Shown: in pieces, positions 1-37,694 of the stretch | Layout of the letters: every line of letters begins with the position of its first letter | Numbering within the stretch: the stretch's first letter is position 1 | Source of the DNA: Candidatus Woesearchaeota archaeon | GTDB taxonomy: Archaea; Nanobdellota; Nanobdellia; Woesearchaeales; 21-14-0-10-32-9 | Length of the DNA stretch: 37,694 bases | NCBI GenBank assembly: GCA_007131205.1 | Contig: SLQZ01000062.1 | Coordinates: forward strand, 1 to 37,694 | Direction of reading: 5' to 3' | Position numbers and translations under genes: made by a program | Notes under the pieces: model-generated | The model's input: the letters and a program-made list of their open reading frames with translations, nothing else | What the model was told of the DNA's origin: nothing | The model's database searches: none

Positions 1-1
1 C

Positions 2-91
2 ATAAAATACTACAACGAAGAAAGACTGCACATGAGCCTCCAACACAGAACCCCTCAAGAAGCATGGAAAGAATGTAAACCACTTTCGTGA
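2..91 (+). mobile_element. 3' end of a DDE/integrase-core (IS3/IS481-like) transposase ORF, truncated by the window edge
   Basis: Frame 2 reads IKYYNEERLHMSLQHRTPQEAWKECKPLS*. The YN-x-x-R-x-H-x-x-L-x-x-x-TP-x-x-x-W tail is the conserved C-terminus of rve-domain transposases. It is open at the 5' edge, so it is absent from the ORF track. Confidence 0.6.
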
Positions 92-106
92 TGTAAACCA
101 CTTTCG
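74..106. repeat. Tandem direct repeat TGTAAACCACTTTCG x2 (74-88, 92-106) spanning the transposase stop codon; possible IS end
   Basis: Two identical 15-mers read directly from the sequence, separated only by the TGA stop. Confidence 0.8.
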
Positions 107-140
107 GGACAACAGATATTTCGGGCTAAGGAGTAAAGTA

Positions 141-147
141 TTTATAA
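141..147 (+). promoter_or_regulatory. TATA-like box (TTTATAA) upstream of the AAA+ ATPase gene; GGAGGA Shine-Dalgarno at 172-177
   Basis: TTTATAA lies about 43 nt upstream of ATG 187. GGAGGA lies 9 nt upstream of the ATG. Confidence 0.4.
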
Positions 148-186
148 GCAAATGTTTTCCTTTCTGTATTTGGAGGATGGATAACT

Positions 187-1143
187 ATGGACAATGATTT
201 TGCTTATGAAAAAGAAGTCGTGTCGAGAAACCTCGACGAGGTAGTAGGCCAGGAAGATGTTAAGAACCAGCTCAAATCAGCTATCCTGATGAGGCGCCAC
301 GTCATAATAGTAGGGCCTCCAGGGATTGGGAAGACAACCCTTGCCAGGAGCATAGCAAGGATACTCCCAAAAAGGAAAAAAATGGATGAGGAAACAGGGA
401 AGGAATTTGAGAAAGAGCCTGTTTTTGTAAGGGTTCAGGGAAGCCCTGACCTGACCGCTGAAGACTTAATAGGCGATATAGACCCTGTCAAGGCGTTGAA
501 GCACGGACCGCTTTCCAGGGAGGCTTTTACTCCGGGAAAATTGTTCAAGGCTGACGGCGGAATATTGTTTTTTGATGAAGTGAATAGGTGCAGTGAAAAG
601 CTGCAGAATTCATTGTTGCAAGCGTTGGAGGAGAGAAAGGCCACTATCGGAAGCTACGATGTTGACTTGGATGCTGACTTTATATTCATCGGGACTATGA
701 ATCCAGAGGAAGCAGCCACTGAGCCATTAAGCGATGTATTCCTGGACAGGTTTGACTTAATCTACATGAAGCCTCCTGCAACGATTGATGAAGAGCTTGA
801 AATAGTAGACTTGAAAGGAAGGAAACTAGTTGGCTTCCCAGAGGATTTACTAGTTAAGACAATATCTTTTATTAGGACGCTTAGAAATAGCAAGGACTTG
901 GAGAAGCATCCTTCTGTGAGGGCGAGCCTCGGAATTTATGAGAGGGCGCAGAGCAATGCTTACCTTGACAAAAGAAAAGAAGTGAATATTAATGATGTGC
1001 AGGAAGCAATGGTATCTGTTTTAAGCCATAGAATAAGGCTTAAGCCTTCCTTGAAGTATTTGAAGAGTGCGTCTGAGTACGTAGCTGAGCAATTCTCAGA
1101 GTTTGCTGAGGATGAAAGAATTACAAAGGGTGGTGGCCCGTAG
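187..1143 (+). CDS. AAA+ ATPase, ChlI/BchI-MoxR type
   Basis: Walker A GPPGIGKTTLA, Walker B ILFFDEVNR, and GTMNPEE...LDRFDL (ChlI-type sensor/arginine-finger region). Length 318 aa. Confidence 0.8.
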   Translation: MDNDFAYEKEVVSRNLDEVVGQEDVKNQLKSAILMRRHVIIVGPPGIGKTTLARSIARILPKRKKMDEETGKEFEKEPVFVRVQGSPDLTAEDLIGDIDPVKALKHGPLSREAFTPGKLFKADGGILFFDEVNRCSEKLQNSLLQALEERKATIGSYDVDLDADFIFIGTMNPEEAATEPLSDVFLDRFDLIYMKPPATIDEELEIVDLKGRKLVGFPEDLLVKTISFIRTLRNSKDLEKHPSVRASLGIYERAQSNAYLDKRKEVNINDVQEAMVSVLSHRIRLKPSLKYLKSASEYVAEQFSEFAEDERITKGGGP

Positions 1144-2371
1144 CAGGGAGCACAGCTTTACAAGTGAAGAAACAGAATTCTTAAAACAAGAAGACAGGAC
1201 TAGTGTTGAGAAAGGGAGCGCTGAGGAACTTCAAGGGAAGCTCGGCAAGGATAACAGGGAAGACAAATTAATGCACACCGTTATGGATGTGGACAAGGAC
1301 AAGGTTGAAAAGGCCTCTGTTTTAACCGATGCCATTAACAATAATATTTCTAGCTTTACACCTGACCTTACATTTGAGCAAATGGTAAACAATTACCGGA
1401 ACGCAAAGAAACTAATGGGAGAAACACTGATCCGTGAGCTAACAGGTTACGAGCCGGGATTCGTGGAAAAAAACATTCGTGTACCTGAATTTCAAAGGGA
1501 GCTAAAGGAAAGAATAAAGCAAAACACTGACAAGCTCAAAAAAGAAGGCTTGTTAGATCCTAAAGGATTTATCACAGAGCAAGCTTATGATTACGAAGCA
1601 TTATCTATGCTCTCTGAAGAACTGGATGAACTGGAAGGCAAGGGATTGCTTGGAAGAAAAGAGAGCAGGAAACGAAGCGAATACGGCGAAAAACAAGAGG
1701 TTAGGCCTTACAGGACAGGGGATAAATACAGGAATATAGCATGGAGGCAAACCGTAAATAAAAGCATAAGAAGAGGGCATGAAGAGCTAGTAAAAGAAGA
1801 CTTTGTTGTAAATGAAAAAATGTCTAAGGGAAAAATAAATGTTATTTACGCACTGGATAATTCTGGCAGCATGAAAGGAAACAAAATCAAAGTGGCAAAG
1901 AAATCTGGCATTGCCCTAGCTTACAAAGCCACGCAACACAACGACAAAGCAGGATTATTAGTGTTTAATTCAAAGATAGATAGAGCAATTATGCCTACGC
2001 ATGACTTTGAAATAATGCTCAGAGAAATAGCAAGGATAAAAACTACTGGTGAAACGGATATCGCGCTATGCATTGAAAAAGCGCTAGAATTATACCCAAG
2101 CAGCAAGGAAACCAATCACTTAATACTACTAACAGATGCATTGCAAACACTTGGAAAGAAGCCTGAACAAAAAGTGCTTGAAATGACATCGAGAGCAGCA
2201 AACGCAAAGATAAGCATATCAATCATCGGGATTAACATGGACAGGAAAGGCGAAGAGCTCGCCAGGAAAATAGCAGATATAAGCAAAGGCACCTTATACA
2301 AGGTAAGAAACCTTGAAGAAATAGACAGCATAATCCTGGAAGACTACTACCAAACAAAAACACACCTCTAA
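1112..2371 (+). CDS. von Willebrand factor A (vWA) domain protein, ChlD C-terminal-like, with a charged N-terminal region
   Basis: MIDAS motif DNSGSM, then ...TTGETD... and LILLTDA in the C-terminal ~190 aa. It overlaps the upstream ATPase gene. The start is uncertain: TTG 1103, ATG 1112 or GTG 1130/1133. Confidence 0.75.
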   Translation: MKELQRVVARSREHSFTSEETEFLKQEDRTSVEKGSAEELQGKLGKDNREDKLMHTVMDVDKDKVEKASVLTDAINNNISSFTPDLTFEQMVNNYRNAKKLMGETLIRELTGYEPGFVEKNIRVPEFQRELKERIKQNTDKLKKEGLLDPKGFITEQAYDYEALSMLSEELDELEGKGLLGRKESRKRSEYGEKQEVRPYRTGDKYRNIAWRQTVNKSIRRGHEELVKEDFVVNEKMSKGKINVIYALDNSGSMKGNKIKVAKKSGIALAYKATQHNDKAGLLVFNSKIDRAIMPTHDFEIMLREIARIKTTGETDIALCIEKALELYPSSKETNHLILLTDALQTLGKKPEQKVLEMTSRAANAKISISIIGINMDRKGEELARKIADISKGTLYKVRNLEEIDSIILEDYYQTKTHL

Positions 2372-2436
2372 AAACAGAAAACTATATAAATAAAAACCAC
2401 GAGTTTCAGAATATTACAATTAAAAGAGGTGCTAAC

Positions 2437-2937
2437 TTGAACAAGAGAGCAGGATTAAGCCTAGGAATAAACACAATAATAGTTCTAGTAATCGCAATGG
2501 TAGTAATCGCAGCCGGAATAAGCTTTATCAGGACATTCTTCACAGCCGGCGAAGACAGGCTGCTAGGAGCATTCGACATAGGAGACTTCAGAAACCAGCC
2601 TGACAGGAACAACCCCTTGATATTAGAACATGGAACTATAAGAGGAAGAGCAGGCGATGACGCAGTGGTAAGAATAGGATTCTATAACAGGGATCATGAC
2701 ACTGCGTTAAATACCAACATATCTCTAGGTGGCTGTATAGGCTCGGTGACCCCGCAGGGAGACTGGAAATTATTAGCATCCCCACAAAATGTTTCAGGCT
2801 TAAGCTCTACTGGTTTCGGAACAATACTACAAATTCCAAGTGGAGCAGAGGGAAGATATGTGTGCTCATTAAGTGCTGTTAATCAAACCAGGCACACACT
2901 AGAAAGTACACAAGTAGAAGTACAGGTGACCACATAA
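2437..2937 (+). CDS. Putative archaeal type IV pilin-like protein (class III signal peptide)
   Basis: N-terminus MNKRAG/LSLGINTIIVLVIAMVVIAAG: a short basic stretch, Gly, then a ~22-aa hydrophobic helix. TTG start preceded by AAGAGGTG. The remainder is a Thr/Ser/Gly-rich, probably beta-rich extracellular domain. Confidence 0.5.
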   Translation: MNKRAGLSLGINTIIVLVIAMVVIAAGISFIRTFFTAGEDRLLGAFDIGDFRNQPDRNNPLILEHGTIRGRAGDDAVVRIGFYNRDHDTALNTNISLGGCIGSVTPQGDWKLLASPQNVSGLSSTGFGTILQIPSGAEGRYVCSLSAVNQTRHTLESTQVEVQVTT

Positions 2938-3176
2938 TGATAAAAAGAAAAGGAAGCAAGATGCATCTTAGCAAGGAAGAAGAATTTGAAATCCTAAAAA
3001 TGGTCCTGGACAAATTCTTGTGGATAGGAACCATAAGCCTGATGTTCGGAGTGTACCTATTATTAACCCCGCACAACGACGTCGGACTTGGATTGTTGGT
3101 TACGCTTATAGGCGCAACAATGCTGCTGATGTTTACATCAATAATAACAAAGCAGTTCAACTACAAGAAAGAATAG
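2937..3176 (+). CDS. Small membrane protein (2 predicted TM helices), unknown function
   Basis: 79-aa ORF. ATG overlaps the upstream TAA. Two hydrophobic segments: FLWIGTISLMFGVYLLL and LGLLVTLIGATMLLMFTSII. Confidence 0.45.
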   Translation: MIKRKGSKMHLSKEEEFEILKMVLDKFLWIGTISLMFGVYLLLTPHNDVGLGLLVTLIGATMLLMFTSIITKQFNYKKE

Positions 3177-3182
3177 CTTCTA

Positions 3183-3734
3183 GTGACTAAGATGCTTGGA
3201 AAGAAAGGAATGGAGATTTCTATAAACGTAATAGTAATGATAGTCTTAGGCATAGTTATGTTCGGCGCATCAATGGCAATATTCACAAACATATTCCAAA
3301 ACGTAGTCCAAGTAGGAGAAGTCATGGACGAAAGTATTACTAACGACATTATTAGGAGATTCCCAAGCAGCGAACTAGTATTCCTCCCAGAAGATAATAA
3401 GGCTCCTAGAACAAGGTTTTTTGGCACTGATAAAGACGTGGTTTTCTACATCGGGATACGTAACGACCAAGATACAAGGCAAAATTTTAAGATAATCATA
3501 AGTCCAACTCAAACAAGTGCTGAGTTAGGAATGGAAGATGAACACATAATTTTTGATCCTGGTCCATACGAGATAGGCGCCAAGGAAGAAAAGGTTTTCT
3601 TGTTCATAGTAAGCGTTGAAGGCCTTCCAAGCGGCAGTCAGTACGGCGTGGTTGTAGGTGTAGAAAGAGAAGACCTGGTTGAAGGCGGGGTGCCACATGG
3701 CCAGCCAAGGATTGCATACGTAAATTTACGATAA
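3183..3734 (+). CDS. Putative archaeal type IV pilin-like protein (class III signal peptide), paralog-like N-terminus to 2437..2937
   Basis: N-terminus (MTK)MLGKKG/MEISINVIVMIVLGIVMFGASMAIF. It shares the G-x-x-S-x-IN-x-I-V pattern with the first pilin-like ORF. ATG 3192 is an alternative start. Confidence 0.5.
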   Translation: MTKMLGKKGMEISINVIVMIVLGIVMFGASMAIFTNIFQNVVQVGEVMDESITNDIIRRFPSSELVFLPEDNKAPRTRFFGTDKDVVFYIGIRNDQDTRQNFKIIISPTQTSAELGMEDEHIIFDPGPYEIGAKEEKVFLFIVSVEGLPSGSQYGVVVGVEREDLVEGGVPHGQPRIAYVNLR

Positions 3735-4415
3735 GCCTTCCAGGAGAGACAGGATTTCTTTATAAGGATTCTTTGCCTTAACAATGCCTGAAGCAACCAA
3801 GACTCCTTTAGCCCCTAGATTTACTGCGTCTTCAACGTCTTTCTTCTTATTTATGCCTGCGCCGCAAAGCACAGGAATCCGGGATACTCGAAAGACACTC
3901 TTCACACTCTTCGAGATGATTTCAGGGTTTGCCTCGCTTACAGAGATTTTGCCGCCGATAAGCTCAGGAGGCTCAACAGCAATCATGTGAGGTTGATAAG
4001 AAGCGATTTTTGCTGCACGAGTATTATTTGTTGCACAGCAAACAGTTATCAACCCCAACGCCTTACACCTCCTAATTGTCTCAGATAAAACATTATCTGA
4101 AAGCCTCTTCTCGGAATGGTTCAGAAGCGTTCCTATTGCACCGGCTTGCTTTATTGCTTCAGGAGTAATAGTTCCTGTGTGCGCACCCTGTGGTTCATGG
4201 TCAACATGCTGGGCTAGGACGGGTATGCTGACTTTGCCGGAAACCAGGCAAAGGTCTGTTGGTTGAACTGCTACCATGACTTGCTTACCGGTTTTCTTCG
4301 ACGCTTTTTGTGCAAGCAACGCAAGCTTTAATGCGTTCTTCCCAGTGCTTTCCTTGTACGTCTTGAAATTGATTACCAGAACAGGCTTTTTCAAGGGGTT
4401 ATAGCTCATAAGCAA
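3726..4415 (-). CDS. tpiA: Triosephosphate isomerase (archaeal short type)
   Basis: VINFKTY, LLNHSEKR, AVEPPELIGG, GAGI motifs. ~229 aa, typical of archaeal TIM. Confidence 0.85.
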   Translation of the reverse strand: MLMSYNPLKKPVLVINFKTYKESTGKNALKLALLAQKASKKTGKQVMVAVQPTDLCLVSGKVSIPVLAQHVDHEPQGAHTGTITPEAIKQAGAIGTLLNHSEKRLSDNVLSETIRRCKALGLITVCCATNNTRAAKIASYQPHMIAVEPPELIGGKISVSEANPEIISKSVKSVFRVSRIPVLCGAGINKKKDVEDAVNLGAKGVLVASGIVKAKNPYKEILSLLEGLS

Positions 4416-4449
4416 TATGCCGAGTTCAGGGTTTTAAATATTTTTGTAT

Positions 4450-5217
4450 TTATTTCTTGGCTTTGAGCTTGTAGATAAAGTAAACAGCTATTACGGTAAA
4501 TGCAAGTGAGAGGTATTGGCCAGTGCTAATTCCTAATAGTATTGCTTCACCTGCAGGGTCTCTTAGGAAGTCAAGGAAGAACCTCGTAGAGTTATACAGC
4601 AATACGAAGTACCAGAATAAGAGGCCTTCTTTTAACTTCCATGTCTTGCTTACAAAATATAGTGCTCCTGTGAGGAAGAAGTCTTTTGCAGCAGCATATA
4701 ATTGGTAGGGATGCCTGCAACCGTCGAATCCTGGGAAGACAACGCACCAAGGAGCATCACTCCTCGTACCAGGGAGCTCACCGTTGATAAAATTCGCTAT
4801 CCTTCCCAGAGCCAAAAAGAAAAAAGCAGGGAGCGCCATCAAGTCTGCTAATGAATAAAACCTTATCTTGTACTTCCTGGAAAAAAGAAGTATTGCTATT
4901 ATTGCTCCGATTAGGCCTCCGTGGAAAGACATGCCTCCGTGCCACACCATGAATAATTCCAAGGGATTTGAGAGGAGAACTCCCGGGGAATAAAAGATAA
5001 ACGTAAAGATTCTCGCTCCTAATATTACGCCTGCTAGCAGGTAAAGCATGAATACTTCAAGCTTGTCCTTGTCCATGCCCTTAATCATGCCTTTCTTTAC
5101 CCTGCTGGACATATAGAAATATATGAATAAGAAGCCGAGGAAGTACACTAGGCCATAATACCTTACTTGCAGGAATCCTAAGTCCAGCAAAACCGGGTTA
5201 ATGTTATGTATAAACAA
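4450..5217 (-). CDS. lgt: Prolipoprotein diacylglyceryl transferase (bacterial-type Lgt)
   Basis: VRYYGLVYFLGF, WHGGMSFHGGLIG, GRIANFINGELPG, HPYQLY and FLRDP motifs matching Lgt. Polytopic membrane protein. Confidence 0.8.
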   Translation of the reverse strand: MFIHNINPVLLDLGFLQVRYYGLVYFLGFLFIYFYMSSRVKKGMIKGMDKDKLEVFMLYLLAGVILGARIFTFIFYSPGVLLSNPLELFMVWHGGMSFHGGLIGAIIAILLFSRKYKIRFYSLADLMALPAFFFLALGRIANFINGELPGTRSDAPWCVVFPGFDGCRHPYQLYAAAKDFFLTGALYFVSKTWKLKEGLLFWYFVLLYNSTRFFLDFLRDPAGEAILLGISTGQYLSLAFTVIAVYFIYKLKAKK

Positions 5218-5234
5218 TTTTTTATTCCTCTTTT

Positions 5235-5546
5235 TTATAGCTGGAATGTATCAATAATTTTTTGCTTGAACTGGTCTTTTTGCAATGCCCCAACGATTCT
5301 TCCAAGCTCTTCTCCATCTTTATACATTATGAGGGTGGGAATGCCTCTTACTCCTGCTGTCGCAGCGACATCTCCGTGCTCGTCTACGTTAAGCTTCGCA
5401 AATTTTACATCTTTCATTTCGTTGCTTAGCTCTTCGAAGACTGGAGCGATCATCTTACATGGAGCGCACCATTCAGCCCAGAAGTCCACGATAACATTTC
5501 CTTCAGATATTGCTTCCTTGAAATTCTCTGTTGTTAATTCCTGCAT
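5235..5546 (-). CDS. trxA: Thioredoxin
   Basis: WAEWCAPCKM active site (WCxPC), GIPTL motif, 103 aa. Confidence 0.9.
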   Translation of the reverse strand: MQELTTENFKEAISEGNVIVDFWAEWCAPCKMIAPVFEELSNEMKDVKFAKLNVDEHGDVAATAGVRGIPTLIMYKDGEELGRIVGALQKDQFKQKIIDTFQL

Positions 5547-5585
5547 TTTGATACCACCCAGAAGAACCGGAGAAATAAGTTCTTT

Positions 5586-5780
5586 TTATAAGTTATCCTT
5601 TTTAGCCCTGCTTAATACCTTTGGGTTATCTGTTACTACCTGTTTTACTCCGCCTTGCTTGTTTACGTCTGAGAACCTGAACAATAGGGAGCAATGCTCG
5701 CAATGATACCTGTACTTGTAGTTGCCCTTAACATCCCCTTTGCATATCGGGCATCCTGAGGCAATGATTTTTATGTACAT
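5586..5780 (-). CDS. Small zinc-ribbon protein, unknown function
   Basis: Start set at internal ATG 5780 (MYIKIIASG...). CPIC...(x13)...CEHC four-Cys ribbon. The longer 119-aa ORF would overlap the S19e gene. Confidence 0.4.
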   Translation of the reverse strand: MYIKIIASGCPICKGDVKGNYKYRYHCEHCSLLFRFSDVNKQGGVKQVVTDNPKVLSRAKKDNL

Positions 5781-5927
5781 GAGCTTATCGCAATGGTTTC
5801 TTGTTTTTATTGTTTGCTGAAAAAAAACGTGGAGAACCATAAGCTTTTTAAACACCTTGTTATTTCTCGGAGCTGGTTTAGAGGTTCTAGCACAGACCAT
5901 AAAATTAAAGAAATAGGTGCTTATCAA

Positions 5928-6353
5928 ATGAAGGATGCAGAACATGGATTAATTGTGGAAAAGCTTGCGGAAAAGCTTAAGGAAACTGTTAAGGCCCCTG
6001 AGTGGGCAGGATTTGTAAAAACGGGGCATGGAAAGCAAAGGCCTCCAGCAAGAAGTGACTGGTGGAATATCAGGTCTGCGGCGGTGCTTTTGAGTGTCCA
6101 GAAACTAGGCCCTGTTGGGGTTTCCAAGCTAAGCGTTAAGTACGGGACGAAAAAAAACAGGGGTGTTAAGCCGGAAATGGCAACTCCTGGCTCAAGGAAT
6201 GTTTTAAGGAAGATATTGCAGCAATTGGAGCAGGGACGGCTTATCAAGCAAGCAGAGAAAGGCGTTCACAAGGGACGAATTGTAACGAATGAAGGCAATA
6301 GGCTCATAATTGAGGCTTCTAAGGAAGCAAAAAAAGGCGTTGGTGATAAATAA
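5928..6353 (+). CDS. rps19e: Ribosomal protein S19e (eS19)
   Basis: PEWAGFVKTGHGKQRPP..DWWNIRSAAVLL..LGPVGVSKL..YG motifs. ATG 5928 is preceded by AGGTG. Confidence 0.85.
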   Translation: MKDAEHGLIVEKLAEKLKETVKAPEWAGFVKTGHGKQRPPARSDWWNIRSAAVLLSVQKLGPVGVSKLSVKYGTKKNRGVKPEMATPGSRNVLRKILQQLEQGRLIKQAEKGVHKGRIVTNEGNRLIIEASKEAKKGVGDK

Positions 6354-6355
6354 AA

Positions 6356-6529
6356 ATGTCAAGGTTCATAAACATAGCTAAAAAGCTAAGGCTTATAAAG
6401 AAGTCAAGGCAGGACAGGTGGGCTCCGTTCTGGACGGTTCCTAAGATATACGGTACGGGCAGGCGTATACACCCTGGAAGGCATACAACCGTAAAAAGAA
6501 ATTGGAGAAGGAATAAGACCAAGGTGTAA
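6356..6529 (+). CDS. rpl39e: Ribosomal protein L39e (eL39)
   Basis: Hand translation gives MSRFINIAKKLRLIKKSRQDRWAPFWTVPKIYGTGRRIHPGRHTTVKRNWRRNKTKV*. 57 aa, below the ORF-track cutoff. It sits in the canonical position before L31e. Confidence 0.8.
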   Translation: MSRFINIAKKLRLIKKSRQDRWAPFWTVPKIYGTGRRIHPGRHTTVKRNWRRNKTKV

Positions 6530-6531
6530 TT

Positions 6532-6984
6532 ATGAGCGAAGAAAGAACTTATACTATCCCATTAAGAAGAGACTTTGTGAAAGTGCCTAGGTATTATAGG
6601 GCTAAGAGAGCTGTTAATTATGTGAAGGGCTATATCTCTAGGCATATGAAAGTTGAAGATGTGAAGATAGGCGGGATGCTTAACAATGAATTGTGGAGCG
6701 ACGGCATAAAGAACCCTCCTGGGAAAGTCACGGTTAAGGCAGTTAAAGATGGGAATACGGCGAAAGTTGAGCTTGAAGGGCATGCTTACAAGGTTGAAAA
6801 AGTGCAGACTGAGAAAACGGAGAAGCCTACTTCTTTGAAGGATAAGCTGGCAGCAAAGATGGGAGCAGACACACAGGAAAAGAAAGAAGAGCAGCCAGAA
6901 GAAAAAGGGAAACCGGAAGAAAAGCCTGAGGATAAGGAAAAGCTTCCTCCTGAGAAAAAAGCCAGCCCTGCCAAGAAAGAATAA
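6532..6984 (+). CDS. rpl31e: Ribosomal protein L31e (eL31) with K/E/P-rich C-terminal tail
   Basis: YTIPLRR...PRYYRAKRAVNYVKGYISRHMK...IGGMLNNELWSDGIKNPPGKV, followed by a ~65-aa low-complexity tail. Confidence 0.85.
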   Translation: MSEERTYTIPLRRDFVKVPRYYRAKRAVNYVKGYISRHMKVEDVKIGGMLNNELWSDGIKNPPGKVTVKAVKDGNTAKVELEGHAYKVEKVQTEKTEKPTSLKDKLAAKMGADTQEKKEEQPEEKGKPEEKPEDKEKLPPEKKASPAKKE

Positions 6985-6988
6985 AGCT

Positions 6989-7300
6989 TTACATCTGGGA
7001 TTCTAATTTTTTGAGGGCGCTGTCCAGTGCCACGAACAAGTTTCTTTCCCCTGATTCGGATGACTTGGTCTTGCCCTCGTAAACCAGCTTTGCGTGCAAC
7101 TCATATTTTTCTGAAGACTCAGTCTTATGAACTTGCTTCAAGTGTACTTGAAGGGTTTCGTAGCCTTTGATGCTGTCAGAGAATTTCCTGGCGTAGCTGC
7201 CCACAATTTTTTTTACAACGACCATCTCTCCCGGGCTTATCTCTTTGAAGCCTGAAAGCTGAATGTTCCCACCTAAGTCTTGCTTGTCATCTAGCTCCAT
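6989..7300 (-). CDS. HPF/YfiA (S30AE, sigma-54 modulation protein)-like putative ribosome hibernation factor
   Basis: By eye it aligns with YfiA: NIQLSGF.EISPG...(helix)...LQVHLK...YELHAKLVYEG...GERNLFVALDSALKKLESQ versus ...DMYTAINELINKLERQL. ATG 7300 is preceded by GGTG. Confidence 0.5.
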   Translation of the reverse strand: MELDDKQDLGGNIQLSGFKEISPGEMVVVKKIVGSYARKFSDSIKGYETLQVHLKQVHKTESSEKYELHAKLVYEGKTKSSESGERNLFVALDSALKKLESQM

Positions 7301-7473
7301 TAAAACACCGCTTAAAAACGCATATATTTCATATAAATACATTATCCAGGTTTAAATATTTTATGGGTTAGGCAAAGCAAGATTTATAAATGAACAGGTT
7401 CTCCTGGGGAGTGGTTGATGTGGCGGGTTGCTTCGCTGAAAACCTAGAATAACAATAATGGAGGCAAAGAAAA

Positions 7474-8043
7474 ATGGGATACCTAAAATACTTAAAGGAA
7501 ACCTGGAATAAACAAGGAAAAGAATTCTCAGAGCTAATGAACTCGAGGCTCATAGCATGGAGAAAAGAGCCGGTAATGGTAAGGATTGAAAAGCCTACAA
7601 GGATTGACAGGGCTAGAAGCCTGGGCTACAAGGCCAAGCCTGGATTCGTGATTGTAAGGCATAAAATGGCGAGGGGCGGAAAGCAAAGGCCTGACATAAA
7701 AGGAGGAAGAAGGACAAAGGCATCAAGGCAATGGCTTACGCTTGACAAGAATTACCAGCAATTATCAGAAGAGAGAGTTAGTAAGAGGCATCCTAACTGT
7801 GAAGTTCTCGGAAGCTATTTCCTTGTTGATGACGGAAAACACATCTGGCACGAAGTCATCTTGGTAGACAGGGATAACCCTAACGTGTACATGAACAAGA
7901 ACACAGCGTGGGCCAGGGATACAAAAGGCAAGGCATACAGGGGAATTACTAGTGCAGCAAGGAAATCCAGAGGCCTTAGAAGGAAAGGAACTGGAAGTGA
8001 AAAAACAAGGCCTAGCCTAGGTGCTAATAAAGGACGGCATTAA
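7474..8043 (+). CDS. rpl15e: Ribosomal protein L15e (eL15)
   Basis: MGYLKYLKETW...RLIAWRKEPVMVRIEKPTRIDRARSLGYKAKPGFVIVR...GGRR. Confidence 0.9.
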   Translation: MGYLKYLKETWNKQGKEFSELMNSRLIAWRKEPVMVRIEKPTRIDRARSLGYKAKPGFVIVRHKMARGGKQRPDIKGGRRTKASRQWLTLDKNYQQLSEERVSKRHPNCEVLGSYFLVDDGKHIWHEVILVDRDNPNVYMNKNTAWARDTKGKAYRGITSAARKSRGLRRKGTGSEKTRPSLGANKGRH

Positions 8044-8057
8044 CCATTTCTTTTTTC

Positions 8058-8216
8058 TTAGTTTTCTTCTGTGTATTGCCGTTCCAAGTAATCGTTGTAC
8101 TCCTGTTCGGGCAAAGAAACTATTTCCCTGTAAACGGTGACTTTAGCGCCGCAGTTCAACTTCCTAACCACTCTTTGGACATGTATGTCATGCAACTCAA
8201 CCAACCCCCTAACCAT
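8058..8216 (-). CDS. Possible small ORF (52 aa), unknown function
   Basis: Hand translation gives MVRGLVELHDIHVQRVVRKLNCGAKVTVYREIVSLPEQEYNDYLERQYTEEN*. It is co-oriented downstream of DUF655. No clear SD. Below the ORF-track cutoff. Confidence 0.25.
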   Translation of the reverse strand: MVRGLVELHDIHVQRVVRKLNCGAKVTVYREIVSLPEQEYNDYLERQYTEEN

Positions 8217-8257
8217 AACGTTAGCACTACATGTTTATATGTTTTAATGAAGAAAAA

Positions 8258-8818
8258 TCACCTGCCAACAAACAAGTAATGCTTTTCCTTGCCGCTAAGC
8301 TCTTCAAATATCCTCTTAGCAATAATTTTTTCGGGGTTAGAAATAAGCTTGACCCGCTTCTTCACGTCTTCAAATGACTTGAAAGGCTCTTCTTTTCTTT
8401 GCTCTACTATCTCCACCATGTGCTTCTTGCCAACACCTGGAAGGAGCTCAATGATATGCATCCTCGTATTTAGAGGCTGGGCAGTGTTAAAAAAATTGAC
8501 GAACCTCGCCTCTTGCTCCTTAACAAGAACTATTATTGCGTGCTCAAGCTCCGACTTGGCTGTGCTGGTAAGCCTGTCAAAATGGAGCTTCCCGTTAATA
8601 TGATGGATCTTATCCCTTTTAGATTCCCCTATGTAAACATTCTCCAAGGGCTGCAAAAAAATTCCTTTTTTAGGCACGAGTTCCAATAAGACAAAGCTGC
8701 TCGTCCCTATTGCTTGAGCAATGGGCTTCTTGAGATGAGACGGAGTAGGGTCTGAGGCGTAGCCGTTAACAAGAAAATCCAGTACTATAGCTGTTTCCTC
8801 TTTTCTTCTTTGCATCAT
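8258..8818 (-). CDS. DUF655-family protein (OB-fold plus helix-hairpin-helix; conserved archaeal partner of rpoF/L21e)
   Basis: VLDFL..GY; ELLPGVGKKHM HhH motif. Canonical archaeal gene order L21e-rpoF-DUF655. Confidence 0.65.
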   Translation of the reverse strand: MMQRRKEETAIVLDFLVNGYASDPTPSHLKKPIAQAIGTSSFVLLELVPKKGIFLQPLENVYIGESKRDKIHHINGKLHFDRLTSTAKSELEHAIIVLVKEQEARFVNFFNTAQPLNTRMHIIELLPGVGKKHMVEIVEQRKEEPFKSFEDVKKRVKLISNPEKIIAKRIFEELSGKEKHYLFVGR

Positions 8819-8858
8819 ATTGAAACCCCCTCAAAACAATTATTTATTACCATGCAAG

Positions 8859-8866
8859 TTTATAAA
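8859..8866 (-). promoter_or_regulatory. TATA box (TTTATAAA) upstream of the DUF655 gene
   Basis: Palindromic TTTATAAA about 44 nt upstream of ATG 8818. GAGGGGGT SD lies between them. Confidence 0.4.
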
Positions 8867-8904
8867 TTTTGTGAAAACACCTTTTTTTAAGAACTTAGCA
8901 AGCC

Positions 8905-9252
8905 CTACTTCCTATAATCCTTAACAGCCTTCACAATATTAGCCATGTTCTCCTTGCTAACTGTTAAGGCATACCCCTGAAGTACCAAGCTTAAATCCTC
9001 TACTGAAACAGGCAGCAAATCAACTATTTTAACTATGTGCTCATCTTTAAGCCTTGGAACGTTTAAGTCCTCGAGCTTCTTCTTAAGCTCCGCACAGGCA
9101 GTCTTGCTCAATGAAGAAAAAGAGTTAACATAATCCTGTGTCTTGCCAGCCCTAAAACTTAGTTCGCCATCCCTCTTTGAGACGAGGGCTATCTCTGCCT
9201 TTAACTCTGATAATGATAACGGCTTCTTCTCAATTATTTCAATTCTTGACAT
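8905..9252 (-). CDS. rpoF: DNA-directed RNA polymerase subunit F (Rpo4)
   Basis: ~115-aa protein in the conserved position between L21e and DUF655, with the pattern LS.SE.K......R.....F.....T..Y...F. ATG 9252 with upstream AAGGTG. Confidence 0.65.
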   Translation of the reverse strand: MSRIEIIEKKPLSLSELKAEIALVSKRDGELSFRAGKTQDYVNSFSSLSKTACAELKKKLEDLNVPRLKDEHIVKIVDLLPVSVEDLSLVLQGYALTVSKENMANIVKAVKDYRK

Positions 9253-9275
9253 AACACCACACACCTTTTCTTGCC

Positions 9276-9563
9276 TTAAAGCCTTTTCAAATGCACAGGA
9301 TGAACCAAGACTTTCTTCTCCTTGCCTAAATCCATTACTTTAATTTCATAGCAAGACCCTTTCTTGGAGCCTACAACACCTGTTTTTCCGATGAACCTCG
9401 GGTGATAAGTGCCTTCGTGGACAGCGGGCTCAACAGTTAAGGCCACCCGGTCGCCCTGCTTAAACTCTGCTAAGTAATTCTTAGCGCTTATCTTGCCTCT
9501 CCGCTTACTTGACTTGGTAAAAACGGATGATGTCTTCCTCCTAGGGCCTCCTACTCTTGCCAT
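9276..9563 (-). CDS. rpl21e: Ribosomal protein L21e (eL21)
   Basis: From internal ATG 9563: MARVGGPRRKTSSVFTKSSKRRGK...FKQGDRVALTVEPAVHEGTYHPRFIGKTGVV...YEIKV. The upstream part of the 141-aa ORF is an Arg-rich read-through overlapping L11. Confidence 0.85.
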   Translation of the reverse strand: MARVGGPRRKTSSVFTKSSKRRGKISAKNYLAEFKQGDRVALTVEPAVHEGTYHPRFIGKTGVVGSKKGSCYEIKVMDLGKEKKVLVHPVHLKRL

Positions 9564-9576
9564 TTTATTATACCTA

Positions 9577-10305
9577 TCACTTCTTCTGTGCGGGCTTCGC
9601 ATCCGCAGGGGCTGCTTGTTTTGGCGCAACCTTATTAATAATTTCTTCTGGGATGCCCGCTGCTTCCATTGCCTTCCTAGCCTGGTCCGGCTTATCCTCA
9701 TGCTCCTTTAATATTCCTTGGGCAGCCTTCTCGAACTGAGCCCTCTTAGCCTCAAGCTCTTGCTGCATTTTCTTCCTTTCTTCCTCTAACTCTTTTTGCT
9801 CTTCAGCAGTAATCTCGGTTTTCTCTTCCTTGATTTCCTTATCAAACCTGCCTTGCTCCACAAGGGTTATAGCCTCTGCTGCTGGCACTTCCTCAACCTT
9901 AACGCCGAGTGACCTGCAGGTTCCAATTACTTCTTTTACCTTTTCCTTGAGCGTTTTTCCTGTAAGCGAATCCTCTTTCATCTTTGCAATCTTTATTACC
10001 TGCTCTATCTTCAAGTCACCCACAAAATCTGTTTGGGGCCTTCCAGAGCCTTTATCAACGCCAGCCTCTTTTTTTACAAGAGCTGAAGCAGGCGGGGTTC
10101 CAATGGAAATATTATATTCTTTAGTATCAGAATCAACGGTGACCTTAACAGGAACCTGCATTCCCTTAAAGCTGCCGGTTTTCTTGTTAATATCAGCAAT
10201 AACTTGCCCGATATTTACACCTAGCGGCCCGAGCGCAGGGCCTAGAGGCGGAGCAGCTGTTGCCTTTCCTCCCTCTATTAATACGTCTACTGATGTTGAA
10301 GCCAT
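9577..10305 (-). CDS. rpl11: Ribosomal protein L11 (uL11) with ~80-aa charged/Ala-Pro-rich C-terminal extension
   Basis: GGKATAAPPLGPALGPLGVNIGQV..IN..T..FKGMQVPVKV...GTPPAS. The core ends near aa 160, then EEKTEITAEEQKELEEERKK...APKQAAPADAKPAQKK. Confidence 0.9.
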   Translation of the reverse strand: MASTSVDVLIEGGKATAAPPLGPALGPLGVNIGQVIADINKKTGSFKGMQVPVKVTVDSDTKEYNISIGTPPASALVKKEAGVDKGSGRPQTDFVGDLKIEQVIKIAKMKEDSLTGKTLKEKVKEVIGTCRSLGVKVEEVPAAEAITLVEQGRFDKEIKEEKTEITAEEQKELEEERKKMQQELEAKRAQFEKAAQGILKEHEDKPDQARKAMEAAGIPEEIINKVAPKQAAPADAKPAQKK

Positions 10306-10366
10306 CTTTCATCTCTCCGTGTATGCCGGAATAACAATTTATTTATAAAGCTTTCTCAGGAGAAAA

Positions 10367-10942
10367 CTATTCATCCCTTCTTATAACTTTGACTGCATCC
10401 ATTTTAAGGGTGATTGGAATAGGAACTGCGGCTTCTAATAACTCAACAACCACTTCTTCCTTAGCCTTGTCCACCCTCGTAATCTTGCATTGCTCCCTCT
10501 TAAAGGGGCCGCTAATGATTTCAGCAATATCATTTTTCCTGATGTTAACATCTTTCTTAGCCTGCTCAAGCATATGCTCGATTTCGCTGTATGAAACTTC
10601 GTTAGGCAGCAAGCCCCTTGCGTACGGAACACCGTATGAAGCCTGCTCAGCGTCACTTCTAGAGTCTGATTCTAGGAATATGTACCCTCTCATGCCATGA
10701 GGCCTGATAACGGAATGAACACCTACTTTCTTTCTTGTTACGTTGCTTGAAACGAAGCTCATAACCTGGTCTTCCCTGTTAGCGGTAACCCTCAATGCGA
10801 ATATCTTCGTGTTGATATCTTGCTTCTCATCAGATTCCTTGCCTTGATTTTCTTCTTTGGATTCCTCTTCATCCATCTCCTTAATCCTTTGAAGCTCTTC
10901 TTCATCTGGCTTGTTCTTCTTAAGTATTTTTTCATCATCCAT
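10367..10942 (-). CDS. spt5: Transcription elongation factor Spt5 (NusG) with acidic N-terminal extension
   Basis: IFALRVTANRED (NGN domain), GYIFLE, and a KOW region (IAEIISGPFKREQCKITRVD). ATG 10942. The first ~45 aa are D/E/K-rich. Confidence 0.85.
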   Translation of the reverse strand: MDDEKILKKNKPDEEELQRIKEMDEEESKEENQGKESDEKQDINTKIFALRVTANREDQVMSFVSSNVTRKKVGVHSVIRPHGMRGYIFLESDSRSDAEQASYGVPYARGLLPNEVSYSEIEHMLEQAKKDVNIRKNDIAEIISGPFKREQCKITRVDKAKEEVVVELLEAAVPIPITLKMDAVKVIRRDE

Positions 10943-10969
10943 TTTTATTGCCTCAAACCCCAAAAAAAA

Positions 10970-11230
10970 TTATTTTTTTATGAAAAGGAAAAAAACCACT
11001 AGTGAAATAACCGTAACAGCAACAATCATTATGCCTACGCCGTCGCTAAACCAACTATCGCCGAGCTCTTTAGCCATATGCAGCAAGAACCCTATTAATC
11101 CAATGAAAGCTATGCCTATCCCTGAAACTTTCACTATTGTCTTGTACTCTTCCCTTGTCGGCTTCTTCGTTACACGCAGAACCCTTCTTGATTCTGTTAC
11201 GAAATTCTTAAATCTTTCAGCATAACTCAT
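10970..11230 (-). CDS. secE: Preprotein translocase subunit SecE (Sec61 gamma) with an extra C-terminal hydrophobic segment
   Basis: RVLRVTKKPTREEYKTIVKVSGIGIAFIGLIGFLLH matches SecE. Conserved ftsZ-secE-spt5-L11 order. Start ATG 11230 or 11239. Confidence 0.75.
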   Translation of the reverse strand: MSYAERFKNFVTESRRVLRVTKKPTREEYKTIVKVSGIGIAFIGLIGFLLHMAKELGDSWFSDGVGIMIVAVTVISLVVFFLFIKK

Positions 11231-11255
11231 TTTTATCATCCACAATAATTAATTT

Positions 11256-12356
11256 TTAGTCTACAAATGTTATTCCGAGCTCAGATTCTGCTTCTTTCCT
11301 CTTGTTAGTTTCTGATTTTGCAAAGCCCCCAGCGATTATCTGGCTGGATTTCACGCCGGTAACAACAATCATAACTTTTATGGAGCCTTCTAAGTCATCT
11401 GAAATCTGTGCTCCCCAAATCATCCTTGCATCTTCGTCAAGCTTCTCAGATACTTTTTCTACTACTTTTCTCGCTTCCTCTAAAGTCATGTCGTTGCCGC
11501 CAGCAACGTTTATCAGTGCGCCATTAGCACCTGTGATATCGACGTCAAGCAAAGGATTGTTTATTGCTTTCTCCACGGCTTCAACGGAGCGGTTATCCGA
11601 ATCAGATTCCCCAACTCCTATCAATGCTACGCCTCCATCACCCATGACAGTCCTGATATCTGCAAAGTCAAGATTGACAAGGCCTGCCTTCGTGACGAGT
11701 TCCGCAACGCCCTTAACCGCGTTAGTCAGTATTTCGTCTGCGATCTTAAAAGCTGTATGCAATGGCAGGTCCGGTGCAAGCTCTAAGAGCTTATCATTCG
11801 GTATTACTATGAGTGTATCAACATTTTTCTTTAGTGAGTCCAATCCCATTATCGCGTTTTCGTACCTTCTCTGGCCTTCCATCTTAAAAGGAATTGTTAC
11901 TATCCCCACGGTTAGAGCTCCTGTTCTTTTGGCCATTTCGGCAACTATTGGTGCTGAGCCCGTTCCGGTTCCTCCACCTAAGCCGCATGTTATGAATACC
12001 ATATCTGCACCGGCTATTGCCTGCTTTATGTCATGCTCGGATTCACGTGCGGCTTCTTCGCCGAGCTTAGGGATTCCTCCCGCGCCCAATCCTTTGGTGG
12101 TATCCCTTCCTATGAGTATCTTCCTGTCAGCTGACGTGTAAAGCAGGTCCTGGGCATCCGTGTTTATGCCTACGGTCTCCGCGCCAACTATACCTATTTC
12201 GGTTATCCTGTTTATGGTGTTATTCCCGCCTCCGCCGCAACCGAACACTTTTATCTTGGCTTTTTGCTTGCTTAAGAGCTCTTCCAGCTCTGCGTCAAGC
12301 GCATTGTTCTTGCTTTGTACGTCGGCTCCTTTTACTTCTTTAATAGTATAGGTCAT
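11256..12356 (-). CDS. ftsZ: Cell division GTPase FtsZ
   Basis: [24 protein letters not shown] (tubulin signature), NDKLL. Confidence 0.95.
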
Positions 12357-12428
12357 TGATTAACCCTCCTTAGTTTTGCTGAAAGGCTTTTCCCCTTCGC
12401 CTTAATGATTTTTTGTGCATCTGAATAT

Positions 12429-13145
12429 TTAAACTTTGTTATTCTCTTTAGATTCTTTCTTCTTCTCTTCTTTGCCTTTAGCTTTGAACTCTGCTTCAAT
12501 GCCCAAAATTCTCTTTATGTCTTCACTGAGCATTTTAAGGTATTGCTCCGGGATTTCTTGTAGTAGTGTTATTACTGCTTTTCCTTCTTTTGCTTCTGCT
12601 TTTTCGTAAGGAATCCTAATGATGTCAAGAATTGACTTTACTTTTTCTTCGGTATCCTCTATTTTTTTCTTTATGTTTAAGTCGTAAACCACTTCTTTTC
12701 CTGCTAAAGGATGGTTAAAATCCACTATTACCCTTCCTCCGCTTACATTCCTCACAGTTCCGAGTTGGTTGTCTATGTTTAGCTGCAAGCCTATGTATGG
12801 CTGAATATTTTGCTTTTTAAAGACGTTCATAGGTATTAATTTTAGCTGCTTTGGGTTCTTCTTGCCGTAAGCTTCGTCAACAGAAAGCTTTACCTCGTGC
12901 TTGCCAAGAGTAAGGCCTTCAAGCTTTTTGTCAAGGCCGGAAAGAACGTGTTTTTCTCCTACGCAGATCTTTATGGGCTTGTACTCTTCCTCGTGGCTAT
13001 GGTCATAAGACTTGTCAGGGCTGTGTTCGTGTACGAGGCCTGCTTTTTCAGCTTCTTTTAAAATAGTGGTGTCGTAAACTTGGTTGTCATCAGCAGTCCT
13101 GGCTGTGTACTCGAGCTCTACGAAGTCGCCTTTTTTTATCGTCAT
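12429..13145 (-). CDS. FKBP-type peptidyl-prolyl cis-trans isomerase (long archaeal SlyD/FKBP26-like) with K/E tail
   Basis: KKGDFVELEYTAR, GLDKKLEGLTLGK, VDFNHPLAGKEVVYDLNI. Confidence 0.8.
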   Translation of the reverse strand: MTIKKGDFVELEYTARTADDNQVYDTTILKEAEKAGLVHEHSPDKSYDHSHEEEYKPIKICVGEKHVLSGLDKKLEGLTLGKHEVKLSVDEAYGKKNPKQLKLIPMNVFKKQNIQPYIGLQLNIDNQLGTVRNVSGGRVIVDFNHPLAGKEVVYDLNIKKKIEDTEEKVKSILDIIRIPYEKAEAKEGKAVITLLQEIPEQYLKMLSEDIKRILGIEAEFKAKGKEEKKKESKENNKV

Positions 13146-13407
13146 TAGTCTTCCTCTTGTTTTCCCTGGCTGAAGGCTTCAAGCTGGCTGCCGTTAAACC
13201 TTTCAGAGAGAATTGGGCTTTTGTTAGAGGATGGACTCGACGGCGTTTTATAAATGTTTCGAATTAGGGTTTAGATAGGATATTTGCTCTTCATTAGTTG
13301 TTTTTTGAAAGGTCAATTTTTTCCGGTTTCTTCCGTTGTTTTTCCGGTTTCCTCTTCGGAATTATTTTTAAGCAGTTTGATTCTTCTTATTGAGGAGGTT
13401 GATAATC

Positions 13408-13839
13408 ATGAGTATAGATTCATATTTGAAATCAAGGGCAGAAGAACTAAGAGGTCTTGCGCTGTCAAAGGAAGGTACAGATATGTATTTGGTTATAGAT
13501 AGCCTTGCAAGAATGTACGAATCCAGAAATAAAAACAGCAAAGATAACATGGTTTTGGCGGATTCTTCAAAGAATTTTTACAACACCATAAGATTCATCG
13601 AGGAATACTTACTTGACAATAATAGGGATAACGACTATTTAGAGTCTCGTATCAATCTTTTAGAGGAACTTCCTGGAATCGGAAAAGGCAATAGTTTCGG
13701 CTTTCTAATATTTTACAATTTACTATCAGGAAATATTAAGAAGAAAGATGACAAAAAAGACGAATACGCATGTGTAAACGATATTGAAAACATAGTAATA
13801 AATGAAGAAATAAGGAAAATGACAGGTAAACCGGCTTAA
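13408..13839 (+). CDS. Hypothetical protein with a helix-hairpin-helix-like LPGIGKG motif
   Basis: ATG 13408 is preceded by GAGGAGGT. LLEELPGIGKGNSF resembles an HhH motif. No family recognised. Confidence 0.4.
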   Translation: MSIDSYLKSRAEELRGLALSKEGTDMYLVIDSLARMYESRNKNSKDNMVLADSSKNFYNTIRFIEEYLLDNNRDNDYLESRINLLEELPGIGKGNSFGFLIFYNLLSGNIKKKDDKKDEYACVNDIENIVINEEIRKMTGKPA

Positions 13840-13890
13840 AATTGTTTTTAATTGTAAAATTATTTATACCCTGTGCTTTTCTCCTGTGGT

Positions 13891-14856
13891 ATGGATGAGG
13901 ATAACAGCCAAATAGATTACCTTAAGAATGAGCTTAAGCCGTTGTTCGTGGAGCACTACAAGGAATTATTAGGAAATGAATACGAGGAATTCGTAAGGGC
14001 TTCTTCTGAGTACCAGCGCAAAGCGGTAAGGGTAAATACTCTTAAGAAAAGCGTTGAAGAAATAAGGGAGCGGCTAGAGGAAAAATGGGTTCTTGAACAA
14101 GTGCCGTGGTGCGCTGAGGGCTTTTGGATGAAGTACAGGGACGGGAAAAGGTTTGATATTGGGAATACGCCGGAACACCAATTAGGCTACATCTACGTCC
14201 AGGATGCAGCATCAATGATACCTGTAGAAGTGTTGAATCCTTCTCCTGGAGACATAGTACTGGATATGTGCGCAGCCCCAGGAAGCAAGACAAGCCAGAT
14301 AGCGCAGAAAATGGGTAATAAAGGATTGCTTGTTGCAAATGACGCGGACGGGAAAAGGCTGGGTGCTCTCGGGATAAACTTGCAGAGAATGGGAATTCAT
14401 AATTCTATGATTACAAGAATGGAAGGATTCCACGTGAAAAAACAAGGGGAGGGCTTTGACAAAATACTCGTAGACGCTCCATGCACAGGAACAGGGACTA
14501 TAATGAAAACTTATAAAGTCATCGGGATGTGGAGCCACTCATTAATTGACAGGATGAAAAGAATACAATATAAGCTTGCAAGCCACGCATTCACGTTGCT
14601 AAAGCCAGGCGGAACCATGGTTTATAGCACTTGCACTTTAGAGCCAGAGGAAAACGAAGGAGTAATCACAAAGCTATTAAAAAAACATCCTGAAGCTGAA
14701 CTGCTAGATATAAAATTCAGCGGAAAGAAAAGCCAGCCCGTTACAGAGTTTAAAGGAAACAAGTATGATCCAAACGTAAAAAAATGCTTAAGAATCCACC
14801 CACAGGATAACGGCACAGAAGGATTCTTCGTGGCAAAAATAAAGAAAAACAATTAA
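13891..14856 (+). CDS. RNA (tRNA/rRNA) cytosine-C5 methyltransferase, NOL1/NOP2/Sun family
   Basis: DMCAAPGSKT (SAM motif I), ILVDAPCTGTG (motif IV, PC), YSTCTLEPEENE (motif VI, TC). Confidence 0.85.
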   Translation: MDEDNSQIDYLKNELKPLFVEHYKELLGNEYEEFVRASSEYQRKAVRVNTLKKSVEEIRERLEEKWVLEQVPWCAEGFWMKYRDGKRFDIGNTPEHQLGYIYVQDAASMIPVEVLNPSPGDIVLDMCAAPGSKTSQIAQKMGNKGLLVANDADGKRLGALGINLQRMGIHNSMITRMEGFHVKKQGEGFDKILVDAPCTGTGTIMKTYKVIGMWSHSLIDRMKRIQYKLASHAFTLLKPGGTMVYSTCTLEPEENEGVITKLLKKHPEAELLDIKFSGKKSQPVTEFKGNKYDPNVKKCLRIHPQDNGTEGFFVAKIKKNN

Positions 14857-14903
14857 AAATCCCGAACAACTCACAAATAAACAGAAAACAGATGTGAAAA
14901 AAA

Positions 14904-15539
14904 ATGGTTTTAGCAAAAATCATCATCGGATTATTCTCAATAGCAATTCTGTACATAACCACCATTTTTTTACTGTCAAGACTATTCATACCAAACATAG
15001 GGTTTAAGAGAAAAATCAAAGAAAAACTGCCAAGAGACGCAAAGAAAAAGCTTATAGAAATAAAAAAATCCTCGAAGAACAAGAAAGAAGCCCTAAAAAA
15101 AGTAATAGACTACCAACTATCCATTTTTTACTCGGAGATGAGACAAGCCTTCCCCAGGTTCAAATTCTTATTCGAATCAAGCTTTAACAAATTATGGAAA
15201 AAGAAAGGATTCTTGCACTGCCACCAACAAAACTTTGTACTGCGAAGACTATTACTAGGAACAAAGATGTTTGAGGAGAAAGACATCAAGCTAAAGCACA
15301 CATTCTGCTACCTAAACATACACCAATACCTAAAAATAAATATAGGCAAAAAGAAAAAAGAATGGATAAACGTAGACGCGTTCGCGATGAGCTTAGGCTA
15401 CAATTTAGGAGAAGTGTTGCCTAATTTTGCTTATCCAAGCATGAAAGCACGCGGGATAAACCCGTTACGAGACCCAATAAAAAGCAAGAAAATACTCGAA
15501 AAAACCACAATGCTCTCACTATTCCTGAAAAATAAATGA
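14904..15539 (+). CDS. Membrane-anchored protein with possible transglutaminase-like (Cys-His-Asp) core
   Basis: N-terminal TM (IIIGLFSIAILYITTIFLL). Then GFLHCHQQNFVLRRLL ... NIHQYLKI ... WINVDAF, with spacing compatible with a C-H-D papain/TGase-like triad. Weak, by eye only. Confidence 0.35.
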   Translation: MVLAKIIIGLFSIAILYITTIFLLSRLFIPNIGFKRKIKEKLPRDAKKKLIEIKKSSKNKKEALKKVIDYQLSIFYSEMRQAFPRFKFLFESSFNKLWKKKGFLHCHQQNFVLRRLLLGTKMFEEKDIKLKHTFCYLNIHQYLKINIGKKKKEWINVDAFAMSLGYNLGEVLPNFAYPSMKARGINPLRDPIKSKKILEKTTMLSLFLKNK

Positions 15540-15937
15540 AAAAAAAACATGTATTGGAAGGAGAATACATAATTTACGAGTACGGAACACAAGACTATAC
15601 TGGTGAAGGATGGGCATTAGCACTCTACAAGCTGGAAGGCAATGAATTACAAGAAATATACCATCCTGTAGATAATGAGAGCGAGCCAAGCAACATAGGC
15701 GAGCAAAACATAGAAGAACTGATAAATGTTATGATAAAAAAAAATATTAGAAAAGTCTACACGGTGTTTCACCTACAAGAATTCTACAGAATCCCCAGTA
15801 ACTGGTTTAGCCTACAAGAACAAGACACAGAAGAAATAGAGTTATGGGCAGAATACAAATCCATAGAAAAAGATGGCTATGAGCACCAAAGGTTAAAAGA
15901 AAACGGAATAGAACTGCTCTTCCACGAAGAAAAATAA
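15536..15937 (+). CDS. Hypothetical acidic protein, no recognisable domain
   Basis: 133-aa ORF. ATGA overlap with the upstream gene; the stop directly abuts the downstream ATG. Confidence 0.4.
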   Translation: MKKKHVLEGEYIIYEYGTQDYTGEGWALALYKLEGNELQEIYHPVDNESEPSNIGEQNIEELINVMIKKNIRKVYTVFHLQEFYRIPSNWFSLQEQDTEEIELWAEYKSIEKDGYEHQRLKENGIELLFHEEK

Positions 15938-16303
15938 ATGAATATGAAAGCCCTATCCTTAAAACAGCCATACGCAGAACTCGCAGTAAGCGGAAAGAAA
16001 ACAATAGAATTAAGAAAATGGAATACAAGTTTCCGAGGAGAATTCTTAGTGCACGCATCAAAGCAACCAGACAAAGAAGCAATGGAAAAATTTGGCTTTA
16101 AAGAATTGCCATTAGGAGCAATCATAGGGAAAGCAGAATTGGTAAGCGTGAAGAAATATGAGAACGAAGAAGAATTCGAAAAAGACAAAGACAAGCACTT
16201 AGCCACGAAAAAATATGGTGTGTATGGATTCATACTAAGAAACGCAAAGAAAACAAAGCCAATACCCGCAAAAGGAAAACTAGGATTTTGGAAATATGAA
16301 TGA
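15938..16303 (+). CDS. ASCH (PUA-like) domain protein
   Basis: ALSLKQPYAELAVSGKKTIELRKWNTSFRGEFLVHAS...LPLGAIIGKAELV matches the ASCH N-terminal signature (SIKQPWA..I..G.K..E.R). Confidence 0.65.
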   Translation: MNMKALSLKQPYAELAVSGKKTIELRKWNTSFRGEFLVHASKQPDKEAMEKFGFKELPLGAIIGKAELVSVKKYENEEEFEKDKDKHLATKKYGVYGFILRNAKKTKPIPAKGKLGFWKYE

Positions 16304-16329
16304 ATAATAGTTTGAAGACAAAACAAAAT

Positions 16330-16527
16330 CTACGACATCATTTTAGCCAGAAAAAACCACACAACGGTAACAAAAAAAATAGCAAAAAGTGCTACCACTA
16401 ATTCCCAAGCTTTATTCTTAAACTTTCCTTCGAGCTTTTTAGAGATAAACTGACCTACTAATAGAATCATACCAGCAGTCACGCCTGCAATTACGCCCGG
16501 AAATAATGTTTCAAAAAACCCCATCAA
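16330..16527 (-). CDS. Small membrane protein (2 TM), unknown function
   Basis: 65 aa, two hydrophobic helices, co-oriented downstream of the DpnA-like methyltransferase. Confidence 0.35.
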   Translation of the reverse strand: MMGFFETLFPGVIAGVTAGMILLVGQFISKKLEGKFKNKAWELVVALFAIFFVTVVWFFLAKMMS

Positions 16528-16562
16528 GTTAGTATTAAAACTACACTTATAATTTTTGCGGA

Positions 16563-17342
16563 TTAGTTCAATGTGCTTTTCAGCCTTCTAACGCTTAACT
16601 TCAAGTAATCTTCTTCTTTATCTATGCCGATGTACTTTCTTCCGTGCATGCTTGCGACCAGTCCTGTTGTTCCTGAGCCGTTGAAAGGGTCCAAAACAAC
16701 ATCTTTTTCGTTGGTGCTAGCCAGGACTATTCTTTTTAGTAGCTCTATCGGTTTTTGTGTTGGGTGTTTGCCTGATTTCTTTTCTTGCATCGGGGTTAAA
16801 GGAATTTTCCATATACTTCGCATTTGTTTTCCTTTCGGGCTTATATCATCGTGCCATTCTTTCATTTCTTTATAATTGAAAGTGTGCTTTGCTTTCTTGT
16901 CTTTTTTAGCCCAAATAATGGTTTCATGGGCGTGGGCGAAGTATCTGCAGGAGAGGTTTGGAGGCCCGTTTGGCTTAAACCACGAGATTTCGTTTAAAAT
17001 GTGAAATCCTAATGCCTGTAACGCATGCCCTACTTTGTATATGCTATGAGGAGTGCCTGAAATCCATATTGTTCCGTTAGGTTTTAAGAGTTCTCTGCAG
17101 TGTTTTAGCCAGGAATAAGTGAATTCGTAGTCTTTCTGGAAGCCATTTGATTTATCCCAGTCTCCCTTGTTGACAGAAACCATTTTTCCTGCTTTGCATG
17201 TTATTCCGCCGTTGGATAAATTATAAGGAGGATCTGCAAATATCATGCTTACCGAATTCTTCCTGATTTTTGGCAATACTCCGAGGGAATCTCCTTTGAT
17301 TAGCATGAAATTCTTGTCTTTGAAGAATGGTTTAATAGTCAT
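16563..17342 (-). CDS. Beta-class DNA N6-adenine methyltransferase, DpnA/M.MboIB-like
   Basis: Motif IV before motif I: IFADPPYNLSNGG ... GDWDK ... NGTIWISG ... PNLSCRYF ... GKHPTQKP ... VLDPFNGSGTTG. From memory it is collinear with S. pneumoniae DpnA. Confidence 0.85.
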   Translation of the reverse strand: MTIKPFFKDKNFMLIKGDSLGVLPKIRKNSVSMIFADPPYNLSNGGITCKAGKMVSVNKGDWDKSNGFQKDYEFTYSWLKHCRELLKPNGTIWISGTPHSIYKVGHALQALGFHILNEISWFKPNGPPNLSCRYFAHAHETIIWAKKDKKAKHTFNYKEMKEWHDDISPKGKQMRSIWKIPLTPMQEKKSGKHPTQKPIELLKRIVLASTNEKDVVLDPFNGSGTTGLVASMHGRKYIGIDKEEDYLKLSVRRLKSTLN

Positions 17343-17440
17343 GTAATGCTAAGAATCATACTTGTTTATATTTGTTGTGTGGACTTGTCCAGTGCATCTT
17401 TCAGGTTAACCGGAAGATTTACGAAAAAAATGGGAAAATA

Positions 17441-17450
17441 TTTATATTTA
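17441..17450 (+). promoter_or_regulatory. TATA box (TTTATATTTA) about 26 nt upstream of ATG 17472; suggests a leaderless or short-leader transcript for the orphan ORF
   Basis: AT-rich element read directly. The spacing to the ATG matches archaeal TATA-to-TSS distance. Confidence 0.4.
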
Positions 17451-17471
17451 TTTAAAAAGGATGATACCATT

Positions 17472-18089
17472 ATGAATCGCCAGGAACTATTTGAAATTGT
17501 TAAAAATCTTGAGTTCGATAAAAAAATAAGTATTATAGAGGAGAATGGTGTTGAATTATACTTATTGAGGCCTTCTGTACTCCCTAAATCTCTTAAAAAC
17601 AAATATGATGTAAATAAAAATTTTCAGATATGGGTTAAAGAAGGGGAGCGAGAATTCAGACCGAATCATCTTCGTTTAATTATCGACTTAAATCTTAGAG
17701 TCAGGTCTAATCCTGAATTAAAAAATAAGTTACTCTTAGCAATGGACAATATTTTTTATGGGGAAGATGTTGAGAAAGAAATATCTTTGTTAAACAAGGA
17801 AAAATTCCAACATTACCTTAACCCATTGAGAATAATAGCATATATGGCCTTGCTCTTTTTGATAGAACAAGAATATAACTATACGGGAGAAAGTAAGTAC
17901 GATCCGAAAACCTTGTTTTTGCAAGGTTGGATACGGGAAAGCATTGATAGCCCAAAGGAATTAGACAACATGTGCATGAGTATAGCTAACGGGCAACCCC
18001 CAAAAGCCAAATATACTTGTAAGGAAAATAAAAAACATAAGAAATACGAAGAAAAAAGAAAAGAGTTGTGGTATCTGGAAGATCAATAA
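17472..18089 (+). CDS. Orphan protein between the two methyltransferases; candidate restriction endonuclease of unrecognised family
   Basis: 205 aa from ATG 17472; the ORF is open from 17346. No DpnII-family, HNH or GIY-YIG signature is visible. The only weak PD-(D/E)XK-like string is IIDLNLRVRSNPELK. The 3' end overlaps the Dam-like gene by 7 nt (convergent). Confidence 0.4.
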   Translation: MNRQELFEIVKNLEFDKKISIIEENGVELYLLRPSVLPKSLKNKYDVNKNFQIWVKEGEREFRPNHLRLIIDLNLRVRSNPELKNKLLLAMDNIFYGEDVEKEISLLNKEKFQHYLNPLRIIAYMALLFLIEQEYNYTGESKYDPKTLFLQGWIRESIDSPKELDNMCMSIANGQPPKAKYTCKENKKHKKYEEKRKELWYLEDQ

Positions 18090-18910
18090 TTAGTTACTAC
18101 AACCTCGTCTATTTCTCCCCTTCCTTTAGCGTCGCTGTTAATACTTCTCCTGGCTTTTACTTTCCTAATATTATATCCTTTGTACAGTTTATGGATTAGT
18201 TCGCTGTCGCTGTTGCTAAGCATTACTTTGCAGCCTTTTGCATCTAGCTTCATGAAAACTTCTGCTAATCTGACCTGGTCTTCCCGGCCAAAATCCAGGT
18301 CGGTGTAACTAGTGAAATTATTCTTTTTGAAAGGCCAATATGGAGGGTCGAGATAAACAAAGTCGCCTTTCTTAGCTGTTTCAAGGACTTTTTTGAAGTC
18401 TTGAGCTTTTGCCACAACATTTTTTAGTAAATGACTTGCTTTTTTCAGTGTTTCTTCTCTGACAATCTCAGGGTTTTTATAACTCCCTATGGGTACGTTA
18501 AATTCGTTTTTCGAGTTCACCCTAAACAATCCATTGAAACACGTCCTGTTCAAATAAAGGAGTAAAGCTGCTTTTTTCAAAGAGTCTTTTTCCTTGTTAT
18601 AAGCATTTCTAGCTTCGTAATAATAATCTTTTGAGTGATTTTTAGCATGTATTCTTAGGAGTTTTATTAGCTCTGAGAGGTTATCCCTTATCTGGACGTA
18701 TAGATTTATGAGTTCTGAGTTGTAGTCGGATAAGAAAATTTTTTTTGGATTAAATTTTTGTTTTACGTGGAAGAATACTGCTCCACCGCCTACGAATGGC
18801 TCGCGGTATACTTCTATGTTTTCTGGGTAGAACTCTTCGAATTTGGAGAGTAACTGTTTTTTACCCCCTGCCCACTTTACAAACAACGGAATCTCAACCC
18901 CCATAAACAA
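18083..18910 (-). CDS. Alpha-class DNA adenine methyltransferase, Dam/DpnM family
   Basis: KWAGGKKQLL, EPFVGGGAVFF, FNGLFRVNSKNEFNVP, GDFVYLDPPYWP, VMLSNS, VVTNY. From memory it is collinear with DpnM/Dam. Confidence 0.9.
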   Translation of the reverse strand: MFMGVEIPLFVKWAGGKKQLLSKFEEFYPENIEVYREPFVGGGAVFFHVKQKFNPKKIFLSDYNSELINLYVQIRDNLSELIKLLRIHAKNHSKDYYYEARNAYNKEKDSLKKAALLLYLNRTCFNGLFRVNSKNEFNVPIGSYKNPEIVREETLKKASHLLKNVVAKAQDFKKVLETAKKGDFVYLDPPYWPFKKNNFTSYTDLDFGREDQVRLAEVFMKLDAKGCKVMLSNSDSELIHKLYKGYNIRKVKARRSINSDAKGRGEIDEVVVTNY

Positions 18911-18973
18911 TTACTAAAAGCCTCGTAAATATAAGGTTTTTCTTTGTGGAACAAAAAAACAGAATAAGCGTAT

Positions 18974-19411
18974 TTACTTCCTTGCTTTTTCGACTTTTCC
19001 TCTTAGCAATGCGTTTAGGGATTGGTCGTTTACTTTTATGACTTGCCAGCGTACGCCTGGGATGTCTCCCTTGCTTCTGCCCATGCTTCCACCCATGCAT
19101 TCTATGACGACTTCGTCGTGCTCATCCACCATTTTCTGGGCTCCGTCACCTGGAAGGAAAGCTGTTACTTGCTTGCCGTTCTTAACAAGTTGGACACGGA
19201 CACATTTTCTCATAGCTGAGTTTGGCTGTTTTGCCTCTCTTTGAACTTTTTCAAGTACGATTCCTGAGGCTTGGCTTGAGCCTTCAAGAGGGTCTGATTT
19301 TAAGGCTAATTTAAGGACTTTCTTGGCGTACCACTTGTCTTTCTTCCTGGACTCGCTTCGCCTACTAGTAAGTTTTTTTCCTGCGTTCAATCCTGATGAT
19401 TTCTTGCTCAT
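18974..19411 (-). CDS. rps12: Ribosomal protein S12 (uS12)
   Basis: [33 protein letters not shown]. Confidence 0.95.
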
Positions 19412-19421
19412 ATTTTCACCG

Positions 19422-19841
19422 TTATATTACCTTGATTTCTTTTAATGGAAAGTATTTCCTCACGATTTCCTCGTAGTTCCTCAGGTTTTGCGCTCGGGCG
19501 CCGATCATAAGGCCTTTGGTTTTCGCGTCAGGGCCTTTAATCGTGACGATTTCGTCTTCTTCCTGCATATCAACTATTTTTAAGGGGAACATAAGGTTCC
19601 TTATAAATGTTAGCTTGTCAGGGCTGAACTCGACTATTTTAATCTTTCTATTGACTGCTCTCTCAACTTTTTCTATGTTAGACTTCTGCTTGCCAAGCGC
19701 GCGCCCCATTTCCCCGGGCTGGACAACAAAAACAATCTTGTCCTTGTTAAAAAAGCAGTCTTTTAATCCTGCACCCGTTATTTTTTCGAATAATGACATT
19801 AGGTTCAGGAGTTCAGCATCATATTTTATCTTCATTTGCAA
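19422..19841 (-). CDS. nusA: Transcription termination/antitermination factor NusA (archaeal two-KH form)
   Basis: ~139 aa. [17 protein letters not shown] and [13 protein letters not shown] are KH GXXG-type loops. Conserved position between L30e and S12. Confidence 0.85.
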
Positions 19842-19855
19842 TTAAACCCAAAAAA

Positions 19856-20119
19856 TTATTTTTTTACGCCTATTACAGATACCAGGAAAGGCTTCCCGCA
19901 AATAGTTCCAAGCTCTTCATTATTAACGTCAAGGGCGTGCACTTCTACGCCACCAATTTTCTTGTAGTATTCCAAGTCTTTCTTTGCCTCAACCTCGGCA
20001 TTTGAGGACACAAAAACCTTTGCTAACTCACCTTTCCTGAGAAGCTTTAAAGTCCTGTCCGTGCCGATAATTATTTTATCTGTGTTCAAGAGTTTTCTTA
20101 TTTCATCAATCACAATCAT
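19856..20119 (-). CDS. rpl30e: Ribosomal protein L30e (eL30)
   Basis: KIIIGTDRTLKLLRKGELAKVFVSSN ... LGTICGKPF. Conserved position after rpoA''. Confidence 0.85.
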   Translation of the reverse strand: MIVIDEIRKLLNTDKIIIGTDRTLKLLRKGELAKVFVSSNAEVEAKKDLEYYKKIGGVEVHALDVNNEELGTICGKPFLVSVIGVKK

Positions 20120-20131
20120 TCACCTTTAGCT

Positions 20132-21280
20132 TTATTTTGACTTAGTTCGAACTATTAAGCCAGGCAAGCCTGTACCTATTGGAACTGGCTGGTTCAGCAT
20201 AACGTTTTCTATGACGCTGTTCAACGGGTCAGATTCTCCTGTGAGGCCTGCGTTGATAACATGCTTGATAGGTGTCTCGAAGGAAGCCCTTGCAAGCACG
20301 GAAGGCTTCTCCTTAACAATACCATACCTGTTAATGCCCATGATCTTCCCTGACATGCACATAGCGTCTGCAACTATCATGATATGCCTGATGTCAACGT
20401 TCAATCCTTGTTCCTCGATGACTTTCATTAATTCATTTATTATGAGCTGCCTCGCTGCCTCTATGCCGAATTCTTTCTCAATCTCATATATGTTATTAGT
20501 ATATGTCCTTTCCTTGTCTACGAAGTCAAGAGACAAGACTTCTCTAAGGTTAGAGCCTGACGTTACAATCATGAACTCATCATCCTTCTTTACAGGGAGG
20601 ACTTGCTTGATTCCTTTCACGCCGTGAATATAAACATTTTTGAGCTTCTCTTTCAGCTTATAAAGCTGAATAATATCTTTGTCCTTCCCAGACTGTATTA
20701 CTGATATGGACTCGTCTTTTTCAAGCTTAAAAGAAAATCCCTTAACGTTTTTTCTCAGTGCTTCCGTAACGGATGAATGAGTAAGCTTTAGCAATTCAAG
20801 CTTATCTTTGTCAAGCACAATTTTAAGGTTTGCCTCAGAAATATTAACGATTACTTCTTTCAGGAAGTCTTTCATGGTAAGCTCTTTCAGGGATTCAGCG
20901 ATGCGCTTTATATCCTTTCCTTCGCTGTATGGCTTAACTAAGTGAATATTCATAAGCTCAGTAGAAATAGTTTTTCTCCCGTCAAGAACTTCGATAAGCC
21001 TTGGAAGGCCAGTGGTAACGTTCATCTCTGCAACCCCTGCGAAATGGAAAGTGTTCAGTGTCATCTGTGTGCCTGGCTCACCAATGCTTTCAGCGCTTAC
21101 AATCCCAACGCATTCCCCGGGAACTGCCAGCGATGAATTATACTCTGCCTCTATTGCATCCATGATTTTCTTAAGCTTCTCCTTGCTAACACTTGCAGGA
21201 AGATTCGCTTCCACTTCAGCAAGTATTGAATTCGGAATCTTATCCTCGTATTCCCTTAGCGCCTCTTTAACATCAACCAT
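20132..21280 (-). CDS. rpoA2: DNA-directed RNA polymerase subunit A'' (Rpo1C)
   Basis: [29 protein letters not shown] ... SFETP. ATG 21280 is preceded by GAGGT. The track start at 21301 is a TTG. Confidence 0.95.
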
Positions 21281-21290
21281 TTTCAGTACC

Positions 21291-23891
21291 TCATTCCTCA
21301 AAAGAATCTATTATGCCCTTAACATTTATCTTTCCTGCTTCCGTCTTTGAAACGTCTAAGCCATCTTCACCATAGTTAAACTGCACGATTTTCTTGGAAG
21401 CATCCCTAACCGTGAAATCATACTCTAGCTTTAAGTCTTGCATCGCATTTGCAAGCCTCCTGTAAAGGTAACCAGACTTAGGAGTCCTAAGAGCGGTATC
21501 CATCAGGCTATCCCTTCCGGTCATCGCCATAAAGAACATTTCGTAAGGCTTCAAGCCATACTTAAACCCGTTCCTGATGAATCCCCTGGGGACTGCGCCC
21601 AAGTCATTTTTCTTAAAGCAAGACAAAGACCTTCCCTTAAAGCCTTTTCCAATCCTTCCGCCTCGAAGGGCTTGCTGACCTACACAAGCAGCCATCTGAG
21701 CAATATTGATAGTGTTGCCTTTCGCACCTGATCGTACCATAATCATAGTATTGCTGTTCTGGGGGGATGACAACTCAACGATTTTACCCGACTCATTCCT
21801 TGCCTTGTTAAGCCTTTCCAGAATTCTGAGCTCCAAAGTTTCCTCGATGCTCCTCCCAGGAAGCCTTTCCAAAGTACCAGCGTGGAAATCCCCAATAATT
21901 TTCTTAACATCTTCATCTGCCTTATCAAGCGTCTCCGTGACTTTTTGCAATGCTTCTTCGCTTAAGTCAATATCTGAAAGCTTAGATGTAAAGCCGTACT
22001 TAAGAAGAACTTCTGCGCCCAACCCGTTAATCTTCCTCAAAAAAACAATTATTTCATCTGCGCCGTACTTCTTATGAAGGTTCCTTAATAATAATCCTGA
22101 GCCTTCCCCAAGGTTAGCAGAATCCATAACGCCTGATACAAGCTTTCCATTCGTAATCTTAACCACTGAGTCAGGGTCCTCGGGGTCCCTGTTAAAAATC
22201 CTGGACTTGCCAACAAAGCTAAAATCGTCAGGCAGGATAACAGAAAAGACTTCTTTGCCCGTAACATACTTCTTGTTCGGCAGTTTCTTGAAGTCATCTA
22301 TGCCTGCCGCGGACAATAAATCAACAGCAGCATCCCTAGTAATCTTAAAGCCTTCCCTTGTAAGAATGTAGTTGCCGGAAATGCTGTCCTGAATGCAAGC
22401 TATAATGCTCAACCCATACCTAGGGCTGATTATCTGGGTTTGAACCTGCATTAAAATTTCTGCTTCAGCCCTTGCCTCCTCTGTTTGTGGAATATGAAGG
22501 TTCATCTCATCCCCGTCGAAGTCAGCGTTGTACGGAGCACAAACAGCGGGGTTAAGCCTAAGAGTCAAGCCTGGAAGGACTTTTACGCGGTGGCACATCA
22601 TGCTCATCCTGTGAAGGCTAGGCTGCCTATTGAACAATGCAATATCACCGTCCATCAAGTGCCTCTCAACAATGAAACCCGGCTGGATTTCTTCCAGCAA
22701 CTGCTCCTTTGTCTCGTTAGTAATCCTTTTTCTCTTGCCATCAGGCCTTATAATATAATTAGATCCAGGGTATTGGTCAGAGCCTCTCTCAAGGAATCCT
22801 TTTAAGTACTCCAAATTCCACTCAGTAACCCTTTCAGGAACAGTCAATTTCCTCGCAATTACTTCAGGAACCCCGACTTCATTAATATCTACTTTTGGGT
22901 CTGGGCTTATAACTGTCCTCGCAGAAAAATTAGTCCTCTTACCAGCAAGATTCCCACGAATCCTTCCTTCCTTGTTCTTTATCCTTGCTGTTAAAGTATT
23001 CAATGGCTGCCCACTCCTATGCCTAGCAGGCGGAAGCTGGGCTACCTCGTTATCGAAAAAAGTGGTAACGTGATACTGCAACAAGTCCCATAAGTCTTCA
23101 ATAATAATCTCTGGGGCACCAGCATTAATGTTTTCAAAAAGCCTTTGGTTAATCCTTACAATATCGCCTAGCTTATGCGTAAGGTCATCTTCGCTCCTCT
23201 CCCCGCTTTCAAGGGTAATGCTAGGCCGCATCGTAACAGGTGGTATAGCAAGCACTGTTAAAACCATCCATTCAGGCCTCGCATTCTTCGGGTCAAGGCC
23301 GAAAATCTTCAGGTCTTCATCTGGAATCCTCTCAAGCCTAGCCCTGACTTCTATTGGGGAAATCCTTTTATCATTCTCAATAAAGGAAGTTGGCTTCTCA
23401 ATAGATATCTTATACTGCTTCTCCTTGCAATAAGGGCACTTATTAATAGTCCTAAGGCTTGCAATGATAAGCTTAATCTTGTCCCTTCTCTCAATCAAGC
23501 CCTGCTCCAATCCCACTTTATCCAACAAATCGCGATATTCCTTTATCTTATCCTGAGGAATAAGTATCCTGCCACAACTCCTGCACGTGCTCCTTAACAA
23601 ATCCAGCACTACATCAACGAAGCTTATATGAATAACAGGCCTTGCAAGCTCCATATATCCAAAGTGGCCTAGGCTATCCCTGAGCTTCTGGCCATCAGTC
23701 TTGCACCTCAACCCAGGATCAATAACTCCTAAGCGCACATCCATTAACCCGCCGTCAACAGGGTAGCCTTCCTTATCGTAAAGTTCGGGCGTGACAATCT
23801 TAGCCTTCGCAATGCTTTTCAAGAGCTTAGGAGATATTACCCCAAAATCTATAGACTCAATGTATTTGTATATCGCTTTTTGATTATCCAT
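21291..23891 (-). CDS. rpoA1: DNA-directed RNA polymerase subunit A' (Rpo1N)
   Basis: [12 protein letters not shown] catalytic motif, zinc-binding Cys clusters, 866 aa. Confidence 0.95.
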
Positions 23892-23902
23892 TCGATCACC
23901 TT

Positions 23903-25708
23903 CTAAAACTTGCTCTTAAGCTTGAGCTTCGGATAAATGCCAAGAGACTTGAACTCGTCAAGCAACAACTTGAATGCGTAGCTCACTTCTATATCACTCA
24001 TATCAGAGTCCTCCCCAAAAACTGGTGACATTGGCTTATTGTTTTTCCTTGCATCGTAATAGCCAACCAAGCCAGATTTTTCACAAACAGGAACAACGAC
24101 TTGATCAGAATCAAATCTTTCCTTTAACGTGAGGGATGCGCCGTGCGCAACAAAAGTGTCTTTCTCCATTTCTCCAAGCCTTAAGCCTCCTTCCTTGGCC
24201 CTTCCTTCAGTAGGCTGCCTCGTCAATAATTGTATTGGGCCTCTCGCCCTGCTGTGCAGCTTGTTTGCAACCATGTGCTTAAGCTTTAAATAATACATGT
24301 TGCCAATAAAAATCTTGACGGTGTACTGTTCCCCTGTTATGCCATTGTACATTGTTTCAGAGCCATCCTCCCTGAAGCCCATGTCCAAAAGATCCTTTCT
24401 TATGTCTGCTTCTTCTTCTGACTCAAACATAGTAGCGTCAATATACCTTCCTGCAAGGCTGCCTGTCTTGCCTGATAACAATTCCATCATATGGGAAACA
24501 GTCATCCTTGTAGGTATGCCGTGAGGATTGAAAAGTATGTCCGGCTTTAGCCCTGTTGAAGTAAAAGGAACGTCTTCCTCAGGAACCACGAGGCTTATAA
24601 CTCCTTTCTGGCCATGCCTAGAAGTAAACTTATCCCCTATTTCAGGAATTCTTTGCTCGCGAAGCCTTACCTGTACTAGCTTATTACCTTCCTCGTTCTC
24701 AGTCAAGGCTACAAAGTCAACAATTCCTTTTTCGCCGTGCTTCAAAGCCATGCTTGACTCTCTCCTTGAATCAGAGGCTAAGCTGTATTCGTCCATGCTG
24801 CTCAAAAACCTTGGAGGGCTAACCTTCCCGATGACTACGTCTCCTTCCTTAACGCCTGCTTCAGGGTAAATTATGCCATCGTCCTCCAAGAACCTGTAAT
24901 CATGCTCAGACCTATAGCCCCTGACTTCCTTGTCAGGAATAATTATTTCATCCATTAATCCACCAGAATACCTTAATTCCTCAGATATTACCGGACGGAA
25001 GTATGTCGACCTTCCAAGGCCTCTTTCTATGCTGCCTTTGTTTATGATGATAGCGTCATCCATGTTATAGCCTTTGTAAGTCAGGACTGCCACGATAACA
25101 TTCTGGCCTGAAGGGTGCTTATCATAATCTGAAACTGAATGAGTAATGCTTTGAACGATTGGGTAATGCGGGTAGTGCAACACGCTAACATCCATGTCCA
25201 TCCTGAGCAAGAAATTCGCTGCATAAAATCCGACTGCTTGCTTCTGGTTCTTCGCACCTTGGTTTAGGCGCACGCCCTGGTTGTAGTTACCGAACGGAAC
25301 CAGTGTGGTTATAAGCCCTAAAAGATCTAAGCTGCTTATCTCTAAATGTGTGTGCTCAGCAGTGATTTCTTGCTCTGTTAGTGCAACCAATGAATTTTCT
25401 TCTTCGGTCGCATCGATATACTCAATTACTCCTTGCTTTATCAGGTCTGACCATGAAATCTCCTTTTTTTCTAGTTGCTGCAAGTGCTTATCTGTAAGCA
25501 AAGGCTTGCCTTCCTTAACAACTATTAACGGCCTTGTAGTCCTGCCCTTGCTAGTCTCTATCAGTACCTTGTCTTCGTCTTCTGAGTAAGCCACGTTGAC
25601 ATAATCAGATATTTTTCCCATTCTCCTCTCAGATATTATCTGGTCAGCAAAATCTTTTGGGTTTTTCACAACTCCAATGTACTTGTTATCCATGAATACG
25701 TCTGTCAT
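23903..25708 (-). CDS. rpoB1: DNA-directed RNA polymerase subunit B' (Rpo2C, C-terminal part of split RpoB)
   Basis: GDKFTSRHGQKGV, GGLRLGEMEKD. ATGA overlap with B''. Confidence 0.95.
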   Translation of the reverse strand: MTDVFMDNKYIGVVKNPKDFADQIISERRMGKISDYVNVAYSEDEDKVLIETSKGRTTRPLIVVKEGKPLLTDKHLQQLEKKEISWSDLIKQGVIEYIDATEEENSLVALTEQEITAEHTHLEISSLDLLGLITTLVPFGNYNQGVRLNQGAKNQKQAVGFYAANFLLRMDMDVSVLHYPHYPIVQSITHSVSDYDKHPSGQNVIVAVLTYKGYNMDDAIIINKGSIERGLGRSTYFRPVISEELRYSGGLMDEIIIPDKEVRGYRSEHDYRFLEDDGIIYPEAGVKEGDVVIGKVSPPRFLSSMDEYSLASDSRRESSMALKHGEKGIVDFVALTENEEGNKLVQVRLREQRIPEIGDKFTSRHGQKGVISLVVPEEDVPFTSTGLKPDILFNPHGIPTRMTVSHMMELLSGKTGSLAGRYIDATMFESEEEADIRKDLLDMGFREDGSETMYNGITGEQYTVKIFIGNMYYLKLKHMVANKLHSRARGPIQLLTRQPTEGRAKEGGLRLGEMEKDTFVAHGASLTLKERFDSDQVVVPVCEKSGLVGYYDARKNNKPMSPVFGEDSDMSDIEVSYAFKLLLDEFKSLGIYPKLKLKSKF

Positions 25709-27219
25709 TTTGCCATCACCGGCTCAAAGCCATAATTTTTTAGCTTGCCTAACAATTCTTCTTCATCAACTGCGCGAGTAACCCTTGCCAGCAAAGCAAG
25801 GTTTTTTCTCAGCCCAATATTAGTTCCTTCTGGTGTTTCGCTCATGCAAAGCCTGCCCATGTGCGTTGGGTGCAATGCCCTAGCCTCAAAGTTCTCCTGG
25901 CTCGCGCTTAACGGGCTTATAACCCTTTGCAATGCGGAGAGCATCTGGATGTAGTTAAGCCTTTCAATCCTTTGGCTTATTCCTTTCCTGTTCCCACTCC
26001 AGTTTCCAGTGGCCATGCTACTATAAATCCTCTGGGTTAGCAGCTTCTCCCTAATTATAACTTTTATGCTTGGAAACTTGCCCCGCTTTACAATCCTTTG
26101 AAAGTTGTAAAGCAAGTCTCCTATCAATACTTTTATGTTAACCCTTAGCAAGTCTGCCAATAAATCCCCTGCCATCTTAAGCCTCTTATTAGCATAGTGA
26201 TCCTTATCAGCTTCAGGCAGTTCCTTATTGGAAACCCGTATGTATTCTTTTAAGTACTTGCAAAGGTTTTGCGCTTTAGCATTTCTGGCTTCGCTGGTTA
26301 TGCCGATATGAGGCAGTAAGTACTTGTCAAGTATTTCTTTTAGCCTTTCAATCCTTATTTCTTTTGACTGTGTAATGCCTATTTTTTTGGCAATGAAATC
26401 AAGAGCGTCATCCTCAGTTTTTATATCGACAAACTCGTAAAGGTTTATGAACACCTCTGAGCTGTTTGGCAGGTCGACGAACCTCATTATATCTTCATCT
26501 TTTGTTATTCCCAGCGCTTTTATTATTATCACAACAGGAATCCTTTTTACCCTTGTAAATGTCAAATAAAAAATTTCGTCCCTTAACTTCTCCATCTGGT
26601 GAGGTATCTTGTAAGAGCCTTGCTCAGAAAATATTTTTCCTATGTAATCACTGATGCCTGTAGCCTGGGATTCCACGAGGAATTTGTTAGGAGCCAGGTC
26701 TTCTACTGCAACAACAACTTTTTCGGTGCCGTTAATAATGAAGTAGCCGCCTGGGTCATCAGGATCTTCGCCTGCTTTAATGAGCTCTTCCCTATCCATC
26801 TTTTTCAAGTGGCAATACTTGCTCTTAAGCATTATTGGAATGCTTCCAATCTGCGTCGAAAAAGTTTCTTTCTGCATCCCATTAACATGGGCTGAAACCT
26901 CGAGGTACATAGGTGCTGAGTATGAAAGCTTTCTAAGCCTTGCCTCAGAAGGAAGCAAGTCCCTCTTAGAGCCATCAGCCTCTATTATCTCAGGCTTGGA
27001 AACAGTTATCTTATCAAGCCGAATCTTAAACTCCTCTACGTTAGTAGGAATTATTGTGGGCTCGACTTCTTTGTTCTCATAAATAATATTTTGAAGCTCC
27101 TCTTCAATGAACTTGTTGAACGCGTCTATATCTGACTGCACCAATGAGTTCTCCTCGAAATACTTTCTCAGAAGAGCCTTTGAATTAGTCATCTTAAGGT
27201 TTATCGGCTGGTTACTCAT
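25705..27219 (-). CDS. rpoB2: DNA-directed RNA polymerase subunit B'' (Rpo2N, N-terminal part of split RpoB)
   Basis: GGYFIINGTEKVVV, ETPEGTNIGL. ATG 27219 overlaps the rpoH stop. The track start at 27228 is a GTG. Confidence 0.9.
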   Translation of the reverse strand: MSNQPINLKMTNSKALLRKYFEENSLVQSDIDAFNKFIEEELQNIIYENKEVEPTIIPTNVEEFKIRLDKITVSKPEIIEADGSKRDLLPSEARLRKLSYSAPMYLEVSAHVNGMQKETFSTQIGSIPIMLKSKYCHLKKMDREELIKAGEDPDDPGGYFIINGTEKVVVAVEDLAPNKFLVESQATGISDYIGKIFSEQGSYKIPHQMEKLRDEIFYLTFTRVKRIPVVIIIKALGITKDEDIMRFVDLPNSSEVFINLYEFVDIKTEDDALDFIAKKIGITQSKEIRIERLKEILDKYLLPHIGITSEARNAKAQNLCKYLKEYIRVSNKELPEADKDHYANKRLKMAGDLLADLLRVNIKVLIGDLLYNFQRIVKRGKFPSIKVIIREKLLTQRIYSSMATGNWSGNRKGISQRIERLNYIQMLSALQRVISPLSASQENFEARALHPTHMGRLCMSETPEGTNIGLRKNLALLARVTRAVDEEELLGKLKNYGFEPVMAK

Positions 27220-27547
27220 TAATAACACCCCTGTAAAAAATGGATTCCCCTGCAGTCGGGCTTTTCCTTTTTATCATGATTACATCGTTTTCTTTTGCGT
27301 CCAAGTGCCTTATAGCGGGGTCGCTGATAAATATCTTTGGAAGCTCCTTTGGAGTAACGCTGTACTTCTTGTACAAATCATTTTTTTGTTTTTCAGATAG
27401 CTTTATGTGCTCAGGCAGCAAGCTATGGACAAGCTTTGAAGTATCTATAACTTTAGCCCTGCCCTTTTTCTTTTTTGTAACTTTCTTAACGGCTTTCCGA
27501 GAAGCAGCAGTTTTCTTTGTTTTCTGGGTTTTTTTTGCATTAGCCAT
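27212..27547 (-). CDS. rpoH: DNA-directed RNA polymerase subunit H (Rpo5) with Lys-rich N-terminal extension
   Basis: LPEHIKLSEKQKNDLYKKYSVTPKELPKIFISDPAIRHLDAKENDVIMIKRKSPTAGESIFYRGV. AGGAGGGG SD upstream. Confidence 0.85.
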   Translation of the reverse strand: MANAKKTQKTKKTAASRKAVKKVTKKKKGRAKVIDTSKLVHSLLPEHIKLSEKQKNDLYKKYSVTPKELPKIFISDPAIRHLDAKENDVIMIKRKSPTAGESIFYRGVINE

Positions 27548-27586
27548 TGGTTCCCCTCCTATTCGAGCGCGAAGTGATTATCTTGA

Positions 27587-27660
27587 TGGGTCGGACGAGA
27601 TTTGAACTCGCGACCACCTGGTTAAAAGCCAGATGCTCTACCTGGCTGAGCTACCGACCC
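27587..27660 (-). tRNA. tRNA-Lys (anticodon UUU), no intron, CCA not encoded
   Basis: Hand-folded: GGGTCGG/TA/GCTC-AGCCAGGTA-GAGC/A/TCTGG-CTTTTAA-CCAGG/TGGTC/GCGAG-TTCAAAT-CTCGT/CCGACCC/A. Confidence 0.9.
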
Positions 27661-27700
27661 GCCATCGGAATGCTCAGGCCGTATTTGGGTCTTTCTAAAA

Positions 27701-27775
27701 CGCCCTGGCCGGGATTCGAACCCGGGTCGAAGCCTCGACAGGGCTTCATGATAGGCCAGACTACACTACCAAGGC
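27701..27775 (-). tRNA. tRNA-Asp (anticodon GUC), no intron
   Basis: Hand-folded: GCCTTGG acceptor pairs with CCAGGGC. Anticodon arm AAGCC-CTGTCGA-GGCTT. T arm CCGGG-TTCGAAT-CCCGG. Confidence 0.85.
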
Positions 27776-27953
27776 ATTGCGAAGGGATAACTGGAAGGTT
27801 TTTCCTGATTGAACATTAAAGAAAAACTTTGCTTTCCCATTTTGCGAATAATACCCTAATGTGCACGGCGCTGAACATTCCACGGAGTTTTGGTGAAACT
27901 CGGTTGATTTATAAACCTTACGGTGGTGTTTCCTTGTTTTGAGAGCGGGTGAA

Positions 27954-28107
27954 TCCCTCGGGGGAGACTTTCAGCCAATCCAACCACTTGAAAATGGATT
28001 TGAACTCCCAACCTCTCGGTCTCAGCTGACCTTGTTTCATCCATACCCCTTCGGGCTAGTCACAAGGATTTCTACAGCCGAGCGCTCTACCGTTGAGCTA
28101 CCGAGGG
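27954..28107 (-). tRNA. tRNA-Tyr (anticodon GUA) with two introns (~51 nt at the canonical 37/38 site; ~31 nt between T-loop and 3' T-stem)
   Basis: Exons: CCCTCGG TA GCTC AACGGTA GAGC G CTCGG CTGTAG[51-nt intron]A CCGAG AGGTT GGGAG TTCAAAT [31-nt intron] CTCCC CCGAGGG A. The C1-G72 pair fits archaeal tRNA-Tyr identity. All stems pair once the two inserts are removed. Confidence 0.8.
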
Positions 28108-28135
28108 AAACCCGTAACAGCAGGATAAATAGCTG

Positions 28136-28146
28136 TTTTATAAAAG
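28136..28146 (-). promoter_or_regulatory. TATA box (TTTTATAAAA) about 30-35 nt upstream of the tRNA-Tyr 5' end
   Basis: Read directly. The spacing is appropriate for an archaeal promoter. Confidence 0.55.
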
Positions 28147-28174
28147 TTTCCATACAAAAAAAAATATTTGGGGC

Positions 28175-29629
28175 TTAATCCTTGACGAAGAAAGGCTTCG
28201 CCGAGAAAATAATTCTTTCCTTGCCTTTCTTACTCTCGAATTTGGCCCTTACCCTTGGCAGTGTAATATCACCGATTATCTTAAGCTTTGCCTTAGCCCT
28301 ATAAGTAAGAACTCTTTCCTCTAAGGAGTCAAGTGAGTCCAAGTTCCAGTAGAGCAATGTGCCTTTCCTTGTCGTCTTGGTCACTTTTGAAGGCTTTAAG
28401 GATCCTAGGTGATGGGGCTCTGATAATTCAATTATGCTTGGAAGCTTATCATTAACGGAGAGGCTCCGCACCTCGCTTCCCGACCTGTTCTTCACAAAAA
28501 TCTTGATTTTTACCTCTGAAACGCCATCTTCATCTTTGCCGATAACTGTTGCTTCTTTCAGTATTATTATAGGGCTTCTGAAAACGAAGTAAGCAGTAGT
28601 CGCCAGAAAAATTATGAGTATAAATATTACTAGAAGCCGGTAATTGGTTGTTACAGTAATAGTATAAGAGCCACCTGGAGGGAGGGATGGGCTCCACAAG
28701 TAATGCGCTTTTCCGTCAATCCTAACAACCTCTGCTTCAGGCGTTGTCTGCGTGAACATCCTCTTATACCAAGGTGCTGGCAGTTCTATATCGCTAACCC
28801 TTTCAAAATTCCCATTGTTAGTCATGGTTATGGTTTCCGTTGTAAGGAATAGCGAAGATACGGATTCATAATCAGTATCTACTTGTGTATAACTCTCAAT
28901 GCTTAATGTGGCGCGTGCTTCTGATGGATACCTTCCTGTTGGCGGGTGATACGCATTTACCAATAAGTCATAGTCGCCAGGGGCTTGCATATCATCGAAA
29001 TCAAAGTACATGTAAACCGTCCTTTCCTGCATTGGGTCAATAGATACTGTTCTCTGCTGGGTTTCGAATAGCTCGCTTGAGCTTGTAATAATTAATTCTG
29101 TTATATTCAGCTGGTTCCTGTTCCTGAGCCTTATCGGCAAAGTTAATTGGTCCCTTGGATCGTGGGATTCGGGTAAGTCAAGAACCATTTCAACGCTTGG
29201 CAGGAATCCTGCAGGAGCCCCGTCCTCTGTTATTATGACTGGAACGCTTATTGTTTCAGTAGTCCCATCATGCCTGCTTATGACTCTTATGCTTACAGAA
29301 TAAGAGCCTAGGGGAGTGCCTGACCTTTGGTTTAATGTTATGATAAAAGTTTCTTCTGAGTTACCTGGAACTCTTACCCTGGAGGGAGTTGTGGACACTA
29401 TCCAGTTAAGCGCGTCAGCAGTGGTTAGCCTTACCTCGAATACTTGCTCGAAATCCATTGGATTATCTATGGTTAAGCTGTATTCAGTGAAGCCTCCAGG
29501 CATAGTCCTCGAGGTTATTATTTCCCTTTCTGCCGTGAACGAGGCAGCGGCGTTTCCTATTATTAGCATCGAAAACAATAGTGTTAGAGCAAGCAGAGAA
29601 AATCGTTTAAGGTTATTTTTTCTAGTCAT
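28175..29629 (-). CDS. Predicted cell-surface/membrane protein with N-terminal signal peptide, CARDB/NEW3-like beta-sandwich repeats and one internal TM helix
   Basis: Signal-like N-terminus KRFSLLALTLLFSMLIIGNAAAS. Repeated beta-rich segments (YSLTIDN..FEVRL.., LTLPIRLRNRN..). TM helix LLVIFILIIFLATTAYFVF near aa 335-355, followed by another beta-rich ~125 aa. Confidence 0.5.
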   Translation of the reverse strand: MTRKNNLKRFSLLALTLLFSMLIIGNAAASFTAEREIITSRTMPGGFTEYSLTIDNPMDFEQVFEVRLTTADALNWIVSTTPSRVRVPGNSEETFIITLNQRSGTPLGSYSVSIRVISRHDGTTETISVPVIITEDGAPAGFLPSVEMVLDLPESHDPRDQLTLPIRLRNRNQLNITELIITSSSELFETQQRTVSIDPMQERTVYMYFDFDDMQAPGDYDLLVNAYHPPTGRYPSEARATLSIESYTQVDTDYESVSSLFLTTETITMTNNGNFERVSDIELPAPWYKRMFTQTTPEAEVVRIDGKAHYLWSPSLPPGGSYTITVTTNYRLLVIFILIIFLATTAYFVFRSPIIILKEATVIGKDEDGVSEVKIKIFVKNRSGSEVRSLSVNDKLPSIIELSEPHHLGSLKPSKVTKTTRKGTLLYWNLDSLDSLEERVLTYRAKAKLKIIGDITLPRVRAKFESKKGKERIIFSAKPFFVKD

Positions 29630-29801
29630 TAATGTTACCCTCCAGTTCTCAATACAATAATGTTATTTATATATTTTTCTGTTCAATGTTTGAGCGCTGG
29701 TGCGTATTTGCAATTATTGCTACCCAAAAAAAAAGTTGGTTGGCTAATACTGGAGGGATGATTAGTTAGTTTTTTAAACGGGTTGTTCTTTCTTTTTTTC
29801 C

Positions 29802-31565
29802 ATGATAGGCATTCGTTCACCCATAGTGTCCGTGCTAGGGCATGTGGATCATGGAAAGAGCAGCATACTCGATGCGATTAGAGGCAGCAATGTTGTTAGA
29901 GGAGAAGCAGGCGGGATCACTCAAGCCATAGGGGCAAGCATTATGCCTTACGACGTCATCTGGAGTAGGTGCGGCAGGCTTATAGAGAGGCTTAAGATGA
30001 AAATCACGATTCCTGGAATCCTGTTCATAGATACTCCTGGGCACGCGGCGTTCACAAGCCTTAGAAAGCGTGGGGGAAGCCTTGCAGATATCGCAATATT
30101 AGTCGTTGATATTAATGAAGGGTTCAAGCCGCAGACTGTAGAAGCATTGGAAATCCTTAAGAATACTAAAACGCCTTTTGTGGTTGCCGCGAATAAAATA
30201 GATTTAGTAGCAGGATTTACGCATGAGAATGAGAACTTCCTTGCGAATCTTGCAGGGCAAAGCGATTCTGTTAAGCAGGAGCTTGACAAAAAGGTGTATG
30301 AGCTTGTAGGAGAGATTTATAAGACGGCGGGGATTGAATCTGAAAGGTTTGACAGGGTTGGTGATTATACTAAGCAAGTGGCAATTGTCCCTTGCAGTGC
30401 TGTCAAGGGCATTGGGCTTAATGAATTGCTAATGGTTATAACTGGCTTATCACAAAGGTTTTTAGAGCAGAACCTTTTGCTGAACGTGGAAGGGCCTGCG
30501 AAAGGAGTTATTATTGAGGTTAAGGATGATAAGGGCCTTGGGAGGACTATTGATATTATTCTTTATGATGGCTCTTTGAGTGTAGGGGACCAAATTATTA
30601 TTGGCACGCTTGATGAGCCTGTTATTGCAAAAGTTAGGGCTTTGCTTATGCCGAGCCCGCTTAGGGATATGAGGGATAAGAACCCTGGGTTTACCAGCGT
30701 GAAATCAGTGTTGGCTGCGACAGGAGTAAAAATTTCCAGTCCTGAGATTAATGAGAAAATAATTCCTGGAATGCCTGTGTTTGGCTTTGATGAGAATTAT
30801 AAGGAAAGAATCTTGGAACTCGCAAAGTCTGAGGTGGAGGAATCATTGGTGAGTACGGATGGAGAAGGAGTTGTTATTAAGTCTGATACGCTTGGTGGGC
30901 TGGAGGCGCTTGCGAGCATGCTAAGAGAGAAGGGAATTAAGATACGCAAGGCGAGCGTTGGAAATATTACAAAGAAGGATATTGGGGAAGCTGAGAGCGT
31001 GTTTGATGAGAACCCTGTGGATGCAGCGATATTAGGGTTTAATATTAAGCAGGAAACATCTACGTATAAGGCGAAAATATTTGTTAAGGATGTTATCTAT
31101 ACCTTGGTAGAAGAATACGAGGAATGGAAGAAGAAAGCAGAGGAAGCTCTTGAGGCAAAGAAGCTGCATAATGCTATGAGGCCTGCAAAAATTGAGGTTC
31201 TTAAGAATTGTATTTTTCGGATGAGCAATCCGTGCATTGCAGGCATAGAGGTGCTTGAAGGCTTTGTGAGGAATGGGATGAAGTTGATGGATTTTCACGG
31301 GCACAGGGTTGGAGAGATTAAGAGCATGCAGTCCAGCAATGAGAATCTTAATGTTGCGGAAAAAGGAAGGCAGGTGGCTGCGAGCATGCCGGGAGTTACA
31401 GCGGGTAGGCAGGTTCATGAAGGTGAGGTTTATTTATCTGACTTGTCCGAGGATGAGTATAGGAAGCTTAAGGAGCTTGCGAAGCATTTATCGAAGCCTG
31501 AGATAGAATTGTTGAAGGAGATTGCTTTGATTAAGAGAAAGAATAACCCTGTTTGGGGTGTATGA
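29802..31565 (+). CDS. infB: Translation initiation factor aIF5B (IF2-like GTPase)
   Basis: RSPIVSVLGHVDHGKSSILD (G1), FIDTPGHAAF (G3), ANKIDL (G4), 587 aa. Confidence 0.95.
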   Translation: MIGIRSPIVSVLGHVDHGKSSILDAIRGSNVVRGEAGGITQAIGASIMPYDVIWSRCGRLIERLKMKITIPGILFIDTPGHAAFTSLRKRGGSLADIAILVVDINEGFKPQTVEALEILKNTKTPFVVAANKIDLVAGFTHENENFLANLAGQSDSVKQELDKKVYELVGEIYKTAGIESERFDRVGDYTKQVAIVPCSAVKGIGLNELLMVITGLSQRFLEQNLLLNVEGPAKGVIIEVKDDKGLGRTIDIILYDGSLSVGDQIIIGTLDEPVIAKVRALLMPSPLRDMRDKNPGFTSVKSVLAATGVKISSPEINEKIIPGMPVFGFDENYKERILELAKSEVEESLVSTDGEGVVIKSDTLGGLEALASMLREKGIKIRKASVGNITKKDIGEAESVFDENPVDAAILGFNIKQETSTYKAKIFVKDVIYTLVEEYEEWKKKAEEALEAKKLHNAMRPAKIEVLKNCIFRMSNPCIAGIEVLEGFVRNGMKLMDFHGHRVGEIKSMQSSNENLNVAEKGRQVAASMPGVTAGRQVHEGEVYLSDLSEDEYRKLKELAKHLSKPEIELLKEIALIKRKNNPVWGV

Positions 31566-32032
31566 GGATGATGCTTACTAAAACACTTGAGGTTCTTAAT
31601 ACGAGGCATGTTAAAGATATAATGAAAATGCTTGAAGGCCAGTTCGGAGTAACGGAGAAGCTTCAGCTTGGATTTCTAAGAAGCAATAAAGACAAGGTTT
31701 ATGTTATCAACAAGGACGTTGACAGGGTTGATATTAAGGATTTCAGGGTTGACAGCATTGGAATGTACTTCGGGGCTTATATGAAAGACGGTTTTCGATT
31801 GAGCATTGAAGGCAGCCAATTAGTCGGAAGGCTTGCAAAGAAAAACGTGTTGGAATTAATGGATGAAGAAAAGCATGAATGGATGAAAGGAAACGATATT
31901 GGTATAGAAAAGGAGGACGGGTTTTATATTGTGAAGTGGAAAGATGATTTTCTTGGATGCGGAAAACTAAAAAACAACAAGTTATTGAATAGCGTTCCGA
32001 AGCCAAGAAGGCTTATTGTGGTTAATGAATAA
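31562..32032 (+). CDS. NIP7-like/PUA-domain RNA-binding protein (UPF0113-like)
   Basis: ~156 aa. ATGA overlap with the infB stop. C-terminal G.YIVKWKDDFLGCGKLKNNKLLNSVPKPRRL resembles the PUA-domain ending of NIP7-type proteins. Confidence 0.45.
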   Translation: MRMMLTKTLEVLNTRHVKDIMKMLEGQFGVTEKLQLGFLRSNKDKVYVINKDVDRVDIKDFRVDSIGMYFGAYMKDGFRLSIEGSQLVGRLAKKNVLELMDEEKHEWMKGNDIGIEKEDGFYIVKWKDDFLGCGKLKNNKLLNSVPKPRRLIVVNE

Positions 32033-33268
32033 TTAATATATCCGGCTATCCCTTTTTATTGCGTTCATAGGCTCTAATACTTCCTCAAGTGTTTCTGCGA
32101 GTAGAAGGGAATGGTTCTTTAAATGGTCTTTTTTTCGCTGCTCATTCCTTCTCCTGATGTAATCAGTGTCATGCCTTAAGGCGCCGTTGTTCATAATTTC
32201 GTACATTTCGGGAGATTGTATTATTGTCTCGAAGCGCCCTTTTTCAACGTAGTGGTCTATCCATATTCCTGCTTTTAGGAATTCACGCTCTTCTTCGGTA
32301 GGAGGCCTTTTCCTGTTTCTTATGGCCTTATCCATTTTCTGCATTTCCTTTACCATGTTTCTTAATTGTTTTAAGGACATATCTTTTGTTAAGGGCCCTT
32401 TGTAGTCTACAATGAATGGCTTTTTTTCGCTTTCTTCGCTTAGCATGTTGGTTTCTTCAAGCGCAATGTATATGTCTTCTAACGAGACTATGTTTTGCAT
32501 GCCTTGGGTGTCATATGCGAGGTCTTTCCTTACCCCTGTGAACCAGTCCACTACTTTTTCTCGTTCCCTTTTAGATGCTTTAACTCTTGATATGAGAATA
32601 GCTTTAGGGGATTCATAGCTTGTTTCGTAGAATTTGAACATATTTTTTGCGTATAATAATTCTATAGTGTCATCTTCTTTCCAGTTCTTGAAATTTGGGA
32701 GGTATCTTCTTGGATTGCCTCTTATTATTTGCTGTATAGCTTTTTCGAGTAGGAAGCCTTCTGTTTCGGTTGTTTCTTCTCCAACTTCCCCTGTTGCATG
32801 ATTATGGGCTTTTACTTCTAGGAATGGCTTGTATTTGAATTCGTTATGCCTTTGCTCGAGTTGGCATATTCTTTTTTCCGTGTATTTTTTAAGGAATTCT
32901 TCATAGAATTGCAATGAATCATTATATTCTTTAACAAAATTATTAATTCTTTCATAGCTTATCCCTTTTTCAGCGCTGAACAGGTCGTTTATTACCCTGG
33001 CTTCGTACTCGTCTGATTTCCTCCTGAAAACTTCTAGAATTTCTTCCCTTTCGTTCTTGTGAAGCTTTATTTTTGGCTGTGGGCCTTTGGATTCTTCAAA
33101 TAATATTTTGTAGAGGTCTTTTAAGGGAAGTTTTTCGTAGTCTTTTTCTACTCTATTGGAAGAGCCTGCTGTTTTTTTGTGGCCTTTGAGCAGGTATTTG
33201 TATTCTTTTCTTATATCGTTTATTTTTTCCCTGAAGCTTAAGGCTTCTGTGTATAAATGGTCAAACAT
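32033..33268 (-). CDS. Hypothetical protein (411 aa, K/E-rich, probably largely helical), no recognisable domain
   Basis: Long uninterrupted ORF with no competing frame. No motif recognised. Confidence 0.5.
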   Translation of the reverse strand: MFDHLYTEALSFREKINDIRKEYKYLLKGHKKTAGSSNRVEKDYEKLPLKDLYKILFEESKGPQPKIKLHKNEREEILEVFRRKSDEYEARVINDLFSAEKGISYERINNFVKEYNDSLQFYEEFLKKYTEKRICQLEQRHNEFKYKPFLEVKAHNHATGEVGEETTETEGFLLEKAIQQIIRGNPRRYLPNFKNWKEDDTIELLYAKNMFKFYETSYESPKAILISRVKASKREREKVVDWFTGVRKDLAYDTQGMQNIVSLEDIYIALEETNMLSEESEKKPFIVDYKGPLTKDMSLKQLRNMVKEMQKMDKAIRNRKRPPTEEEREFLKAGIWIDHYVEKGRFETIIQSPEMYEIMNNGALRHDTDYIRRRNEQRKKDHLKNHSLLLAETLEEVLEPMNAIKRDSRIY

Positions 33269-33323
33269 ATATACAAATAATCAGAAGAAATATATAAATC
33301 TTGTGTTACTTAAAAGTAGTAAT

Positions 33324-33560
33324 TTAAAGGATGTCTTCTATAGGGGCTTTTCTCTTGGAGCCAGAGCCAGCATCCTTAGAAACCTCTTTAGCCTCTTTCT
33401 CAACATCAACACCAAGCTCTTTTAATGCACCGATATGCATCTGCATTAGCTGCTCCACAATACTAACAATCCTCGTCAATTCCTGGCGCTCCTTAGCCAG
33501 CGTTGAAAGAGAACCCTTATGAAAACCTATTTGCTCGTCCCTAGATTGCTTTTCCGCCAT
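33324..33560 (-). CDS. Small hypothetical coiled-coil-like protein (78 aa)
   Basis: ORF upstream of and co-oriented with the 411-aa gene. Heptad-like LAKERQELTRIVSIVEQLMQMHIGALKEL. AGGAGGT-like SD upstream. Confidence 0.4.
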   Translation of the reverse strand: MAEKQSRDEQIGFHKGSLSTLAKERQELTRIVSIVEQLMQMHIGALKELGVDVEKEAKEVSKDAGSGSKRKAPIEDIL

Positions 33561-33670
33561 AAAAAATACCTCCTTTTAGCTACTAAAAGAATTGAAAGGA
33601 CTAATATTATTTAAACTTATTGCCTTGAAAACAGCAAGAAATATAAAAAAGCAGGTAATATTCATAAATA

Positions 33671-35641
33671 ATGATTCTGGGAAAGATCACAGGAAAAACC
33701 ACCACGAACGAATTCAGGTTCGTAGCAGAAAAAGAGACAAGGAAATTCGAATACCTACAAGTATACCACGAAGTATACGAATACGTTCTCTGCCAGGTAG
33801 TCGAGATAGAAAAGCAAGAGCAGGAAACAATAGCGTATTGCCAAGCAATAGGGTACAAGGACAATGGCCGGGTAAAAAAGCCAAGGATACCCTTCACGCC
33901 AGGCACAGAAGTATTAGAAGCTGAAAACGAATTCATAAGAAGCATAATAAGCCTGGAAAAAACAGGGGAGCCAGCATACATTGGCAAGCTTGACGGGAAA
34001 GACGTGGATGTATTCCTAGACCTTAACAAGGTGCTTTCAATGCACTTAGCTGTACTAGCAAAATCGGGGAGTGGAAAATCATACGCGGTAGGAGTATTGC
34101 TTGAGGAGATAATCAGCAGGAAAATCCCTGTAATAGTCATTGACCCCCATGGAGAGTATTCCTCAATTAAATACAGAAATGAAGAAAAATATGATGTTGA
34201 AAGACTAAAGCTGGCAGGGCTCAGCCCGGAAGGCTACAGAGTGGAAGAATACGGGGACACAAGCATATTGCCGGATACTAAGCCGTTAAGGCTGGGCAAC
34301 CCGTTAAGCCAAGACGAATTAATGCATTTGATACCGGGAAAGCTAAGCAACAGCCAAACAGCGGTATTGTACAGCAGCCTGAAACACGCGTCAGACTTCG
34401 AATCCCTACTCCTTGCGCTTGAGCAAGAGGAAAGCAGCGTAAAATACAGCATTATAAGCATGGTAGAATACATAAAGAGCACAGGGGTATTCTCAAGAAA
34501 CCCGACGCCTATCCAGGAATACCTAAAGCCGGGAAGCTGCACAATCATAAACCTGAAAGGAATGAGCCCGGATGTTCAAGAAGTAATTGTTTACAAGCTA
34601 AGCAAAGACTTGTTCGAGGCAAGGAAGAAGAGCCAAGCACCCCCTTTCTTCTTAGTTATAGAAGAAGCCCATAATTACTGCCCTGAGCGAAGCTTTGGCG
34701 AGACAAAGGCAAGCAAAATACTGCGAAATATCGCTTCCGAGGGAAGAAAGTTTGGATTAGGCTTATGCGCTATAAGCCAAAGGCCTGCAAGGGTTGACAA
34801 GTCAGTGCTAAGCCAATGCAGCACGCAAATATTATTAAAAGTTACAAACCCTAACGACGTGAAAGCAATAAGCAGCTCGGTTGAGGGAATAACAAGCCAT
34901 GCAGAAAGAGAGCTTCAAAACCTGCCAATAGGGAATGCGATGATTACAGGCATCACTGATGTCCCTTTGCTGGTGAACGTGAGGCCAAGGAAGAGCACTC
35001 ACGGCGGAAAAACCCATGGGATGCTGGAAGAAAAGAATTTCTTGGAGCAAGCGGAAGAATTCGGCGAAGAAGACCTTATCGGAATAATAAAGCCGAACAT
35101 ATCCCCAAAAGACATAATGCTTATGTCTGAAAAGCCAATTGAAAAAATCAGGGTAATCCTAAGGCCTTGCGTACTGGCAGTCTGCGAGGACGGCAACAAA
35201 GAATACAAGCTGCTAATAGACATAAACAGGAAAGGAATTATAACTGATAAGGAAACAGGCTCTGTGAAAAAAATACCTTTCATTAAACAGCTCTCACAAG
35301 GCGAAATAAGCATTTTAAGGCATGGGTTTAAGAAAGGCTCTTTCACTCATGAGCAGGCAACAAGCGTATTAGGCAGGGACGCGCATGCTGAGCTGGAAGG
35401 CCTTGCTGGAAAAGGGCATGTTGAAAAAAAGGGAGGAACATACTCCGTGTCAGATAAGTACGTGTTTTCAAAGCTTTCAAAACATGAGACTCACGAAAAA
35501 ATATCTTATGAGAAAATCGGGTATGATGAAAAAGAAGATGAGCAAGAGGATGAAGAGCTATTAAAAAACCTTGGGGCCCTTACAAGGATAAAAGAAAAAA
35601 ATCGCTGTTTCCTAGTTGTATATGAGCCTGATTATAAATGA
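33671..35641 (+). CDS. HerA/DUF87-family (FtsK-HerA superfamily) P-loop ATPase with C-terminal ~200-aa extension containing a winged-helix-like segment
   Basis: N-terminal HAS-barrel-like region, Walker A LAKSGSGKSYAVG, Walker B FFLVIEEAHNY, CAISQRP. The C-terminal LSQGEISILRHGFKKGSFTHEQATSVLGRDAHAELEGLAGKGHVEKKGGTYSV resembles a wHTH. Confidence 0.75.
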   Translation: MILGKITGKTTTNEFRFVAEKETRKFEYLQVYHEVYEYVLCQVVEIEKQEQETIAYCQAIGYKDNGRVKKPRIPFTPGTEVLEAENEFIRSIISLEKTGEPAYIGKLDGKDVDVFLDLNKVLSMHLAVLAKSGSGKSYAVGVLLEEIISRKIPVIVIDPHGEYSSIKYRNEEKYDVERLKLAGLSPEGYRVEEYGDTSILPDTKPLRLGNPLSQDELMHLIPGKLSNSQTAVLYSSLKHASDFESLLLALEQEESSVKYSIISMVEYIKSTGVFSRNPTPIQEYLKPGSCTIINLKGMSPDVQEVIVYKLSKDLFEARKKSQAPPFFLVIEEAHNYCPERSFGETKASKILRNIASEGRKFGLGLCAISQRPARVDKSVLSQCSTQILLKVTNPNDVKAISSSVEGITSHAERELQNLPIGNAMITGITDVPLLVNVRPRKSTHGGKTHGMLEEKNFLEQAEEFGEEDLIGIIKPNISPKDIMLMSEKPIEKIRVILRPCVLAVCEDGNKEYKLLIDINRKGIITDKETGSVKKIPFIKQLSQGEISILRHGFKKGSFTHEQATSVLGRDAHAELEGLAGKGHVEKKGGTYSVSDKYVFSKLSKHETHEKISYEKIGYDEKEDEQEDEELLKNLGALTRIKEKNRCFLVVYEPDYK

Positions 35642-35678
35642 TAAAGATTTTTAAATCAGGGCTGATTTATATCTTCTT

Positions 35679-36245
35679 ATGAATGGAGAGAACCTAACTG
35701 AGCTGAACTTGCTTGGAGGGATAAGCCCCTTGCTTACAGATATAGGGATAGCTATAATCATATTGCTTCTTGGCTTTATAATTGGAAAGGTCACGCGGAT
35801 ACTGCTTGAAAAAATATTGCTTGAACTCCAAGTAGATAAAGGGCTGAAGGCAATAAAGAGGAATATATCCCTTAGGAAATCACTGCCTATTCTTATGAGC
35901 ATAATAATTTATTCGATAGCTGTAATGCTTGCGCTTAACCACTTAGGAATATTAGAAGCAGTGCTTAAGGCAATCTTAGCTTTAGTGCTATTGATATTGG
36001 CTGGGTCAATAATTTTATGGCTATCACATTTACTTCCTAATGTAGTTGCAGGATTCAAGCTGAGGTCAAAGAAGGATTTCACGGAAGGCATGATTATAAA
36101 GAGCAAGGTCGTGCGAGGCAGGATAAAAAAGATAGGCTTCCTGAAGACAAGGATAGAGAGCGAAGAAGACACATACCTAGTGCCTAACTATTCCCTTACA
36201 AAGAAAAAGAGCCCTATTGGGAAATATGAAGTGGCAAAAAAATAA
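35679..36245 (+). CDS. Truncated MscS-like mechanosensitive channel family protein (TM region plus start of beta domain only)
   Basis: 3-4 TM helices, then FTEGMIIKSKVVRGRIKKIGFLKTRIESEEDTYLVPNYSL, matching the MscS G..v...g..G.V..I.l..T.i....g....IPN..l segment. Only 188 aa. Confidence 0.5.
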   Translation: MNGENLTELNLLGGISPLLTDIGIAIIILLLGFIIGKVTRILLEKILLELQVDKGLKAIKRNISLRKSLPILMSIIIYSIAVMLALNHLGILEAVLKAILALVLLILAGSIILWLSHLLPNVVAGFKLRSKKDFTEGMIIKSKVVRGRIKKIGFLKTRIESEEDTYLVPNYSLTKKKSPIGKYEVAKK

Positions 36246-36253
36246 TTTTTTTT

Positions 36254-36508
36254 CTAGCAAATGGTTTCAAGCATTCCTGATATGTGAAGAATCTGGGTCC
36301 TGATAAAAGGCGGCAAGTTAACATCGCTTGAAAGCTCATCCAAGTCACAAAGAATCTTATTAACTTTAAGGGATAATTCATCTTGCGAGCATTCTTCCAG
36401 CTCTTTCTGCATGCTAGATACTTTTTGCTTGATATTCTTTGATACTGAGCTATCCTCCTGCAATTCCTTAAGCACATGTATGACTTGTTCTTTTGCATCC
36501 ATTTTCAT
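36254..36508 (-). CDS. UPF0147-family small archaeal protein
   Basis: VLKELQEDSSVSKNIKQKV...ILCDLDELSSDVNLPPFIRTQILHISGMLE resembles the UPF0147 signature (...D.SVPRNIR... LDEIS.DPNMP...RT.IW). Adjacent to prefoldin beta. Confidence 0.55.
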   Translation of the reverse strand: MKMDAKEQVIHVLKELQEDSSVSKNIKQKVSSMQKELEECSQDELSLKVNKILCDLDELSSDVNLPPFIRTQILHISGMLETIC

Positions 36509-36524
36509 AGCACCCCTGCACGTG

Positions 36525-36866
36525 TTATTTCTTTGAGTTCTTTGCTGATTCTAATTCTTCCATGATTTCCTTTTGCAAAGCCTTGGCTTTTTCCTTGACG
36601 GAAGACTCTTGCTTTTCCAATGATTTAATCCTTGATTCCAATAATTGTTTTTTGGACTTTAAATCTTTTTCTAAAACAGCCTTGTCAGCCTTAACCATGA
36701 TATTCCCAACGATCTTGTACGCTTCGCCCGTGGTTTTAATTTCTTCTAGTGCGGACTCCGCCTCTATTAATTGGTTCTGAAAAGACTGCCTTTGAACGCT
36801 TAGCTGGTTGGAGTTCTGCTCAAGCATTGAAAGCCTGTTAATCTTTTCCTCTGTTGCCTTATCCAT
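36525..36866 (-). CDS. pfdB: Prefoldin beta subunit
   Basis: 113-aa coiled-coil / beta-hairpin (YKIVGNIMVK) / coiled-coil architecture. Confidence 0.8.
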   Translation of the reverse strand: MDKATEEKINRLSMLEQNSNQLSVQRQSFQNQLIEAESALEEIKTTGEAYKIVGNIMVKADKAVLEKDLKSKKQLLESRIKSLEKQESSVKEKAKALQKEIMEELESAKNSKK

Positions 36867-37095
36867 TTTTTATCGCTGACCCAGCTTTTTCATAAACAGT
36901 GATTATCTTTGTTATAGTGTTAAGCGCGGAGCGAAGCGCAACGGAATCTTTTGCCTTAACGCTGAACTTCAAAATATTTTTCTCTCGCTTAACCGAGTAC
37001 TTAACTCGCTCATTAAGCATTTCTTTTTGCTCAAATGAAAACAGTGACTCCAAGTGGCCGTGCTCGTCCTGCACGGTTATCTCGGTGTGGATCAT
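36859..37095 (-). CDS. pcc1: KEOPS complex subunit Pcc1-like
   Basis: ~78 aa. FSVKAKDSVALRSALNTITKIITV matches the Pcc1 L.I.A.D..ALR...NS.LR pattern. Conserved position between rpoP and prefoldin beta. Confidence 0.65.
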   Translation of the reverse strand: MIHTEITVQDEHGHLESLFSFEQKEMLNERVKYSVKREKNILKFSVKAKDSVALRSALNTITKIITVYEKAGSAIKNG

Positions 37096-37097
37096 CT

Positions 37098-37235
37098 TCA
37101 CACTGCCTCAACAGTGGTTGAAACAGACCTTCTCTTGAAAACTATTTTCGAGCCGCAATACACGCATCGAATCCTTTTCTTAACCTGGTCCTGGTTAAGT
37201 ATTTTGTTGCAAGAGAAGCACTTATATTCGCTCAT
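37098..37235 (-). CDS. rpoP: DNA-directed RNA polymerase subunit P (Rpo12)
   Basis: Hand translation gives MSEYKCFSCNKILNQDQVKKRIRCVYCGSKIVFKRRSVSTTVEAV*. CxxC...CxxC zinc ribbon with the RC.YCG..I..K.R signature. 45 aa, below the ORF-track cutoff. Confidence 0.8.
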   Translation of the reverse strand: MSEYKCFSCNKILNQDQVKKRIRCVYCGSKIVFKRRSVSTTVEAV

Positions 37236-37263
37236 TTTTTTTCACCTATCAAAAAAAATTTTT

Positions 37264-37482
37264 TTATGCTTTTGAAACCGTGTAAGCCTTGCCTGTGAAG
37301 ACTTTTCCGCATTTGCCGCATTCCCATATTCCTGCGCTTTTCTTTTTTACTTTCTGCGCACTGCAGTATTTGCACTTATATTTTGCTTTTGAAGCCGCCT
37401 CAATATTTGAAAGCTTTTGCTTGACAGTCCTGCCATATCTTACTCCGAATCTCTTTGTTGAGCCACTTGTTTTCTCGGCCAT
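37264..37482 (-). CDS. rpl37ae: Ribosomal protein L37Ae (eL43)
   Basis: TKRFGVRYGRTVKQKL..IE......YKCKYCS...VKKKSAGIWECGKCGKVFTGKAY. Confidence 0.9.
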   Translation of the reverse strand: MAEKTSGSTKRFGVRYGRTVKQKLSNIEAASKAKYKCKYCSAQKVKKKSAGIWECGKCGKVFTGKAYTVSKA

Positions 37483-37515
37483 ATTAAATCATTCCTCTAG
37501 TATTTTAAGCGTTAA

Positions 37516-37623
37516 TGGGGCTGCCCGGACTTTCATTAATAATGACTGGTGCCAAAGTATTAGTTTGAACCGGGGGCTTCAGGTCCCAAACCTAAAAGGT
37601 TAGCCAAGCTACCCCACAGCCCC
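37516..37623 (-). tRNA. tRNA-Pro (anticodon UGG) with a ~34-nt intron between T-loop and 3' T-stem
   Basis: GGGGCTG TG GGGT AGCTTGGCTA ACCT T TTAGG TTTGGGA CCTGA AGCC CCCGG TTCAAAC [TAATACTTTGGCACCAGTCATTATTAATGAAAGT] CCGGG CAGCCCC A. All stems pair only if the 34-nt insert is removed. Confidence 0.75.
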
Positions 37624-37654
37624 AATCAACTGCTATAGAAGAAAAAAAGAGTTG

Positions 37655-37662
37655 TTTATAAA
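37655..37662 (-). promoter_or_regulatory. TATA box (TTTATAAA) about 35 nt upstream of the tRNA-Pro 5' end
   Basis: Read directly; spacing appropriate for an archaeal promoter. Confidence 0.5.
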
Positions 37663-37694
37663 GTTTTCTTATACTTAAACGCTAGGGTGCTCGG

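Follow-up and report, generated by a model that had tools for sequence, protein, structure and literature searches.

Successive insertions at one variable spot as the probable origin of a cluster of a transglutaminase-like, an acidic and an ASCH protein gene in a woesearchaeal genome

The window analysed here is a stretch of 37,694 nucleotides from a Candidatus Woesearchaeota archaeon (GenBank assembly GCA_007131205.1, contig SLQZ01000062.1), the genome of which is about 0.93 Mb in size and 99.9% complete and the nearest homologues of which carry Woese-, Pace- and Nanoarchaeota labels; its size and these labels suggest a genome of the DPANN type. It contains three consecutive plus-strand ORFs, called here ORF1, ORF2 and ASCH, which are located between a gene for an RNA m5C methyltransferase of the RsmB/F type and a group of DNA methylase genes (Table 1). 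A preliminary description of this DNA, made from the sequence alone, regarded the three genes as a tightly coupled module. The three ORFs are present as described, with an ATGA overlap between ORF1 and ORF2 (15536-15539) and a TAA/ATG abutment between ORF2 and ASCH (15935-15940), and the upstream methyltransferase gene, which lies on the same strand and ends 47 nt before ORF1, is confirmed by PF01189 and by TIGR00446, where its 287 bits exceed the cut-off of 210. A restriction-modification (R-M) cassette had been placed directly downstream; two type II methylase genes do lie there, both matching the MTase_II models of PADLOC, but a small membrane ORF on the minus strand intervenes. This ORF lies 3' of the beta-class methylase gene and in the same direction, and ORF2 and ASCH are convergent to both.

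Table 1. Genes and sequence features around the variable spot of the window
Feature	Position	Strand	Basis or remark
RsmB/F (NOL1/NOP2/Sun) RNA m5C methyltransferase	13873-14856	+	PF01189 E 4.4e-54, PF17125 E 8.6e-23
ORF1, 211 aa, N-terminal hydrophobic helix	14904-15539	+	gene call
ORF2, 133 aa, acidic (pI 4.7)	15536-15937	+	gene call
ORF3, the ASCH protein, 121 aa	15938-16303	+	Pfam PF04266
Small two-helix membrane ORF, 64-65 aa	16330-16527	-	gene call; also in strain L007; no family assigned
Beta-class N6/N4 DNA methyltransferase (CcrM/DpnA-like)	16563-17342	-	PF01555 E 1.2e-62; PADLOC MTase_II E 2.6e-99
205-aa ORF between both methylase genes, candidate restriction enzyme	17472-18089	+	start according to the L007 gene call
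Dam-family (alpha-class, GATC-type) DNA adenine methyltransferase	18083-18910	-	PF02086 E 6.6e-67; TIGR00571 310 bits
Ribosomal protein S12 (rpS12), conserved gene to the right of the variable spot	18974-19411	-	
Variable stretch: ORF2, ASCH, small membrane ORF and two-methylase cassette	15545-18971		blastn against L001
Left copy of the 14-nt perfect direct repeat GAAAAATAAATGAA, at the ORF1/ORF2 junction	15527-15540	+	repeat search
Right copy of the same 14-nt repeat, at the ORF2/ASCH junction	15929-15942	+	repeat search
A9 homopolymer straight after the ORF2 ATG	15539-15547	+	A10 in L007

The methylase cassette resembles the GATC cassettes of the DpnII/MboI/LlaDCHI type, since a Dam-family alpha-class and a beta-class N6/N4 methylase gene flank one gene. 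Unlike in those cassettes, however, the middle gene shows no DpnII-family or other nuclease signature, giving no match in Pfam, NCBIfam, PADLOC or PHROGs, and the genes are oriented differently; elsewhere, cassettes of this type do not include ORF2 or ASCH.

The spacing of the three genes would allow translational coupling. In strain L007, which is 99.98% identical to the window over 5247 bp with a single gap, the gap falls in the A-run behind the ORF2 start codon, where L007 has 10 A and the window 9; the ORF2 ATG is thereby out of frame in L007 and the gene caller places the start at an in-frame TTG (15554), so the overlap of ORF1 and ORF2 depends on the length of a homopolymer. Because the homologues of the ASCH protein begin with MKALSL, its true start is probably M3 at 15944, 6 nt past the ORF2 stop. 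Given the tight spacing, transcription from RsmB/F and ORF1 probably continues through ORF2 and ASCH, and such co-transcription would be a consequence of the site where they landed.

The third gene is confirmed as coding for an ASCH domain protein by Pfam PF04266 (E 5.9e-9, 37 bits against a cut-off of 21.2, in agreement with the whole-genome scan), by matches in the PDB to Thermus thermophilus TTHA0113 and to the ASCH domain of human ASC-1, and by conserved residues. It is most like TthASCH (TTHA0113, PDB 2DP9/1WK2), which has the same length of 121 aa and is likewise a stand-alone ASCH domain. Tyr12, Lys21, Glu24 and Arg26 align with Tyr14, Lys23, Glu26 and Arg28 of TthASCH, and the last three of these residues, carried by the motif G-K-K-T-I-E-L-R, are invariant in 28 homologues. 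Compared with the solved ASCH proteins, only the N-terminal part of the window protein aligns significantly (E ~6e-5), and the archaeal HTH extension described in a recent preprint (10.64898/2026.02.27.708502) is absent from it. In that preprint the 'GKER'-type ASCH proteins including TthASCH are reported to be tRNA N4-acetylcytidine (ac4C) deacetylases, with roles given to an octapeptide bearing the catalytic Lys/Glu and an Arg and to an aromatic residue that positions the nucleoside (10.64898/2026.02.27.708502). Escherichia coli YqfB is a threonine-type relative of the GKER-type proteins. From its motif, the ASCH protein of the window is most likely a stand-alone enzyme of the GKER subgroup which hydrolyses the acetyl group of ac4C, in tRNA or in the free nucleoside, by means of a Lys21/Glu24 dyad. 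Neither of the ac4C writers TmcA and TmcAL was found in the 99.9%-complete genome, so the natural substrate of the enzyme in this organism is uncertain. More than 2800 homologues exist, the best 120 of which, those listed, are 66-82% identical, and the distribution is patchy (54 of 401 genomes of the phylum and 3 of 41 relatives).

ORF1 has the N-terminal hydrophobic helix expected from the earlier proposal of a transmembrane anchor, and residues 2-28 are helical in an AF2 model that was built from 8 sequences (mean pLDDT 80.7, pTM 0.75). In this model Cys106 opens a helix (106-119) which is followed by strands at 128-135, 138-146 and 154-157, His140 being on the second strand and Asp158 right after the third. 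Cys106, His140, Gln141 (Q141) and Asp158 are invariant in 25 of 25 sequences of the family, down to about 30% identity. When the model was compared with the PDB by Foldseek, ranks 1-10 were all transglutaminase-fold proteins (E 0.011-0.25, none reaching 0.001; probability 0.57-0.99; TM-scores 0.33-0.45); the matches include the transglutaminase 4XZ7, LapG, 3ISR, 3KD4, TglA, TgpA and chain H of the NER complex 9PCP. Sequence comparison gave no match for ORF1 in Pfam, NCBIfam, PADLOC or PHROGs, nothing even at E 10 in a Pfam scan of 8 members of the family and nothing in a PDB sequence/profile search with the family; hhalign of the family against the Transglut_core regions of 30 relatives gave a probability of 1.2% (P 0.046) with only the His-Asp part aligned. 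The transglutaminase-like Cys-His-Asp triad suggested in the preliminary description therefore probably holds at the level of the fold, where the invariant residues and the Foldseek ranking agree, and finds no counterpart among sequence profiles.

The closest known proteins to ORF1 are those of the transglutaminase-like cysteine protease superfamily (PF01841, LapG, Pseudomonas aeruginosa TgpA, 3ISR and 3KD4). The order of Cys, His and Asp in ORF1 and the distances between them (34 and 18 residues) are canonical, and the motifs are similar to G-x-C-x-x-[FY] and H-x-[WY]-x-E-[VI]...W-x-x-x-D. Unlike the Transglut_core proteins, however, the members of the ORF1 family are much smaller (about 140-210 aa) and carry one anchor and a helical subdomain at the N-terminus, and, unlike members of PF01841, they obtain no sequence-profile match in Pfam or the PDB. 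On the basis of the model, ORF1 is most likely a membrane-tethered Cys-His-Asp enzyme with a transglutaminase/papain-like fold, that is, a protease, an amidase or an acyl-transferase. Its catalytic domain is probably cytoplasmic, as indicated by the many Lys and Arg residues in the segment behind the anchor and by the bacterial homologues, in which no anchor is present.

The family is rare: a search among 5.8 billion proteins gave only 8 matches, and its members occur in a few DPANN-type archaea and in Paceibacterota-type bacteria. A homologue of ORF1 adjoins RsmB/F at L001/L094, L002, L107, L095 (with a 4-nt overlap) and L096, and in L003 it lies about 2.5 kb from RsmB/F on the opposite strand; this neighbourhood is confined to a single archaeal family. 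RsmB/F, ASCH, ORF2 and the methylases are all absent from the covered flanks of 20 more distant ORF1-family loci.

For ORF2, the earlier statement that the middle gene has no recognisable domain is borne out by profile and PDB searches. Pfam, NCBIfam, PADLOC and PHROGs are all empty for the protein, Pfam on 48 members of its family gave no family but scattered single matches only, and a PDB sequence search with the family gave nothing below E 0.059. A word-indexed search found 3 matches, and the family counts 69 representatives in 1.84 billion clusters; it is found in 4 of 401 genomes of the phylum and in 2 of 41 relatives, one of them marginal (E 0.009). The AF2 model (pLDDT 69) has the topology beta-beta-beta-alpha-beta-alpha-beta-alpha. 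The best structural matches in the PDB and among viral proteins are RuvC, RNase H and integrase cores; these are weak (E at least 0.19, probability at most 0.41), only W104 and I125 are nearly invariant in the alignment (reaching 90%), and no acidic residue and no catalytic residue is conserved in the family, so an RNase H-like fold is not assigned. Homologues of ORF2 (L008, L009 and L103-L105) have unrelated neighbours which do not recur and do not include ORF1, ASCH, methylase or other R-M genes. Two further leads were set aside: short matches of an ORF2-like domain in the giant proteins P0175 and P0188 look spurious, these being repeat-rich surface proteins, and a small membrane ORF beside the L103 homologue, considered as a common partner, codes for a protein of the PLDc_N type and is arranged differently. 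ORF2 thus belongs to a rare orphan family, and it was probably inserted between ORF1 and ASCH.

Comparison of the interval between ORF1 and rpS12 with related loci, the contigs of which are mostly short metagenomic pieces, reveals three states. The closest relative, L001 (genome G001), has the order RsmB/F, ORF1, rpS12. Window positions 13314-15544 correspond to 4433-6641 of L001 and 18972-24925 to 6650-12636, so that in L001 the 3.4 kb from 15545 to 18971 are replaced by 8 bp lying between the stop codons of ORF1 and rpS12; ORF1 is 84% identical in DNA up to 15544. The same empty state, in which rpS12 follows ORF1 directly, is found in L108 and L095. An intermediate state is found in L106, where ASCH follows ORF1 after 3 nt and then rpS12, and there is neither ORF2 nor cassette; DNA identity with the window is 85.6% for ASCH, 86.8% for rpS12 and 73.6% for ORF1, and the rpS12 protein is 99% identical in both L106 and L108. 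No locus other than those of the window and the near-identical strain L007 has the full triplet.

The ORF1/ORF2 and ORF2/ASCH junctions carry the two copies of the 14-nt direct repeat, which are 402 nt apart, the length of ORF2 including its stop codon. Since about 0.46 such pairs of 14 nt are expected per window in Markov-2 simulations, the pair itself is not rare and only its position at both borders of a gene is informative. Insertion of ORF2 at an ORF1/ASCH junction fits this duplication at its two ends, and taking out ORF2 together with one repeat copy would leave an ATGA overlap of ORF1 and ASCH. The C-terminus of ORF2 (...HEEK*) stops earlier than that of its homologues (...YEEPVKK...). 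The repeat is an A-rich junction sequence. GC content was also considered as a marker of insertion and discarded, as the island (0.29-0.41) is not distinct from its AT-rich surroundings.

These observations point to a probable reading in which the triplet is not a system; it would have been assembled by successive insertions in one variable spot, with the core gene ORF1 on one side and the convergent rpS12 on the other. The conserved backbone in the host family has the order RsmB/F, ORF1, rpS12. ASCH may have been acquired at the spot by a common ancestor of the window and L106 lineages, or it may have been exchanged between the two. ORF2 would have followed by exact insertion into the ORF1/ASCH junction, and the two-methylase cassette, along with the small membrane ORF, would have been inserted 3' of ASCH. 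The variable spot was probably built in more than one step. By parsimony, lateral gain of ASCH and its loss in the lineages of L001 and L108 are equally likely. Co-occurrence agrees with this reading and argues against the three genes as a module, since the closest relative has ORF1 and lacks ORF2 and ASCH, and the partners are missing from 80 loci with ASCH, about 25 with ORF1 and 5 with ORF2; the three genes are essentially not conserved together anywhere else. One point against a patchwork is the adjacency of ORF1 and ASCH in two lineages, those of the window and of L106, the ORF1 proteins of which are about 65% identical; selection could have kept them together.

This adjacency leads to the alternative that ORF1, as an amidase or acyl-transferase tethered to the membrane, and ASCH, as an ac4C amidohydrolase, function as a pair in a single pathway that turns over acyl-cytidine or RNA modifications, beside the m5C methyltransferase and with ORF2 as a later passenger. 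ASCH lies directly behind ORF1 in L106 and would have done so in the ancestor of the window, ORF1 adjoins RsmB/F throughout the family, and the canonical ac4C writers are absent from the genome. However, none of 82 loci with an ASCH homologue outside this lineage (L106 excepted) has ORF1, ORF2 or the methylases nearby, about 25 loci of the ORF1 family lack ASCH, and, among the relatives searched, one genome (G005) has ASCH without ORF1 and others (G004, G008, G024 and G039) have ORF1 without ASCH; moreover, the two cases of adjacency come from related lineages at one locus and therefore count as one event. We regard such a pair as improbable.

ORF2 and ASCH could also be accessories of the R-M island, ASCH as a sensor of modified bases and the acidic ORF2 as a regulator or a DNA mimic. 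Stand-alone ASCH and EVE proteins are associated with type I R-M or (PIN)-GNAT-EVE operons, the stand-alone ASCH proteins being reported near type I R-M systems in archaea (Bell et al. 2020, PMC7641849), and here also a small ASCH protein adjoins DNA methylase genes in an archaeon. ORF2 and ASCH lie inside the same 3.4-kb stretch as the cassette, ORF2 has a low pI, and ASCH has a weak, domain-level match over 47 residues to the PADLOC candidate system PDC-M11B (E 0.007). Unlike the published cases, however, the present cassette is type II-like and EVE, GNAT and PIN partners are missing, and the association recurs in none of 80 loci of the window ASCH subfamily: within 5 kb of ASCH these contain neither methylases nor the candidate nuclease nor any other gene of the island. 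Their neighbours are variable and mostly housekeeping genes, among them Obg/YchF-like GTPase, leucyl-tRNA synthetase-like and metallo-beta-lactamase-like genes in DPANN-type loci (as read from N-terminal sequences) and Orc1/Cdc6-like and NUDIX-like genes beside two further close homologues (also read from sequences). In addition, L106 has ASCH at the same site with no R-M gene, the homologues of ORF2 at the five loci above do not adjoin such genes, ASCH retains the catalytic Lys/Glu of the amidohydrolase subgroup, and both genes run convergent to the methylase gene and the membrane ORF. The PADLOC defence models gave zero matches for ORF1 and ORF2, so the earlier suggestion of a defence-island component is left with nothing beyond adjacency to the methylase cassette, and a role as accessories is very improbable.

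A bolder proposal, which we consider highly improbable, would make ORF1 a new, very small transglutaminase/papain-like branch of ultra-small archaea and bacteria that works with ASCH on the turnover of acylated cytidine, and ORF2 a new fold-level orphan recruited into their transcript; if it were true, ORF1 and ASCH might, for example, process or salvage acetylated nucleosides or tRNA derived from the host in a symbiont without its own ac4C writer. Least credible is an RNA-modification reader/eraser operon of RsmB/F with all three genes, as had been suggested for the module: the common strand, the short gap after RsmB/F followed by overlap and abutment, and the stripping of ac4C from tRNA by ASCH proteins speak for it, but the triplet is limited to one strain pair, the closest relative keeps RsmB/F and ORF1 without the other two genes, and ORF2 has neither a nucleic-acid-related domain nor conserved catalytic residues, so that the part of that suggestion which survives is an eraser role suited to ASCH alone (10.64898/2026.02.27.708502).

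With assembly by successive insertions as the preferred reading, the value of the analysis is mainly negative, in that a candidate 'new system' is removed. Nevertheless, the locus draws attention to a compact, unannotated Cys-His-Asp family with a predicted transglutaminase-like fold, that of ORF1, which merits a family model, and to the ORF2 family of about 69 sequence clusters without an assigned fold or function. The predicted ac4C eraser in a near-complete genome without a detectable writer raises the question of what role GKER-type ASCH proteins have in episymbionts. Furthermore, tight spacing of genes, overlapping stop and start codons included, can arise through insertions at one variable spot in a streamlined genome.

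Three plus-strand genes, ORF1, ORF2 and ASCH (ORF3), follow one another in the window just as the preliminary description claimed: ATGA is common to the ORF1 stop and the ORF2 start, and the ORF2 TAA abuts the next ATG with zero gap. Their position between an RNA m5C methyltransferase and a methylase cassette is also confirmed, that is, the RsmB/F (NOL1/NOP2/Sun) gene lies upstream of ORF1 with a gap of 47 nt, a small membrane ORF intervenes before the cassette, and a convergent rpS12 gene closes the series downstream of the Dam-family methylase. The window further carries genes for FtsZ, a NusA-like protein, L7Ae/L30e and RNA polymerase subunits, and the genome to which it belongs, G000 (0.93 Mb, 99.9% complete), is, judged by its size and the labels of the nearest homologues, presumably that of a DPANN-type archaeon.

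Features of the window from ORF1 to the methylase cassette
Feature	Position	Strand	Length	Remark
ORF1	14904-15539	plus	211 aa	
ORF2	15536-15937	plus	133 aa	
ORF3 (ASCH)	15938-16303	plus	121 aa	
Small membrane ORF	16330-16527	minus		downstream of ASCH
Beta-class N6/N4 DNA methylase	16563-17342	minus		
Unannotated ORF	17472-18089	plus		between the two methylases
Dam-family methylase	18083-18910	minus		

Of the ORF1 homologues on long contigs, the best is that of L001, the closest relative, with 81% protein identity and the synteny of the window, in the order FtsZ, FKBP, two small ORFs, RsmB/F, ORF1 and then directly rpS12, NusA-like, L7Ae and RpoA''. By blastn, window 13314-15544 aligns to L001 4433-6641 and window 18972-24925 to L001 6650-12636, so that window 15545-18971 stands in place of 8 bp of L001. 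This empty state, ORF1 followed by rpS12, is also found in L108 and in L095, the latter from another genus of the same family, where 4 nt are shared by RsmB/F and ORF1. A third state is seen in the 1151-bp contig L106, where an ORF1 homologue (63-66% identity) is followed after 3 nt by ASCH (82% protein and 85.6% DNA identity) and then by rpS12, and where ORF2, the membrane ORF and the methylases are absent. Among the comparison contigs, many of which are short, only L007, with 99.98% identity to the window, repeats the full arrangement.

The three genes were proposed to constitute a module, and this is not supported: the triplet is confined to the window and L007, L001 has neither ORF2 nor ASCH, and homologues of all three genes occur elsewhere without the partner genes, save for ORF1-ASCH in L106. 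The observation of three genes is real, but the "module" is best explained as genes that piled up by chance at a variable spot, with a core gene on one side and rpS12 on the other. Insertions would accumulate at this spot after ORF1, and the junctions would be tight because they are the landing sites of the insertions. The ORF1 proteins of the window, L001 and L108/L107 cluster at about 80% identity, and that of L106 stands apart from them at about 65%. An ASCH gene that was older at the site and then disappeared from the lineages of L001 and L108, and one transferred between lineages via the conserved flanks, fit equally well.

A perfect 14-nt direct repeat, GAAAAATAAATGAA, at 15527-15540 and 15929-15942, sits at the ORF1/ORF2 and ORF2/ASCH junctions and brackets ORF2 exactly, its spacing of 402 nt being the length of ORF2 including the stop. 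The repeat is A-rich, and in simulated sequences 0.46 pairs of this kind arise per window; what carries information is therefore its position alone. If ORF2 and one repeat copy are deleted in thought, ORF1 ending in AAATGA overlaps the ASCH start ATG AAT ATG AAA GCC; in addition, the ORF2 C-terminus (FHEEK) stops short of that of its two closest homologues (FYEEPVKK). The repeat looks like a junction duplication made at ORF2 insertion, and, together with the early end, agrees with ORF2 having entered an ORF1/ASCH junction that already existed. A weaker third copy lies at the ASCH end (16291-16306). ASCH homologues begin with MKALSL, and at 15938-15946 two extra codons, ATG AAT, come first; translation probably begins with the ATG at 15944, and ATG AAT is probably a relic of the old junction. 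The A-run right after the ORF2 ATG is A9 in the window (15539-15547) and A10 in L007 (452-461), the sole difference from this contig of another run over 5247 bp. A10 would put the ATG out of frame and move the ORF2 start to the TTG at 15554, and either an assembly error or a genuinely length-variable tract may account for the difference.

The adjacency of ORF1 and ASCH, common to two related lineages (window and L106), is the sole remaining link among the genes, and a functional pair is very improbable. At 80 ASCH genome loci, the 5-kb surroundings contain no homologue of ORF1, ORF2, the membrane ORF, the two methylases, the ORF between them or RsmB/F. ASCH neighbours differ among DPANN-type loci, two more close homologues adjoin Orc1/Cdc6-like and NUDIX-like genes (read from the sequences), and local synteny is kept only in the Nitrosopumilus clade; these neighbourhoods argue against any fixed partner gene. 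ORF1 and RsmB/F are neighbours in the window, L001/L094, L002, L107, L095 and L096, and in L003 they are about 2.5 kb apart on opposite strands; RsmB/F is absent near ORF1 in 20 more distant loci. This is family-level synteny, by which a functional link with the NOP2/Sun enzyme, as once suggested, is weakly indicated. A defence-island role beside R-M is not borne out, since in PADLOC ORF1 and ORF2 match no model and ASCH gives only a short weak ASCH-domain match (E 0.007), and since L106 has ASCH at this site with no R-M gene.

ORF1 has just 8 matches among 5.8 billion proteins, and about 20 further, more distant members come from whole-genome and metagenome scans, some without the N-terminal helix (e.g., P0008, source label Paceibacterota). 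Cys106, His140, Gln141 and Asp158 are invariant in 25/25 family sequences and Asn110 nearly so. In the AlphaFold model (pLDDT 80.7, pTM 0.75), a helix at residues 2-28, in agreement with the membrane anchor described before, precedes a helical subdomain; Cys106 opens helix 106-119, and His140 and Asp158 are on or adjoin strands. The ten best Foldseek matches in the PDB (E 0.011-0.25, probabilities up to 0.99) are all transglutaminase-fold proteins, including TGase 4XZ7, LapG, 3ISR, 3KD4, TglA, TgpA and chain H of the NER complex 9PCP. However, sequence profiles (Pfam, PDB profile search) give no transglutaminase support, and hhalign of the family against Transglut_core regions of 30 relatives gives 1% probability, aligning only HQY...VD to HAW...FD. 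The transglutaminase-like claim is therefore accepted at the fold level, with moderate confidence, and ORF1 is not filed under PF01841; it is a new small family, probably inside a known fold class. When G000 is compared with its relatives (L128-L157), 37 of 41 relatives encode a Transglut_core (PF01841) protein, which in most of them is conserved and about 650-690 aa long; the whole G000 genome has no match at E 1e-5, and that of its congener G001 is weak. The ORF1 homologue of L106 (3-479) ends in GERLPRFA, without the basic C-terminal tail of about 35 residues of the window ORF1, so this tail is dispensable or was replaced at ASCH arrival.

ORF2 is acidic (pI 4.7), and a word-indexed search gave two homologues at 55-56% identity and a near-identical copy, while an exhaustive profile search gave 69 cluster representatives, mostly of 130-160 aa; among 401 high-quality genomes from the phylum, 4 have a member of the family. 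As noted before, it has no recognisable domain: its members share no consistent Pfam family, and a PDB sequence search finds no match. Only W104 and I125 are near-invariant. In the model (pLDDT 69) strands and helices succeed one another in an RNase H-like order, the structural matches are weak (E 0.19 or worse) and acidic residues are not conserved in the family, so no RNase H-like fold is assigned and an enzymatic role seems unlikely. In the neighbourhoods examined, ORF2 homologues are never beside ORF1, ASCH or R-M genes; they adjoin genes for a small HTH protein, a PLDc_N membrane peptide, a RIO/Bud32-like kinase and a convergent gene whose C-terminal end, read from the sequence, is NUDIX-like. 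Upstream of the homologue in L009 (1-92) is a long perfect inverted repeat, ATAACAGACTATAAAAAATTACT...AGTAATTTTTTATAGTCTGTTAT, a possible terminator or end of a mobile element. ORF2 is an orphan with no assigned function.

The third gene is an ASCH protein, as proposed: it passes the Pfam cut-off and aligns to Thermus thermophilus TTHA0113 and the human ASC-1 ASCH domain. It is an ordinary member of a known family with more than 2800 homologues (the best 120 of these at 66-82% identity), found in Woese-, Pace- and Nanoarchaeota MAGs, with those of Nitrososphaerales and Micrarchaeota at 52-59% identity; its distribution is patchy (54/401 genomes of the phylum, 3/41 relatives). It also matches phrog_3193 (no known function; E 1e-36, positions 83-206 of the 269-position profile), so viruses of prokaryotes carry longer relatives of this subfamily. 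Stand-alone ASCH proteins are associated with archaeal type I R-M systems (PMC7641849), but this association is not seen in any of the 80 loci of the subfamily to which the window protein belongs. Nineteen ASCH proteins including TthASCH are reported to strip ac4C from tRNA, with Lys23 and Glu26 of the TthASCH "GKER" octapeptide found essential (2026 preprint, 10.64898/2026.02.27.708502). The window ASCH has the like octapeptide GKKTIELR, in which Lys21 and Glu24 match these two and, with Arg26, are the "GKER" equivalents, invariant in 28 homologues; an ac4C amidohydrolase is therefore predicted. G000 has no match to the writers TmcA (PF13718) or TmcAL (PF05636), and thus would hold a predicted ac4C eraser without a known writer, with scavenged material or a different N4-acyl cytidine as the possible substrate of the eraser.

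Follow-up and report, generated by a model that had tools for sequence, protein, structure and literature searches.

A GATC-type methylase cassette in a Candidatus Woesearchaeota genome and its candidate restriction component from an uncharacterised protein family

Positions 16563-18910 of a 37,694-nucleotide stretch of Candidatus Woesearchaeota archaeon DNA (contig SLQZ01000062.1; the whole stretch is hereafter called the window) encode two N6-adenine DNA methylases, M1 and M2, and between them an uncharacterised protein, X. We consider it probable, at roughly 0.6, that this cassette was acquired horizontally and is a restriction-modification module for GATC with a restriction component from a new family. 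As a Type II module aimed at GATC, it would protect host GATC sites by methylation with two independent N6-adenine methylases, one DpnM-like and one DpnA-like, and X, as the putative nuclease, would attack unmethylated GATC. This reading is supported by the linkage of X to methylases, its patchy spread across both domains, winged-helix genes resembling controller (C) genes, the depletion of GATC, and the low GC content of the insertion that holds the cassette.

The open reading frames and coordinates that a first-pass annotation had given for this segment were recovered unchanged. The cassette and its surroundings contain the following features.

14857-18973, no strand: low-GC 4.1-kb insertion between rsmB and rps12, defined by GC contrast and comparison with relatives
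14904-15539: small gene in the insertion
15536-15937: small gene in the insertion
15938-16303: ASCH-domain gene in the insertion
16330-16527: gene for a 65-aa membrane protein in the insertion
16563-17342, minus strand: M2, 259 aa, PF01555, M.LlaDCHIB-type beta-class N6-adenine DNA methylase
17343-17471, no strand: M2-X intergenic region, 129 bp, divergent, from sequence inspection
17472-18089, plus strand: X, 205 aa, uncharacterised family, candidate restriction component
18083-18910, minus strand: M1, 275 aa as the listed open reading frame, PF02086/TIGR00571, alpha-class Dam/DpnM-like N6-adenine methylase
18911-18973, minus strand: spacer between the M1 gene and the rps12 stop; TATA-like box TTATATTT at 18927-18934, from sequence inspection

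The middle open reading frame was listed as 17346-18089 on the plus strand (247 aa), between neighbours of 259 and 275 aa. Homologues and public gene calls concur that its true start is the ATG at 17472, which yields the 205-aa protein. For the Dam-like gene, the ATG at 18904 is the most likely start, giving 273 aa, the length at which it is annotated in other assemblies. As claimed in the first-pass annotation, the methylase genes lie on the minus strand and the middle gene on the plus strand, divergent from the 259-aa gene and convergent with the 275-aa gene (<M2 X> <M1); the 3' ends of X and M1 overlap by 7 bp (18083-18089). TATA-like A/T-rich boxes occur in the 129-bp intergenic region at 17365-17373 on the beta methylase side and at 17441-17448 on the X side, each 23-31 nt upstream of the respective ATG. 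Each cassette gene appears to have its own putative archaeal-type promoter. The 129 bp upstream of X hold promoter-like A/T boxes only, and a small winged-helix regulator gene overlapping the start of X is absent from the window.

The insertion has a GC content of 0.35-0.37 compared to 0.40-0.45 in its flanks. In the nearest relatives (L099, L100, L101 and L121), rps12 is followed after ~10-145 bp by a convergent rsmB, with no insertion. A search for direct or inverted repeats flanking the 4.1-kb insertion gave nothing convincing.

M1 is a Dam/DpnM-like alpha-class methylase. Its translation contains the motifs KWAGGK, EPFVGGGAV, FNGLFRVNSKNEFNVP, DPPYWP, VMLSNS and VVTNY, and the protein matches PF02086 (E 6.7e-67) and TIGR00571 (309.8 bits, cutoff 114.85). 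Its best match in the PDB is DpnM (2dpm, E 4.5e-74), and it is 47% identical to M.LlaDCHIA. The residues through which EcoDam reads GATC are K9, Y119, N120, L122, R124, P134 and Y138 (PMC4417163). These align with K12, F125, N126, L128, R130, P140 and Y144 of M1; the GATC-contact residues are conserved, with the position of EcoDam Y119 occupied by phenylalanine in M1 and likewise in DpnM. We infer from the sequence that M1 is specific for GATC.

M2 is a DpnA-type beta-class methylase. Its translation contains FADPPYNLSNGG, GDWDK, NLSCRYF, GKHPTQKP and FNGSGTTG, with DPPY preceding FxGxG, and it matches PF01555 (E 1.2e-62). Every methylase motif quoted in the first-pass annotation was found in the two translations, and the profile matches of both proteins are far beyond chance. 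M2 shares 55% identity with M.LlaDCHIB of pSRQ700 (255 aa, E 3e-104, 291 bits) versus ~44% (~220 bits) with CcrM-type genes, including S. meliloti CcrM; together with the matches of M1, this bears out the proposed pairing of a Dam/DpnM-like with a DpnA-like enzyme. A neighbour-joining tree places M2 inside a broad group that contains X-linked beta methylases as well as the DpnA-like methylases of plasmid systems of the DpnII type. M2 is also probably GATC-specific. A beta-methylase match from N. gonorrhoeae with 53% identity comes from an unannotated record in which the reading frame is interrupted. Methylation of single-stranded DNA is a property of pneumococcal DpnA (PMC3573125), which similarity in sequence does not by itself establish for M2.

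M2 might instead belong to the CcrM/HinfI type and methylate GANTC, or each methylase might serve one strand of an asymmetric (Type IIS) site; we give very little credence to either version of a specificity other than GATC. M2 has the same beta-class catalytic domain as the CcrM/M.HinfI GANTC methylases, CcrM is its best solved-structure match (E 1.8e-60) and provides its top NCBIfam model (NF050803), and two methylases are common in Type IIS systems. However, the NF050803 score of 257.4 bits falls below the cutoff of 830 and the match spans model positions 6-249 of 350, with the protein stopping at residue 259, such that M2 lacks the C-terminal DNA-binding domain of CcrM. Its similarity to the GATC enzyme M.LlaDCHIB and to the DpnA type exceeds that to CcrM, and it shares its locus with a GATC-type Dam enzyme and X. 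Among the loci that encode X homologues, X occurs with a Dam-like methylase alone in 14 and with a beta methylase alone in 23, so the two methylases are not halves of a strand-specific pair. GATC is strongly depleted in the window, whereas GANTC shows hardly any depletion (117 observed, 125 expected).

The window contains 30 GATC sites compared to 92 expected, and the resulting ratio of 0.33 makes GATC the most depleted of the 136 strand-symmetric 4-mers, the next lowest ratio being 0.72. Among 4-bp palindromes, GATC is likewise the most depleted one in all classes of X locus, even where a beta methylase is the only methylase. The observed/expected ratio had been put forward in the first-pass annotation as a check on GATC specificity, and in the window it agrees with that proposal, but relatives that lack the cassette at the same genomic region have ratios of 0.67 and 0.36. 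Depletion is thus lineage-wide and is no proof that the cassette is active.

The locus had been described as a DpnII-type cassette, a description that fits its methylases and fails for its third gene. The DpnII, LlaDCHI and MboI systems (S. pneumoniae dpnM-dpnA-dpnB; L. lactis pSRQ700) likewise pair a DpnM-like alpha with a DpnA-like beta methylase, and the window cassette probably has the same target, GATC. In contrast, the third gene of these systems encodes a PF04556 endonuclease, to which X is unrelated. X as a DpnII-family enzyme was rejected: it has no PF04556 match and hhalign against R.LlaDCHI returned a probability of 0.4%. A tblastn search of the whole window with three DpnII-family enzymes found nothing at E <= 1.

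Searches with X against Pfam (for which all 30 family members served as queries), NCBIfam, PADLOC with its restriction endonuclease models, and PHROGs gave zero matches. Against PDB sequences, X searched singly and as a profile retrieved only the RNA polymerase alpha C-terminal domain at chance level (E ~1). The AlphaFold (AF2) model of X is confident, with a pLDDT of 91 and a pTM of 0.89. Foldseek found no fold match for this model in the PDB (best E 0.48), and nothing resembling MutH, R.PabI or any glycosylase; SH2 domains and RnlA, which came up as matches, are not credible. One borderline match was found among viral models, an uncharacterised protein of Streptomyces phage BillNye (E 9.8e-4, TM 0.52), and is uninformative.

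The residues conserved across the family in a divergent alignment are P64, H66, (D72), L73, E132 and Q133, all of which are present in X of the window; only E132, Q133, P64, H66 and L73 hold. PD-(D/E)XK, HNH/beta-beta-alpha-Me, GIY-YIG, PLD HxK and HEPN Rx4-6H motifs were considered and none survive this alignment. The conserved residues sit in predicted helices, a misfit with PD-(D/E)XK, and X has no likeness in sequence or structure to the described PD-(D/E)XK, HNH, GIY-YIG, PLD and half-pipe nuclease families. If X has an active site, H66, D72, E132 and Q133 would be its likeliest residues. The lack of a recognisable nuclease fold or motif counts against reading X as a restriction enzyme.

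The Sau3AI/MutH and CviAI GATC endonucleases have been assigned, or predicted to have, a PD-(D/E)XK fold (Orlowski and Bujnicki 2008, PMC2441816). They are precedents for the independent origin of GATC cleavage, and X would represent a further lineage. X resembles MutH and Sau3AI in neither sequence nor fold and has no PD-(D/E)XK motif. The X family would stand apart from the DpnII/MboI and Sau3AI/MutH endonucleases, and probably also from CviAI, with a predicted fold unlike any that has been solved.

We found 670 homologues of X. Identity within the family is 51-68% across DPANN archaea, methanogens, Thermoplasmata, a Heimdallarchaeota MAG, Clostridia, Bacteroidota, Omnitrophota and others; such a patchy distribution across archaea and bacteria at this level of identity is typical of a gene that moves horizontally. 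The homologues in cultured Clostridia (Haloimpatiens species, among them H. lingqiaonensis KCTC 15321 with WP_138207662.1, and Clostridium sp. KNHs214) carry the RefSeq name "hypothetical protein", and no description of the X family or of DPANN GATC systems was found in the literature. A tblastn search with X gave no match in plasmid and phage collections. The conservation of X is unusually high for a restriction enzyme, which also counts against that reading.

The linkage of X to GATC-type methylases is near-universal. One to three DNA methylases lie within 2.5 kb of X in 76 of 80 species-level loci, and contig ends truncate the remaining four. Three unrelated types of partner occur singly or in combination, namely D12, DpnA-like beta and a permuted PF01555 type, and pairing with different methylase types is a classic signature of a restriction gene. 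Even a divergent homologue with ~30% identity adjoins the permuted type. Either methylase may thus accompany X singly, which distinguishes X loci from DpnII-type systems. On Lactococcus, Staphylococcus and Lactiplantibacillus plasmids, canonical DpnII-type systems do without X. The exact <betaMT X> <D12 layout of the window recurs in 11 other species-level loci and is the commonest three-gene form among X loci, and a methylase downstream of X is convergent with it in 53 of 56 cases. The gene order had been called non-canonical. It does differ from the co-oriented M1> M2> R> genes of the DpnII/LlaDCHI reference plasmids, as had been pointed out, but it is the usual layout for systems with X.

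Similar arrangements occur in Type II systems with controller (C) proteins, such as PvuII and Esp1396I, which have a convergent or divergent gene layout. Their restriction and methylase genes are placed much as in X cassettes, and their C gene overlaps the restriction gene, similar to the small winged-helix gene that overlaps the start of X in four related loci. Unlike these systems, the window cassette lacks such a gene.

X is the sole conserved non-methylase gene in ~63 of 81 loci. An additional nuclease or nuclease-like gene is found in the other 18: a DpnII-family enzyme in nine, a MutH/Sau3AI-like protein (single-domain, MutH-like) directly upstream of X in five, and an unassigned D..EVK protein immediately downstream in four. 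The presence of a second nuclease-type gene means that X could be an accessory protein rather than a nuclease. The locus might then serve no restriction at all, and consist of an orphan (epigenetic) methylase pair with X as, for example, a binder of GATC or m6A-GATC or a regulator that travels with GATC methylases and sometimes sits beside real GATC endonucleases. We regard this as unlikely, though it draws on several observations: X has neither a nuclease signature nor a known fold, some of the 18 loci look like operons, and archaea commonly have Dam-like orphan methylases (PMC10609329). In addition, loci L049 and L078 share the layout of the window, with X and the Dam-like gene separated by a DpnII-family gene, and the window could derive from such a locus by loss of a real endonuclease.

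Against an accessory role, most X loci are free of other nuclease genes, plasmid DpnII-type systems function without X, and X is missing from the plasmid and phage collections. Separate winged-helix regulators adjoin X in some loci, and X is therefore unlikely to be a regulator itself. The disruption of X in two of the nine loci that also have a DpnII-family enzyme weakly suggests functional redundancy between the two. We know of no precedent for a mobile module of methylase plus reader that spans two domains.

X could also be a nuclease of another kind, either a MutH-analogue that nicks hemimethylated or unmethylated GATC or an R.PabI-like, base-excising "restriction glycosylase". The largely helical predicted fold, which is unknown among solved structures, the conserved H, D, E and Q residues with no standard nuclease motif, and the single-domain MutH-like proteins adjoining X in five loci are compatible with such an activity. 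The Foldseek searches, however, found no likeness to MutH, R.PabI or a glycosylase, clustering of gene neighbourhoods revealed no linkage of X to MutS or MutL, and a mobile, methylase-linked distribution suits defence more than repair. We consider this explanation improbable.

We thus favor the restriction-modification module. For X itself, we see an even chance that it defines a new family of GATC restriction enzymes with a novel fold and active site (P-x-H...D and E-Q, in helices), spread by horizontal transfer among DPANN and other anaerobic archaea and several bacterial phyla, and able to pair with any of three unrelated types of GATC methylase. If X is a restriction enzyme, it would represent one more independent way of recognising and cleaving GATC, with a fold absent among solved structures, and would be of interest in enzymology and structural biology, and possibly to manufacturers of molecular-biology reagents. 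The occurrence of the family in cultured Clostridia makes the idea directly testable. Should X prove not to be a nuclease, its high conservation and its tie to GATC methylation would still call for an explanation. As a restriction enzyme, X would give many DPANN and other uncultured archaea an active barrier at GATC, with a bearing on DNA exchange with hosts and on the virus resistance of small-genome symbionts, and would help to explain the strong avoidance of GATC in this lineage.

All motifs quoted in the first-pass annotation were found in the translations of the window, confirming its observation of three ORFs at 16563-18910. The start of the middle gene was revised on the basis of homologues and public gene calls; we refer to its product, the candidate restriction component, as X. 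The features of the inserted island, including the cassette, are:

14904-16527: rest of the island, with 211-aa and 133-aa ORFs that overlap by 4 bp and have no family match, and a 65-aa membrane protein
15938-16303: ASCH-domain protein (PF04266; PHROG 3193, E 1e-36)
16563-17342, minus strand: beta-class methylase, 259 aa
17346-18089, plus strand: middle ORF as first listed, 247 aa
17472-18089, plus strand: X, from the revised start ATG at 17472, 205 aa
18083-18910, minus strand: Dam-like methylase as listed, 275 aa
ATG at 18904, minus strand: alternative start of the Dam-like ORF, giving 273 aa, as called in further assemblies of this organism

The 275-aa protein belongs to the D12/Dam family (PF02086, E 6.7e-67; TIGR00571, 309.8 bits, cutoff 114.85). 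Among solved structures, pneumococcal DpnM matches it best (2dpm, E 4.5e-74), with E. coli Dam (EcoDam) behind (E 7e-43), and the protein shares 47% identity with M.LlaDCHIA of the lactococcal plasmid pSRQ700, so its proposed Dam/DpnM-like identity holds. In EcoDam, GATC is read by R124 at the fourth base pair, L122 and P134 at the third, K9 and Y138 at the first, and by Y119 and N120 (PMC4417163). Alignment places R130, L128, P140, K12, Y144, F125 and N126 of the 275-aa protein at these positions; all are thus conserved, with an F in place of Y119, which DpnM has too.

The 259-aa protein falls in the beta class and matches PF01555 (E 1.2e-62). Its best PDB match is the catalytic domain of CcrM because DpnA, to our knowledge, has no solved structure. 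Among annotated plasmids the top match is the pSRQ700 enzyme M.LlaDCHIB (291 bits; 55% identity over 255 aa), whereas CcrM-type genes are more distant (~220 bits, 42-47% identity). The protein scores 257 bits with the CcrM model, against a cutoff of 830, and lacks the C-terminal domain of CcrM. A neighbour-joining tree, which gives relative distance only since it contains a single CcrM outgroup, places it inside a broad group of X-linked beta-class methylases that also includes the DpnA-like genes from plasmid-borne DpnII-type systems of Lactococcus, Staphylococcus and Lactiplantibacillus. The DpnA-like assignment therefore stands. Pneumococcal DpnA methylates single-stranded DNA (PMC3573125).

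The cassette lies on an archaeal contig: a minus-strand block at 18974-27547 encodes rpoH, rpoB''/B', rpoA'/A'', rpl30e, nusA and rps12, and many ribosomal protein genes, ftsZ, spt5 and aIF5B are found elsewhere in the window. Just upstream of rpoH are minus-strand genes for tRNA-Lys(TTT) and tRNA-Asp(GTC) (27587-27776). The contig also carries a gene for prolipoprotein diacylglyceryl transferase, a typically bacterial enzyme (Lgt, 4450-5217; PF01790, E 3.5e-60), a MoxR-type AAA+ ATPase gene followed by an overlapping VWA/DUF58-domain protein gene (187-2371), and a 656-aa HerA-like (DUF87) ATPase (33671-35641) adjoining an opposite-strand 411-aa ORF without a family match (32033-33268).

In the nearest relatives (loci L099, L100, L101 and L121 of other genomes; NusA 68-76% identical), rps12 is followed by a convergent rsmB after a gap of ~10-145 bp. 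The same genes are 4.1 kb apart in the window (14857-18973), and the cassette therefore lies within an insertion at a variable spot. GC content is 0.35-0.37 across ~14.5-18.9 kb, compared to 0.40-0.45 in the flanks; no flanking repeats were found around the 4.1-kb insertion. A homologue of the 211-aa ORF occurs in L102, ~1.5 kb downstream of rps12 and on the opposite strand to it. Most archaea have rps7 and the EF-2 gene after rps12. Neither the window (rps12 at 18974-19411) nor L099-L124 shows this order, and in the closest relatives a convergent rsmB-like gene comes after rps12. A TTTATATT-like box lies 23-31 nt 5' of the ATG at each of the three cassette genes. In such A/T-rich spacers, these boxes may mark individual archaeal promoters that give rise to leaderless mRNAs.

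X was ruled out as a DpnII-family endonuclease, as hhalign gave a probability of 0.4% against R.LlaDCHI; tblastn with three DpnII-family enzymes returned no match across the whole window. No match to X was found in Pfam (all 30 aligned members scanned), NCBIfam, the PADLOC restriction-enzyme models or PHROGs, nor among PDB sequences with either the single query or a profile. The AlphaFold model, built on 30 homologues, is confident (pLDDT 91, pTM 0.89); its N-terminal residues 1-62 form an alpha/beta part and residues 66-172 a helical one. Foldseek against the PDB gave nothing significant (best E 0.48). Against viral models, the model of X (17472-18086) gave one borderline match, A0A2L1IVY4 of Streptomyces phage BillNye (198 aa, uncharacterised; TM 0.52, 9% identity), the sole structural neighbour at E < 0.001. 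X is nonetheless a genuine protein with a broad distribution and strong conservation: 670 homologues have E ≤ 1e-3, the best 120 being 59-69% identical, and an exhaustive profile search yielded 110 clusters when grouped at 50% identity. Across members down to 22% identity, E132 and Q133 are the only invariant residues; P64, H66 and L73 are nearly invariant and D72 is mostly kept. Copies in the cultured Haloimpatiens lingqiaonensis, H. massiliensis and Clostridium sp. KNHs214 are RefSeq "hypothetical proteins", and a literature search found no paper describing the family.

Scanning one genome per species yielded 80 loci encoding X at 51-68% identity to the window protein. The hosts include DPANN archaea (Woesearchaeota, Pacearchaeota, Micrarchaeota, Aenigmarchaeota, Iainarchaeum, Altiarchaeota), other archaea (Methanosarcinales, Methanoperedens, Methanocella, Thermoplasmata, one Heimdallarchaeota MAG) and bacteria including Clostridia, Halanaerobiales, Bacteroidota, Ignavibacteria and Omnitrophota. 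Methylases were sought by tblastn with the two window enzymes and a third type taken from loci that at first seemed methylase-free. In 76 of the 80 loci, X has one to three of them no more than 2.5 kb away; the remaining four are all cut off by contig ends. The third type, present in ~20 loci (for example L065:6854-7810, L059:7104-8504, L060:6626-8227 and L092:615-1538), is a PF01555 enzyme that is circularly permuted and carries the motif ATHPPY. It is the sole methylase in some loci, accompanies both other types in six (L032, L034, L035, L051, L054, L058), and is again the partner of a divergent X homologue (~30% identity). In the commonest layouts, X faces a convergent beta-class gene in 23 loci and a convergent D12 gene in 14, and 11 have exactly the window's layout, with a minus-strand beta-class gene, X on the plus strand and a minus-strand D12 gene. 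The arrangement reported as non-canonical is thus real but not odd: a D12 or beta methylase downstream of X is convergent with it in 53 of 56 cases, making this orientation the norm for the family. Since X is found with either methylase alone, the two are redundant partners rather than halves of an asymmetric system. The beginning of X is overlapped in four loci by a gene for an 84-94-aa winged-helix protein, an arrangement like that of controller genes ahead of restriction genes.

The first-pass annotation had proposed a GATC observed/expected check. The window contains 30 GATC sites, whereas a Markov model predicts 92; this ratio (0.33) is the lowest of the 136 strand-symmetric 4-mers (next lowest 0.72), and GANTC, with 117 sites observed and 125 expected, shows no depletion. 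When the 80 loci are grouped by methylase content, GATC is depleted more strongly than any other 4-bp palindrome in each class, with ratios of 0.58 (both methylases), 0.61 (D12 only), 0.66 (beta only) and 0.35 (third type only, or contig-truncated), which supports GATC as the target whichever methylase partners X. As a control, relatives sampled at the homologous rpo-rps12 region, where they lack the cassette, are also depleted (closest set 0.67, more distant set 0.36). Depletion is therefore a lineage-wide trait, which fits widespread GATC restriction pressure and is not specific evidence for an active cassette. The more distant relatives (L107-L124) avoid GATC very strongly (129 observed, 358 expected) and are also depleted in CTAG, ACGT and TCGA, suggesting that this group of archaea is under intense restriction pressure of several kinds.

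Neighbourhood clustering of 81 loci revealed other nuclease candidates near X. Nine loci carry a DpnII-family gene (PF04556, E 1.7e-97 in L034), which in L049 and L078 lies between X and the Dam-like gene of a window-type layout. In five, the gene immediately preceding X encodes a single-domain MutH/Sau3AI-like protein. In four, a 176-186-aa ORF directly downstream overlaps the X stop codon (L009:2321-2881, L028:6624-7157, L056:3407-3937, L063:6623-7150); these ORFs have no Pfam match and contain a D..(I/V)EVK motif resembling PD-(D/E)XK. Such neighbours would fit a reading in which X is an accessory protein of GATC methylation and not the nuclease. However, ~63 of the 81 loci hold no other candidate, plasmid-borne canonical DpnII systems lack X, and separate regulators adjoin X in some loci. 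Of the 9 loci with a DpnII-family gene, 2 also have a disrupted X, versus 1-2 of the other 72, weak evidence of redundancy. On these grounds we favour the reading that GATC systems may stack at the multi-nuclease loci, because a genome whose GATC sites are already methylated can accommodate any additional GATC endonuclease. L034, for instance, looks like a DpnII-type operon set beside a permuted methylase and X pair.

The methylase complement of the window locus is like that of DpnII/LlaDCHI-type GATC systems, and this part of the proposed DpnII-type cassette survives. The two defining features of that type, a DpnII-family endonuclease and a co-oriented operon, were tested for and are absent, X being unrelated to the DpnII family; the locus is therefore not a member. 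It is best described as a Type II restriction-modification variant comprising DpnM-like and DpnA-like methylases and X, a candidate restriction protein of an uncharacterised family whose predicted fold has no match. We consider it probable, at roughly 0.6, that this is a horizontally acquired GATC restriction-modification module with X, of a new family, as its restriction component; confidence is held at that level because X lacks any nuclease signature.

Stacked GATC islands, in which X, two or three methylases and a DpnII-family endonuclease or single-domain MutH/Sau3AI-like protein occur together (L034, L035, L049, L051, L078, L030, L083, L086, L077; L032, L054, L058, L062, L087), merit study of how isospecific systems accumulate. 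Many predicted restriction enzymes still lack a fold assignment. Several unrelated GATC endonuclease families, MboI/DpnII, Sau3AI and CviAI, are moreover established (PMC2441816). For both reasons, a further GATC endonuclease family would be a solid rather than a startling addition.

Follow-up and report, generated by a model that had tools for sequence, protein, structure and literature searches.

The window, the whole stretch of 37,694 nucleotides analysed here, contains two DNA methylase genes with a third gene between them, at the position expected for a restriction enzyme. The question raised by this locus is what the third gene, called T in the following, does. In the DpnII, LlaDCHI and MboI systems, two methylases are accompanied by one DpnII-family endonuclease. 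The window is an archaeal (DPANN-like) contig, in which the genes of RNA polymerase A'/A'', NusA, L30e and S12 adjoin the cassette.

The cassette and its upstream regions

The cassette is made up of the following features.

16563..17342, minus strand: beta-class N6-adenine DNA methylase, DpnA/M.LlaDCHIB-like (PF01555 N6_N4_Mtase, 212 bits)
17343..17471: divergent intergenic region between the DpnA-like methylase and T, with two identical TATA-like octamers, TTTATATT
17472..18089, plus strand: T, the target gene (205 aa, ~24.7 kDa, pI 8.3)
18083..18089: convergent 3' overlap of T and the Dam-like gene, 7 nt
18083..18904, minus strand: Dam/DpnM-like (D12 class) GATC N6-adenine methylase (PF02086, 226 bits; TIGR00571 Dam, 310 bits)

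The first-pass annotation of the window had proposed for T an ORF of 205 aa at 17472-18089. The ORF list, in which the plus-strand frame is open from 17346 to 18089 and ends in a stop codon at 18087-18089, and an alignment with 29 homologues, which set the start at the ATG at 17472 (MNRQELFEIV...), both agree with it. The 7-nt overlap of the T stop with the Dam-like gene was also found as described, with the Dam-like gene on the minus strand, and a GATC at 18081-18084 straddles its edge. The TATA box announced upstream of T is the copy of TTTATATT at 17441-17448, 24-31 nt 5' of the ATG; the other copy, at 17365-17372, lies 23-30 nt 5' of the ATG of the DpnA-like methylase. Several homologous DPANN loci have a TATA-like box at a comparable distance (seven intergenic regions aligned). 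Leaderless transcription of T is plausible; a Shine-Dalgarno-like GGATGAT also stands 6 nt 5' of its ATG. The Dam-like gene has a TATA-like box of its own, TTATATTT, at 18926-18934 on the minus strand, ~26-33 nt before its ATG and directly after the S12 gene. With a TATA-like box close to each ATG, the leaders of all three appear to be short or absent.

The upstream region of T also contains a conserved 9-mer, TGTCCAGTG, at 17386-17394. Two exact copies are present in the window where 0.12 are expected, and at least six loci (L008 being grouped with L001), with intergenic regions that are otherwise diverged, have the 9-mer ~85-120 nt 5' of the T start. It may be an operator. Copies in other loci are as follows.

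Upstream of T: L001 5919-5927; L012 4918-4926; L038 4896-4904; L072 4882-4890; L076 4880-4888
Upstream of the Dam gene: L001 7613-7621; L013 6493-6501

The two flanking genes had been read as GATC-type methylases, and the PF01555, PF02086 and TIGR00571 matches confirm this. The lactococcal GATC system encoded on pSRQ700 has M.LlaDCHIB as its second, DpnA-type methylase, with which the DpnA-like methylase of the window shares 55% identity over 255 aa (E 3e-104). CcrM ranked first among its PDB relatives and by NCBIfam. A CcrM-like GANTC specificity was rejected, as the window shows no depletion of GANTC (117 sites, with 138 expected) and the identity to M.LlaDCHIB favours GATC. Counted from its ATG at 18904, the Dam-like methylase has 273 aa (the mechanical ORF begins at a TTG at 18910), and it was also called at this length in an identical Logan contig (L005). 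Its best PDB match is M1.DpnII (2dpm, 252 bits; E. coli Dam scores 150 bits). By these matches, the Dam/DpnM-like and DpnA-like genes form the methylase pair of a DpnII/LlaDCHI-type cassette.

The G+C content of the 13-19 kb stretch is 0.35-0.41, against 0.42-0.45 in the flanks, and the stretch from ~13000 to ~19000, beside the S12/NusA/L30e/RpoA'' cluster, may be an acquired island. Besides the cassette, the same low-G+C stretch carries an ASCH-domain gene (15938-16303), a 65-aa hydrophobic ORF (16330-16527, minus strand) and two further unannotated ORFs (14904-15539 and 15536-15937).

The T family and its predicted structure

T had been described as an orphan, which did not stand: a homologue search gave 582 relatives at E<=1e-3. 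The best 120 of the 582 are ~200 aa long and 59-69% identical, and each named one is called hypothetical; the source names of the divergent members are all hypothetical or absent. No publication on the family was found in the literature that was searched. When 1.84 billion cluster representatives were searched exhaustively with HMMER, only 110 T-family matches came up, all of 240 aa or less, from which the family appears small, compact and without domain fusions.

A scan of loci in one genome per species gave 93 T loci, with 51-68% identity to the T of the window. The archaeal loci come from DPANN lineages, Methanosarcinales, Methanoperedens, Thermoplasmata and Heimdallarchaeota, and the bacterial ones from Clostridia, Clostridium sp. 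KNHs214, Haloimpatiens lingqiaonensis (a complete genome), Bacteroidia, Omnitrophota, Ignavibacterium and Runella. This patchy spread across Archaea and Bacteria at 51-68% identity points to horizontal transfer. Neighbouring genes differ between loci, and T shows the patchy, transferred distribution in company with a methylase that is expected of an R gene. T is often kept better than its methylases (60% identity for T and 39% for Dam in L017, for example). By tblastn, T had no match among the plasmids of PLSDB or the phages of INPHARED, and the viral contigs of IMG/VR gave none either; we count this against T as the R gene of a mobile module.

Invariance across the divergent family is confined to E132 and Q133; P64, H66, D72, L73, L128 and R155 are nearly invariant. 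Residues of the His/Asp/Glu/Gln/Arg type among them would suit a restriction enzyme. The D-x9-E-x-K string pointed out in the first-pass annotation does not hold as a PD-(D/E)XK site: of its residues D72 alone is kept throughout the family, E82 and K84 being variable, and both structural models described below have a helix in this segment. An HxK...D (PLD-like) or R-x5-H (HEPN-like) motif around H66 was also considered by eye and set aside, since neither motif fits in spacing or conservation and no PLD or HEPN structure came up in Foldseek.

T had no match at E<=1 in Pfam, NCBIfam, PADLOC or PHROGs. Ten divergent relatives gave nothing meaningful against Pfam (three chance-level matches under every gathering threshold), and the T profile had only chance-level matches among PDB sequences. 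PF04556 (DpnII) did not match T or the ten relatives at E<=1; as a positive control, R.LlaDCHI scored 289 bits with it. In hhalign the T profile reached a probability of 0.5-0.6% against R.LlaDCHI or a nine-member DpnII alignment, 0.1% against the MutH-like proteins encoded beside some T genes, and below 1% against each of two small neighbour families, PDa and PDb. T has no profile match to MutH/Sau3AI (PF02976) either, to which family these MutH-like neighbours themselves belong (E 1.7e-10 to MutH). The dissimilarity of T to DpnII/MboI-family nucleases, noted earlier by eye, was thus confirmed, and so was the absence of HNH and GIY-YIG motifs: Pfam and Foldseek gave no match to either, and T has 3 His and 2 Cys. 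A known GATC nuclease in disguise was rejected on the negative domain scans and on the hhalign results for R.LlaDCHI and the four neighbour families. A likeness to the C-terminal domain of RNA polymerase alpha (E 0.45-0.7) was lost with a broader profile and was taken as chance.

The AlphaFold and Foldseek comparison proposed in the first-pass annotation gave confident models and no known nuclease family. AlphaFold2 modelled the T of the window with a pLDDT of 90.5 and a pTM of 0.89, and a family member only ~28% identical to it with 95.5 and 0.90. The two models agree in topology, with an N-terminal helix and a three- to four-stranded sheet followed by six helices. This is not the PD-(D/E)XK core, in which the order is alpha-beta-beta-beta-alpha-beta and D...(D/E)xK lies on strands. 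Foldseek found no neighbour of either model in the PDB (best E 0.31-0.32, TM <0.25). Among the libraries searched, the T model had a single structural neighbour, A0A2L1IVY4 in BFVD, an uncharacterised protein of 198 aa from Streptomyces phage BillNye (E 9.5e-4, TM 0.53, 10% identity), which offers no lead on function.

Genes found with T and avoidance of GATC

To describe the context of the family, all ORFs within 4 kb of T were clustered in 84 T loci, some of them near-duplicates, and both methylases of the window were also mapped onto all T loci. T is the sole non-methylase gene common to all 84 loci. The N6_N4 methylase cluster is present in 65/84 and the Dam cluster in 50/84, and at least one DNA methylase lies within ~3 kb of T in 80/84. 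The contigs of the other four (L016, L037, L085 and L088) end just after T, so that every T locus with enough flank has at least one DNA methylase, as the adjacency of an R gene to its methylase would have it. Seeming exceptions, L055 and L061 among them, turned out to have other methylases of PF01555. The arrangements seen most often are T>/<Dam, T>/<N6_N4 and N6_N4< T> <Dam, with 3' ends that abut or overlap; in many loci the spacing of the convergent T>/<methylase pair ranges from overlap to +30 nt. Type II R-M modules have this architecture, and T would be the effector here.

A conserved gene of ~90 aa encoding a winged-HTH protein is found in some of the archaeal systems at the following positions.

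L006, 1463-1747: winged-HTH gene
L026/L047, 4757-5011: winged-HTH gene
L075, 4757-5041: winged-HTH gene
L078-L083, ~4539-4825, minus strand: winged-HTH gene

It either precedes and overlaps T (immediately 5' of it in L006, L026, L047 and L075) or heads a divergent Dam-DpnII operon, and its product is a candidate for the controller of these archaeal systems. By analogy, a wHTH gene followed by T would be the layout of controller then R gene, which we count in favour of T as a restriction enzyme. As a separate observation, a gene at 4346-5638 of L087, the Enterococcus faecium plasmid NZ_CP072709.1, comes after the plasmid Dam-like methylase that is closest to that of the window; it encodes a 430-aa "hypothetical" protein with DUF6996, DUF6997 and DUF7226, which may be another unrecognised family of GATC restriction genes.

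A second, nuclease-like gene lies beside T in 24/84 loci, in ~13 of them in the same apparent operon. These genes are often co-directional with T and tightly spaced, and are of the following kinds.

DpnII family: next to T in 11 loci (tblastn with DpnII queries)
Full-length MutH homologue: next to T in 5-6 bacterial loci (PF02976; E 1.7e-10 to MutH structures), at L028 4312-4965; L050 2392-3090; L054 2381-3037; L058 4237-4881; L084 6630-7238
Small PD-(D/E)XK-like families PDa and PDb: 4 loci each (weak Pfam matches below cut-off)
Of these two, the ~176-aa family: L006 2321-2881; L024 5624-6157; L052 3407-3937; L059 5623-6150
Of these two, the ~170-aa family: L012 5643-6152; L017 4426-4932; L029 5650-6174

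Examples of a shared operon are L028, with the MutH-like gene then T, and L024, with T then PDa. In L091 T overlaps the start of the DpnII gene by 14 nt, and L089 is a second T/DpnII case. The MutH homologues (~217 aa, matching the E. coli and H. influenzae MutH structures) share operons with T and with methylases of the Dam-like and DpnA-like types. Their loci are of the Clostridia type or from Runella, and they look like stand-alone MutH-type GATC restriction genes. The unannotated ~176- and ~170-aa families have D...ExK-type motifs and only weak Pfam matches, to PDDEXK_5 or PDDEXK_11; their genes directly adjoin T and use its single methylase.

The nuclease-like neighbours weaken the premise of two methylases with no recognisable nuclease, on which the first-pass annotation was built. 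The premise held for T itself, which matched no known nuclease family, and failed across the family in the 24/84 loci. The same neighbours strengthen a rival explanation, that T is a non-nuclease accessory protein, either a DNA-binding regulator of methylase or nuclease genes or a reader of the GATC methylation state. On this view the true nuclease (DpnII, MutH-like or small PD-(D/E)XK) would be replaceable by another, have been lost, or be encoded at another place. We consider this a serious rival, though unlikely, and give it more weight than any other alternative. The association of T with four unrelated nuclease families, often in one operon, would fit such a role, as would the stronger conservation of T relative to the surrounding methylases or nucleases and its lack of a recognisable catalytic motif. 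The 9-mer TGTCCAGTG, which is not a GATC sequence and is found 5' of T in at least six loci and 5' of Dam in L001 and L013, could be an operator, and residues 53-96 weakly and non-significantly resemble the DNA-binding C-terminal domain of RNA polymerase alpha (E 0.45). Two isospecific nucleases in one locus are unusual, and we count this against T as a nuclease.

Other features of the same loci argue against an accessory role. T is intact, together with its methylase or methylases, in 60/84 loci that have no other candidate nuclease within 3 kb, and its role there needs no partner nuclease. The loci with a DpnII or MutH-like gene usually have an extra methylase, that is, three methylases for two nucleases (L030, L031, L047, L050, L054, L074, L083 and L089), which suggests stacked, independent isospecific systems. 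The only two T pseudogenes, with a frameshift in L075 and an in-frame stop in L080, are both in DpnII-containing loci (2/11, against 0/73 of the others; Fisher p ~0.016), and decay of T in these loci fits functional redundancy with a nuclease. A separate wHTH regulator stands 5' of T in several loci. Taken together, the nuclease-free loci, the extra methylases, the pseudogenes and the wHTH layout favour stacked systems rather than a dependence of T on a partner. In addition, Pfam and Foldseek detected no HTH or other DNA-binding domain in T, the DpnII family functions without T on pSRQ700, and a mobile pair of orphan methylase and regulator would leave the avoidance of GATC unexplained. Against T as a nuclease stands one locus of a Micrarchaeota MAG (L051, 5657-6451, minus strand) where the only nearby Dam gene has an in-frame stop and T is intact; this could be an assembly error, be made good by a second methylase elsewhere, or be a true counter-example to T as a nuclease.

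The small size of T and its place beside unrelated nucleases, sometimes overlapping the nuclease gene 3' of it (L091), recall the controller (C) proteins of R-M systems. These are helix-turn-helix proteins of ~80-100 aa encoded upstream of the R gene, whereas T, at 205 aa, is about twice that size and has no HTH by Pfam or Foldseek. T also differs in being intact in the 60 loci without a nuclease and in being itself preceded in some loci by the wHTH gene.

Avoidance of the recognition site is seen in the window, where GATC occurs 30 times against 92 expected under a Markov model; the ratio of 0.33 is the lowest of the sixteen 4-bp palindromes, and CTAG is at expectation (77 observed, 75 expected). 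The signal is weaker over 640 kb of related loci, where GATC again has the lowest ratio (0.61, with CTAG at 0.72) and ranks first in 20/72 loci. By group of related loci the ratios are 0.41-0.76 for GATC versus 0.51-0.83 for CTAG. The aggregate depletion of GATC is only modestly stronger than the general depletion of CTAG, and we count this against T as a nuclease.

The function of T

Dam, the DpnA-like methylase, DpnII and MutH are all GATC-specific and travel with T, and the function of T therefore almost certainly concerns GATC together with its state of methylation. The reading that we prefer, with a probability of roughly 0.58, is that T is a GATC restriction enzyme of unclassified fold, the R component of a mobile, DpnII-like Type II module. 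In such a module the Dam/DpnM-like and DpnA/M.LlaDCHIB-like enzymes would methylate the adenine of GATC in host DNA, and T would recognise and damage unmethylated GATC, most likely by phosphodiester cleavage as a homodimer, using a fold that would match no known restriction-enzyme fold. P64, H66, D72, E132, Q133 and R155, on or near the predicted helices 66-79, 119-135 and 148-159, are the candidate active site. Direct support comes from the gene linkage, the orthology of the methylases, the absence of a match to a known family or fold, the patchy spread across domains and the avoidance of GATC in the window. The GATC specificity of T, its nuclease chemistry, its dimerisation and the choice of catalytic residues are what we infer. 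Pfam, profile searches and Foldseek recognised no nuclease motif or fold in T. The earlier suggestion of a new nuclease family, or of another effector held in check by methylation, gains from the lack of a known family, the universal methylase linkage and the avoidance of GATC, and loses the catalytic motif that was proposed for it.

The preferred module resembles the DpnII/LlaDCHI/MboI systems in that both methylases are orthologous, a third gene lies between or beside them, and the host avoids GATC. It differs in that T is unrelated to the PF04556 nucleases and ~100 aa shorter, and is convergent to or divergent from the methylases instead of being in one operon with them. GATC is already known to be cut by several unrelated protein families, among them the Sau3AI/MutH family, from which T differs in having no match to either, and MjaIII. 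R.MjaIII is a DpnII-like protein of ~290 aa, and the T-family search gave nothing above 240 aa. R.MjaIII of M. jannaschii is an archaeal GATC enzyme, and N6-adenine (Dam-type) methylation protects against it (PMC2615612).

A less conventional view, which we hold to be improbable, makes T a new class of epigenetic-immunity effector that reads unmethylated GATC and acts without classical dimeric phosphodiester cleavage. Such an effector may work by base excision, by strand nicking, or by recruiting or activating interchangeable partner nucleases, and would account both for the pairing of T with methylases on its own and for its operons with DpnII, MutH-like and small PD-(D/E)XK genes. The narrower proposal, that T restricts unmethylated GATC by non-hydrolytic chemistry such as adenine excision, as R.PabI does at GTAC, is more improbable still; the small PD-(D/E)XK genes sometimes found downstream of T would then process the lesion. 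R.PabI shows that a restriction enzyme can have both a new fold and a new chemistry, and resembles T as a small restriction component without classical nuclease motifs that is paired with an N6-adenine methylase. More generally, base-excision restriction enzymes are a class already described (PMC10273834). The partner methylases of T all belong to amino-methylase families, those assignable to a site being N6-adenine enzymes, the fold of T is unlike any known nuclease, and a single methylase serves the T>PDa and T>PDb operons, all of which would suit this chemistry. Its sole footing is analogy, however: T has no likeness to the PabI half-pipe or to HhH-GPD glycosylases by Pfam or Foldseek, PabI is beta-rich and without sequence or structural similarity to the mostly helical T, and most loci lack the accompanying nuclease.

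Least probable of all is that T is a highly diverged member of the DpnII/MboI/MjaIII, MutH/Sau3AI or PD-(D/E)XK groups missed by sequence methods, since the position of T in the MboI-like M-R-M order, the notorious divergence of PD-(D/E)XK enzymes and the lack of a DpnII-family structure among the PDB matches are met by negative PF04556 and PF02976 results for T and ten divergent relatives, by hhalign probabilities below 1% for the DpnII, MutH-like, PDa and PDb alignments, by T-family matches of at most 240 aa against 300-312 aa for the DpnII-family proteins here, by conserved residues that the models place on helices and not on the beta-sheet (alpha-beta3/4, then six helices), and by MutH structures that are present in the PDB and yet were not retrieved by Foldseek.

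To our knowledge, all structurally characterised restriction enzymes have PD-(D/E)XK, HNH, GIY-YIG, PLD or PabI half-pipe folds. The T family, with ~600 highly conserved members of ~200 aa that are linked to GATC methylases in all testable loci and with two confident models that match nothing in the PDB, is a candidate for a further restriction-enzyme fold. Should T prove to be a non-nuclease, its strict linkage to the GATC module would still indicate a new reader or regulator of adenine methylation. If T is a restriction enzyme, many "orphan" Dam methylases of DPANN and other uncultured Archaea would become parts of complete restriction systems, and this would affect how the methylomes of these organisms and the exchange of DNA between host and symbiont are read.

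Follow-up and report, generated by a model that had tools for sequence, protein, structure and literature searches.

A tRNA-Tyr(GUA) gene with a canonical intron and a bulge-helix-bulge intron at the T-loop site 59/60 in a Woesearchaeota genome

The stretch of DNA analyzed here (contig SLQZ01000062.1 over its full length of 37,694 nt; hereafter, the window) belongs to a metagenome-assembled genome (MAG) of a Woesearchaeota archaeon (DPANN), which comprises 0.93 Mb in 84 contigs, has a GC content of 41%, and is rated 99.94% complete. On its minus strand, the window contains a genuine tRNA-Tyr gene with two introns, a type of split gene already known in archaea. The gene and its surroundings are laid out as follows (window coordinates).

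28125..28130, minus strand: TATA-like ATTTAT, a candidate archaeal promoter proposed from reading the sequence, about 20-25 nt upstream of C1
27954..28107, minus strand: complete pre-tRNA-Tyr(GUA) gene, 154 nt, with C1 at 28107 and the discriminator A73 at 27954 (ARAGORN on the spliced product)
28072..28107, minus strand: exon 1, positions 1-37 (acceptor 5' strand CCCTCGG, D-arm, anticodon-stem 5' strand, loop CUGUAG)
28021..28071, minus strand: intron 1, 51 nt, at the canonical 37/38 site
28035..28063, minus strand: putative K-turn-like module in intron 1 (N-GA-C, covarying hairpin, G-GAU-GA), recognized by its sequence and resembling a C'/D' box pair
27999..28020, minus strand: exon 2, positions 38-59 (A38, anticodon-stem 3' strand CCGAG, variable loop AGGTT, T-stem GGGAG, T-loop UUCAAA)
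27968..27998, minus strand: intron 2, 31 nt, at the non-canonical site 59/60 in the T-loop, UCCAUUUUCAAGUGGUUGGAUUGGCUGAAAG
27954..27967, minus strand: exon 3, positions 60-73 (U60, T-stem 3' strand CTCCC, acceptor 3' strand CCGAGGG, A73)
27700-27776: neighbouring tRNA-Asp (ARAGORN)
27587-27660: neighbouring tRNA-Lys (ARAGORN)

Read along the minus strand, the precursor has the order CCCTCGG-TA-GCTC-AACGGTA-GAGC-G-CTCGG-CTGTAG-(51 nt)-A-CCGAG-AGGTT-GGGAG-TTCAAA-(31 nt)-T-CTCCC-CCGAGGG-A. With both inserts removed, ARAGORN called a 72-nt tRNA-Tyr(GUA) in which the stems of 7/4/5/5 bp are all paired, and with the T-loop insert alone removed it called a tRNA-Tyr with a 51-nt canonical intron. The archaeal tRNA-Tyr markers C1-G72, discriminator A73, and anticodon GUA are all present; together they form the identity-element rule of archaeal and eukaryal TyrRS. 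An earlier, sequence-only reading of this DNA had obtained a full cloverleaf with C1-G72 only after taking out two inserts, and the 51 and 31 nt that it gave for the inserts, like its stem sequences, proved exact to the nucleotide, as did the position of the longer insert after position 37, which ARAGORN calls as a canonical 37/38 intron. Its expectation that standard finders may miss the gene was borne out by both tools: on the window, ARAGORN called only tRNA-Lys and tRNA-Asp, and the unspliced tRNA-Tyr gave only a partial match of 21.2 bits to the Rfam tRNA model (RF00005), below the 29-bit gathering score. Orthologues of the gene were found in 38 of 41 relatives searched. The spacer between tRNA-Tyr and tRNA-Asp contains a BRE/TATA-like motif (CCGTAAGGTTTATAAA; 27908-27923, minus strand) that is kept downstream of tRNA-Tyr in many relatives (L003, L004, L006, L008, L009, L013, L102) and probably serves as promoter for the tRNA-Asp/Lys unit downstream, here with a leader of ~110 nt.

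A bulge-helix-bulge (BHB) intron has two 3-nt bulges on opposite strands with a 4-bp helix between them, and the splicing endonuclease EndA cuts after the second nucleotide of each bulge. Intron 2 has this motif in its strict hBHBh' form. The outer helix h is the 5-bp T-stem itself (GGGAG/CUCCC), which is kept in the fold; the central helix H pairs U54U55C56A57 with UGAA at intron positions -6 to -3 (4/4 pairs); the two bulges, A58A59|U and AG|U60, are 3 nt each; and an inner stem closes the intron, with a 1-nt offset in the inner helix h'. The motif is present in the minimum free energy (MFE) folds of both the T-arm with its insert and the whole precursor. The EndA cleavage rule thus puts the splice site at 59/60, with the intron spanning 27968..27998.

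We grouped the presence and absence of this intron by genus labels. Among 17 orthologous tRNA-Tyr copies from 16 genomes of the Woesearchaeota family, 11 carry an insert at 59/60, distributed over the genera as listed here.

Genus g1: insert in 3/3 (G000, the genome under study, G001, G002); without, none
Genus g2: insert in G013 (two copies) and G003; without, G011 and G006
Genus g3: insert in G010, G017, G016, and G015; without, G007, G014, and G004
Genus g4: insert in G008; without, G005

In all 11 inserts H is UUCA/UGAA, with bulges of the form AA^N and A(G/A)^U. They range from 20 to 87 nt in length. Outside the constrained end their sequences are unrelated, but an internal stem forms in nearly all of them (e.g., AAACAAA/UUUGUUU, CACG/CGUG, AACC/GGUU, AAAGUUGUCG/CGACUUUAC). 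In the six copies without an intron the sequence is GGGAG/GTGAG-TTCAAAT-CTCCC/CTCAC, precisely the empty site, and intron-less orthologues score 57-60 bits over the full length of RF00005, compared to 21 bits for the gene studied here. In a strict pattern search with one genome per GTDB species, the Tyr 59/60 signature was found only in eight Woesearchaeota records of the group. The looser pattern GTTCAAA-N12-42-TGAAARTC occurs 41 times in the family versus 10 times for a reversed control, and its matches, where resolvable, belong to Tyr, Pro(UGG), and one Cys. In a more distant Woesearchaeota MAG (SRP269290_co2_81, L185), tRNA-Tyr has three inserts, located at the canonical site, in the variable region, and at 59/60 (GGAATCTTTCTTAAGAAGAAAGCTCTGAAAG).

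The exact position of the T-loop cut and the functional state of the gene both admit another reading. The sequence-only reading had left the site between 59/60 and 60/61, and the exon/intron boundary is indeed degenerate in this copy (AAA|UC...AAG|UC), such that splicing at 59/60, 60/61, or 61/62 would give the same mature sequence. Only the 59/60 register, however, places the cuts after the second nucleotide of 3-nt bulges that flank the 4-bp UUCA/UGAA helix. The relatives point the same way: in L004, L006, L007, L011, L012, L014-L016, and L102 the introns begin with A or C, and the U60 of intron-less copies is restored only by 59/60. This model gives U60 throughout the family, whereas a cut at 60/61 would leave U, C, or A at this position, with the variation confined to the intron-bearing copies. 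BHB geometry and the conserved U60 thus settle the earlier choice at 59/60, and a cut at 60/61 or 61/62 is highly improbable.

A gene that standard finders do not call, in a genome split over 84 contigs, could also be a pseudogene that was inactivated by the T-loop insertion, with Tyr decoding left to another gene. Against this, the four stems and the conserved tRNA nucleotides are all intact, the strict BHB has been kept in 11 orthologous copies while the remainder of the insert diverged, both G013 copies bear the intron, and a genome rated 99.94% complete contains no other Tyr-like sequence (BLAST of the Tyr precursor against all 84 contigs). ARAGORN did call a second 'tRNA-Tyr' (C4:2432-2550, minus strand), which has G1-C72 and U73 and whose intron-less orthologues in G002 and G005 read GCAGA-CTTGTAA-TCTGC, identifying it as tRNA-Thr(UGU). 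The tRNA-Tyr(GUA) described here is therefore the only tRNA-Tyr in the assembled sequence of this 84-contig, ~100% complete MAG. The sequence-only reading had tied pseudogene status to a lack of BHB structure together with an intact tRNA-Tyr elsewhere; here the BHB forms and the assembled contigs contain no other tRNA-Tyr, and we consider inactivation the least probable of the alternatives, with a negligible chance of being correct.

Besides tRNA-Tyr, non-canonical introns interrupt at least four other tRNA genes of this genome (Pro-UGG at 59/60, Gly-UCC at 53/54, Thr-UGU at 30/31, and Cys at 8/9).

37516..37623, minus strand (window): tRNA-Pro(UGG), with a 34-nt strict-BHB intron at 59/60 (37530..37563; H = UUCA/UGAA; bulges AA|C and AG|U)
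G000:C41:877-977, minus strand: tRNA-Gly(UCC), with a 30-nt BHB intron at 53/54 (897-926; H = UCCG/CGGA)
G000:C4:2432-2550, minus strand: tRNA-Thr(UGU), with a 26-nt intron at 30/31 (H = CGGC/GCCG) and a 20-nt intron at 37/38, separated by a 7-nt micro-exon
G000:C19:6350-6486, plus strand: tRNA-Cys(GCA), with a 20-nt intron at 8/9 (6360-6379; H = GGAG/CUCC, short outer helices) and a canonical intron

In every non-canonical intron found in the genome, the 4-bp H is perfectly paired and both bulges are 3 nt long. The tRNA-Pro(UGG), missed by both ARAGORN and Rfam, keeps its 59/60 intron in G001, G002, and others, in three of the four family genera, and shares with the Tyr 59/60 intron only the structurally forced UGAAAG end. 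The tRNA-Thr(UGU) is intron-less in the same-genus genome G002. Sites 59/60, 53/54, and 30/31 are published positions of non-canonical introns (PMC4090602). At G000:C63:5205-5331 (minus strand), ARAGORN calls a Phe(AAA) with an intron; judging from its acceptor, T-arm, and what may be a long variable arm, it may instead be a type-II tRNA that is interrupted several times and was mis-called.

As a control for chance, each BHB-compatible interval (4-bp central helix, outer helix of at least 3 bp, inserts of 10-110 nt) was excised from the whole 930-kb genome and ARAGORN was run on the product. The real genome gave 217,851 candidates, and the only new loci were tRNA-Tyr, tRNA-Pro(UGG), tRNA-Gly(UCC), and tRNA-Gln(UUG), together with one dubious Phe(AAA) on contig C25. 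From a first-order Markov-random genome matched in size and dinucleotide content, 235,545 candidates were obtained, and ARAGORN called no tRNA among them.

Intron 1 is conserved across the order. We scored its structure (anticodon stem, strict-register H, covarying inner helix, and covarying hairpin) in 21 sequences and found 89.7% of cells paired, with 63 compensatory cells versus 20 in shuffles; the inner helix h' (CCUUGU/ACAAGG) covaries with 4-9 compensatory changes per pair. No textbook BHB was obtained in the strict register from these 21 sequences, and the motif is weaker than that of intron 2. Folding of the exon-intron junctions, suggested by the earlier reading as a check, gave the strict motif at intron 2 and, at intron 1, an H of 3/4 pairs (C32-G, G34-C, and U35-G), with U33 unpaired in 21/21 sequences. 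The 3' end of intron 1 (CAGCUGAG, 28021-28028) is complementary to positions 27-34 (CUCGGCUG, 28074-28081; both minus strand), a pairing that rivals the anticodon stem and the BHB, and this competing helix (6-8 bp, with a 6-bp core at positions 29-34) is favoured over the BHB by RNAalifold and by the full-length MFE fold. A loose contig pattern for intron 1 matched mostly random bacterial sequence; 16 of 120 loci fetched were real tRNA-Tyr.

The K-turn, the motif bound by L7Ae, consists of a C-stem, a 3-nt bulge, tandem sheared G.A/A.G pairs, and an NC-stem. A K-turn consensus of this kind (N-GA-C / G-(G/A)AU-GA between two covarying helices) fits 20/21 intron 1 sequences as a sequence pattern: the conserved GA and GAUGA stay unpaired, 20/21 sequences have the closing C-G pair, and the hairpin pairs show 7-11 double changes. 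The module is kept in tRNA-Tyr introns throughout Woesearchaeota/Nanoarchaeia, at a fixed distance of 11 nt from a CUGA-like element downstream. In the genome under study, the introns of Cys, Leu(UAG), and Leu(CAG) contain comparable GA-hairpin-GAUGA modules, with the canonical intron of tRNA-Cys(GCA) carrying GA-GCCA-GAAA-UGGC-GAU-GA. We found no description of this module in the literature. By its sequence it may be an L7Ae site, and both L7Ae and fibrillarin are encoded in the genome. The window also contains a second, weaker ORF of the L7Ae family (PF01248; 87 aa, 19859-20104, minus strand, 53.7 bits), which is probably ribosomal protein L30e or similar.

Box C/D sRNAs have a C box (RUGAUGA) and a D box (CUGA) in a terminal K-turn, and a free guide of 10-12 nt complementary to the target. 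Intron 1 does not qualify as such a guide: GGAUGA and CUGA lie 11 nt apart without a C box, those 11 nt are paired in cis, and there is no Rfam C/D match. A K-turn across the splice junction (G37 and the first intron A against the GA of CUGA) fails as a general feature since CUGU, CCGU, and CCAA variants exist, and an H/ACA-like architecture was rejected because intron 1 has neither a pseudouridylation pocket nor an ACA box. The euryarchaeal tRNA-Trp intron, inside which a box C/D guide RNA was reportedly described by Clouet-d'Orval in 2001, resembles intron 1 as a canonical intron with K-turn-forming GA and GAUGA elements; unlike it, Tyr intron 1 lacks the C box and the free guide. The tRNA-Trp intron of the genome studied here has GCCGAUGA...CUGA and looks like a classical box C/D RNA.

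The splicing machinery comprises an EndA gene (C70:7531-7791, 101 bits; L001, 1474-2091, minus strand) and RtcB (C30:22781-24079, 566 bits); a search of 15 family genomes failed to recover RtcB in 5 of them. Two class-Ib aaRS genes are also present. EndA is a 205-aa ORF with the Pfam N- and C-terminal domains PF02778 and PF01974, and a phmmer search (--max, all six-frame ORFs) gave no second EndA or beta paralogue below E = 0.9. Among PDB entries it is most similar to the N. equitans alpha subunit (3IEY_A, 3e-37), followed by the M. jannaschii alpha4 enzyme (1A79, 7.5e-36). Residues 33-205 align to 1A79 with two 1-residue gaps, and the C-terminal Trp W202 aligns with the Trp of N. equitans alpha. 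Compared to A. pernix alpha, there is a 9-residue gap exactly at the Crenarchaea-specific loop (CSL, K44), and compared to N. equitans a 6-residue gap at the Lys/Arg loop 90-98. By alignment, the protein has no inserted lysine-bearing specificity loop (CSL/L1, ASL/L2, or NEQ/L3; loop definitions and positions from PMC3488258 and PMC5829648). A 32-residue Lys-rich N-terminal extension (MPAKKKATKKKKAKEELLPVIEEEKEQKAKKKK) precedes a core of ~170 aa, and from sequence comparison the enzyme looks like a plain alpha4 type with a Lys-rich N-tail. Inspection of the subunit type, another check suggested earlier, thus returned a single alpha-type EndA.

The sequence-only reading had taken multi-intron tRNAs with T-arm introns to imply a broad-specificity endonuclease. 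Such an endonuclease would be an (alpha-beta)2 or epsilon2 enzyme or one with a specificity loop. Introns at 8/9, 30/31, 53/54, and 59/60 in one genome, the weak outer helices of the Thr 30/31 (~1 bp) and Cys 8/9 (2 bp) introns, and the mismatch in H of Tyr intron 1 would be in keeping with such an enzyme, and disrupted tRNA genes of DPANN have been tied to EndA inserts (Kaneta 2018, PMC5829648). However, a single EndA gene was found, it aligns almost without gaps to the M. jannaschii alpha4 EndA and shows gaps at the A. pernix CSL and the N. equitans loop, and all non-canonical introns here carry the core that narrow-specificity enzymes accept. Enzymes of the alpha4 and alpha'2 types cut strict BHB motifs only, and such motifs are transplantable (PMC3488258, PMC4090602). 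Because the BHB of intron 2 is strict, an ordinary alpha4-type EndA should cut it at any position, and a broad-specificity enzyme is not needed. We therefore regard the requirement for one as unlikely, and the earlier implication does not hold for a strict BHB and a single alpha-type EndA without the CSL or the N. equitans lysine loop.

The same reading had placed T-arm introns mainly in Thermoproteales and a few other lineages. These sites are published there, but the lineage here is Woesearchaeota (DPANN), in which disrupted tRNA genes and alpha4 EndAs had already been surveyed, with one Woesearchaeota genome included (Kaneta 2018, PMC5829648). The closest parallel is the pre-tRNA-Cys(GCA) of ARMAN-2 (Ca. 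Micrarchaeum acidiphilum), which has a 59/60 intron (Fujishima 2011, PMC3239211; Hirata 2012, PMC3488258; Kaneta 2018, PMC5829648). ARMAN-2 is likewise a DPANN archaeon with a BHB-type intron exactly at 59/60 in the T-loop, and G016 of the family studied here also has a tRNA-Cys, with 59/60 and 37/38 introns. The ARMAN-2 motif, however, is a relaxed hBH and is cut by a three-unit epsilon2 EndA with a specificity loop, whereas the motif described here is a strict hBHBh' in tRNA-Tyr, with a single alpha subunit without the loop. Multi-intron tRNA genes of Thermoproteales and other Crenarchaeota (Sugahara 2008, Fujishima 2010; reviewed in PMC4090602) similarly combine canonical and non-canonical introns at sites including 30/31, 53/54, and 59/60, whose presence varies between close relatives. 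They differ in having an (alpha-beta)2 EndA with the CSL and introns that often share sequence, suggesting transposition, whereas the Tyr and Pro introns have only the UGAAAG end in common. The pre-tRNA-Glu(UUC) of Methanopyrus kandleri, with canonical and D-loop introns (PMC5829648), is also a two-intron precursor and its EndA lacks a specificity loop, but its second intron is a relaxed HBh' in the D-arm that is cut inefficiently, and its EndA is (alpha-beta)2.

Taken together, this is very probably a tRNA-Tyr(GUA) of a Woesearchaeota (DPANN) genome from which two BHB introns are removed by EndA and whose exons are joined by RtcB. Gene structure, motif, and conservation are read directly from the genomes, and cleavage and ligation would follow the established biochemistry of EndA and RtcB. 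Transcription would yield the 154-nt precursor, which EndA would cut at the two BHB motifs. For intron 2, the precursor would refold such that U54-A57 pair with the UGAA near the intron 3' end and the T-stem serves as the outer helix, and each 3-nt bulge would be cut behind its second nucleotide; RtcB would then ligate the exons to the 72-nt tRNA-Tyr, to which CCA would be added.

For the Woesearchaeota family, these results make 59/60 a recurrent intron site (Tyr, Pro, and Cys), and because its occupancy varies within genera it provides clean material for studies of BHB intron gain and loss. Not only tRNA-Tyr but also at least four other essential tRNAs (Pro-UGG, Gly-UCC, Thr-UGU, and Cys) are missed or mis-called by ARAGORN, and three also fall below the Rfam tRNA threshold; accordingly, in the output of automated pipelines the decoding set of this MAG and of related DPANN MAGs would look incomplete. 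Non-canonical intron positions are here paired with an EndA that has none of the described specificity loops, which supports the idea that position is irrelevant if the BHB core is strict. More speculatively, and with little confidence, the minimal, loop-less, single-subunit EndA of Woesearchaeota might handle BHB introns at five or more tRNA positions (8/9, 30/31, 37/38, 53/54, and 59/60), perhaps aided by an L7Ae-binding K-turn module in canonical introns (Tyr, Cys, and Leu) that steers the precursor from the competing helix to a cleavable BHB. If true, this would give intron K-turns a role in protein-assisted folding that is distinct from box C/D guiding.

Follow-up and report, generated by a model that had tools for sequence, protein, structure and literature searches.

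The 656-amino-acid protein encoded near one end of the window (the whole 37.7-kb stretch of DNA that was analyzed) is a HerA-type ATPase with a lineage-specific C-terminal domain that is previously undescribed and found only in this HerA family. It is not a new kind of system. Residues 1–446 constitute a HerA core with a HAS-barrel, a helix-bundle insert and intact Walker A and B motifs, and the gene looks like a conserved housekeeping gene rather than a defense system. We give an even chance to the reading that it is a lineage-wide, vertically inherited ATPase of Woesearchaeota-type DPANN, which are very small symbiotic archaea, with a NurA encoded elsewhere as its most probable partner. HerA is a well-studied DNA motor, and its role outside thermophiles is unsettled. 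Here, an archaeal group that is large and uncultured proves to retain a standalone and strongly conserved HerA whose C-terminal domain is private to it and predicted with confidence to fold. The protein provides a defined construct for HerA function uncoupled from the nurA-mre11-rad50 operon, and the extension is a new domain for classification.

The ORF (656 aa plus a stop codon) begins with the peptide MILGKITGK, which is kept among its homologs. The features of the gene and of its core are given below; the TATA-like element was found by reading the sequence.

33639..33650, + strand: TATA-like element AAATATAAAAAA, a candidate archaeal promoter that ends 21 nt before the ATG
33671..35641, + strand: HerA-family ATPase gene (ORF; Pfam DUF87, 1.6e-32; Foldseek match to Sso HerA 4d2i, E 1e-32, TMt 0.75; more than 100 full-length homologs)
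33671..33970, + strand: HAS-barrel domain, aa 1–100, including the conserved helix AE(D/N)xFI at aa 84–92 (AF2 and a weak Pfam match)
33971..35008, + strand: RecA-like ATPase core, aa 101–446, with a helix-bundle insert at about aa 205–285 (invariant alignment columns, AF2, PDB profile)
34058..34081, + strand: Walker A/P-loop AKSGSGKS, aa 130–137 (alignment of 89 sequences)
34646..34675, + strand: Walker B region FFLVIEEAHN, aa 326–335 (alignment of 89 sequences)
34772..34804, + strand: ISQRPARVDKS, aa 368–378, a candidate sensor or arginine finger from family knowledge (alignment)

A HAS-barrel followed by a HerA P-loop core had been recognized in the first-pass annotation, and the motifs quoted there do occur, without variation across 89 homologs. 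Pfam DUF87 (PF01935) scores 113.8 bits over residues 103–313, where the cut-off is 23.2. Within Walker A, residues A130, S132, G133, G135, K136 and S137 are invariant and K131 is nearly so. F326, F327, E331, E332 and H334 are invariant in the Walker B region, as are Q370, R371, P372, A373, R374, D376 and K377 of the ISQRPARVDKS motif. With the PF01935 match and the invariant GSGKS, EEAH and QRPAR, the protein has the P-loop core, with Walker A, Walker B and a conserved arginine motif, expected of the HerA clade. HerA chains recovered in the PDB profile search cover positions 71–464.

The N-terminal HAS-barrel of this clade is also present. The Pfam HAS-barrel model scores below threshold over residues 4–50 (19.4 versus 25.2 bits), while AF2 predicts a barrel within residues 1–100, with beta strands at 2–83 and a helix at 86–92 (pLDDT ~90), and the Foldseek alignment to 4d2i extends over ~510 columns. 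Additionally, helices 214–284 sit between strands 190–195 and 289–294, in agreement with the HAS/RecA/HB layout described for HerA (PMC12977600); this helix-bundle assignment was judged from secondary structure and the global TM-score, not from inspected coordinates. NurA docks on the HAS alpha1 helix of T. kodakarensis HerA (PMC12977600), and the conserved helix at aa 84–92 may, by analogy, be its counterpart.

Beyond the core, an acidic and disordered linker leads into a confidently predicted extension of ~190 aa (AF2 pLDDT about 87–90), which consists of a beta-rich module, a winged helix and an alpha/beta tail.

35009..35065, + strand: acidic flexible linker, aa 447–465, with conserved F464 (pLDDT below 50; median charge −4)
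35066..35284, + strand: module 1, aa 466–538, beta-rich (AF2 pLDDT ~90; conservation; kept in a short-variant clade)
35285..35458, + strand: winged-helix insertion, aa 539–596 (AF2 topology of helices 543–555, 560–567 and 572–581 and hairpin 584–593; Foldseek)
35459..35638, + strand: C-terminal tail, aa 597–656, with a helix, a strand, an acidic loop/helix and a long final strand (AF2)

The AF2 model leaves the placement of the extension relative to the core undefined, and the linker is 70–170 aa longer in four homologs (P0057, P0099, P0142 and P0152). The linker motif EF(E/D)ExxLLPxIKP is conserved. Within the extension, conservation is highest in module 1, with IKP, KD, LxP, C505, DKE, K533 and P536. 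A PD-(D/E)xK-type nuclease in this module (D507, E517, D526-K527-E528 and K533) was considered and dropped because the residues do not have canonical motif spacing and no nuclease fold was matched. The conserved residues of the tail are F599, L602, Y618, D628, F637, T638, D642 and C646. The supposed acidic tail corresponds to a loop and helix of acidic character (residues ~619–637) inside a domain that is folded, and the last element of the protein is the beta-strand CFLVVYEPDYK.

The wHTH-like segment proposed within the C-terminal ~200 aa was borne out at the level of the fold. Residues 539–596 contain the three helices and beta-hairpin wing of a winged helix in AF2 and Foldseek, with residues 541–593 modeled by AlphaFold at pLDDT ~90. 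Foldseek aligned MarR, AspA, PBP2, Sso10a and Z-alpha to this segment over 55–70 residues (rmsd 1.3–2.6 Å, probability 1.0), with weak E-values of 0.04–0.2. The accompanying idea of a DNA-binding fusion is weakened by these sequences. The median net charge of the winged helix is 0, that of H3 (the putative recognition helix) is −1 and that of the wing is −1, and no position of the wHTH carries K or R in at least 70% of sequences. Furthermore, the winged helix is absent in eight of 83 species, the short-variant clade, in which module 1 is joined straight to the tail. A DNA-binding role for the winged helix is therefore doubtful: conserved basic residues are lacking, and these eight species do without the domain.

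Searches of Pfam, NCBIfam, PADLOC and PDB sequences returned nothing that covers residues ~450–656. In a few family members the extension gives weak MarR, Penicillinase_R or TFIIE matches only. A PDB sequence-profile search with the extension yielded nothing below E 0.08, and Foldseek against PDB and BFVD matched the wHTH part alone, leaving the beta-rich module and the tail unmatched. An extension profile retrieved only 145 representatives among 1.84e9 proteins, all of them the C-end of the same HerA family or fragments, and no record in the phage and plasmid collections covers the extension. We found no description of a Woesearchaeota HerA family with this extension in the literature, and its members currently bear no label more specific than 'ATP-binding protein'.

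More than 100 full-length homologs have the same architecture at 50–84% identity, and the family is ~50% identical across species and lineage-wide. From at least 560 candidates, 80 species loci were confirmed, all in Woesearchaeota/Nanoarchaeota MAGs. The first-pass annotation had suggested an undescribed HerA variant; the new extension with its winged helix stands, while the orphan reading gives way to an architecture that is family-wide in this lineage. Since the extension is family-wide, it is a common feature of the housekeeping HerA orthologs within Woesearchaeota/Nanoarchaeota. Orthologs also carry inteins at five different sites in the ATPase motifs, four Pfam-confirmed in this analysis and the fifth indicated by a precomputed Pfam hit. 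Walker A is the insertion site in six representative homologs (Pfam-confirmed in one, P0163), and in P0117 and P0154 the intein follows Y336 at C337, next to the Walker B region. One locus, L030, contains an additional, distant paralog of 440 aa.

In each of the sublineages examined, the gene is surrounded by genes of translation and transcription and by those for tRNA synthetases; the neighbors include aIF5B, the exosome, Rpb6, Cbf5, aaRSs, ribosomal proteins and Hjc. Among 84 loci, even the commonest neighbor family recurs in 19 at most. The mini-MscS gene reported downstream is indeed there: it encodes a 188-aa MscS-like protein and begins 37 nt past the HerA stop codon on the same strand, with the same layout at L002, L004 and L030. 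A membrane-coupled reading is not supported, with a mini-MscS gene immediately downstream in only four of 83 loci and within 10 kb in 16. Elsewhere the downstream gene is Asn-synthase-like, a Na/Ca exchanger or Cbf5. Profile HMMs run over the 83 loci placed a 78-aa divergent gene in 18 of them. With just 16 and 18 loci, respectively, neither gene is family-wide, and both were rejected as obligate partners.

No NurA, Mre11 or Rad50 lies within the 37.7-kb window, as had been noted at first reading, and Mre11 and Rad50 are absent within 10 kb of any of the 84 loci. NurA is abundant in the phylum and lies near the ortholog in one sublineage, but not as an operon. In five AR15-like species a Pfam NurA-domain gene is found 2–4 kb downstream of the ortholog on the opposite strand, such that HerA and NurA are convergent with 3–4 genes between them. 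Nowhere in the Woesearchaeota-type loci examined do HerA and NurA form one operon. At least 1466 NurA clusters with conserved D/E/D/H columns were recovered, and 13 HerA/NurA cluster pairs come from contigs of equal size. On two Woese-type contigs the NurA genes are solitary, with no other HerA alongside. For the sublineage of the window itself (L002, P0017 and P0025 contigs), no NurA was found among the best 120 of at least 1466 matches.

A reciprocal NurA scan of metagenomes recovered canonical nurA-herA(514 aa)-mre11-rad50 operons at six loci (L144, L145, L158, L159, L164 and L165) and, at L100, a 514-aa HerA ~4 kb upstream of NurA without Mre11 or Rad50. Cluster members of the six operon loci are named Thermoproteota, Korarchaeota or Gerdarchaeota, and the contigs they come from measure 2.06 and 2.46 Mb. 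Genes for NrdR, U32 peptidase and hemerythrin, which are untypical of DPANN, are present on the contig of the L100 type. These loci were therefore rejected as evidence for a second, NurA-partner HerA of Woesearchaeota.

It is highly improbable that the protein is the motor of an anti-virus defense system in the style of SIR2-HerA or DUF4297-HerA, in which its C-terminal domain would serve as a sensor or effector adaptor. HerA ATPases without NurA do recur as defense motors, solved structures of such motors are among the Foldseek matches, and PADLOC HerA models match the 656-aa protein at up to 160 bits. However, no effector gene is adjacent at any of the 84 loci, PADLOC found nothing in the flanking genes, and housekeeping neighbors occur in every sublineage examined, so that the defense-like reading of the first-pass annotation is not upheld. 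Unlike patchy defense genes, the family is lineage-wide, syntenic with housekeeping genes and intein-bearing in its catalytic motifs, and its extension is missing from phage and plasmid records. The NCBIfam antiphage HerA models (NF042943, 108 bits against a cut-off of 800; NF042944, 97 against 850) also score lower than the two best models, both DSB-repair HerA equivalogs (NF040937, 146.3 bits against 800; NF040819, 143.9 against 970), and all four scores are far below their cut-offs. We likewise attach very little credence to a membrane-coupled ATPase, Ced/Ted-like or conjugation-like, that would transport DNA or protein together with the mini-MscS protein. The adjacent MscS-like gene and weak NCBIfam similarities to CedD, CedB, VirB4 and TraD are consistent with such a role, but the pairing is restricted to the few loci given above, CedD scores 81 bits where the cut-off is 600 and CedB 26 bits where it is 700, and a T-run and a TATA-like element lie inside the 37-nt spacer between the two genes.

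It is also unlikely that the protein is a NurA-independent, FtsK-like DNA pump, used at division to segregate the chromosomal DNA, or to clear it, in DPANN cells that divide by FtsZ and lack FtsK. The motor-linker-wHTH layout mirrors the alpha/beta motor, linker and gamma domain of FtsK, and an FtsZ gene is present in the window. Additionally, the HerA gene is standalone, strongly conserved, located among core genes without an operonic nuclease and, in the loci surveyed, single-copy; a second HerA may lie elsewhere in these genomes. A relationship between HerA and FtsK and a possible role in division have been raised previously (PMC12977600). Against these points, a confident HAS-barrel takes the place of an N-terminal membrane anchor, and the protein matches neither of the Pfam families FtsK_SpoIIIE and Ftsk_gamma and is not assigned to FtsK/SpoIIIE. 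The wHTH properties described above also count against an FtsK-like pump, as do the wide distribution of NurA across the phylum and its linkage to the gene in one sublineage. A bolder version, in which the extension turns the ring into a NurA-independent, FtsK-like chromosome motor of ultra-small DPANN and six tethered domains bring this pump together with a partner at the division or host-contact site, strikes us as quite improbable. If true, an FtsK-like motor would be the first concrete candidate for the long-hypothesized role of HerA in archaeal chromosome segregation.

In the preferred reading, a vertically inherited HerA with NurA encoded elsewhere, the fold and intact motifs suggest that residues 1–446 most likely form a hexameric ring that pumps dsDNA with ATP in the manner of canonical HerA. 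A NurA nuclease from elsewhere in the genome would be the most probable partner, and the two would then make up a HerA-NurA DNA-end-processing machine with a scattered operon. End resection as the main job of HerA has been questioned in a recent paper (PMC12977600). The extension would be a two-part beta/alpha domain (module 1 plus the tail) tethered to the ring by the flexible acidic linker, into which a winged helix is inserted in most lineages. The winged helix carries no net charge, its surface is poorly conserved, and some species do without it. The extension is for these reasons less likely to read specific DNA sequences than to serve protein interaction or regulation, as an appendage at the non-HAS face of the ring.

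Several known systems resemble parts of the protein. Small archaeal winged-helix proteins (the MarR family, AspA, PBP2/SSO6202 and Sso10a) superpose on residues 539–596 without a significant sequence match, and differ in that the 656-aa protein has a net acidic putative recognition helix and a wing that is not basic. Ced/Ted DNA-import ATPases would be expected to neighbor CedA-type membrane genes, whereas the sole membrane neighbor here is the mini-MscS gene. FtsK/SpoIIIE belongs to the same superfamily and has an analogous ring motor, flexible linker and C-terminal winged helix (the gamma domain); in contrast, our protein has a HerA-type core and no membrane domain, and its wHTH is inserted in another domain, uncharged and dispensable. 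SIR2-HerA and DUF4297-HerA (8j4u, 8wld, 8ziq and 9c1m) have the HerA fold in common with it (Foldseek E 1e-21 to 1e-25) and likewise no NurA operon pairing, but the 656-aa protein has no adjacent effector, is lineage-wide in a housekeeping context and is less similar in sequence to these antiphage HerAs than to repair HerAs.

Whether compared by sequence or by fold, the protein is closest in the PDB to S. solfataricus (Sso) HerA (4d2i) and to the T. kodakarensis (Tko) HerA that was solved together with NurA. Canonical archaeal HerA of the HerA-NurA(-Mre11-Rad50) end-resection machinery (4d2i; T. kodakarensis HerA-NurA, 9x1l/9x1m) is the top match at 124 and 122 bits in single-sequence searches (fold E 1e-32, TMt 0.75) and has the same order of HAS-barrel, RecA-like ATPase and helix bundle and the same catalytic motifs. 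Compared with canonical HerA, the 656-aa protein has no nurA, mre11 or rad50 operon, scores far below the equivalog cut-offs, comes from a mesophilic DPANN host and has intein-bearing orthologs. Finally, canonical HerAs end ~20 residues past the aligned core, whereas the 656-aa protein continues for ~190 extra residues behind a flexible linker.

Four features of the window bear on the analysis:
33671-35641, + strand: HerA ORF, 656 amino acids
33324-33560, - strand: gene of 78 amino acids, divergent from the HerA gene
35679-36245, + strand: mini-MscS-like gene, 188 amino acids, a TM helix and beta-domain only
16563-18910: type II restriction-modification (R-M)-like island with two DNA methyltransferases (N6_N4 and Dam-type; PADLOC, ~330 bits each)

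Pfam placed DUF87, the HerA central domain, at residues 103-313 of the HerA ORF (1.6e-32) and a sub-threshold HAS-barrel match at residues 4-50, with no Pfam match beyond residue ~450. The ATPase motifs are intact. The top NCBIfam models were two DSB-repair HerA equivalogs (146 and 144 bits), followed by two antiphage HerAs (108 and 97 bits) and CedD (81 bits), all far under the curated cut-offs of 600-970 bits. Structurally the protein falls within the HerA clade as defined, and it reaches none of the curated equivalog thresholds, whether for repair HerA, for antiphage HerA or for CedB/CedD. PADLOC returned only generic HerA matches for it, FtsK-type domains are absent from it, and the 37,694-nt window holds no NurA, Mre11 or Rad50. 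The sequence description in the first-pass annotation (a HerA core that continues for ~200 residues, with none of these three partners nearby) is therefore correct.

An AlphaFold2 model of this HerA, built with 89 sequences (mean pLDDT 87.3), is divided as follows:
residues 1-100: beta-barrel
residues 101-446: ATPase core, with a helical insert at ~205-285
residues 447-465: disordered segment
residues 466-655: confidently folded extension

Foldseek found S. solfataricus (Sso) HerA (4d2i) to be the nearest structure to the whole model (E 1e-32, TMt 0.75), with T. kodakarensis (Tko) HerA in its NurA complex (9x1m) also among the closest and defence HerAs ranking behind (E 1e-21 to 1e-25). When the extension was modelled alone (pLDDT 88.6), its central ~60 residues superposed on the winged helices of MarR, AspA, PBP2, Sso10a, ScpB, cullin WHB and Z-alpha at 1.3-2.6 A rmsd and probability 1.0, yet with E-values of 0.04-0.2. 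The wHTH-like segment proposed for the C-terminal region thus has a fold matched among known structures, while the beta-rich module 1 and the tail that flank it match none, and no part of the region has a Pfam match.

A search of 5.8 billion proteins recovered more than 100 homologs of 640-690 amino acids (99-100% query coverage, 50-84% identity), and alignments of these homologs (A1 and A2) contain no large gaps across the C-terminal 200 residues. All named homologs belong to MAGs of Woesearchaeota, Nanoarchaeota or DPANN, where 'ATP-binding protein' or 'HerA-like ATPase' is their sole label. Scanning one genome per GTDB species gave at least 560 candidate loci, the best 80 of which all belong to the same phylum (Woesearchaeota/Nanoarchaeota; 41-84% identity); an orphan reading is therefore untenable. 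Several loci (L006, L008, L011, L016, L020 and others) are clearly of Woesearchaeota type and come from TPA MAG records titled 'uncultured Methanosarcinales archaeon', a label that is probably wrong. Searched against 1.84 billion representative proteins, a C-terminal profile (~207 residues) had only 145 matches, either at the C-terminal end of ~650-residue proteins or intein-bearing forms of 1050-1340 residues, or in short fragments. Since the matches are confined to such C-termini and fragments, the extension is a private, family-wide feature. Canonical HerA lacks it, the alignment to Sso HerA stopping ~20 residues before the Sso C-terminus; HerA-like cores are present in phage and plasmid collections, where no record covers the extension; and we found no description of the family or its extension in the literature.

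The longer forms (P0117, P0141, P0146, P0154, P0161, P0163, P0168, P0171, P0173, P0179, P0180 and P0237) carry insertions at five positions within the ATPase motifs: ~136 (the P-loop), 337 (directly past Walker B, EEAHNY|C337), ~356, ~366 and ~378. Pfam identified Intein_splicing and LAGLIDADG domains at four of the five sites, and the fifth (337) is based on a precomputed Pfam match for P0117. The copy in the window is intein-free. Catalytic motifs invaded repeatedly by inteins are a typical trait of conserved, important ATPases, and this serves here as supporting evidence only.

Eight of 83 species loci (L054, L058, L070, L071, L073, L076, L081 and L082) encode a sub-clade of shorter orthologs (603-643 amino acids), with the HerA gene near position 10001 in most of them; L080 (598 amino acids) may be a ninth case. 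In the eight, module 1 (...IKP..KD..LMS...LxP...C...G.IIxDxD) is fused straight to the tail (...Y..K......FT.V.D..EC.LV.Y), and the missing segment is the ~60-residue winged helix. Because module 1 is joined directly to the tail in these orthologs, the winged helix is an insertion into a two-part domain and does not form the core of the extension. Over the 89 aligned sequences its median net charge is 0 (third helix -1, wing -1), no position has Lys or Arg in 70% or more of sequences, and its conserved residues (L541, L549 and L578) are hydrophobic core only. Polar residues are conserved in module 1 (K474, K480, D481, K527 and K533) and the tail (D628, D642 and C646). The disordered linker (447-465) is acidic and contains F464, which is conserved; some homologs have a linker extended by 70-170 residues. 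Dispensability, charge and conservation argue against a canonical DNA-reading role for the winged helix and weaken the earlier idea of a DNA-binding fusion. The extension may rather be a tethered domain for interaction or regulation.

The window is otherwise a typical archaeal core region, encoding RNA polymerase A'/A''/B'/B'', aIF5B, a PUA protein, FtsZ, L11, Spt5, S12, prefoldin beta, Pcc1, RpoP, L37ae, UPF0147 and two tRNAs. It also carries a bacterial-type prolipoprotein diacylglyceryl transferase, Lgt (4450-5217, - strand; PF01790, 3.5e-60), on this archaeal contig, and, unrelated to HerA, a MoxR-type AAA+ ATPase followed by a VWA/DUF58 protein (187-2371, + strand), a common chaperone-like pair. 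We called and clustered ORFs in 84 loci. The most widespread neighbour family reaches no more than 19 of them, and the commonest are Cbf5/TruB, an Asn-synthase-like PP-loop protein, a radical-SAM enzyme, acylphosphatase, Hjc, L31e, S19e, aminoacyl-tRNA synthetases and RNase J. Synteny with the window extends from aIF5B to L37ae in L002 (54% identity) and takes in the mini-MscS gene, whereas the HerA gene lies downstream of an exosome/Rpb6 cluster in L003 and amid sugar-metabolism genes in L001. The ~300-residue PP-loop gene begins 3 nt past the HerA stop codon in L001 (9998-10918, + strand). In all, 15 loci (L001 and 14 others) have it on the HerA strand, one or two genes downstream of HerA; it may be co-transcribed with HerA. 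The 78-residue family (15 sequences, 51-71% identity) is highly conserved, with the motif EQIGFHKGSLSTLAKERQEL...IVEQLMQMH...LGVDL...KKPIEDIL and no Pfam or PDB match; by profile HMMs its gene adjoins HerA in ~10 of 83 loci and lies within 5 kb in 18.

This context bears on two poorly supported readings. A defence-system motor, one of the roles that the first-pass annotation had raised, would agree with the generic PADLOC HerA matches, but PADLOC found nothing in the four neighbours, no defence effector was seen across the loci examined, and the neighbours are core genes. The sole defence-like element of the window is the R-M-like island, 15 kb from HerA in a low-GC stretch (0.35-0.37 vs ~0.43); a 247-residue ORF between its methyltransferases (17346-18089) has no family match and is possibly the endonuclease. 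An ATPase coupled to the mini-MscS protein would draw on the conservation of that gene near HerA in a sublineage, but profile HMMs place it within 10 kb in only 16 of 83 loci and as the very next gene downstream in just 4. In one MAG, a second, distant HerA-like ATPase (L030 11670-12992, - strand; 440 amino acids, 24% identity), lacking HAS-barrel and extension, sits 3.4 kb from a family member.

NurA does occur in related genomes. In archaeon AR15 (L001/L009) and four further species, a NurA-domain gene (313-329 amino acids; 26 bits vs a Pfam cut-off of 21) lies 2-4 kb downstream of HerA on the opposite strand, adjoining topoisomerase IA. NurA profile searches gave 729 protein clusters and then at least 1466, drawn from MAGs like those of the HerA family; many are NCBI-named NurA, and the D/E/D/H columns are invariant. 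The longest contigs of 13 HerA/NurA cluster pairs are identical in size. Among the matches listed, none could be assigned to the window's own sublineage. NurA is solitary amid housekeeping genes on two further DPANN-like contigs, and a reciprocal scan of metagenome contigs with the NurA profile gave mainly solitary NurA genes. In several DPANN-like lineages (L001 13683-16946; L085 1688-9029; L153 7590-11083) topoisomerase IA is a direct or close neighbour of NurA, which may be a conserved association.

Six scan loci (L144, L145, L158, L159, L164 and L165), on mesophilic metagenome contigs, carry a canonical nurA-herA-mre11-rad50 operon with a HerA of 511-514 amino acids, and in L100 a 514-residue HerA lies ~4 kb upstream of NurA. 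Exact-sequence look-ups placed the 514-residue HerAs on contigs of up to 2.06 and 2.46 Mb with conflicting labels (Thermoproteota/Korarchaeota/Gerdarchaeota), and one further type lies amid genes untypical of DPANN. Given these labels and surroundings, we rejected the loci as evidence on a second HerA in Woesearchaeota, about which they say nothing. The window HerA resembles Sso and Tko HerA (124 and 122 bits) more closely than the operon-encoded HerAs do (81 and 69 bits).

We infer that the window HerA would act as a hexameric dsDNA translocase. By analogy with the T. kodakarensis complex, in which the HAS alpha1 helix touches NurA (PMC12977600), NurA would dock on the HAS-barrel face; the corresponding helix of the family, AE(D/N)xFI, is nearly invariant. 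The six C-terminal domains, on flexible tethers, would lie on the other side of the ring and act in regulation or in binding partners. The chief alternative is an FtsK-like role independent of NurA, to which the motor-linker-winged-helix layout points; the NurA linkage, the missing membrane anchor and the uncharged, dispensable winged helix count against it.

The family does not amount to a new type of system. It is of use to work on archaeal DNA repair and on DPANN biology, and its extension may add a new domain. Canonical Sso HerA has the closest fold (4d2i) but lacks the extension. FtsK shares the motor-linker-winged-helix layout, whereas its FtsK-type domains and membrane anchor are absent here. 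Antiphage HerAs score lower for this protein (108 and 97 bits) than repair HerAs do.

Follow-up and report, generated by a model that had tools for sequence, protein, structure and literature searches.

Two tRNA genes that lie 9.5 kb apart on the 37.7-kb contig analysed here (the window, which is the whole contig) carry inserts in the T-arm that both end in TGAAAGT directly before the 3' strand of the T-stem, and the locus of the first of these, tRNA-Pro(UGG), raises the question of what the insert represents and why it shares this word with the insert of a tRNA of another identity, tRNA-Tyr(GUA). We regard it as very probable that the insert is an ordinary protein-spliced archaeal BHB intron at position 59/60 of the only tRNA-Pro(UGG) gene of the genome, and that the intron of the tRNA-Tyr gene is an independent one of the same build. 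The host is a tiny DPANN archaeon of the Woesearchaeota type, whose assembly comprises 930 kb in 84 contigs with 41% G+C and a completeness score of 99.94%. A translation GTPase-like protein encoded in the window shows 92% identity to a protein of a 'Candidatus Woesearchaeota' genome obtained from soda-lake sediment, and the other best relatives are all labelled Woesearchaeota, Nanoarchaeota or DPANN.

The T-loop insert of the tRNA-Pro(UGG) gene

Read on the minus strand from position 37623 to 37516, the gene has the DNA sequence GGGGCTG TG GGGT AGCTTGGCTA ACCT T TTAGG TTTGGGA CCTGA AGCC CCCGG TTCAAA[C...34 nt...AG]T CCGGG CAGCCCC A, and the corresponding RNA consists of GGGGCUG-UG-GGGU-AGCUUGGCUA-ACCU-U-UUAGG-UUUGGGA-CCUGA-AGCC-CCCGG-UUCAAA, the 34-nt insert and U-CCGGG-CAGCCCC-A, with UGG as the anticodon (Table 1). 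The insert itself reads C UAAUA CUU UGGC ACCA GUCA U UAUUA A UGAA AG. A first-pass annotation of this DNA had proposed that the T-stem (CCCGG/CCGGG) and the acceptor stem (GGGGCTG/CAGCCCC) form only if the insert is removed, and this proved to be the case with the coordinates exact, as both stems close only without the 34 nt and ARAGORN assigns the excised sequence to tRNA-Pro(tgg). No second match to the exons, and hence no other intact copy, was found in the genome by blastn, so that this is the sole Pro(UGG) gene; the other proline tRNA genes are one for Pro(GGG) on contig C83 and one for Pro(CGG), which is truncated where contig C37 ends.

The MFE and centroid folds of Pro and Tyr, computed either for the whole pre-tRNA or for the T-arm, consist of the 5-bp T-stem, a 4-bp helix and two 3-nt bulges, the T-arm being represented by the fold string (((((((((...[inner]...))))...))))). 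BHB folding of the junctions, suggested as a check in the first-pass annotation, therefore yielded an exact 3-4-3 motif for both introns. In the Pro intron, helix h is the T-stem (5 bp) and helix h' is formed by UAAUA/UAUUA (5 bp). Facing the 5' bulge, a single nucleotide between the inner and the central helix, an A in Pro and a C in Tyr, is left unpaired, and the motif should therefore be regarded as near-strict rather than textbook-strict. A genome-wide scan for BHB motifs, in which each of 96,446 candidates was excised and filtered with ARAGORN, recovers exactly the T-loop introns at 37530-37563 and 27968-27998. Because only 12 out of the 40 related T-loop introns fold into the exact 3-4-3 motif as unconstrained MFE structures, covariation was used instead as the test of the BHB across the relatives.

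The site of the insert follows from the comparison with intronless genes. Intronless Pro(UGG) orthologues read TTCAAAT in the 13 cases with a TTCA loop and TTCGAAT in the 10 cases with TTCG, which makes U60 exonic and places the splice site at 59/60; the T-loop UUCAAAU obtained on excision is the loop of the 13 intronless orthologues having A57. A site at 59/60 had been allowed for in the first-pass annotation, whereas its placement of the insert after the T-loop, or at 60/61, did not hold, because the shared word ends with U60, which belongs to the exon. The 5' bulge is variable at its third letter, in keeping with the intronic nature of that base: it is A in 15, G in 10, T in 7 and C in 6 of the 38 bulges that start with AA (the remaining two of 40 are ACA and AGA). 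The 3' bulge, in contrast, ends with T in 39 of the 40 T-loop introns collected.

Table 1. Positions of the features discussed. Plain numbers refer to the window; G000 is the genome of the window, other G numbers denote other genomes, and C and L numbers denote contigs and loci.
Feature	Location	Strand	Basis or remarks
tRNA-Pro(UGG) gene	37516..37623	-	108 nt including discriminator A73; CCA not encoded; ARAGORN after excision
5' exon	37564..37623	-	tRNA positions 1-59, ending ...CCCGG UUCA AA
BHB intron at 59/60, 34 nt	37530..37563	-	BHB scan and ARAGORN; exact 3-4-3 in MFE fold
3' exon	37516..37529	-	U60, T-stem 3' strand CCGGG, acceptor 3' strand CAGCCCC, A73
Central 4-bp BHB helix, 5' strand (U54 U55 C56 A57 of the T-loop)	37566..37569	-	Fold and covariation at pair 57
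Central helix, 3' strand (intronic UGAA, letters 1-4 of the shared word)	37532..37535	-	Fold and covariation
5' bulge A58 A59 C	37563..37565	-	Probable cleavage after A59
3' bulge A G U60	37529..37531	-	Probable cleavage after G
Inner helix h' and small hairpin cap	37537..37562	-	UAAUA 37558-37562 with UAUUA 37537-37541; MFE and centroid folds
Unpaired A between h' and central helix	37536	-	Fold
Candidate promoter, TATA-box-like word TTTATAAA	37655..37662	-	32-39 nt ahead of the first nucleotide of the mature tRNA; read from sequence
tRNA-Tyr(GUA) gene, two introns	27954..28107	-	9.5 kb from tRNA-Pro; ARAGORN
BHB intron of tRNA-Tyr at 59/60, 31 nt	27968..27998	-	Exact 3-4-3 in MFE fold
Canonical 37/38 intron of tRNA-Tyr, 51 nt	28020..28070	-	ARAGORN i(38,51); blastn of mature sequence; boundary ambiguous by one A
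EndA, sole splicing-endonuclease gene, 205 aa, alpha-type	G000:C70:7507-8121	-	PF01974 and PF02778
Module locus	G005:C29:10446-10512	-	
Module locus	G005:C15 (L165 1349-1591)		
Module loci	G008:C2:39-123; G008:C21:25201-25253; G008:C5 (L167 1384-1583); G008:C34:13777-13834		
Matches of model R1	G133, G082, G122, G119, G149, G144, G077		

In the precursor, the 5-bp T-stem would be lengthened by the 4-bp helix between U54-U55-C56-A57 and the intronic UGAA, and this central helix would lie between two bulges of 3 nt each, A58-A59-C in the 5' strand and A-G-U60 in the 3' strand, with the rest of the intron forming the inner helix. We infer that EndA would cut each bulge once, the first one behind A59 and the second one behind the intronic AG, and that RtcB would then join the exons to restore the normal T-loop UUCAAAU.

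Both proteins are encoded in the genome, RtcB on contig C30 and EndA as the only splicing endonuclease, since a second (beta) subunit was not found in the genome by Pfam or tblastn searches. The best matches of EndA in the PDB are 3IEY_A, the catalytic subunit from N. equitans, and 1A79, the homotetramer from M. jannaschii, and its catalytic Tyr, His and Lys align to those of the M. jannaschii enzyme. As judged from the alignments, the insertion associated with broad specificity (L3 or the lysine-rich loop of the N. equitans type), expected immediately ahead of the catalytic histidine in the C-terminal domain, is absent from EndA, the location of L3 having been deduced from the descriptions in PMC3239211 and PMC5829648: in the alignment with 3IEY_A, the query has 2 + 4 gaps opposite the residues PKKGKRSER of N. 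equitans, and the alignment with 1A79 is ungapped at the site of the lysine-rich insertion. The protein does have a lysine-rich N-terminal tail of 33 residues. Cleavage of relaxed motifs has been tied to such insertions, and alpha4-type DPANN enzymes occurring together with many disrupted tRNA genes are on record (PMC5829648); as the Pro and Tyr introns are close to the strict motif, they do not demand a relaxed specificity. The genome has introns in the D-arm, the anticodon loop and the T-loop of its tRNA genes, yet its EndA is of the kind without the lysine-rich insertion.

The two genes are poorly visible to standard tools. ARAGORN with default settings and Rfam at the gathering threshold matched only tRNA-Lys and tRNA-Asp in the window, ARAGORN with the option -i did not report a tRNA-Pro(UGG) from the whole genome either, and the tRNA covariance model, also run on the whole genome, missed Pro and returned Tyr as a truncated 21-bit match covering model positions 8-63. 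The genome-wide scan for T-loop inserts that had been recommended in the first-pass annotation (T-stem, TTCRA, an insert of 8-200 nt, then stem and acceptor) returned Pro and Tyr only, and a second scan allowing one or two extra BHB excisions returned the same two, all other matches being artefacts over intact neighbouring tRNAs. A self-splicing group I or group II intron was also considered and rejected, given that the ribozyme core of such introns takes up hundreds of nucleotides, that the insert has only 34 nt, and that the Rfam matches in the window are to just two tRNAs.

About a dozen expected tRNA species of this genome are missed by the standard tools. Its unusual loci, at C19:6350-6480, C4:2432-2550, C41:877-977, C78:3117-3243 and C37:9980-10057, include a tRNA-Cys(GCA) gene on C19 with an insert after position 9 in addition to a canonical intron, a gene on C4 that is reported as Tyr by ARAGORN although its tRNA has G1-C72, U73 (Thr-like) and an anticodon arm lengthened by 46 nt, genes for Gly(UCC) and Leu(UAG) with BHB introns at non-canonical sites, and the truncated Pro(CGG) gene.

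The shared junction word

The tRNA-Tyr gene indeed carries its second intron at the same site, as the first-pass annotation had stated. This 31-nt intron reads U CCA UU UUCAA GUGG UUGGA U UGG C UGAA AG and, apart from the common ending, differs from the Pro intron as had also been noted, the alignment of the two interiors being no better than that of shuffled sequences (z = -0.1). The common ending is accounted for by the fold: UGAA pairs with U54-A57, AG stands in the 3' bulge, and the last T is the exonic U60, so that the structure dictates five of the seven letters and leaves only AG free. Since every 59/60 intron needs the complement of the near-invariant T-loop, followed by U60, unrelated introns at this site converge on [U/C]GAA-NN-U, and this convergence explains why the Pro and Tyr inserts share TGAAAGT and nothing else. 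The junction word is accordingly a structural requirement of any 59/60 intron. Of the two explanations offered in the first-pass annotation, the one that invokes a shared determinant recognised by the splicing endonuclease is thus supported, as the word is the 3' half of the BHB and co-varies with position 57.

A view on the T-loop introns of related genomes shows how closely the word follows the loop. Of 31 introns in a TTCA loop, 29 have TGAA as the word. Of 9 in a TTCG loop, 4 have CGAA or CGGA, and CGAA is found in three further Pro introns; the shift from TGAA to CGAA or CGGA with UUCG loops, seen for Pro in several families, represents a compensatory change. Among 22 distinct junctions, 97.5% of the cells are standard pairs, with pair 57 being AU in 12, GC in 6 and GU in 1, and the covariation score of 0.544, compared to 0.207 in column shuffles, was reached by none of 500 shuffles. 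Sliding the 3' partner by one column lowers the pairing to 61-68%. The same ending is also present in T-loop introns of tRNA-Asp and tRNA-Lys from other families of the order.

The two free letters are conserved as well. The 3' bulge (37529-37531 in the Pro and 27967-27969 in the Tyr gene, minus strand) is AGT in 31 of the 40 T-loop introns collected, which comprise these two and 38 related ones, genomes of other orders included, and pairing neither requires the AG nor gives any reason for it; the other BHB introns of the window's genome have TT, AT, TG, TA or GA at this place. Because the intron interiors are saturated with changes, the conservation of AG must reflect selection at this site rather than common ancestry.

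Conservation, alternative readings and a module in a sister genus

Each of the 16 family genomes with an identified tRNA-Pro(UGG) gene has the Pro intron. Of the 19 other families of the order that were resolved, 12 have it and 7 lack it, and it occurs in 2 of 19 genomes sampled outside the order, one of which has a second Pro(UGG)-like locus of unclear structure. Its length ranges from 28 to 89 nt in the family and from 17 to 123 nt elsewhere in the order. Across the family, the identity of the Pro exons amounts to 92-100%. In comparisons between its genera, the value is 96% for the exons, whereas it is 47.7% for the intron interiors, compared to 47.9% for shuffled sequences. Within the genus, the stem of the inner hairpin is kept and its loop changes. 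The distribution of the Tyr T-loop intron is patchy, with 10 of the resolved genomes of the family containing it and 6 lacking it. The canonical intron of tRNA-Tyr behaves differently from this non-conserved T-loop intron, as its sequence is conserved far outside the family, with BLAST matches at 72-76% identity across it in many families of the order; it also contains the words GGAUGA ... CUGA, reminiscent of box C'/D.

The gene order around tRNA-Pro is conserved (36525-37482 of the window, minus strand; L004 795-1472): downstream are the genes for eL43 (L37ae), a protein with a weak match to RpoP, Pcc1 and a prefoldin subunit, and in relatives a Methyltransf_30 (MnmC-like) gene is located upstream. 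A homing endonuclease gene (LAGLIDADG) adjoining tRNA-Pro was not found either here, where only 71 nt separate tRNA-Pro from the upstream end of the contig, or in six relatives. The LAGLIDADG_3 matches in the window's genome are confined to three large proteins and a 254-aa ORF on C61, with none on C12. At two loci from other orders (L202, G172:C39:4320-4680, and L203, G253:C8:78420-78790), the 3' end of an intronless tRNA-Pro(UGG) gene is repeated 69 and 142 nt downstream; the repeated unit of about 16 nt comprises the 3' strand of the T-stem, the acceptor and the trailer, and is a direct repeat of the kind that an integrated element leaves.

In the sister genus g4 (G005 and G008), the T-loop introns tell a different story from those of the window's genome. 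Its Pro and Tyr genes have homologous T-loop introns of 85-89 nt (z = 6.5), and the 59/60 intron of tRNA-Lys(CUU) is homologous to both, with 23 invariant columns. The part common to these introns is a two-hairpin module of about 57 nt, which consists of CAATGGT(T/A)TCGTCCATTGACACC.AAG and a hairpin, and which also occurs within a 171-nt 37/38 intron of tRNA-Gln(CUG) and in two more copies outside any tRNA, each followed by a T-run. The G005 copy outside tRNA genes shows 86% identity to the Pro intron of G005, compared to 75% between the orthologous Pro introns, suggesting a recent exchange. Where the module lies in a BHB intron, it takes up the 5' end, and these introns differ both in position (59/60, 37/38 and D-loop) and in the identity of the tRNA. 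The presence of the module in the Pro, Tyr, Lys and Gln introns of g4 indicates that intron spread does happen in the family. A covariance model of the module (R1) was searched in 151 sampled genomes of the order and matches in 10 of them. The module was observed inside a 37/38 intron of Gly(CCC), directly after the D-loop of a tRNA which also has a 59/60 intron ending in TGAAAGT, next to duplicated 5' or 3' tRNA gene fragments in several families, and as a solitary copy behind a TATA-like word. No Rfam family was found for the g4 module loci.

With these data, alternative readings of the Pro insert may be weighed. The gene might be a decaying pseudogene, or the insert an expansion that stays unspliced, and the rejection of the locus by the standard tRNA finders would agree with that; but it is the sole Pro(UGG) gene of a nearly complete genome, its exons are preserved across the family while the insert is free to diverge, a conserved BHB that shows compensatory change borders the insert, and the synteny with the eL43, RpoP, Pcc1 and prefoldin genes located downstream is kept, all of which makes this reading highly improbable. 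Even less can be said for a coincidental sharing of the 7-mer, which could be entertained only as long as just two sequences of the window are compared: the comparative data refute it, since the word ends T-loop introns of Pro, Tyr, Lys and Asp in many genomes at the frequencies given above for AGT and for TGAA with TTCA loops.

The mobile-intron-like spread offered as the other explanation in the first-pass annotation requires a more differentiated answer, as it is supported in the sister genus g4 but not for the two introns of the window, which share only the forced word. That the latter are one intron copied between tRNA genes, with TGAAAGT as an ancestral remnant, is compatible with the BHB explanation, to which it adds a shared origin, but appears rather unlikely to us. 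The homology of the Pro, Tyr and Lys(CUU) introns in g4 and the occurrence of the module in the Gln(CUG) intron and outside tRNAs argue for it, as do the patchy Tyr intron, which fits repeated gain, and the retention of AG in the bulge although pairing does not need it. However, the interiors of the Pro and Tyr introns are no more alike than shuffles, and neither of them has another copy in the genome, where only chance-level short matches were found (a 16-nt match on C43 lies in ordinary sequence) and the g4 module was not detected. The conservation of AG is attributed to selection, given that even orthologous Pro introns have diverged to the level of shuffles; for the same reason, the lack of similarity between the Pro and Tyr interiors is uninformative. 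A related and similarly doubtful idea is that the 59/60 introns of the order are seeded and moved between tRNA genes by a small mobile RNA cassette, represented by the module of about 57 nt; the Pro and Tyr introns of the window would then be its decayed descendants, and AG would be needed by the cassette or its partner.

Relation to known archaeal tRNA introns

Introns at 59/60 as such are already known, and what is added here is an account of why the junction word is shared, the finding that the Pro intron is kept throughout the family and largely throughout the order, and the module of the sister genus. The site 59/60 is among the listed archaeal intron positions, and the BHB is known to restrict part of the intron sequence (PMC4090602). 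In ARMAN-2, tRNA-Cys and tRNA-Pro(GGG) have introns at 59/60, the former of which was cleaved in vitro by the host endonuclease (PMC3239211). That system resembles the present one in the T-loop site, the ultrasmall DPANN host and the BHB-type splicing logic. It differs in the enzyme, which is of the three-unit epsilon2 type with a specific loop in ARMAN-2 and a single 205-aa alpha-type EndA without a lysine-rich insertion here, in the tRNA species and intron lengths, and in the motif, since its Cys intron forms a relaxed hBH, in contrast to the nearly strict 3-4-3 motif described here. A survey that included one Woesearchaeota genome linked the combination of an alpha4-type EndA with many disrupted tRNA genes to the L3 insertion (Kaneta et al., 2018; PMC5829648). 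The DPANN lineages with an alpha4-type EndA share with the present genome the single alpha-type gene and the many interrupted tRNA genes, but the EndA described here has no insertion at the place of L3 and a lysine-rich N-terminal tail instead.

Non-canonical and multiple introns and their 'intron transposition' have been described for Crenarchaeota, in particular Thermoproteales (Marck and Grosjean, 2003; Sugahara, 2008; Fujishima, 2010), as far as these studies are summarized in PMC4090602. The Thermoproteales likewise have BHB introns at many positions including 59/60 and, according to the same account, homologous introns in tRNAs of different identity and position, as is the case in g4. 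They belong to a different phylum and are reported there to use a heterotetrameric endonuclease, and the window's genome, unlike theirs, is without detectable similarity between introns. Another parallel is the tRNA-Trp intron of Euryarchaeota, which carries a box C/D small RNA according to a report cited in PMC4090602. As a structured small-RNA module within a tRNA intron, it resembles the g4 module and not the introns of the window; in contrast to it, the g4 module lacks recognisable C/D boxes and an Rfam match, and it is not found in the window's genome.

The requirement of the BHB explains the likeness of the 3' ends of unrelated 59/60 introns and guards against reading such junction words as signs of mobility. 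The g4 module represents a concrete and testable case of sharing between tRNA introns outside the Thermoproteales. A single T-loop intron has been retained across an archaeal family and much of its order, with its interior evolving freely. The T-loop introns hide two essential tRNA genes, those for Pro(UGG) and Tyr, from ARAGORN and from the tRNA model of Rfam, and quality measures as well as inferences on codon usage for such DPANN genomes would wrongly count both tRNAs as missing.
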